Assembly: GCA_036339465.1 (NCBI GenBank)
Contig: JAYZAY010000007.1
Coordinates: 1-20,724, forward strand
From: Myxococcota bacterium
GTDB lineage: Bacteria > Myxococcota > XYA12-FULL-58-9 > JABJBS01
DNA: 20,724 nucleotides
Direction of reading: 5' to 3'
The notes beneath the pieces are model-generated. The model saw only the letters and a program-made list of their open reading frames with translations, searched no databases and had not been told where the DNA came from. This document shows, one piece after another, positions 1-20,724 of this stretch (positions within the stretch are counted from its first letter, which is position 1; each line of letters opens with the position of its first letter). Made by a program: the position numbers and the translations under genes.

Positions 1-281
1 TTCTTCAAAGCGAGCGATGCCAACGGTGCCGTAGTTTAATGTGTTGTAGGGAGATAAATCCTGAGACGTGCTTCGACGGATTCGAGGGTATCGGGACCAG
101 GTATTTGGCGATTGGGTAGCTCAGGACTGAACATCTTGAAAATGAGTGCGGGAGAGTTGATTTGAAGACGGAATTGTTTAGTTATGGGAACAACTGTTCT
201 CGTAACTAAATGCGCTTCTCTCGGCGCTACTCCATAAGACACCACCTAAAACCCGGGCCCCTAGATTCCTACCTACATTCC

Positions 282-1013
282 TCATTTCTCTGCTTCGGTA
301 TTTTTTTCCGCCTTTCTGGCCTCGCTCAACGCAGTAGCCATAATCCCCGAAGGGACAGAGACGAAACCTACTCCAATCATGATTACAAAAAATGCAAATA
401 TGCGGCCCCCCACGGTCATCGGATAAACATCCCCGTAGCCAACCGTTGTCAGTGTTACCACCGCCCACCAAAGACTATGAATCACCGAAGAAAAAGCCTC
501 GGGTTGGGCTGCCTTCTCAAAAAAATAGATGCCCACGGCGGAGAAATATAGCGCCATTAACCCAACCATAAAGAAAAGTGTCAATTCTTCCCTTGCATGT
601 AGAAAGGCTCGATGAAAACGCTGCACCGCCTTACTATATCGTGCCATCTTTAGCACTCGGAATAAGCGCAAAAACCTGAATGCGCGAATGGACCTCAAAT
701 CAAGGCCCAGTGCCAAATAAAACGGAGCAATGGCGATAAAATCGACCGCACCAAAAAAGCTCAAAATAAAATCGTTCTTTTTGTCAGCGACGAACACTCG
801 CAAGAGATACTCTATTGTGAATATCGCAACGGAAATTTTTTCGGTGAGGTCAAGCCATCCTCTATATTCCGGATCAAGCTCCGGCAGGGTTTCAACGGAG
901 AAGGCAATTAAAGAAACGAGGATTAATACTTGGATTGACAGGTCAAAGACTTTACCTGCATAAGTATTGCTCTCTTCGACGACAATCTTCATTTTTGCTT
1001 TAACGTTAGTCAT
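282..1013 (-). CDS. Voltage-gated potassium channel (Ion_trans family, 6 TM)
   Basis: 243 aa. S4-like voltage sensor LRSIRAFRFLRLFRVLKMARY, pore helix SLWWAVVTLT, K+ selectivity filter TVGYGD, and six hydrophobic segments. Confidence 0.95.
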   Translation of the reverse strand: MTNVKAKMKIVVEESNTYAGKVFDLSIQVLILVSLIAFSVETLPELDPEYRGWLDLTEKISVAIFTIEYLLRVFVADKKNDFILSFFGAVDFIAIAPFYLALGLDLRSIRAFRFLRLFRVLKMARYSKAVQRFHRAFLHAREELTLFFMVGLMALYFSAVGIYFFEKAAQPEAFSSVIHSLWWAVVTLTTVGYGDVYPMTVGGRIFAFFVIMIGVGFVSVPSGIMATALSEARKAEKNTEAEK

Positions 1014-1462
1014 CTTTTATTTCTCTTGTTTGCCCCATTGCCCACTGGCTTATTCTTAGCAAGTGAGAAAGTGAGAAAATGGCTAAATTAAGTTCGGCTA
1101 ATCTACAAATATTTTCATCTACGCGGCCAGAATTTCTTCAAGAATTTAGGTTCCCAAGTGATCGGCCAAAATTCGAGCCTTCTAGAAATTAGCAAAATGC
1201 TAAGTAAAAGAACAAGCCCTCTGAGTTGGGCAGCTAAGTTAGCGGGAAACACACTTAGAAAGATGTACCTATCTTATATCATTAAGTTATTTACGTAGTC
1301 TTAGGGATTTTCATTGCCTTTTCTAGAACTTAAAAGGGGAACTTTATGATAAACTCGAAGCAATCCGTGGGCAACACCTATCCTATTTTCGGTTTCACCG
1401 GTTGTCAGAGTAGTGCACTGCAAGAAATTCATTCCAAAAGCTCAATACCCCCTAGGCAATCC

Positions 1463-1480
1463 ACGCAGATACCATGCCAA
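1463..1480 (-). promoter_or_regulatory. Possible sigma-54 (-24/-12) promoter facing the K+ channel gene
   Basis: Minus strand reads TTGGCATGGTATCTGCGT, i.e. TGGCA with exact GG-N10-GC spacing (CTGC instead of TTGC at -12). It lies ~450 bp upstream of the channel start. A short motif that could occur by chance. Confidence 0.3.
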
Positions 1481-1617
1481 GATTCCTCGGATTGTTCCAA
1501 TCAATGGGGCTAACCCGACTACGGGCCCAAAAAAAGGGGACCACATCTTTGGCGCTTAAATAAATCAATAATCCTCACTCCCTCTTCTGCCGAGTCACTG
1601 GCGCCCATTAAATCTCA

Positions 1618-1646
1618 TCTCATTTTCGCCTTAATCGAAAATGAGA
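1618..1646. promoter_or_regulatory. Perfect 11-bp inverted repeat (candidate operator or hairpin) in the divergent intergenic region
   Basis: TCTCATTTTCG-ccttaat-CGAAAATGAGA: arms 1618-1628 and 1636-1646 with a 7-nt spacer. Confidence 0.45.
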
Positions 1647-2003
1647 AGCCAGGAAGATGGTGTTGATTTAATGTAAATGGTTTAGCCTAACTCTTCTTGT
1701 CTGAACGATAGCCTTGCACTTTTTTGTTTCAATGGATTTCGGATTACTGAATTTTTTATTCTTTGATCACGAAGTTCGCGCCTATGTGAGAAACCTCACG
1801 TTCTGATTCGAGAATATAATTATAGGGAACCGTTTTGAGAAAAATAACAACCCAATGCATCCTCCAACCTATATGGACTCTTGAACCTAGACAGTGTTTC
1901 AGGGGGAACAAGGTTACTTGTTTTACTCGCTTTAGCGCTAGCGCGCTTGGGGTTGAGTTTCCTCGGAACGACTTGATCTTAATATTTATACGGAGGATTT
2001 ATA

Positions 2004-2447
2004 ATGCAAACACCAACGTTTACAACTAGAAATATTCAAACCTGTGCATCATCGCTCGTGGCACCTTCAAGCGTGAAACAAGATCCGGCCAAGACAGAGG
2101 CACCAGAATTTTCAACTCGCGACATAGGCACCTGTGCTTCATCGATGGTCGCACCTTCAAACACCAAAGATTCATTCACTCGCAGTGAACAGGAACCCTC
2201 GTTCACGACCAAAAACATTCAAAACTGTGCGTCCTCTATGAACAGCGTGAGCAATGCTAGCGCTGTTTTCGGCAAAGACGTACAGCACAAAGACGTACAG
2301 CACAAAGACGTACAGGCCAAAAACGTACAGCACAAAGACGTACAGCACAAAGACGTACAGGCCGAAGAGGAAGTATTCAAAAAAGCTCACTCCTCCAAAT
2401 TCAAGCGGCTAATGAGTCAGTTTTCCGGATTTTTTGGCCGGCGTTAA
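2004..2447 (+). CDS. Putative multi-core RiPP precursor / radical SAM substrate protein
   Basis: 147 aa with RBS GGAGG (1992-1996) 7 nt before the ATG. Three repeats of PxF[TS]T[RK][ND]Ix[TN]CASS[LM] contain the only Cys residues (C14, C44, C75). First gene ahead of the PqqD-type RRE and two radical SAM genes. Confidence 0.8.
   Translation: MQTPTFTTRNIQTCASSLVAPSSVKQDPAKTEAPEFSTRDIGTCASSMVAPSNTKDSFTRSEQEPSFTTKNIQNCASSMNSVSNASAVFGKDVQHKDVQHKDVQAKNVQHKDVQHKDVQAEEEVFKKAHSSKFKRLMSQFSGFFGRR
2013..2252 (+). repeat. Three ~90-bp degenerate cassette repeats encoding the CASS motif
   Basis: PTFTTRNIQTCASSLVAPS / PEFSTRDIGTCASSMVAPS / PSFTTKNIQNCASSMNSVS, period 30-31 aa. 2041-2070 and 2131-2160 match at 26 of 30 nt. 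Confidence 0.9.
2274..2363 (+). repeat. In-frame 15-bp tandem repeat x6 (KDVQH/KDVQA)
   Basis: Unit AAAGACGTACAGCAC, arranged as two 45-bp blocks (H-H-A): 2274-2318 and 2319-2363, which differ at one base. Confidence 0.97.
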
Positions 2448-2462
2448 TTCATAGCTTTGAGG

Positions 2463-2495
2463 AGGGTTAGATTTTAAGATCTAGCCCTTTCCTTT
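2463..2495 (+). terminator. Stem-loop between the precursor and maturase genes (leaky terminator or mRNA stabiliser)
   Basis: AGGGTTAGAT (2463-2472), loop TTTAAG, ATCTAGCCCT (2479-2488). 10-bp stem with one G-U pair, followed by an imperfect U-tract TTCCTTT. Confidence 0.55.
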
Positions 2496-2513
2496 AACAT
2501 TGCGGGAGAAACC

Positions 2514-3056
2514 ATGCGGATCCCTAAATTACATCCAGACCTCAAATTACGGCCTCACGAGGCAATCGCCTATGACCGTAGGCGCTCTCAAATTTTTGAA
2601 TTCAATTCGACCGGTGAGGCCATTTTACGATTGGTCGATGGCCAAGCCGATGAAGCCACCATCGCAGCGAGCCTCGCCAAACAAGAGCAAGAAGATCCAG
2701 CCAGTTGCCTAGAGATCTGTCGGCATTTCCTAGAGCAATGCGCGGCCGCGGATCTTATCGCGTGGTCACAAGCGACCCCACCCGCAAACTCAACCAAAGT
2801 ACCGATGCTAAAACGCCGGTTTCGCATTCGAAAAGATGAGCCAATTGGGTACTGCGGCAGTCGTTCGCAAATTTTCCATTTCAATTCGACGGCTTACCAA
2901 ATATTGCTCGCGGTCAATGGGGAGCGAAATATTCGGGCAATTGCGATGCGATTGGCCAAAGGAAATTCTGCCCATGCCACTGACAAACTCCAAGAGTGTC
3001 TCATTTTTCTCCACAAGTGTGAACAACAAGACCTTATTGAATGGAGATGTTCATGA
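2514..3056 (+). CDS. Standalone tandem PqqD-family protein (two RiPP recognition elements)
   Basis: 180 aa made of two similar ~85-aa halves: RSQIFEFNSTGEAILRLVDG..IAASLAK..FLEQC...DLIAW and RSQIFHFNSTAYQILLAVNG..IAMRLAK..FLHKC...DLIEW. Each fits the PqqD pattern (LNxTg..Iw.l.DG...i...l...v..fl..l...gli). RBS GGGAG at 2504-2508. Confidence 0.9.
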   Translation: MRIPKLHPDLKLRPHEAIAYDRRRSQIFEFNSTGEAILRLVDGQADEATIAASLAKQEQEDPASCLEICRHFLEQCAAADLIAWSQATPPANSTKVPMLKRRFRIRKDEPIGYCGSRSQIFHFNSTAYQILLAVNGERNIRAIAMRLAKGNSAHATDKLQECLIFLHKCEQQDLIEWRCS

Positions 3057-3997
3057 ATAAGATAAACGCGCCATTTTTTGCAGTTTGGTACATGACTCGC
3101 CGATGCAACCTTGCTTGCAAACACTGCTTTATTGAGGTGATGCCGACAAATACCAAGCCCAAGGAATTATCAACCGATGAAGGCAAAGAGTTGATTGACC
3201 GTCTCGCTGATGCCGACGTCTACCAATTGGCCTTTGCCGGTGGCGAGCCCCTTGTGCGGCCTGACCTCTTGGAATTGGCTCGTTATGCACGAGATGCCGG
3301 CATGACTGTTCAGTTGGCGACGAACGGCCTTGGTATTGTTCCAGAACGCGTTAAGGAGCTTTTGGGGGCTGGCTTTCGCTGTGTTCAGATTAGTCTCGAT
3401 GGCGCGACGCCATCAACCCATGACCGGTTACGAGGTTCTGGGCACTTTGAGACAACAATCGCGAGCATTCGTCACGCAACCGAAGGTGGTTTACCGGTGG
3501 TGCTTGCGATTGCTGTTCATCGGGGTAATCTCCATGAGGTAGATTTGATGATAAAACTCGCCCAAACGGAGAAGGCGATTATCCTAAAACTGCAACCCGT
3601 TTGGACACAGTTTAACCTAGGAGGTAACTCTTCTGCTTTAGAGCTGGCCGAAATCCAAGCGTTGGTGCCCAAGGTAGAAACGTTGGCGACGAGCGCTGGT
3701 ATCAAACTATCGTTACCTCGCTACACCCAAATTGTTGCCGAAGCGGGGGCAGAGCGCACCTGCTTGAGTGATTTGCGCGTTGCGACCATTTCTTCTACCG
3801 GTAGGCTTGGCATCTGTGATTTCGCTCCTGAACTGGCTTCAGGCGATGTGTTGAGGGATGCGTTTTTGCCATTGTGGAAGCGGGTCGTGCAAAACCACCA
3901 ACGCAATCAGCGATGTGGCTGTACACCGTTTTTAGAACGTCTAGACGAAACCGATTCTTCTAATTCCATTCAACTTTCTGCCGGAGCGAGACTATGA
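3053..3997 (+). CDS. Radical SAM enzyme, PqqE/MftC-like, with truncated (Twitch-like) auxiliary domain
   Basis: CNLACKHC, GGEP, TNG and ISLDG motifs. The C-terminus has C-x12-G-x4-C and then only CGC. Start moved from 3041 to 3053 because of the ATGA overlap with the upstream stop and GGAG at 3043-3046. Confidence 0.93.
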   Translation: MNKINAPFFAVWYMTRRCNLACKHCFIEVMPTNTKPKELSTDEGKELIDRLADADVYQLAFAGGEPLVRPDLLELARYARDAGMTVQLATNGLGIVPERVKELLGAGFRCVQISLDGATPSTHDRLRGSGHFETTIASIRHATEGGLPVVLAIAVHRGNLHEVDLMIKLAQTEKAIILKLQPVWTQFNLGGNSSALELAEIQALVPKVETLATSAGIKLSLPRYTQIVAEAGAERTCLSDLRVATISSTGRLGICDFAPELASGDVLRDAFLPLWKRVVQNHQRNQRCGCTPFLERLDETDSSNSIQLSAGARL

Positions 3998-5160
3998 CGA
4001 ATATGACCCAGTCTTGGAAGCACAGTGCGCCGTGGTCAGTGACCTGGTACATCACCAAACGTTGTAATCTTTTATGCAAGCACTGCTTTGTTTACGAAGA
4101 AGGCGAGATCCCAAAACGGTCCGAGCATGAATTGTCTTTCGAAGATGCTTGTAAAGTGGTGGACCAACTCGCTGAGGCAGGTGTGTTCAGTATAGCCTTC
4201 GGAGGCGGCGAGGTATTCACCCTCTCTTGGTTTTGTAAACTCGTGGAACACTGCAGTACGCGCGGGGTCGAGGTCTTTTTGTCCACCAATGGCGCTCTAC
4301 TCACCGATGAAAAGGCCGCGCGGCTCCGCAAGGCCGGGGTTCAAGTGGTGCAATTAAGCCTTGATGGCGCGACCGCGCAAACCCATGATGCCATCCGAGG
4401 TAAGGGGAATTTTGCTAAAGTGCTGCAAGCGGCTGAACGTTTGCATCGCCACGGAATCATTCCTCAATTTGCATTTACGCTGATGCGACAAAACCAGGGT
4501 GAAGTTCATCGTTTACTCGAGCTCTGCCTTGAAAAGAAAATACCGTTGTTCAAACTTCAATTATTTATTCCCAGCGGACGAGCCGACGAGGAGGCCGAAT
4601 TTGCTTTGGAACCGGAGAAGTTTCAAGCTTTGGTTGAAGATATTCGTGCCTTTGAAGAGGCCCAAGAAGGAAGGTTTCGAGTTGATTACCCCTGCTTCAT
4701 GGGACACATTGGCGATAAAGCAACACTTAATTGGCAACCAAAAAATCCCGCAACCCAATTGAGCTGCGGCGCAGGAACTACCCGAGCAGTTATTTTTGAG
4801 AATGGCGGCCTGGGTAATTGTGAGTTTATGCGCAGCGACCAAATTGGCGATTTGCGAAACGATTCGTTTATGCAGCTTTGGAATAGTGATGCTCCCGCCA
4901 TGGAGCGTTGGCGACGATTGGATTTAGTGGGTGGAAAATGCGGTAGCTGTGGCTATCAAGCTGAATGTGGGATGGGATGCCGGGCCAATGCGTATTTTGC
5001 CGGTGGTGACTTTTTTGGCGACGATCCCGCATGCATCGCGGAGGCTCCGAAAGGCGTGACTCATCCGCATTTAATCAGTCCAAAAGCAGCGCCCCGTAAT
5101 CACCGATTGGCACCACCGTCTCGCAATTCTGAATTGGTTCAGATCGGAGTACCCCGCTAA
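3994..5160 (+). CDS. Radical SAM/SPASM peptide maturase, PqqE/MftC-like
   Basis: CNLLCKHC, GGGE, STNG and LSLDG motifs. Complete 7-Cys SPASM: C-x12-G-x4-C ... CGSC-x5-C-x3-C ... DPAC. ATGA overlap with the preceding gene. Confidence 0.95.
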   Translation: MTNMTQSWKHSAPWSVTWYITKRCNLLCKHCFVYEEGEIPKRSEHELSFEDACKVVDQLAEAGVFSIAFGGGEVFTLSWFCKLVEHCSTRGVEVFLSTNGALLTDEKAARLRKAGVQVVQLSLDGATAQTHDAIRGKGNFAKVLQAAERLHRHGIIPQFAFTLMRQNQGEVHRLLELCLEKKIPLFKLQLFIPSGRADEEAEFALEPEKFQALVEDIRAFEEAQEGRFRVDYPCFMGHIGDKATLNWQPKNPATQLSCGAGTTRAVIFENGGLGNCEFMRSDQIGDLRNDSFMQLWNSDAPAMERWRRLDLVGGKCGSCGYQAECGMGCRANAYFAGGDFFGDDPACIAEAPKGVTHPHLISPKAAPRNHRLAPPSRNSELVQIGVPR

Positions 5161-5161
5161 A

Positions 5162-5725
5162 ATGAGTATTTCACCGTCTTCCAAAATCCTAAATCGCGTT
5201 CAATTGCAACCAGAGGATGCTCCTACCCTCTTCAAGCTGATAGAACAAAACCGGGCCCATCTTTCTCCGTGGCTTCCCTGGGTGGATAGCACCCAAGCAG
5301 TTGGCCACAGTCTGGCCTTTATTGAGGCTAGCCTAAATGCCGCAACAACTGGCACCGCTTTACGTTTTGGGATCTTGGTCAATAACGAACTCGCTGGGAT
5401 GATTGGCCTCGAATCTCTTAATGCACCACCGAGAACCGCCCAGATTGGCTATTGGCTTGCCGCCCAAGAGCAAGGTCAGGGGATTATTAGAAGGATTCTC
5501 CCCGAGATTATAGAGCACGGATTCGAAACACTCGACCTCACGCGGGTGGAGATTAGGGTCTGTCCGAATAACCAGAGATCGCGCGCGATTCCACTCGCTT
5601 TAGGCTTTTGCCTCCAACAAGTGTTGCCTGCCGGCGAAACGAGTGGGGGCGTTGATTATGACCAAGAGCAATTCATTCTAAACAAAGCGGATTGGGCGCT
5701 CAAAATTCGGGAACCAACTCCATGA
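5162..5725 (+). CDS. GNAT N-acetyltransferase, RimJ/RimL family
   Basis: RimL-type signatures LIEQNRAHLSPWLPWV, AQIGYWL, QGQGI (acetyl-CoA loop) and NQRSRAIPLALGF. Starts 1 nt after the SPASM gene stop. Confidence 0.92.
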   Translation: MSISPSSKILNRVQLQPEDAPTLFKLIEQNRAHLSPWLPWVDSTQAVGHSLAFIEASLNAATTGTALRFGILVNNELAGMIGLESLNAPPRTAQIGYWLAAQEQGQGIIRRILPEIIEHGFETLDLTRVEIRVCPNNQRSRAIPLALGFCLQQVLPAGETSGGVDYDQEQFILNKADWALKIREPTP

Positions 5726-7146
5726 CGAGTTTGGTCCAAACTGCGTTGGAGCAGCACCGCGCTAGCTGTCATTTCCTTGACCGCCCCGCGAAAGCACCCC
5801 CGTTGGCAGAGTGGCCCCGGGGCGAGCGCCATGAGCTTTGTTTCCAAGGAGCACCCGCCATCCCCTATGGCCCCCAAGGCAGCCCCGTTCAAAAAACAAT
5901 GGTTGCCCCGCAGTCTACCACCGTTCCCATGGACTGGAATCACCTCACCCAATGGCTTGACCTTTCCCTAGGTGTCACTGCAACAGCCGGCCCTCCGAAC
6001 GACCCATATCCACTTCGGTCACATCCCTCTAGCGGTAACCTTCATCCTGTCGAGGCATATTTAATCATTCCTGGTGGGCATCCCCAACCGGCTGGGGTTT
6101 ATCATTTTCAAGGGATTGCACTGCAATTAACCAAACGGACCCAGTCCATAGAGTTGCCACCGGGACCAATCCTGCTCGGATTATCGCTTCTTCCAAAGCG
6201 CCAAGCCTGGCGTTACGGGGACCGCGGTTATCGCTACAGCTTATTGGACCTCGGCCATGCCATTGGTGCGCTGGCCCATGGTGCCTGCTCTTGGGGATGG
6301 CAACTCCATCCGGTGCAGCCAATCACCGACGACACCCTGCACCGTGCCTTAGGCTCCCATGGAACTCCAGGGATAGCACTAAGACTCTCCCAGCGGACTG
6401 AAAACGAAAGCGACAACGAACAAGGGATTGAATTATTGGAGCGACTCGCCCAACTCGGACCTCAACAATGGGTTGGGATACCTGAGCCGAGAACCCAAGA
6501 CGACTTCGAGTGGCCATTCTTGTCCGAGCAAATCCGAAGCACGAAGCGGCACTCGCGACCAACCGCTCGCCCCTTGATTAAAGTCCCAAGGCATTGGGTC
6601 GGAAATCAGGAGTGTCGCCAAACGATGCGTAAGCGCCGAAGCGCGGTCTCTTTCGATGCTCATTCACCACTTGCCACCAACCAGATGAAAGCCCTCTTGA
6701 CAGTCTGCGGCGAAGTGCTCCCGGGATCCCTTAAACTCCAGCTATTGATACATCGAGTAGAGGGATATACCCCAGGAATTTATCGTTATTCAACAACCGG
6801 TCCCCTCGCCCCAAACCACGCTCCCGAGCTCTTAGAACCAATCGAACAAAACCAACTGCGAAACATGACCGGTTGTTTCGCCGCGAGACAAGAAATTGCA
6901 ATCCGCTCAGCTCTCAGCATAATAATCCACGCTCCTCTCCAACAGACCCTAGAAGAAAACGGCTCGGCCCACTATCGAGAGCTACTCTTAGACACCGGTA
7001 TTCTGGGCTACAGCTTCTACCTCACGGCCCAAGCCTATGGGTTTGGCGTCCGGGGCATTGGTGCATTTTACGATTCACGCTTCCCCGATCTACTCGGAGC
7101 CCATGACCATCAACCGCTCTACCTCATGTCATTCGGGAATTCGTAG
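5722..7146 (+). CDS. SagB/ThcOx-like FMN-dependent dehydrogenase with two nitroreductase-fold domains
   Basis: Domain 1: LRSHPSSGNLHPVEAY and WRYGDRGYRYSLLDLGHA. Domain 2: RKRRSAVSFD, IHRVEGYTPGIY and YRELLLDTG..GYSFYLTA...G.G..GIGAFYD. Start at 5722 preferred over 5692 because of the ATGA overlap with the GNAT stop. Confidence 0.88.
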   Translation: MTSLVQTALEQHRASCHFLDRPAKAPPLAEWPRGERHELCFQGAPAIPYGPQGSPVQKTMVAPQSTTVPMDWNHLTQWLDLSLGVTATAGPPNDPYPLRSHPSSGNLHPVEAYLIIPGGHPQPAGVYHFQGIALQLTKRTQSIELPPGPILLGLSLLPKRQAWRYGDRGYRYSLLDLGHAIGALAHGACSWGWQLHPVQPITDDTLHRALGSHGTPGIALRLSQRTENESDNEQGIELLERLAQLGPQQWVGIPEPRTQDDFEWPFLSEQIRSTKRHSRPTARPLIKVPRHWVGNQECRQTMRKRRSAVSFDAHSPLATNQMKALLTVCGEVLPGSLKLQLLIHRVEGYTPGIYRYSTTGPLAPNHAPELLEPIEQNQLRNMTGCFAARQEIAIRSALSIIIHAPLQQTLEENGSAHYRELLLDTGILGYSFYLTAQAYGFGVRGIGAFYDSRFPDLLGAHDHQPLYLMSFGNS

Positions 7147-7440
7147 GAATCAGGTTTTACGCCGTCGCACGGTTCTTTTGCGCTCACAAAAACGCGTCTT
7201 GGGCTCGGCTTTAATCAAATTGATTGCTAAAGTGTCCCCTCTTCGAAGTCCATTGGATCCAAGCTGAGCAGCCCAATGGGCAATTGTCCAATTGCTTCCG
7301 CCAGAACGAAGCGGCGAACTTGAATTATCCTTAACCAAATGAAGTAAGAAACTCCGCCGTGCTCTTATATTGCGTTCTAAAGGAGATTTATCTGACAAAG
7401 AAATAGGATTTCCCATGACGAGACTGTGAACACCAGCCAC

Positions 7441-8046
7441 TCATACTCCGAGAAGACATCCAAGCTCTTTGACGGAATCCACCACCGGCGCCCATTTACG
7501 TAGTCGCTCCACCGAATGATGCCCCCAGCTAACGCCAATAGCCTTAACACCCGCGTTATGAGCCATTTCCAGGTCGTAGGTGGTGTCACCGACCATCACT
7601 AGGTCGTCGGTCCCTGAAGCTTGCATGATGGCGTGTAACAAATCGGGATTTGGTTTGGGGCGGGGCACGGAATTGCCTCCAAGAACAATCTCAAACCGAT
7701 CCGCCAAGCCAAATTGGTTCACAACCCGCTCAGCCCCCCGCTGACTCTTGCCGGTGGCCACCGCCGCGCGAAAAGGCCGGGCTAATAGGTCGGCTATGCC
7801 ATCAAAAAGCCGCTCCTGATGGGCCGCCTTCACGTAGGCTTGGGAATAAACTTCCGCCAATGCCTCGGGATCCTGGTCGGGTCCGAGTCTTTGCATCGTT
7901 TCCACCAATGACAAACCGATAAGCTCGAGGATGGCCTCAGGAGGCGGACACGGCACGCCCACACTGGCCCAAGTAACTTGATGGGCTTCCAGTAAAGGAC
8001 GGGTCGAATCGACTACCGTGCCATCTAAATCGAATACTGCCAGCAT
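7441..8046 (-). CDS. HAD-IA family hydrolase (phosphoglycolate phosphatase-like)
   Basis: Motif I FDLDGTVVDS, motif II ATGK, motif III KPNP, motif IV MVGDTTYDLEMA..AG...IGVSWG. Confidence 0.93.
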   Translation of the reverse strand: MLAVFDLDGTVVDSTRPLLEAHQVTWASVGVPCPPPEAILELIGLSLVETMQRLGPDQDPEALAEVYSQAYVKAAHQERLFDGIADLLARPFRAAVATGKSQRGAERVVNQFGLADRFEIVLGGNSVPRPKPNPDLLHAIMQASGTDDLVMVGDTTYDLEMAHNAGVKAIGVSWGHHSVERLRKWAPVVDSVKELGCLLGV

Positions 8047-8350
8047 GAACGCCCCTTACCCTTTCAACCTCCACCAAATCAAGGCCCTCGGTTCTGAGAA
8101 AAGGCCTTTAAAATAGCCAAGAGAAGCTGTGTCGCCATGGAGTAATTGTTCCCCAAGCAGGAGACATCCGCACTTTTAATCTGGATTTTCGCACCCAAAG
8201 TGGGAACCGTTGAACGCGGCTCCCACCTTATACCAACCCCCATCCCCATGCCCCGATTTCTCTCTACTCGACAATTCGGTGGTCTTGTTATTGTCGTATC
8301 ACCGTGCTAACTCCGCCAGCCCCGCAAAACCAGAAGAAGAGGAAAATAAC

Positions 8351-9070
8351 ATGTTTACCCGAACATCTTTACTATTAGCGGCCCTATGCTCTTTAGCCTG
8401 TGGTCCTGAAACCACTGAACCCAGCATTGTCAACGGTGCCAACACCGATGCCCAAGCGATTCGTGATATAGCCGGTGGTGGTCGCATTAAAGGTCGAATC
8501 AAAGTAGGACAAGCCCAAGAAGGCCGCACTCGAACTCAGGACTTCTGGCGCCTAACACTCTCACAAACCACCGACCTATGGATCGAACTCAATGCCTTTG
8601 ACGACGGAGATACCTATCTTGAACTCTATAAGAAAAACGGACCTCGTTGGCGAAAACTAGCCACCAACGATGACTGTGACGATTACACCTACGACGCCTG
8701 CCTAGGAAAGCAACTGCGGCGCGGCAGATATCTTCTTAAAGCCACCAGTTATGAATGGGTCAAAGAAGGTTCAAACAGTCTCACCACCTATGAATTGGCA
8801 GTCTACGGCAACAGCGAGGAGGAAGAGGAATTCGAAACTGGGCCTTGTGGCACTCCCGGTGGCATCACCTGTGGACCGAGAAAATATTGCCACTTTACGA
8901 TTCGCGACCAGTGCGGAAGGACAAACCGCGGTGGTAAGTGCCAAGAAAAACGTCAGGCTTGCACCCGTGATTATCGCCCCGTATGTGGATGCAACGGCAG
9001 AACTTACTCCAACAAATGTATGGCCAATAGCCAGGGAGCTTCGGTTGAATCAAACGGTCGCTGCCGATAA
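8351..9070 (+). CDS. Lipoprotein with a PPC-like (pre-peptidase C-terminal) domain and a C-terminal Kazal-type protease inhibitor domain
   Basis: Start at 8351 follows GAGGA and gives signal MFTRTSLLLAALCSLAC (lipobox-like SLAC). PPC-like segment D.W.LTL...DTYLELY...LATNDD...L..GRYLL. Kazal segment CTRDYRPVCGCNGRTYSNKC...G.SV...GRC. Confidence 0.85.
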   Translation: MFTRTSLLLAALCSLACGPETTEPSIVNGANTDAQAIRDIAGGGRIKGRIKVGQAQEGRTRTQDFWRLTLSQTTDLWIELNAFDDGDTYLELYKKNGPRWRKLATNDDCDDYTYDACLGKQLRRGRYLLKATSYEWVKEGSNSLTTYELAVYGNSEEEEEFETGPCGTPGGITCGPRKYCHFTIRDQCGRTNRGGKCQEKRQACTRDYRPVCGCNGRTYSNKCMANSQGASVESNGRCR

Positions 9071-9602
9071 TCGTTTCGTTTCGGCTAAAGGGTAGCTCAC
9101 ACAGAAGTATGGGCACCAATCCGCCCCAAAAGTCCCTCCTAGAATATAAGCAACCTAGAAGACATCCACACCCAACACATCCGCCGGTCCCGCACTATTC
9201 CATTTTTAATGCAATACTTGGCGTGTTTCTTCTCCTTCGATATCATCGCCTAGAAGAAGCTCTAGATGACCCTTGGTAAGCAAGTCGGCAAAACACATGA
9301 AGGAGATTCTCAAGTTGCTTGCGGGATTTGGATTCCATTAAAACACCGGGAACCCCGCTTTTCAGAGTCGTCGCGCAGATAAAAAATGCCCTTCTCAAAG
9401 AAATTTTGGCGCACGATAGCCTTCTACATACATCGCGGGCGCCCCTCTAGACAGACGATTTATCCGAAGTAGGATCGCTTAGGAGACTCATTCTGGAAAA
9501 TAATCATTTTCTTGTACACCAAAAGCGTATGCAAGTGTAGGCCCTCTAAGATTTGTTTCCCCAAAAAAACTCTCTGGATAAGTATTAGGAGCTCCGTTAC
9601 TG

Positions 9603-12065
9603 ATGTCTCGCTATTTTCTCGTTCTCGTTTTACTCTTAATTTTCTTGTCCGGATGTTTCGCTCTAAATAATGCATCAAGTGAATGCGATGATTGCAAATC
9701 AGCGACCACCTGCCATGAGAACAAGTGCAGGAATATCTGTTCAGAGAAGGAGAAATGCGCCACCAATGAAGCATGCATCAACAGCGTATGCCTGCCCTAT
9801 TCGGAAGCATGCCAAAAAGAATCCGATTGCCTGAGTGGTTTCTTTTGTTTCGACCACGCGTGCATCTCCAAATACTCCAATGGCAATAAATGCACCGCCA
9901 ATAAAATGTGCCAAAGCGATTTTTGCATCGATGGGTTCTGCTGCTCCGCCCAATGTTCCACATGCCAGAGCTGTAATCCTGCCCTTGCCAATGCCCCGTC
10001 TGGCCAGTGCCATCCGGTTAGTGATGGAAAAGACCCACGGGACGAATGTATCAATCAAACCTCCTGTGATGGACAAGGATCATGTTGGGCCTTGGGCATC
10101 GGACAAGAGTGTCACCACGACGAGCAATGCTTTGGTGGCTCTTGTGAACCCGCCACCAGCACCTGCCAAGCCGTGGTTTGTGGGGATGGAATCATCGGTA
10201 AAGGAGAAGCGTGTGACGATGGCAATACCGACACTGATGATGAGTGCATCGAATGTAATAACTCTTTTTGTGGAGACGGCTTTCTGCATAAAACCAATGA
10301 GACATGCGATGACGGCGCACTCAATTCAGATAAATATCAACGAACCTCTCATTGTAACGCCACGTGCACGGGTTTGGCCCCCTATTGCGGCGACAACAAT
10401 ACCAACGGGCCGGAAGAGTGTGATGACGGAGATAATATAGATGATGAATTATGCGATTTTGATTGCACTCTGCCGCAATGTCTAGATGGGCACCTTAATG
10501 TCTCATTTGGCGAGTCCTGCGATGATGGAATCCAAACCGCGAGATGCAACCACGACTGTAGCCCACAAAAGTGTGGAGATTTGAAACTCAATACCGCTGC
10601 AGGCGAGCAATGCGATGACGGAGACCAAGTCGATGATTCAATATGCGATTTTGATTGCAGTTTTAGAGAATGTGGGGACAAATACACCAACACCGTCTCC
10701 GGGGAAGAGTGTGACGACGGCAATGAAAGCAATACCGACAATTGCATCGAGTGCCAAAACGCCCGGTGCGGAGACGGTTACCTGCATTGGTCCACCGAGA
10801 CATGCGATGATGGCGATGACCTCAACGCCGACGATTGGGCCCCATCCATTAGAGAGGCACATTGCGACAAAGTTTGTTCCGGAATGGCTCCCCATTGCGG
10901 CGATGGCCTCGTCAATGGGAAAGAAGAATGTGACGACGGCGACAATCTAAACGATAAACTCTGCGACTTTAACTGCACGTTTTCAAAATGTGGGGACGGT
11001 GATATCAACACCGCGGCGGGGGAAGAATGTGATGACGGAAACACTTTAGACGATGAACGCTGCGACTTTGACTGCAGCTTGAGAGAATGTGGGGACAATT
11101 ACACCAACACCGAGGCAGGGGAAGAATGTGACGACGGCAACAACAACCTCAACGACAACTGCCCGAGTGGAGACGCTGGAACCTGTCAGCCAGCGTTCTG
11201 TGGGGACGGCTACATTTACAACCAAGAACAAGGGCAAGAGCTTTGTGATGAGGGATCGCTCAACGGCACCATACACAGTGCAGACGTCAGTTGTTCATCG
11301 GTCTGCACGCCCTATGTGACTGTGGGCGATCTCACCTTTTCATGGTCCGATGATCGAACAGCTACAAACCAAATACTCGATGCAGCAGAGCTCCAGCTAA
11401 CGCCGCTCATGGGTGGTGAATTTCAGAGAACTGTTGATTTTCTAAAGCGCAAAGACATTCGAATCATCGTTAAAGGGAACCTAAGCATTCGCGGCGCGCC
11501 ATCGGCACGCATCCCGATTCTAAGCCAAATTGCGAAGGTCACCGGTTATCTCGAAACAGGAGTTTACCAAAACGCTATGCTATTTATCCCGCGCCATAAT
11601 GCTATGGAAGAGGACAAACTCTGCGAATTGGACCTCTCCAATTTGCGGTATGTCGGTGCCTGGCTCAAGTTAGGGGGAAACCAAAATGTTTGGGAAAGCG
11701 GGATTAACGGTATTGCTTCAGTCACTTATGATTTCAAAAACCCGAACCTTAAAGTTGTTTACTTAAACAAATTGGAGCAGGTGGTTGCCGACCTAAACGC
11801 TGGAAAAATGGCGGCACTGAAGAGATTCCAGCTTTCAAGCACACTAGGGGACAGCGAATTACAAGCTTGTAGTATCGACTTTCAAATTAGGCCCTACTGT
11901 ATTTCGGGCTTAGGAGAAAGCGTTGCCGTCGCAAACAATCCTGATGAAAGAAGTAACTGTGACAAGGAACCACTCGATGGCCACAATAGACTGGATGCCT
12001 GCCCTGAAATTTTGCCGAGCTTATTTGGCCCCGAGCGAACCAATATTGATGATCTTTGTCCCTAA
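9603..12065 (+). CDS. Cys-rich repeat lipoprotein (myxobacterial DUF4215-type repeats) with an L-domain/LRR-like C-terminus
   Basis: Lipobox LSGC after a hydrophobic signal, N-terminal Cys-rich knots, and 11 CGD/CLD...E.CD[DE]G repeats. The C-terminal LDLSNLRYVGAWLKL / YLNKLEQVVADL segments resemble receptor-L-like repeats. AGGAG at 9587-9591. Confidence 0.85.
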   Translation: MSRYFLVLVLLLIFLSGCFALNNASSECDDCKSATTCHENKCRNICSEKEKCATNEACINSVCLPYSEACQKESDCLSGFFCFDHACISKYSNGNKCTANKMCQSDFCIDGFCCSAQCSTCQSCNPALANAPSGQCHPVSDGKDPRDECINQTSCDGQGSCWALGIGQECHHDEQCFGGSCEPATSTCQAVVCGDGIIGKGEACDDGNTDTDDECIECNNSFCGDGFLHKTNETCDDGALNSDKYQRTSHCNATCTGLAPYCGDNNTNGPEECDDGDNIDDELCDFDCTLPQCLDGHLNVSFGESCDDGIQTARCNHDCSPQKCGDLKLNTAAGEQCDDGDQVDDSICDFDCSFRECGDKYTNTVSGEECDDGNESNTDNCIECQNARCGDGYLHWSTETCDDGDDLNADDWAPSIREAHCDKVCSGMAPHCGDGLVNGKEECDDGDNLNDKLCDFNCTFSKCGDGDINTAAGEECDDGNTLDDERCDFDCSLRECGDNYTNTEAGEECDDGNNNLNDNCPSGDAGTCQPAFCGDGYIYNQEQGQELCDEGSLNGTIHSADVSCSSVCTPYVTVGDLTFSWSDDRTATNQILDAAELQLTPLMGGEFQRTVDFLKRKDIRIIVKGNLSIRGAPSARIPILSQIAKVTGYLETGVYQNAMLFIPRHNAMEEDKLCELDLSNLRYVGAWLKLGGNQNVWESGINGIASVTYDFKNPNLKVVYLNKLEQVVADLNAGKMAALKRFQLSSTLGDSELQACSIDFQIRPYCISGLGESVAVANNPDERSNCDKEPLDGHNRLDACPEILPSLFGPERTNIDDLCP

Positions 12066-12305
12066 GAAACAGCACCGTGTATCTCAGACTCCACACAAAT
12101 AAGTATTTTGGGAAAGCTCCTTTTCACCTCGGCCTTGTGTTATCTAGACCTGTCTCTAGGGACATTTTAAGGAAATCCTACGAGATTTAATGCAGACTCT
12201 TTTCAGAAAGTCGTAAAAAGACATACGAAAAAAACATAAGATAAAAAAAGACTTAGAAGCATCTAAGGGGATGAGGTTGGTGCGCTGTGGCGGGTGCGTG
12301 TGCCA

Positions 12306-13166
12306 TCAGGACCGCTGTTTAAGAAACTTCGAAACAAACACCGCCAAACCCCAAAGAAACACTCCCACCATGGTTTGTGACGGGCCCACCGGAAAATCAT
12401 AGAGAAAAGCTAAAACATAGCCGAAAAATCCACATCCCCCCCCTACCCCGGCGGCTAGAATCATCGCTCGTGGAATATTGGAAGCCAAACCAATCGCGGC
12501 CATGGCCGGAAAAACACTGAACGCAAAGGAAGGCAATGCGCCCAATACCCTCGTGCATACGGAAACGGAGAGAGCAATGGTCAACATGAGGATGAACTTA
12601 AGCGCCTGGACAGGCATGCCCCGCACCTCAGACGTGCTCTCATCGTAAGTGACTTCCACAAATCCACGCCACCACCAAAGATGTAATCCCAAAATAAGAA
12701 CGCCAAAAATCAGGACCGTTTGAAAATCTTCGGGTAGCACCGCCACCGAACTCCCAAAGAGTAGGGTTTGAACATCATGCAGTTCTTCGACGATTTTGGA
12801 CGCCACCATCAAGGTACCTGCTGATCCCACCAAAAAGATGAGGCCCAGCATGCTGTCGCGGTGGGTTCGGTCACTTTCTCGATTGCTCCAAATCAGGCCC
12901 AAACAGGAAATGCTCAATATTGAGGCCCCCATGGTGGGTGAGGCAACAATCGCTGCGACCCCAAAATAGGCTTGGGCCGCATAGGCGAGGGTCACCCCAA
13001 ACCCCGCTACTTGAGAAAGGGCCGCCGATAAAAACACCATTCTTCCAAGCACGATATAAACCCCCAGGAATCCAAGCAAGATCCCTGCAAGCGTACCCGT
13101 CAGCACCGAGTCCTGAAAAAGGGGCCAAGCGTCCCAAAAGGCATTCATATCAGTGGTCGCAGTCAT
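12306..13166 (-). CDS. Metal (Zn/Mn/Fe) ABC transporter permease, ZnuB/ABC-3 family
   Basis: GFLGVYIVLGRMVFLSAALSQVAGFG, LLFGS and DE..S.V.GMPV motifs with multiple TM helices. Start placed at 13166 (GAGGAG at 13171-13176, overlapping the ATPase end) rather than 13241; 13148 is an alternative. Confidence 0.9.
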   Translation of the reverse strand: MTATTDMNAFWDAWPLFQDSVLTGTLAGILLGFLGVYIVLGRMVFLSAALSQVAGFGVTLAYAAQAYFGVAAIVASPTMGASILSISCLGLIWSNRESDRTHRDSMLGLIFLVGSAGTLMVASKIVEELHDVQTLLFGSSVAVLPEDFQTVLIFGVLILGLHLWWWRGFVEVTYDESTSEVRGMPVQALKFILMLTIALSVSVCTRVLGALPSFAFSVFPAMAAIGLASNIPRAMILAAGVGGGCGFFGYVLAFLYDFPVGPSQTMVGVFLWGLAVFVSKFLKQRS

Positions 13167-13926
13167 GACACTCCTCAGGATCGGGTATCGGGCCAAAGCG
13201 ATCTTCCACCACACTTCGGAGCAACCGACCAAAGTGTTCATGGACCTCGTGGTGAACTGCCACGTCGCGAATATCTCCTTCGATGATGAGCTGGTGCTCT
13301 CGATCTAAGAGCAACGCATGGGTGGCCACAGAAGCCATCCCCATAAGATTGTGGCTGACCAACACCACCGAAAGATTCCGTTCCTTTCGAAGTCGGTTTA
13401 GGAGTTCTAACATCTCCATTTCCGTTTGGTTGTCCATGGCGCTGGTGGGTTCATCCAGCACCAAAAGATTGGGATTACATACCAAAGCCCGGGCCATGAG
13501 AACGCGCTGCTTTTGACCTTCGCTCAACTCGGCAAGCTGTTGCCGAGCGATGTCATGGATGCGGGTTTGTTCCATGGCCAAATCGATGGTTTCCTTTTCA
13601 CGATAGGTATGAAGGGGATCAACAAACGACCAACCCCTAGCAGCGCCCCCCCGAACCACGTCAATGGCCCGGGCAGGCATGGTCAAATCTAGACTCATTC
13701 GCTGAGGGACGTAGCCCACGCGGAGTTCGCTCTGCTCAACGATCTCGCCACCTAGCTTTGGTAGCAACCCCAACATCGTTTTAAGCAGGGTGGATTTTCC
13801 ACTACCATTGGAACCCGCAATGCCCCACAATTGCCCAAACTCGATTTGCGCGGAAATCGAAGGCAAAATCGGCCGGCCCATATAGCCAACCTCCAAATCT
13901 TGTAAGTGCAAAAGAGTGTTTGTCAT
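13150..13926 (-). CDS. Metal ABC transporter ATP-binding protein, ZnuC-like
   Basis: Walker A GSNGSGKS, Q-loop GYVPQ, signature LSEGQKQR, Walker B LLVLDEP and H-loop VSH. Confidence 0.95.
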   Translation of the reverse strand: MTNTLLHLQDLEVGYMGRPILPSISAQIEFGQLWGIAGSNGSGKSTLLKTMLGLLPKLGGEIVEQSELRVGYVPQRMSLDLTMPARAIDVVRGGAARGWSFVDPLHTYREKETIDLAMEQTRIHDIARQQLAELSEGQKQRVLMARALVCNPNLLVLDEPTSAMDNQTEMEMLELLNRLRKERNLSVVLVSHNLMGMASVATHALLLDREHQLIIEGDIRDVAVHHEVHEHFGRLLRSVVEDRFGPIPDPEECHDCDH

Positions 13927-14319
13927 CTCGACTCTTTGATTGTTTTCCCGTGATGGTTATCCGAGCTATTTACCTCACTATCTTGCGTTACTCTAGACTG
14001 AATTTGGAGAAATTAGAAGCGCACATACTAAACGGTGCAAAGAAAAGGTAGCAACCAAACGACTCAAAAAACGAGCACAGGCAACCAAGCCAACCCCGCT
14101 TCGAACAAACAAAGATTGCGGCTTGCCGCTTCTAAGAAGAACCGCCCCTAAGCCACATTTCTTCTGAGAAACCATAAACTTGATACGTTTCACGACCCAT
14201 TTAGACTCAATAATTAAAGACAAGAATCCGTGAAAATCGTAACCGATCCCAATAGACCCTTGACTGAGAAACACCAGCACACCGCTAAATTGGTGACTCG
14301 GGCAAAAACCTGGGCTAAA

Positions 14320-17300
14320 TTAGTTTACAAAATCACACCCCAACGTGCACTCGGCGACAAGACCATTACTGAATTCGCCCACACAGGCTCCGCACATATT
14401 GTAGTCCCGCCCATTCACCGTCAAAAAGCACCCCGAAGTGGCGGTGCGGTCGCAATGGTTTTCGCATTCGCTGGTGGTCGACCCATCGAACTTTAAATAG
14501 CACGCATTGCGGCAAGACAATTGCTGATTGCACGACACATCGGTCTCACTATTTTGAAAACCTGAATCGATGCAGTAGTTCAAACAAGCATCAAATTTGT
14601 TTTGACGAACTTCCACCTCGGGGTCGTAAAAACAATCGTAGGTGAAACCATTTCCTATTTGGGGATCAAGCGGCAACATTTCTTGCCCATTTAAGAGAAT
14701 AGGCGGTGTTATCTGCGAATCTTCTGGGATTGAGTCCAACGGGGTTACCTTATATTTGTACGGCCAAACCGGGCTATACCCATTCACAAAAGGCGTCACA
14801 TCATCGATTTCCACAGGCGGAGTCGGAACCGGCAAAAGATAAATAGTGGACTCCCGTCCCTCGGGGGTTTCAATCATCACATTCTCCACTTTACGCCCGG
14901 GGATCTTGTAGTATTGAGGACGGTTGGCTCGAACCTCCTCGCCTTCTGTCCCCGAGTCCACCACGACTATGCGAGACGAAAAGAATCGAGCATCCTCTTT
15001 GCACATTTGATTAAACCCAATCGCGTAGCTTGTATCGGGATAGAGGTAAGGAGCAACCTCAAATTCAAGCCCTATCTCGTAGCGAGATCCGCCAGGAACC
15101 GAGGCAATCCGAATAGCATTATAAGCGAAACTACCTGGATTGGTTAAGGCAGGGCTATCTTCCCAAACGCCGTTGGTTCCGGTAGAAGCATCTAAATCGA
15201 GTTGAACTTTCAGGCTGTCTGGTGTGCAATTAGGGCCGCTGTTGGTGGTGCACCACTTTTCAATATTATCAAAAGGTTGCTGCTCTCGGTCGTAATAATG
15301 ATGTCCTAGCTTAGGCCAATCCCAAGTCACAATATGAGCGGCGTAATTGCCAAAAAGGTCGCCTAAATCTTGATTTTCTTGCGCCAAATAAAAGCGCATT
15401 TTTTGCAAAGTACTGCCTGGCGTCTCATCGGTATCCGCTGCAAGACGCCCTATCAAATACGGCTTTGCTGCGTAATGACTCACAAAGGTCCACCAAACAT
15501 TTAGGCCATAGAAACGAGCCCCTAAAGCGAGGTCGCCGATATTACGGCCATGGTAAGGCTGCGGGTATTTCAGAACATGCATCTCATTTAGAGAATCCCA
15601 TCGACCCTCCATTGCCAATGGCACCATAGGAAAATAGGTAAGCCCAGAATTCATCCATGATTTTGCACCCGCAAAAAGGTAGTACGCCATGATTTCCGCG
15701 AAGGACTCCCCTGAGATGCCTCGAATGTAGTGATTCAATTTATTATAGGTGCGCATAATCGTGAAATGAGCGGCATGGCCATGCTCATGAACCGGTCGCT
15801 GCCAGCCCGAGTAAAGATCCACATCATACGAATCCCACCGAGTCCATCCCCCGCTTTCCGCTATCTTTCGATGGTCGGCCGACGTTGGCTCGTTTGGAAA
15901 ATCTTCGGGCAACCAATTGAAGCCCTGAAATAAATCTGTGACGTATTTACAAGGGTTATTGTAGTTACGGGGCTCGCCACAGGTTGCTGGATCAGCACAG
16001 AGATTGCTTTCGGGCGTATAGTTTCGGTAGGTGTTCTTCGAATTCTCAGGAGCAAGAGCCCGAGTATCCACATAGGGGATGAAATCCATCTCAAAAAACA
16101 TCTGCTCATGCCATCTATCCCAAAAACCCACCATGCGCCTGAGGTTATCGAGGAAGCTCGGGTCCGTGGGAGGAAACGTATCACCTTCAGGGATCCACAT
16201 GGTGACGTAGACCCCACTGGAAAAACTTTGAGTCGCGTGGTTGGGCACAATAGCGTAGCCCCCCATTCCCCAGGAATAACGCCGATTGGATTTTGGGTAC
16301 CCGTCAGCAATAGCGTAATCACCGGCGTTGCTGCAGCGTTTGCCTATCTCGTCGATTTCAGAAGGCGTGAGCTTGCGGTTATTGCCATAGAGCCGAACGT
16401 CCCAAATCTTGGCATTGGCGGCGCCCACTTGCATCACCTCTAATGGAGTCGCGCTTGATGCGACGTGATTGGCGACCGTACTCATTCGCAAACCCGGAAT
16501 GGTTGTCGCGATGCTGCCTAAATAAACCGTGGCGTCTTCATTATCGGATAAAACCAGAGTAAATTGATTGCATTGATAATTTTTGACCGTGGCGGAAAAA
16601 GCGGTTTCCCCTCCAATGCTGTGAGTCACATCGCCGACCACCAAGGAGAGAGCGTCGTTGTTCAACTGCGCCCGGATGCCCAGACCCTCAAAGAGCGTGC
16701 CGCTCATGGTAGGAGGATCCATGTCCCAAACATGCATGAATTTAAACGCGAACGTAAGCCCTTGGGATTGGGAAATGCGGTCTATGTCCAGCGAGGTTTT
16801 GGCCGTCACTGAAAGGGTCTTGTTGGTAAAATCGGTTCGGCTCGTAAAATTCCCCAGAGATTCATTTTGGATCTCGCTCATGGCAATACTTGCGGTAAAT
16901 TGGCTGGTGGGGTTCAGGCCGCGGGTGGAGGTGCGGGGCGCCAAATTCGACCAAGTCACGCTTAGGGGCAAGAAAATCTCTAAGTCGTTATCGTAGGCAC
17001 TCTCGCCATGAAAGTTGTGCGCCTCACATTTGCACTCCCCCGAAGCTAAACAGCGATGCACCGGATCAGCCCGGCAAACCCCTTTGTTTTTGATGGTTCG
17101 CATCCAACTGCACCCCTTCGTGCTTACACACAAATGATGCTTCGAAATGTCTTTACAAGACGACACCGGAAACTGCCCGGGAATATAAAGCGGCTTGGCA
17201 TATTCAAGGAAATAGGGCGAGCTGCTGACGGTTTCGCAACTTCCGTCGTCACCTGTGGCATCGAGGTTATAATTCAAAGCCCTTGGATTCGTGCAGCCCA

Positions 17301-17994
17301 AAACCGTGTTGCAGGCTGTCCAATCACTCCATTGCCCGTTAACACATACTCGACTCTGATTACCATTGTTGTTGTCGCCACAGGCTTGTTGTGCAGTCGC
17401 ACCGGTGGTGCAAACATCGGGATCTGCGCAATCACCAAAAGCTCCCCAAGCCCCATCGGTGCAGGTGCGAATTTGAGATCCGTTTTCATTGAGGCCACAG
17501 GCTTGTTGTGCAGTCGCACCGGTGGTGCAAACATCGGGATCTGCGCAATCACCAAAAGCTCCCCAAGCCCCATCGGTGCAGGTGCGAATTTGAGAGCCGT
17601 TTTCATTGAGGCCACAAGATTGCTGCTCTTGGGCCCCCGTCTCGCAGTCATTTTCGTTTGCTGGTGCGCAGTCGCTGTCATTGGAATTGGTACATCCCGG
17701 TGCGCAACAATCATCCCCAAAAACACAAGCAGTAATCGCTGTGTGAGTGCAACGCACCGAGCATTCAGACGCAGATCCACTCAATACATCGGAAGTACAA
17801 ATATTGTTATCGTTGCATATCGTTGGGCAATTGCCATCGCATATTTCAGCGGCCTCGATGATGCCGTTACCGCATTGGTTTTCATCAATGGGTTCCGAGA
17901 CAGAAGGGTCACAACCGATACCAACCAACAACAAGGTCAGGATTGTGCTAACAAAGGTTTGAGAAATCGTTCGAAAAAAAAGCGCCCCTAGCAT
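14320..17994 (-). CDS. Large secreted lipoprotein: Cys-rich repeats, LamG-like domain and putative HExxH zinc metallopeptidase domain
   Basis: Signal ending in GIGC. Start 17994 follows AAGGGAG (18009 is an alternative). Contains a CGNG..EAAEICDG repeat, 39-aa Cys repeats, a GCTNPRALNYNLDATGDDGSC repeat, LamG-like IWDVRLY..RKLTPSEI, HEHGH-x22-ESFAE and a Cys-rich C-terminus. Confidence 0.8.
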   Translation of the reverse strand: MLGALFFRTISQTFVSTILTLLLVGIGCDPSVSEPIDENQCGNGIIEAAEICDGNCPTICNDNNICTSDVLSGSASECSVRCTHTAITACVFGDDCCAPGCTNSNDSDCAPANENDCETGAQEQQSCGLNENGSQIRTCTDGAWGAFGDCADPDVCTTGATAQQACGLNENGSQIRTCTDGAWGAFGDCADPDVCTTGATAQQACGDNNNGNQSRVCVNGQWSDWTACNTVLGCTNPRALNYNLDATGDDGSCETVSSSPYFLEYAKPLYIPGQFPVSSCKDISKHHLCVSTKGCSWMRTIKNKGVCRADPVHRCLASGECKCEAHNFHGESAYDNDLEIFLPLSVTWSNLAPRTSTRGLNPTSQFTASIAMSEIQNESLGNFTSRTDFTNKTLSVTAKTSLDIDRISQSQGLTFAFKFMHVWDMDPPTMSGTLFEGLGIRAQLNNDALSLVVGDVTHSIGGETAFSATVKNYQCNQFTLVLSDNEDATVYLGSIATTIPGLRMSTVANHVASSATPLEVMQVGAANAKIWDVRLYGNNRKLTPSEIDEIGKRCSNAGDYAIADGYPKSNRRYSWGMGGYAIVPNHATQSFSSGVYVTMWIPEGDTFPPTDPSFLDNLRRMVGFWDRWHEQMFFEMDFIPYVDTRALAPENSKNTYRNYTPESNLCADPATCGEPRNYNNPCKYVTDLFQGFNWLPEDFPNEPTSADHRKIAESGGWTRWDSYDVDLYSGWQRPVHEHGHAAHFTIMRTYNKLNHYIRGISGESFAEIMAYYLFAGAKSWMNSGLTYFPMVPLAMEGRWDSLNEMHVLKYPQPYHGRNIGDLALGARFYGLNVWWTFVSHYAAKPYLIGRLAADTDETPGSTLQKMRFYLAQENQDLGDLFGNYAAHIVTWDWPKLGHHYYDREQQPFDNIEKWCTTNSGPNCTPDSLKVQLDLDASTGTNGVWEDSPALTNPGSFAYNAIRIASVPGGSRYEIGLEFEVAPYLYPDTSYAIGFNQMCKEDARFFSSRIVVVDSGTEGEEVRANRPQYYKIPGRKVENVMIETPEGRESTIYLLPVPTPPVEIDDVTPFVNGYSPVWPYKYKVTPLDSIPEDSQITPPILLNGQEMLPLDPQIGNGFTYDCFYDPEVEVRQNKFDACLNYCIDSGFQNSETDVSCNQQLSCRNACYLKFDGSTTSECENHCDRTATSGCFLTVNGRDYNMCGACVGEFSNGLVAECTLGCDFVN
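17377..17616. repeat. Near-perfect 117-bp in-frame tandem duplication
   Basis: Copies start at 17377 and 17494 with one mismatch (17479 vs 17596). The unit encodes a 39-aa module CGLNENGSQIRTCTDGAWGAFGDCADPDVCTTGATAQQA. Confidence 0.97.
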
Positions 17995-18620
17995 TGCGAC
18001 TCCCTTCATGAAGTTGGGGCAAGATAAGTTAGCGCGGCGTTAAAAGCAATGCGTGAGAACCGAGGGGGCCCGTGGGTTCTTTCGCAAACCCGGGCGTTTT
18101 TTCAAGCTTAGCTCCCCCAGTCACACCGCCTCCACCGAGGGTTTACCTATTTAACATTCTCTGCCCGTAGATACATCAGTTCGCGGGAAAACCCAGTCAT
18201 ACTACCAGTTCACCGCGTGTATCCCCTACCGCCTGCTTAATCTCTTTTCTTTCTGGTTGGTGAATCATAAATTTTCGATAGATTATTGTGACGTGTGCCC
18301 TGAGGCTTCTAGAGTGTGCTCGTAACCAAGACTTCCCGCAGGTGTCACCGGCTGAGCCTAAAGCTGAGCACACGGCGACTGAACTTCCCCGAAAACAAGC
18401 TGGCCAATCATACGCATACTGTTTTGCGACACCGTGAGTATATTGGCAAGAGCTTGGACCTGAATGCCATAAGATGTGTCGGCAATTCTTAATTCGCTCT
18501 AAGAACAAAGGAAGTAGGCAAGGCAGGGGATTTAAAAAAAGTTAGAACAGTCTTGCCTTTGCCACTGGCTGCGACATTGTTTTTTTGCTGCGCCTTATTT
18601 CTCCGACAATCAAAAATCCC

Positions 18621-19247
18621 TTAGAATCCGTAACCGAGGGTCAGCTGGAGGTTCGGGAGAACGCTTCCGAAAAACCAATAGTCAGCGATCTCCTCGCTCG
18701 CGTTGCTCGTGTCACCATCGGCACTGGCAACCTTCATCGGATACTGAGGCCCACCTGTGTGAAGCAGGCCAATATCGAAGCCCCATATAAAACCTTGCTT
18801 TGCCTCCGCACCAAAACCGATGCCCACGTAGCCAACAGGGTTTTCTTTGTAATCAACACGATACTCATTACCGGCATCATCTTTGACCCTATTCTGAATC
18901 GTGCCCAGACCCATGCCTGCAACAACGCGGAACCACTCGTGACCACTGATTGGGCGATGGTTGATAAAGCAGCCAACCCACTGCGTGTAGCCACTGACAG
19001 AATATTCAGTGCCACCAATCTTGGGCTTAAAGGGAGCGCCCCCCTTGAAACCGCCAACAGAAACCTGCCAGGTCGTCTTCTCCGAAGCGTTGTATCCGAA
19101 ATTGAGTGACCCACCGAAGGGGCTAAGGCTCGCGCTCAGACTATACTCTGAGAATGTCGTCTCTTCTTGATTTTCAGCCAAAGCAGGACCTACCGAAACA
19201 AGTGAGACAAGTGAAACCATAGTGATAAAAGTCAGATAACGAAACAT
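18621..19247 (-). CDS. Probable small outer-membrane beta-barrel protein
   Basis: Sec signal ending in ALA, Gly/aromatic-rich alternating strands, and a C-terminal BAM-type signal LQLTLGYGF. AGGAG upstream. Confidence 0.75.
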   Translation of the reverse strand: MFRYLTFITMVSLVSLVSVGPALAENQEETTFSEYSLSASLSPFGGSLNFGYNASEKTTWQVSVGGFKGGAPFKPKIGGTEYSVSGYTQWVGCFINHRPISGHEWFRVVAGMGLGTIQNRVKDDAGNEYRVDYKENPVGYVGIGFGAEAKQGFIWGFDIGLLHTGGPQYPMKVASADGDTSNASEEIADYWFFGSVLPNLQLTLGYGF

Positions 19248-19450
19248 GACGTTGCGAACTCCTGTGATTTATTTTGGGTCAACCAATGAGCGCTTCACCC
19301 CCCACAATCGAGAGTCAAAGCTCAAACCAAACGCCAAGACCCTACAGGAAACAATAAGAAAACACAAAATCTCTTTAACCCACACTCAATATTGTTTCTT
19401 TTGCCCCTATGCCCCGAGGTAAAAACGCCGATATAACCTGAACCCATACT

Positions 19451-19493
19451 GGCCTGAATCACAGGCCTGAATCACAGGCCTGAACCACGGGCC
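19451..19493. repeat. Intergenic 13-bp tandem repeat, ~3.3 copies
   Basis: GGCCTGAATCACA x2, then GGCCTGAACCACG, then GGCC. Confidence 0.9.
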
Positions 19494-19959
19494 AAATAAG
19501 ATGCCACACGATTTTTCTCACCACGATTTCAATGGCTTCTAGATAGATCTCTGCACTCACACTGAAACAAAACAATCCATGGCCCGGTCTCAAAACAACA
19601 TTACGCAAACTCAAAACACATTTCCTTAAACTGCGGGGGACTAAGTTTCCACCAATCACCAGGTGGCCCCGGATGATTGAAAAATCTATCGAATCGCAAT
19701 TCGCTATGTTCGACCAGTTGGTTTGAGTTTGGCCTGGGAGAAGGCTCGATGCTCGCCCTCAGACCATAGGTGTAACCATCCCCATGTATTTCCATTCTAT
19801 TCAAATCCGTTTTGGTAAGATTCCAATTACGTCCTTCACCTTGACAAAAACACGCCCCACTCCCTGCCCCCGCCCTATTGGGAAGACAGGAGGCGCGTGA
19901 TTACTACCTGGGCCAAAATGAGAGACTCCGCTATCTAAATCAGACAAAATAGCACCAGG

Positions 19960-19992
19960 AAAAAAAGAACTCAGGCTGTCTGGTTTGAGCTC
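19960..19992 (-). terminator. Possible rho-independent terminator downstream of the intron
   Basis: Minus strand GAGCTCA-aaccagacagcc-TGAGTTC followed by a T7 run. The stem is modest, with one G-U pair and a large loop. Confidence 0.4.
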
Positions 19993-20056
19993 AATAGCAA
20001 ACCTTGGATTTGAGACGTTAGTTGGTCGGAGAGCCCAGTAATGTTCCCTGCAATGT

Positions 20057-20132
20057 GTCGCGGTAGGGAACCCCCATTGCTAGGTGCCCCCCCCGCACAG
20101 ATCCCGGCGTGCGAAACGACCGCACCGGGCTC
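20057..20132 (-). ncRNA. Group II intron catalytic domain V and domain VI
   Basis: DV (20100-20132): GAGCCCGGTGCG-GTCGTTT-CGCA-CG-CCGGGATC, with AGC triad and 2-nt bulge. DVI: GCGGGGGGGGCACC...GGTTCCCT-A-CCGC with a bulged branch A, ending GAC. Confidence 0.92.
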
Positions 20133-20724
20133 CTGCCTTGGGTCAAACATGCAAGTCGCCTACTCGGATAGGGACGGTAAATTTTCGGACGTGGAAGATA
20201 CCGGTTGTTCAGATAGTCCATTCGCTTCCAAAGTAGCCTCGCTTTTTGGCTGCGACGGGTAAGAGCCCGTCGCCATGCCAAAGCAACCTGATGTCGGAAT
20301 TGATTGAGGGCGGGGTAGTTCATAGGGATAGCGTGGTAGTTGTACCACCCCCGTAGAACCTTACCCAACCACCCACCTACCTTAGGACAGGATCATGGAG
20401 ACGCCTTCGCAGCTCAAGCTTGAGCCTCCGAAGTCGACTTCGAAGACGCTTGGCATCAGTCTTACGCGACGCCGTAAACCATCCCTTTCTCGTTTTGCCG
20501 CAGATATGCGTAAATCCGAGAAAGGTGAAAGTTTTGGGCTTCCGTTCGCCACGCTTCTTTCGATTGGCCGCCGCAAAGCGACCGAACTCCAAAAGCTTGG
20601 TCTTGTCCGGATGAAGTTCCAGGTTAAAACGGCGAAGTCTTTCCGCCAACTCTCCCCAAAACTTCAGAGCATCTGACTTATGCTGAAATCCCATAATGCA
20701 GTCATCTGCCCACCGCACGATAAT
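20057..20724 (-). mobile_element. Group II intron, 3' portion (resembles bacterial class E; truncated by the window edge)
   Basis: RT domains 5-7 and domain X are followed by a DV/DVI sequence ending ...CCCTACCGCGAC at 20057. No endonuclease domain follows domain X. Confidence 0.93.

Follow-up and report, generated by a model that had tools for sequence, protein, structure and literature searches.

A six-gene operon encoding a candidate radical SAM-dependent, RiPP-type peptide-modification pathway in a marine member of the Myxococcota

Organization of the six-gene operon

The window, by which we mean the whole 20,724-nt stretch of DNA analysed (contig JAYZAY010000007.1), comes from a marine bacterium of the phylum Myxococcota and contains a compact operon of six genes. 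A preliminary description had placed six co-oriented genes between positions 2004 and 7146, and ORF calling found all six there, on the + strand (2004-2447, 2514-3056, 3041/3053-3997, 3994-5160, 5162-5725, and 5692/5722-7146). The coupling that it claimed, with ATGA overlaps at three junctions and a 1-nt gap at a fourth, could be read from the sequence, and the domain make-up that it gave (PqqD-type RREs, two radical SAM enzymes, a GNAT, and a SagB-like protein) was borne out by Pfam and NCBIfam models. The features are as follows.

1992-1996, +: Shine-Dalgarno sequence GGAGG, 7 nt 5' of the precursor ATG, read from the sequence
2004-2447, +: precursor peptide gene, 147 aa, from the ORF; homologous small ORFs in L005, L011, and P0264
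2043-2054, +: CASS core of cassette 1, residues 14-17 (TGT GCA TCA TCG)
2133-2144, +: CASS core of cassette 2, residues 44-47 (TGT GCT TCA TCG)
2226-2237, +: CASS core of cassette 3, residues 75-78 (TGT GCG TCC TCT)
2273-2363, +: 15-nt tandem repeat encoding KDVQH, about 6 copies (number not settled), lineage-specific
2458-2493, +: RNA hairpin between the precursor and RRE genes, from folding (z = -2.45)
2514-3056, +: gene for a free-standing tandem-RRE protein, PqqD-type domains at aa ~1-86 and ~95-179
3053-3056, +: RRE gene/rSAM1 junction, stop TGA 3054-3056 overlapping the ATG at 3053, from the sequence
3053-3997, +: rSAM1, with a truncated SPASM-like C-terminus; CX3CX2C plus 4 conserved Cys in the C-terminus
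3994-3997, +: rSAM1/rSAM2 junction, stop 3995-3997 overlapping the ATG at 3994, from the sequence
3994-5160, +: rSAM2, SPASM domain complete; 8 conserved Cys in addition to those of the SAM-cluster motif
5158-5162, +: rSAM2/GNAT junction, stop 5158-5160, single base 5161, ATG beginning at 5162, from the sequence
5162-5725, +: RimL-like GNAT acyltransferase (Acetyltransf_3, 1e-19)
5722-5725, +: GNAT/SagB-like junction, stop 5723-5725 overlapping the ATG at 5722, from the sequence
5722-7146, +: tandem nitroreductase-fold (SagB-like) flavoprotein, 474 aa (TIGR03605)

The cluster encodes no YcaO, protease, or exporter, and a search for a YcaO in the window's genome, which is 92.8% complete, found none. 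Neither a protease nor a transporter lay in or beside the cluster at any of three loci (see below), which is unusual for a secreted RiPP. Pattern scans did not rise above shuffled expectation for either promoters (7 found versus 5.8 expected) or terminators (8 found versus 7.5 expected). Farther away, a metal ABC transporter is encoded 5 kb downstream of the cluster in the window.

Conservation and distribution of the operon

Two other genomes of the phylum carry all six genes in unchanged order, at loci L005 (= G114) and L011 (= G095); their GC content is 69% as compared with 50% in the window. The expectation that homologous loci would keep an upstream CASS ORF held at both: a small ORF immediately 5' of the five enzyme genes encodes three I-x-x-C-A-S-S cassettes at each. 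Recurrence of the arrangement, small ORF included, in two genomes of such different GC content is far beyond chance. Identity of the L005 and L011 proteins to those of the window was 37-41% for the precursor, 37% for the RRE protein, 49-51% for rSAM1, 60-61% for rSAM2, and 32-34% for the GNAT. The SagB-like proteins of the two lineages, at 28-29% identity, are no closer than unrelated members of their family, in which the best database match reached 33%, so that it is by position alone that they can be taken as orthologues. Since the genes flanking the cluster in the window differ from those flanking it in L005 and L011, the unit consists of these six genes. It is rare: a search of 401 genomes of the phylum found it in 3, and none of the 5 searched from the same family had it.

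The hairpin that follows the precursor gene has a core of 10 bp, formed by 2464-2473 with 2478-2487, after which comes UUUCCUUU. Hairpins at the same position were found in L005 (z = -2.64) and L011 (z = -3.31), and thus at all three loci. It is likely that this element acts as an attenuator or stabilises the mRNA.

The precursor peptide and its cassettes

The precursor is made up of three P-x-F-x4-I-x-x-C-A-S-S cassettes (FTTRNIQTCASS, FSTRDIGTCASS, and FTTKNIQNCASS), followed by the KDVQH repeats and a basic C-terminal tail. It has no separate leader and, as judged from its sequence, no signal peptide; about ten residues (P-x-[FV]-x4-I-x-x) precede CASS in each cassette. When we compared four precursor variants, from the window, the two other loci, and a protein database, CASS was unchanged in 12 of 12 cassettes and the codon changes within it were synonymous. 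The longer motif F-x-T-x-[ND]-I in the preliminary description held within the window only; across lineages it relaxed to P-x-[FV]-x4-I-x-x-C-A-S-S. Between the L005 and L011 precursors, 39 codons were identical, 25 differed synonymously, and 21 differed non-synonymously. These counts, and the constancy of CASS while its codons vary, indicate that the peptide sequence is under selection.

Outside the cassettes, the tails differ between lineages, and the cassettes are the only conserved part. The DNA of cassettes 1 and 2 forms a 60-nt direct repeat (73% identical, copies 90 nt apart). The KDVQH repeat is present in 2 copies in P0001, and all metagenome contigs aligned to the window break at this repeat. 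Each of the three genomes has one precursor gene, always adjoining the cluster. The precursor matched no curated Pfam or NCBIfam model, and a profile search with it recovered no peptides beyond the four known variants.

The RRE protein and the radical SAM enzymes

The product of the second gene is internally duplicated, as detected by tblastn. Its first half matched Pfam PqqD (2e-13, aa 16-82) and its second half (aa 119-175) the TIGR03859 PqqD model; in an AF2 model the strand-helix order occurs twice, the same in both halves. By fold it was closest to TbiB1 in complex with its leader peptide (TM 0.81) and to PqqD (TM 0.71). Both halves are, on these models, RRE-type winged-helix domains.

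The two radical SAM enzymes are paralogous, and neither carries an RRE of its own. Both matched Radical_SAM (3e-28 for rSAM1 and 1e-26 for rSAM2); Pfam called SPASM in rSAM2 only, and the Cys patterns are consistent with a SPASM domain in rSAM2 and a truncated one in rSAM1. Neither enzyme reached the cut-off of any curated family. For rSAM1 and rSAM2, respectively, the best-scoring NCBIfam model, AhbD, gave 141 and 179 bits (cut-off 500), MftC 122 and 156 (265), PqqE 117 and 102 (381), and NirJ 121 and 143 (515). In a tree, rSAM1 and rSAM2 formed sister clades (SH-aLRT 95), separate from rows which their sources labelled MftC, AhbD, NirJ, TIGR04053, and AdoMet-dependent heme synthase. By these sub-cut-off scores and the separate clade, the two enzymes do not group with the cofactor enzymes, in favour of the earlier reading. 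rSAM2 is a member of a close-knit subfamily, comprising 19 database clusters at 306-844 bits, the next score being 191 bits. Gene context was read in three genomes, and two of the 19 clusters can be assigned to those loci on identity or on tree position.

The GNAT and the flavoprotein

The GNAT scored 64.5 bits against the RimL model, for which the cut-off is 184. The last gene product had been called a SagB-like oxidase, and this stands in part: it passed the TIGR03605 SagB domain model (94.5 bits versus a cut-off of 78.4), but it is a two-domain nitroreductase pseudo-dimer from a large family of unknown function rather than a classic azoline-oxidase partner. Its AF2 model was confident (pLDDT 89.8), and the best fold match was 3eo7, a structural-genomics structure that is unpublished and whose function is unknown, followed by the azoline oxidases BmdC, ThcOx, and McbC, its nearest functional relatives by fold. 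A near-invariant Lys of the family is replaced by Arg in the window protein (W-R-Y-G versus the consensus W-K-Y-G). Paralogues of this family occur in non-RiPP contexts, one of them in the window's own genome.

Comparison with known systems

The locus resembles those of mycofactocin (MftA/MftB/MftC/MftD) and PQQ (PqqA/PqqD/PqqE) in having a discrete PqqD-type chaperone beside a radical SAM/SPASM enzyme and a small precursor, in lacking a dedicated exporter, and in the comparatively good scores of its radical SAM enzymes with the MftC and PqqE models. The mycofactocin pathway also has a later flavin-dependent oxidation step. The present locus differs from both in having three internal CASS cassettes in place of a single site (C-terminal Val-Tyr or Glu...Tyr), a pair of paralogous radical SAM enzymes, a tandem-RRE chaperone, and a nitroreductase-fold oxidase; MftE/F and PqqB/C were not found among the cluster genes and scanned flanks.

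A second resemblance is to SkfB/CteB/PapB/QhpD-type sactipeptide and ranthipeptide maturases, which use SPASM or Twitch clusters on peptide Cys by way of an RRE. The best solved-structure match of rSAM2 was SkfB (65.5 bits), and CteB (5wgg) was among those of rSAM1 at low score, both over the radical SAM core only; the SkfB family model gave 76.8 bits against a cut-off of 300, and StsB 98-101 against 625. These maturases carry a fused RRE, whereas here the RRE is a separate two-domain protein, and each cassette has a single Cys and shows no conserved residue that is evidently an acceptor of a known type, any thioether here being a prediction. The ACGX system, the SynChlorMet cassette (ScmE/ScmF), and GeoRSP likewise join radical SAM/SPASM enzymes to short Cys-containing or repeat peptides according to the model descriptions, and some have two radical SAM enzymes per cassette; the scores were 122 bits for ACGX, 92-105 for ScmE, 92-93 for ScmF, and 105-137 for GeoRSP, each against 400.

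Repetition of a short motif is also seen in TvgA/TvgB (poly-cyclopropylglycine), WprB, and other cross-link families, in which one radical SAM enzyme is reported to modify every copy uniformly (PMC9062424, PMC11851443). The present motif differs in being the Cys-based CASS and not TVGG or aromatic, and the cluster adds a second radical SAM enzyme, a tandem RRE protein, a GNAT, and a flavoprotein. By NCBIfam models, our radical SAM enzymes showed no sequence-family membership with the repeat-motif radical SAM-SPASM RiPPs.

Like SagB, McbC, ThcOx, and BmdC, the azoline dehydrogenases of TOMM, cyanobactin, and NRPS pathways, the cluster flavoprotein is a nitroreductase-fold FMN enzyme; unlike them it has no YcaO cyclodehydratase beside it in the cluster and is a fused pseudo-dimer like 3eo7, and in contrast to ThcOx it carries no RRE domain itself. 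In the Pseudomonas pfl cluster, according to a preprint (PMC12636437), the non-YcaO nitroreductase domain PflD makes a -2 Da desaturation of Phe to Z-dehydroPhe, and its authors suggest that other non-YcaO nitroreductases may make dehydroamino acids. That cluster resembles ours in combining such a domain with a GNAT (PflB); it differs in that PflD is part of an MNIO fusion and works with a HEXXH enzyme, there is no radical SAM enzyme or RRE protein, and the precursor is unrelated.

Proposed pathway and alternatives

The conserved CASS ORF and the separate radical SAM clade support the original suggestion of a peptide-modification pathway acting on the CASS cassettes. We consider it probable that the operon encodes an uncharacterised RRE-dependent radical SAM pathway of the RiPP type, centred on the cassette Cys; its chemistry we infer solely from family membership. 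The RRE protein would bind the upstream part of each cassette and hand the cassette to both radical SAM enzymes, possibly with one RRE domain serving each. rSAM2, with a full SPASM domain and two auxiliary clusters, and rSAM1, with a truncated SPASM and probably one, would abstract hydrogen atoms at or beside CASS. Tentatively, the Cys sulfur might then be joined to a neighbouring carbon, giving a sactipeptide/ranthipeptide-type thioether or a small S-heterocycle, although we would not put this at even odds. The tandem nitroreductase-fold FMN enzyme would next take two hydrogens, by oxidation of the new ring or by alpha,beta-desaturation, and the GNAT would acylate a newly available amine or hydroxyl, as tailoring or self-protection. 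The conserved hairpin may keep the precursor transcript more abundant than the enzyme transcript, and cleavage and export, if any, would be carried out by genes outside the cluster.

Could the product instead be a small molecule or redox cofactor made in the manner of PQQ or mycofactocin, with CASS rebuilt by the radical SAM enzymes and flavoenzyme, excised by housekeeping peptidases, and used intracellularly at three copies per precursor? The invariance of all four core residues amid variable surroundings would suit such a product, as would the chaperone and radical SAM/SPASM layout, the place of MftC among the best-scoring models for rSAM2, and the lack of a signal peptide and of exporter, protease, or immunity genes in the cluster. 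We nevertheless think it unlikely: the patchy distribution in the phylum and family better suits an accessory trait, no cofactor-dependent dehydrogenases adjoin the cluster, every cofactor-family model scored below its cut-off with the radical SAM clade separate, and each internal cassette would need two cuts with no peptidase encoded.

The lack of a protease, exporter, and signal peptide, the even construction of the three sites, and a lineage-specific C-terminal tail (KDVQH repeats and basic end) that could be a functional appendage are also what one would expect if the uncleaved modified polypeptide were the end product, a small cytoplasmic protein with three modified Cys sites for metal binding or redox. 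To this we give little credence, since it is the cassettes and not the tails that are conserved between lineages, and the scanned stretches of L005 and L011 showed no counterpart of the metal ABC transporter that lies downstream in the window. Characterised RRE-dependent radical SAM systems generally release a processed peptide, which also counts against it. Finally, that the small ORF is unrelated and the radical SAM enzymes act on a non-peptide such as a tetrapyrrole, as do AhbC/AhbD/NirJ, would fit AhbD, NirJ2, and AhbC being the top NCBIfam matches, but is largely refuted by their scores (141-179 bits versus cut-offs of 500-650), the translational coupling of a two-domain peptide-binding-type RRE protein to the radical SAM enzymes, the small ORF's conservation at the protein level beside the enzymes at three of three loci, and the absence of haem or d1 genes nearby.

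We therefore favour the RRE-dependent pathway centred on the cassette Cys. A full-text literature search found no paper describing either the gene combination or the CASS motif, in agreement with the earlier statement that the combination matches no characterised class. As its enzyme set is unmatched by any characterised pathway, the operon is a promising place to look for new peptide chemistry.

Organization and conservation of the operon

The 5.1-kb operon consists of six co-oriented genes, located in the window as follows:

2004-7146 (+), the cluster as a whole: genes for the precursor, the RRE protein, rSAM1, rSAM2, the GNAT and the SagB-like flavoprotein
3053-3997 (+), rSAM1, a radical SAM enzyme with a truncated SPASM domain
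3994-5160 (+), rSAM2, a radical SAM enzyme with a full SPASM domain

All of the ORFs in the preliminary description were found at their claimed coordinates, and its account of the junctions between them was confirmed: the stop codon of the RRE gene overlaps the rSAM1 ATG in the sequence ATGA (3053-3056), rSAM1 and rSAM2 are joined in the same way (3994-3997), a 1-nt gap (5161) separates the rSAM2 and GNAT genes, and a further ATGA (5722-5725) joins the GNAT stop to the ATG of the last, SagB-like gene. The ribosome-binding site claimed for the small first ORF is present as GGAGG, 7 nt 5' of its ATG. Pfam and NCBIfam searches bore out every enzyme family that had been named, and a domain search assigned the GNAT to the Acetyltransf_3/RimL type. 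The ~1 kb upstream (window 1014-2003) contained no ORF of at least 60 aa with a family match, was negative in Rfam, and had no promoter-like site on its + strand; across the window Rfam gave 0 matches, and consensus scans for promoters and terminators gave counts at the shuffled expectation.

The operon is conserved and translationally coupled. When the species-representative genome collection was searched with rSAM2, 12 pattern matches yielded one locus (L005, 61% identity), and an rSAM2-subfamily profile, run against 401 genomes of the phylum, detected the gene in three: the host genome, the genome whose contig carries L005, and G095, which carries the locus L011. None of the five same-family genomes searched had the gene. 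Order and class searches around G095 covered the same 20 genomes, two of them with a match, and metagenome scans with the single rSAM2 protein and with a two-sequence alignment gave 17 and 98 pattern matches, respectively, of which 0 were confirmed. L005 and L011 have the same six genes as the window, in the same order and with the same Pfam domains, and the two rSAM genes of L005 are also joined by an ATGA overlap. In each of the three loci a stable hairpin follows the precursor gene (z = -2.45, -2.64 and -3.31). The GC content of L005 and L011 is 69% and that of the window 50%. Conservation extends over exactly these six genes, as the window cluster is flanked by genes for a K-channel-like protein and a HAD hydrolase, and L005 and L011 by other genes, including one for a thioredoxin/TPR protein. 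At L005, a 288-aa ORF adjoining the cluster (8579-9445, -) resembles the C-terminal part of the XopAD/skwp family (111.7 bits relative to a cut-off of 2000).

The window stretch was present, with an identity of at least 99%, in metagenome assemblies of marine and seawater origin from four studies, and in six runs half or more of the sampled words occurred; the 24 sequencing runs with the stretch included no RNA run. Downstream of the cluster, the window contains:

8210-9070 (+), a 286-aa protein with a Kazal-type protease-inhibitor domain at its C-terminus (Pfam Kazal_1, 2e-8)
9603-12065 (+), an 820-aa protein built from acidic repeats rich in cysteine (TIGR02232 'myxo_disulf_rpt', 52.9 bits), as would suit a Myxococcota-like host
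12306-13926 (-), a Zn/Mn-type metal ABC transporter permease and ATPase (AztB/AztA-like, with scores under the cut-offs), lying 5 kb beyond the cluster
14320-18009 (-), a 1229-aa ORF with 0 NCBIfam matches at E <= 1e-5

A transporter of this Zn/Mn type was not seen in the scanned stretches of L005 and L011.

The putative precursor peptide

The small ORF encodes 147 aa, with three cassettes of the form P-x-F-x4-I-x-x-C-A-S-S (FTTRNIQTCASS, FSTRDIGTCASS and FTTKNIQNCASS), which are followed toward the C-terminus by a 15-nt repeat, present about six times and encoding KDVQH, and then by a basic tail ending in ...GFFGRR. An upstream CASS ORF, looked for at the homologous loci, was kept in both L005 and L011, where 86-87 aa with three cassettes are encoded immediately 5' of the enzyme genes (examples are ARQIDQCASSM, AQAIDTCASSM and RQAIDKCASSM). 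A protein-database entry (P0264) supplied a fourth precursor variant. All 12 cassettes of these four variants have C-A-S-S and an Ile at -3, and the Pro at -10 is also kept; position -8 is mostly Phe, with Val in cassette 1 of three variants, and positions -1, -2 and +4 vary. Since the codons of CASS differ among cassettes and among genomes, selection acts on the peptide. The gene is present in one copy in each of the three genomes and stands beside the maturase genes at all three loci, with conservation at the protein level and synonymous codon change. No Pfam or NCBIfam model matched the precursor, and searches with it returned only the four near variants (1 match among 8 candidates, and 3 among 1246). 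The 15-nt tandem repeat (window 2273-2363), with about six copies inside the gene, is represented by two copies in the otherwise identical database entry P0001, and short-read metagenome contigs from four runs, fragmented and at least 99% identical to the window, all break at the KDVQH repeat; the difference between the window and P0001 is either a true length polymorphism or an assembly artefact.

The RRE protein and the radical SAM enzymes

The RRE protein is an internal duplication, its first half matching Pfam PqqD (50.9 bits relative to a cut-off of 23.4) and its second half TIGR03859. An AF2 model (pLDDT 84), for which only 3 sequences were available, shows two such domains, the order of strands and helices in the first recurring in the second. 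Its best fold match was the lasso-peptide RRE TbiB1 bound to leader (TM 0.81), and it also matched the PqqD fold (TM 0.71), both with weak Foldseek E values of ~3e-3.

Both rSAM enzymes matched Radical_SAM, Pfam calling SPASM in the second only. A radical SAM enzyme that combines CX3CX2C with an auxiliary-cluster domain of the SPASM/Twitch kind is present. Because the CX3CX2C motif begins near residue 20, neither has an N-terminal RRE. Outside the SAM-cluster motif, eight Cys are retained in rSAM2, as in a full SPASM domain, and four in rSAM1 (C...C...CGC), whose SPASM is truncated and probably binds one auxiliary cluster. Searches of solved-structure sequences returned core-domain matches only (SkfB, PqqE, BlsE and others), and an ESM Atlas query with rSAM1 returned generic rSAM/SPASM clusters only.

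To place the enzymes, we compared them with the curated families. Both rSAM1 and rSAM2 fell below every NCBIfam cut-off, the top match being AhbD (141 and 178.6 bits, cut-off 500). They missed the cut-offs of the haem and haem d1 enzymes AhbC, AhbD and NirJ (500-650 bits, best NirJ score 142.5), and their context is of the peptide rather than the tetrapyrrole type. They likewise lie outside the curated sactipeptide and ranthipeptide maturase families (StsB, 98-101 bits relative to 625; SkfB, 76.8 relative to 300). For PQQ biosynthesis, both equivalog cut-offs were missed, PqqE by the rSAMs (117 and 101.8 bits, cut-off 381) and PqqD by the RRE protein (36 bits, cut-off 46). For mycofactocin, both rSAMs missed MftC (rSAM2 156.3 and rSAM1 121.9 bits, cut-off 265). 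Precursors of the MftA type have a C-terminal Val-Tyr core; the cluster precursor does not, and the ORFs scanned in the window included no MftD, MftE or MftF genes.

The rSAM2 subfamily comprises 19 database clusters scoring 306-844 bits, after which the next match falls to 191 bits; its more distant members (P0155-P0169) show 44-57% identity. We built a tree of 52 rows: 18 of the subfamily (the 247-aa fragment P0170 was left out), the L011 copy of rSAM2, three rSAM1 sequences, and 30 others picked from 92 non-subfamily matches so that every one carrying a source label of MftC, NirJ, haem synthase or TIGR04053 was included. The cluster enzymes stood apart from the rows with these four labels. 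The rSAM1 clade was sister to the rSAM2 subfamily (SH-aLRT 95), at a join for which the program warns of long branches.

The SagB-like flavoprotein

The last gene encodes a 474-aa protein with a tandem nitroreductase fold, which passes the SagB domain model TIGR03605 (94.5 bits, cut-off 78.4). Among 1.84 billion representatives it has 2674 homologues at E <= 1e-3, the best of them 33% identical, and the L005 and L011 proteins are 28-29% identical to it. A confident AF2 model (pLDDT 89.8) was built from an alignment of 60 sequences, made up of the window protein, its counterparts from L005 and L011, and 57 of the database entries P0003-P0065, six having been dropped. The top fold match was PDB 3eo7 (Foldseek E = 5.7e-27, TM 0.74), an unpublished structural-genomics 'putative nitroreductase', followed by the azoline oxidases BmdC, ThcOx and McbC. 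With two-domain nitroreductases of the 3eo7 type the cluster protein shares both the tandem fold and full-length homology, and the profile of this family matches 3eo7 at 222 bits. Residue 164 of the window protein is Arg (W-R-Y-G), at a position where the aligned family has a nearly invariant Lys (consensus W-K-Y-G) that the L005 protein retains. The host genome encodes a second two-domain SagB-like nitroreductase (C39, 8101-9762), 26% identical to that of the cluster; its neighbours code for SelO, a DUF309 protein and a protein with a metallo-beta-lactamase fold, and no RiPP genes are nearby. We rejected a link of this gene, or of a SagB-like gene in genome G040, with the cluster system, their neighbours (SelO, metallo-beta-lactamase, DUF309, glyoxalase) being unrelated.

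A SagB-family dehydrogenase domain is shared with the TOMM, or linear azol(in)e peptide, pathways, but domain searches found no YcaO in the cluster, and a classic TOMM was rejected on that ground. Of the three cluster genomes, only G095 gave a PF02624 (YcaO) match, on a contig other than that of the cluster; searches of the host genome (92.78% complete) and of that carrying L005 (75% complete) gave none. This makes it unlikely that the protein acts as a classic azoline oxidase partnered by a YcaO. A recent preprint (PMC12636437) describes a nitroreductase domain that makes dehydrophenylalanine without YcaO association, in a RiPP cluster that also has a GNAT.

Discussion

With generic RRE-dependent rSAM RiPP pathways the cluster shares a conserved precursor ORF, a PqqD-type RRE and an rSAM with SPASM/Twitch, and peptide pathways of this kind, RRE-dependent, with rSAMs and a precursor of repeated motifs, are already known. 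The particular gene combination appears undescribed; literature searches, covering full texts outside subscription-only papers and supplements, returned no description of it or of the CASS cassette.

We propose that the P-x-[FV]-x4-I portion of each cassette would be bound by the RRE protein and handed to the rSAMs, which would act at or beside the invariant Cys of CASS; our best guess at their product is a thioether or a small sulfur heterocycle. The flavoprotein would then remove two hydrogens, the GNAT would acylate a freed amine or a hydroxyl, and genes elsewhere would serve processing and export. A more specific version, which we consider improbable, is that the two paralogous rSAMs, without YcaO, convert each Cys-Ala-Ser-Ser into a sulfur heterocycle that is then aromatised by the SagB-like flavoenzyme; three copies of a small conserved compound might then be released from each precursor. 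If this is true, azole-like or thiazine-like rings would be made by a radical route. The RiPP class would then be a new one, in which a multi-cassette precursor without a leader addresses itself and a two-headed RRE adaptor serves two enzymes.

The invariant core, and the fact that the cluster has no exporter, would also fit a small-molecule pathway like those of PQQ and mycofactocin; the distribution of the cluster, however, is patchy, and we think such a pathway decidedly improbable. That the end product is instead a modified, uncleaved protein seems very unlikely, and a non-peptide substrate for the rSAMs is largely excluded. The C/S-x-P/A-x-R motif of anSME-type formylglycine systems is absent from the cassettes, and a system of that type was rejected.

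Many uncharacterised rSAM clusters exist, so the value of this one depends on its product, and its rarity limits its ecological weight. With six genes in 5.1 kb, and with no accessory genes required for an initial test, the operon is compact enough to be examined directly by co-expression in a heterologous host. Should the proposed chemistry hold, the cluster would establish a new family of precursors and probably a new cysteine modification, would provide the first function for one branch of the large two-domain SagB-like nitroreductase family, and would show how one two-RRE adaptor can serve two rSAM enzymes on a leaderless precursor.

Follow-up and report, generated by a model that had tools for sequence, protein, structure and literature searches.

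The open reading frame at positions 2004-2447 of the window (the whole 20,724-nucleotide stretch of contig JAYZAY010000007.1 analysed here, from a Myxococcota bacterium) very probably encodes the real precursor of the operon in which it lies, and it is likely to be the substrate of a leaderless, multi-core radical SAM system directed at cysteine. The best reading of this operon is that it operates in the manner of RRE-dependent radical SAM RiPP pathways and represents a new, rare and uncatalogued family. The first-pass annotation, made from the window alone, had proposed a multi-cassette precursor lacking a leader, and this description held at all three loci for which DNA was available, the gene being located each time directly before those for the tandem PqqD/RRE protein and both radical SAM enzymes. 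The features considered are the following:

282-1013: K+ channel gene, flank of the operon
1992..1996, + strand: Shine-Dalgarno sequence GGAGG, read directly, 7 nt ahead of the ATG
2004..2447, + strand: precursor gene (P0001), 147 aa
2013..2069, + strand: cassette 1, residues 4-22, with Cys14
2103..2159, + strand: cassette 2, residues 34-52, with Cys44
2196..2252, + strand: cassette 3, residues 65-83, with Cys75
2273..2360, + strand: 15-nt DNA tandem repeat (5.9 copies) encoding a run of the pentapeptide K-D-V-Q-H
2364..2444, + strand: basic/amphipathic C-terminal tail, residues 121-147 (27 residues)
2460..2497, + strand: hairpin and U-rich tract between the precursor and enzyme genes
2514..3056, + strand: tandem PqqD/RRE protein (P0002), 180 aa
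3041..3997, + strand: radical SAM enzyme 1 (rSAM1, P0003), 318 aa
3994..5160, + strand: radical SAM/SPASM enzyme 2 (rSAM2, P0004), 388 aa
5162..5725, + strand: GNAT acetyltransferase (Acetyltransf_3, RimL-like)
5722..7146, + strand: SagB-family FMN dehydrogenase with two nitroreductase-like halves
7441-8046: HAD hydrolase gene, flank of the operon

The start of the precursor at the ATG at position 2004 is unambiguous, the ribosome-binding site ahead of it being a strong one, and the seven open codons upstream of it include no start codon. According to the translation, positions 2013-2252 correspond to precursor residues 4-83, with the first cassette running from residue 4 and C-A-S-S beginning at residues 14, 44 and 75. 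The three Cys of the precursor all fell within the cassettes. Counting from the Cys of each cassette, P(-10), F(-8), T(-6), I(-3) and C-A-S-S were constant over all three copies, and N10, D40 and N71 were each found four residues ahead of Cys14, Cys44 and Cys75, respectively, which confirmed both the invariance and the spacing described in the first-pass annotation. Cassette pairs shared 10 to 14 of their 19 residues, 4 to 9 of these being encoded by differing codons, at a nucleotide identity of 46-72%. As identical residues use differing codons, the repeat is under protein-level selection and does not stem from a recent DNA duplication. The cassettes were also preserved across genomes of widely differing composition.

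Downstream of the cassettes, the 15-nt tandem repeat (2273-2360) showed 91% matches between its copies, and a database variant of the window peptide possessed two pentapeptide repeats compared to six here. Both the K-D-V-Q-H repeat and the C-terminal tail were missing from the other precursors and are therefore dispensable for the enzymes. The precursor P0001 showed no match to any Pfam or NCBIfam model, and its stored model in the ESM Atlas (pLDDT 0.45) yielded no usable relatives. The hairpin at 2460..2497 (MFE -24.3 kcal/mol, z -2.45) was equalled by 6 of 200 shuffled sequences and was left unflagged by a consensus terminator scan, and no Rfam RNA family was detected in the window; the hairpin is possibly an attenuator.

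The five enzyme genes following the precursor were joined by overlaps (16 nt, 4 nt and an ATGA) or by a 1-nt gap, indicating a single translationally coupled operon. The SagB gene, listed as an open reading frame from TTG 5692, has its likely start at ATG 5722, where it overlaps the GNAT stop codon as ATGA. The genes flanking the operon in the window are on the opposite strand or unrelated to it, and those flanking the homologous locus L002 encode a Cu-monooxygenase-like protein and a thioredoxin/TPR protein, unlike the flanks of the window. The conserved six-gene module encoded neither a protease nor an exporter, an unusual situation if the multi-core peptide is secreted.

The window's set of six genes recurred with unchanged order in two further genomes, G112 (locus L002) and G088 (locus L098). 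The proteins of these two loci shared with those of the window 37% identity for the RRE protein, 49-51% for rSAM1, 60-61% for rSAM2, 32-34% for the GNAT and 28-29% for the SagB homologue. A six-frame search with a precursor profile, run over 401 genomes belonging to the GTDB phylum of the window, returned eight matches at E <= 0.01, of which three were genuine (G000, the window's own genome; G112; and G088; E <= 4e-28). The remaining matches (G336, G290, G081, G361 and G010; E between 0.0013 and 0.0096) were rejected as cassette-free, the one inspected being antisense to a 587-aa open reading frame. The rSAM1-family profile at E <= 1e-45 identified the identical 3 of 401 genomes as the precursor. 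Within the order containing G088 (20 genomes), the peptide was present in only two, both belonging to the genus of G088.

Outside the phylum-wide search, the scan of species-representative genomes with rSAM2 returned a single locus, L002 (61% identity). A HMMER search against 1,835,955,588 representative proteins gave four matches at E <= 0.001. Two of them were close to known peptides, one nearly copying that of G088 and the other being the variant of the window peptide with two pentapeptide repeats. The third was P0040 (154 aa, two cassettes, from a 1.5-kb contig), whose long N-terminal region may be a leader, a decayed cassette or the product of a frameshift. The fourth, P0039 (E 7.6e-06), a 324-aa repeat protein without a C-A-S-S cassette, was rejected as a false positive. 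Word-based searches retrieved a near-identical copy alone for the precursor and only the query itself for the RRE protein. Conservation was assessed on four precursors, three of them with DNA and belonging to one GTDB phylum and two genera, and P0040 known as a protein alone. At all three loci with DNA, the peptide had a M-x-x-P start with the first cassette from residue 4, and an in-frame stop was located 3-7 codons upstream of this start (three open codons at the two homologous loci), so that an N-terminal leader has no room in any of them.

Concerning the enzymes, about ten more relatives of rSAM1 were detected at 37-50% identity (E <= 3.4e-55), the more distant of them, P0011-P0018, at 37-45%, followed by a drop to 1.5e-36. 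The metagenome scan with the rSAM2 alignment produced 98 pattern-matching stretches and no relatives, and that with the rSAM1 family alignment produced 539 radical SAM relatives, of which 80 loci were kept; the best of these relatives showed 45% identity, confined to the SAM core. Apart from the known ones, no open reading frame with I-x-x-C-A-S-S or a double C-A-S-S was found in 91 loci, and the metagenome loci recovered with the rSAM1 alignment were rejected as relatives of the operon, being generic radical SAM genes. The window's stretch was near-identical in marine/seawater runs, with 6 of the 24 runs listed (four studies) containing at least half of the sampled words; one marine/seawater run may be the window's source sample. 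Contigs of four such runs (one per study) were 99-100% identical to positions 1900-3100 where they covered them, and so offer no natural variants at position -4. No RNA run with the stretch was found among the runs listed. A protein of the window matched the model myxo_disulf_rpt, which would agree with an origin in Myxococcota. The operon is probably a rare radical-SAM peptide-maturation system.

The RRE protein matched the Pfam PqqD model (PF05402) at residues 16-82 with 50.9 bits (cut-off 23.4), and PqqD models again at residues 119-175, its two halves being 40% identical. The general feature of RRE-dependent RiPP pathways, a PqqD-type element beside a modifying enzyme, is thus present in the operon. 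The predicted complex of the tandem RRE (3-row alignment) with precursor residues 1-90, run without controls, scored 0.01 (mark 0.32), a result that speaks neither for nor against binding. Both radical SAM enzymes, paralogues with 28-33% identity, begin at their CxxxCxxC motif (residues 22-29 in rSAM1 and 24-31 in rSAM2), so that neither carries a fused RRE. In rSAM1, C241, C259 and C292 were invariant and C294 nearly invariant among 11 family members, and no match to the Pfam SPASM model was obtained; its C-terminus is a truncated, single-cluster, twitch-like SPASM. rSAM2 matched both Pfam Radical_SAM and SPASM. Its seven C-terminal Cys (258, 276, 316, 319, 325, 329 and 347) did not vary among three orthologues and form a full SPASM pattern.

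The AlphaFold model of rSAM1 (pLDDT 84.6) had SkfB, a twitch enzyme that forms thioethers, as its nearest structure (TMq 0.73), with BlsE, PqqE, MoaA and SuiB coming next, and that of rSAM2, built from three sequences (pLDDT 50.3), was too poor for a fold search and was left out. At the sequence level, rSAM2 found its best PDB match in SkfB (E 3.7e-17), and rSAM1 in PqqE (E 1e-18). The best NCBIfam scores of the two enzymes were for AhbD, NirJ2 and MftC rather than for sactisynthases, and neither enzyme reached any NCBIfam equivalog cut-off (for AhbD, 141 and 179 bits compared to 500). As C-C bond formation, decarboxylation and epimerisation are also represented among these structural and sequence neighbours (PqqE, BlsE, SuiB, EpeE), the fold is not specific for thioether chemistry.

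The same comparisons bear on a different role for the precursor, in which it would serve as the scaffold of a product that stays inside the cell: a small cofactor-like molecule cut from each of its units, or an intact chain with three modified sites. Discrete PqqD-type chaperones are characteristic of the pathways to PQQ and mycofactocin, whose products are excised from their peptides, and mycofactocin formation likewise involves a flavin oxidoreductase after the radical SAM step. The module shared by the three genomes, devoid of protease and exporter, agrees with such a role, as do the rSAM2 scores (156 bits for MftC and 101.8 for PqqE, with AhbD and NirJ2 among the best) and the position of PqqE as top PDB sequence match of rSAM1. 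However, the equivalog cut-offs were missed widely (MftC, 156 vs 265 bits; PqqE, 102 vs 381 bits), PqqB/PqqC and MftD/E/F-type genes were absent from the module, and RiPP clusters are often without protease or exporter, the genes for which may sit elsewhere. An intracellular scaffold is considered unlikely.

The conservation of the cassettes was compared across 11 cassettes from the four precursors, leaving out the near-duplicate P0038. P(-10), I(-3), the Cys, A(+1), S(+2) and S(+3) were invariant in all 11. Position -8 was F in nine cassettes and V in two, position -5 was R, K or Q, and position -1 was T in eight of 11. The linkers varied in sequence, with 21-31 residues from Cys to Cys. The pre-Cys segment of all homologues could be written as P-x-[FV]-x-x-[RKQ]-x-I, so that of the RRE-binding site PxFxT[RK] suggested for each cassette in the first-pass annotation, a conserved segment before every Cys was retained, but its Thr and [RK] were not family-wide. 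The segment fits a per-cassette recognition site, to which the RRE domains would bind.

Position -4 was occupied by N, D and N in the window, by N and N in P0040, by Q, A and A in G112, and by A, G and P in G088. Asx was consequently found there in 5 of the 11 cassettes, the other six having Q, A, A, A, G and P. At position -2, five of the six G112 and G088 cassettes had D or E, and those of the window and P0040 had Q, G, Q, G and R; the third G088 cassette had neither Asx nor Glx at either position. As the residues at -4 and -2 vary between precursors, Asx or Glx occurs at no fixed distance from the Cys. The first-pass annotation had highlighted [N/D]-x3-C as a possible functional feature and had named beforehand a lack of Asx conservation in homologues as the result that would speak against it; this lack is what the homologues displayed, and the pattern is lineage-specific.

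These data weigh directly on the modification first suggested for the cassettes, a link from the Cys to the beta-carbon of the Asn or Asp at -4, that is, a ranthipeptide in reverse orientation to the Cys-X3-Asp of PapB. The literature premises behind it, on PapB and NxxcB, hold (PMC9413430, PMC9389541). PapB is described there as acting on Cys-X3-Asp/Glu motifs and accepting spacings of 0-6 residues between Cys and Asp/Glu (PMC9413430), which is favourable to the link, as are N10, D40 and N71 in the window and the N at -4 in both P0040 cassettes. NxxcB forms a beta-thioether between Cys and an Asn that precedes it, and still accepts substrates in which this Asn is replaced by Ala, Gln or Asp, so that the identity of the acceptor need not be conserved (PMC9389541). 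A -4 link confined to the window organism is conceivable. No mention of a reversed PapB motif was found in PMC10739248.

Against the -4 link, the residues there were Q, A and A in G112 and A, G and P in G088 despite enzyme identities of 49-61%, the third G088 cassette offered no Asx or Glx at -4 or -2, and the strictly invariant residues were elsewhere, at I(-3) and at A, S and S (+1 to +3). As Gly, which has no beta-carbon, occurs at -4 in G088, a family-wide beta-carbon link at this position is excluded, and a Cys-to-(-4) beta-thioether was abandoned as the common modification of the family. A reversed ranthipeptide is improbable, and the -4 Asx is a poor candidate for the acceptor of the Cys link.

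In the preferred reading, that of a leaderless multi-core operon acting on Cys, each cassette would be self-contained, combining the P-x-[FV]-x-x-[RKQ]-x-I recognition segment with an I-x-x-C-A-S-S core in which the invariant C-A-S-S would be the reaction site. The two-RRE protein would hold the cassettes and present them to the RRE-less radical SAM enzymes, where rSAM2 and/or the twitch-like rSAM1 would bind the Cys thiol at an auxiliary Fe-S cluster, and the thiol would then be joined to a nearby carbon as a thioether. According to PMC9389541, NxxcB and the sactisynthases use an auxiliary cluster to activate the thiol of the Cys. Since the characterised Cys-acting SPASM/twitch maturases make thioethers (PMC9389541), a thioether is the likeliest outcome, although this assignment is a tentative one, with a little less than an even chance of being right. 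Ile at -3 (the NxxC spacing), Ala at +1 or Ser at +2/+3 would be more probable acceptors than the variable residue at -4. Once modified, the cassette would lose two hydrogens to the SagB-type flavoprotein, and an amine would be acetylated by the GNAT. There are many orphan clusters of radical SAM peptides, and the chemistry outlined here is drawn from sequence context.

The dehydrogenase encoded by the last gene scored 94.5 bits with the SagB-family model TIGR03605 (cut-off 78.4) and possessed two nitroreductase-like halves, as in PDB 3eo7. No YcaO was found among the window's proteins, and YcaO (PF02624) had no match in the window genome G000 (92.8% complete) or in G112 (75% complete); one match was present in G088, on a contig apart from the operon. 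In the absence of a YcaO match from a genome that is 92.8% complete, the dehydrogenase lacks a known partner there, and the substrate of the flavoprotein would have to be something other than an azoline made by YcaO.

A speculative alternative, which we regard as very unlikely, would give this flavoprotein a substrate of another kind. The P-x-F...I segment would dock onto one half of the two-RRE adaptor, and the Cys sulfur would be joined to the alpha-carbon of the invariant Ala, giving a six-membered thiomorpholine-type ring in the backbone that the SagB-type flavoprotein would desaturate without YcaO. TqqB, according to PMC9389541, makes a morpholine from adjacent Thr-Gln, the oxygen counterpart of the ring proposed. 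If true, a homologue of azoline oxidases would here be used independently of YcaO for the first time, and the heterocycle would belong to a new class.

That the open reading frame is an unrelated small repeat protein beside the enzymes, with the real substrate elsewhere, is extremely improbable: the protein has no family assignment and its role as precursor is deduced, but at each of the three loci with DNA it immediately precedes the same five enzyme genes, occurs nowhere else in the 401 six-frame-searched genomes of the phylum, has the distribution of the rSAM1 family (3 of 401 genomes at E <= 1e-45), and its cassettes are conserved at the protein level. Cys oxidation of the anSME type, whose motif is C-x-[PA]-x-R, was set aside, as C-A-S-S-[MLSV] does not fit this motif.

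New peptide chemistry has repeatedly come from radical SAM/SPASM enzymes that work with RRE partners, and the operon is a good experimental target. The C-A-S-S motif, invariant over 11 cassettes, offers a compact target for mass spectrometry and mutagenesis, and self-contained cassettes would help the engineering of leader-free substrates. The lineage-specific [N/D]-x3-C pattern is unsuitable as the sole basis of experiments. In open-access PMC and bioRxiv, the scope of the literature search, no description was found of the cassette, of the C-A-S-S motif or of tandem-PqqD proteins, and the combination of a leaderless precursor with per-cassette recognition segments, a two-RRE protein that would serve two RRE-less radical SAM paralogues, and an azoline-oxidase homologue in a genome where no YcaO was found is undescribed in these two collections.

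Among known systems, the ranthipeptide pairs PapA/PapB (freyrasin) and NxxcA/NxxcB also associate a radical SAM/SPASM enzyme with a repeated short Cys motif, and P0004 is a SPASM-bearing maturase, as is typical of the PapB type. The Cys-X3-Asp/Glu of PapB substrates was not observed here, the orientation being reversed, with Asx at -4 in 5 of 11 cassettes and D/E at -2 in 5 of 11. In NxxC, the acceptor lies three residues ahead of the Cys, the spacing of the invariant Ile here (PMC9389541). This position was Ile in 11 of 11 cassettes, not the Asn of NxxC, and no ranthipeptide or NxxC family model matched above its cut-off. The window further differs from PapB and NxxcB systems in being leaderless and in possessing a separate two-domain RRE protein and a pair of radical SAM paralogues, accompanied by a GNAT and a SagB homologue.

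With the sactisynthase systems (SkfB, CteB, StsB), the window shares one Cys per substrate unit. SkfB was also the nearest structure to rSAM1, with a twitch domain like that of rSAM1, and the best PDB sequence match of rSAM2. Identity was about 22%. SkfB has an N-terminal peptide-binding extension, whereas the radical SAM enzymes of the window start at the SAM-cluster motif, and the scores fell below the sactisynthase cut-offs (P0004, 76.8 of 300 bits for SkfB and 100.6 of 625 for StsB; P0003, 97.8 of 625 for StsB). The modelled nearness of the rSAM1 fold to SkfB is compatible with, and not specific for, a sactipeptide alpha-carbon bridge.

SynChlorMet, a computationally defined system, resembles the window in having a precursor with Cys repeats, one or more PqqD-type chaperones and a pair of radical SAM/SPASM paralogues. 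The ScmE/ScmF scores reached 92-105 bits compared to a cut-off of 400, P0001 and P0002 showed no match to ScmA or ScmD, and an HprK-like ScmC gene was absent from the operon. The window differs in possessing a GNAT and a SagB homologue and in its repeat, which is I-x-x-C-A-S-S and not C-x-x-G.

Compared to PQQ and mycofactocin maturation, the scores were below the cut-offs for both PqqE (101.8-117 vs 381 bits) and MftC (121.9-156.3 vs 265 bits), and no PqqB/C or MftD/E/F-type protein matched among the 15 proteins scanned. The TOMM azol(in)e dehydrogenases (SagB, McbC) are related to the last gene of the window, which belongs to the SagB family by model score; a SagB-family dehydrogenase is thus present, and a YcaO in the cluster is not. 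In layout, the window resembles the PatE-type precursors of cyanobactins, in which a recognition segment and core are likewise repeated, but PatE-type precursors keep an N-terminal leader and dedicated proteases, and their chemistry is YcaO/protease-based, not radical SAM.

The precursor gene contained an internal tandem repeat and encoded a basic tail, and was followed by a stem-loop preceding the gene for the tandem PqqD/RRE protein:

2273-2360, 15-nt tandem repeat (5.9 copies) within the precursor gene, coding for K-D-V-Q-H units
2364-2444, basic, amphipathic C-terminal 27 residues of the precursor
2460-2497, stem-loop followed by a U-rich tract, between the precursor and RRE genes

Only two K-D-V-Q-H units were present in a database copy of the window's precursor protein. 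As metagenome contigs from four runs broke within this repeat, the difference in copy number may reflect either a real polymorphism or assembly collapse. The stem-loop may act as an attenuator fixing the precursor-to-enzyme ratio; it was not flagged in the consensus terminator scan.

P0040, the fourth precursor relative, retrieved by profile search and encoded on a 1.5-kb contig, was 154 aa long and possessed two complete cassettes close to its C-terminus. Its N-terminus (M-I-K-N-L-P-T-F-T-R) resembled the beginning of a cassette whose Cys core was then lost. This region could be a decayed cassette, the product of a frameshift on a short contig, or a genuine long N-terminal region.

Outside the operon, the window also harbored the following genes:

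8210-9070 (+), 286-aa protein with a C-terminal Kazal-type protease-inhibitor domain
9603-12065 (+), 820-aa protein with DUF4215 / myxo_disulf_rpt cysteine-rich repeats
12306-13926 (-), ATPase and permease of an AztA/AztB-like zinc ABC transporter
14320-18009 (-), 1229-aa ORF
20377-20724 (-), group II intron reverse transcriptase/maturase fragment, continuing past the window end

From their domain content, the Kazal-type and DUF4215 / myxo_disulf_rpt proteins hint at a Myxococcota-like secretome. The AztA/AztB-like pair was encoded on the strand opposite to the operon, 5 kb away, and no connection between these transporter genes and the peptide was found. The 1229-aa ORF had no Pfam or NCBIfam match at E <= 0.01.

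In the genus represented by genomes G112 and G088, another gene was divergent from the precursor:

L002 (the G112 locus), 2290-3177 (-), lipoprotein-like protein; same gene in loci L004 and L098

The C-terminal domain of this protein was of the copper type II ascorbate-dependent monooxygenase type, whose fold is also that of the peptide-amidating enzyme. The gene had no counterpart beside the window's operon.

The C-terminal tail of the window's precursor was not conserved in the three other precursors. We take this tail to resemble membrane-targeting amphipathic helices, such as that of MinD.
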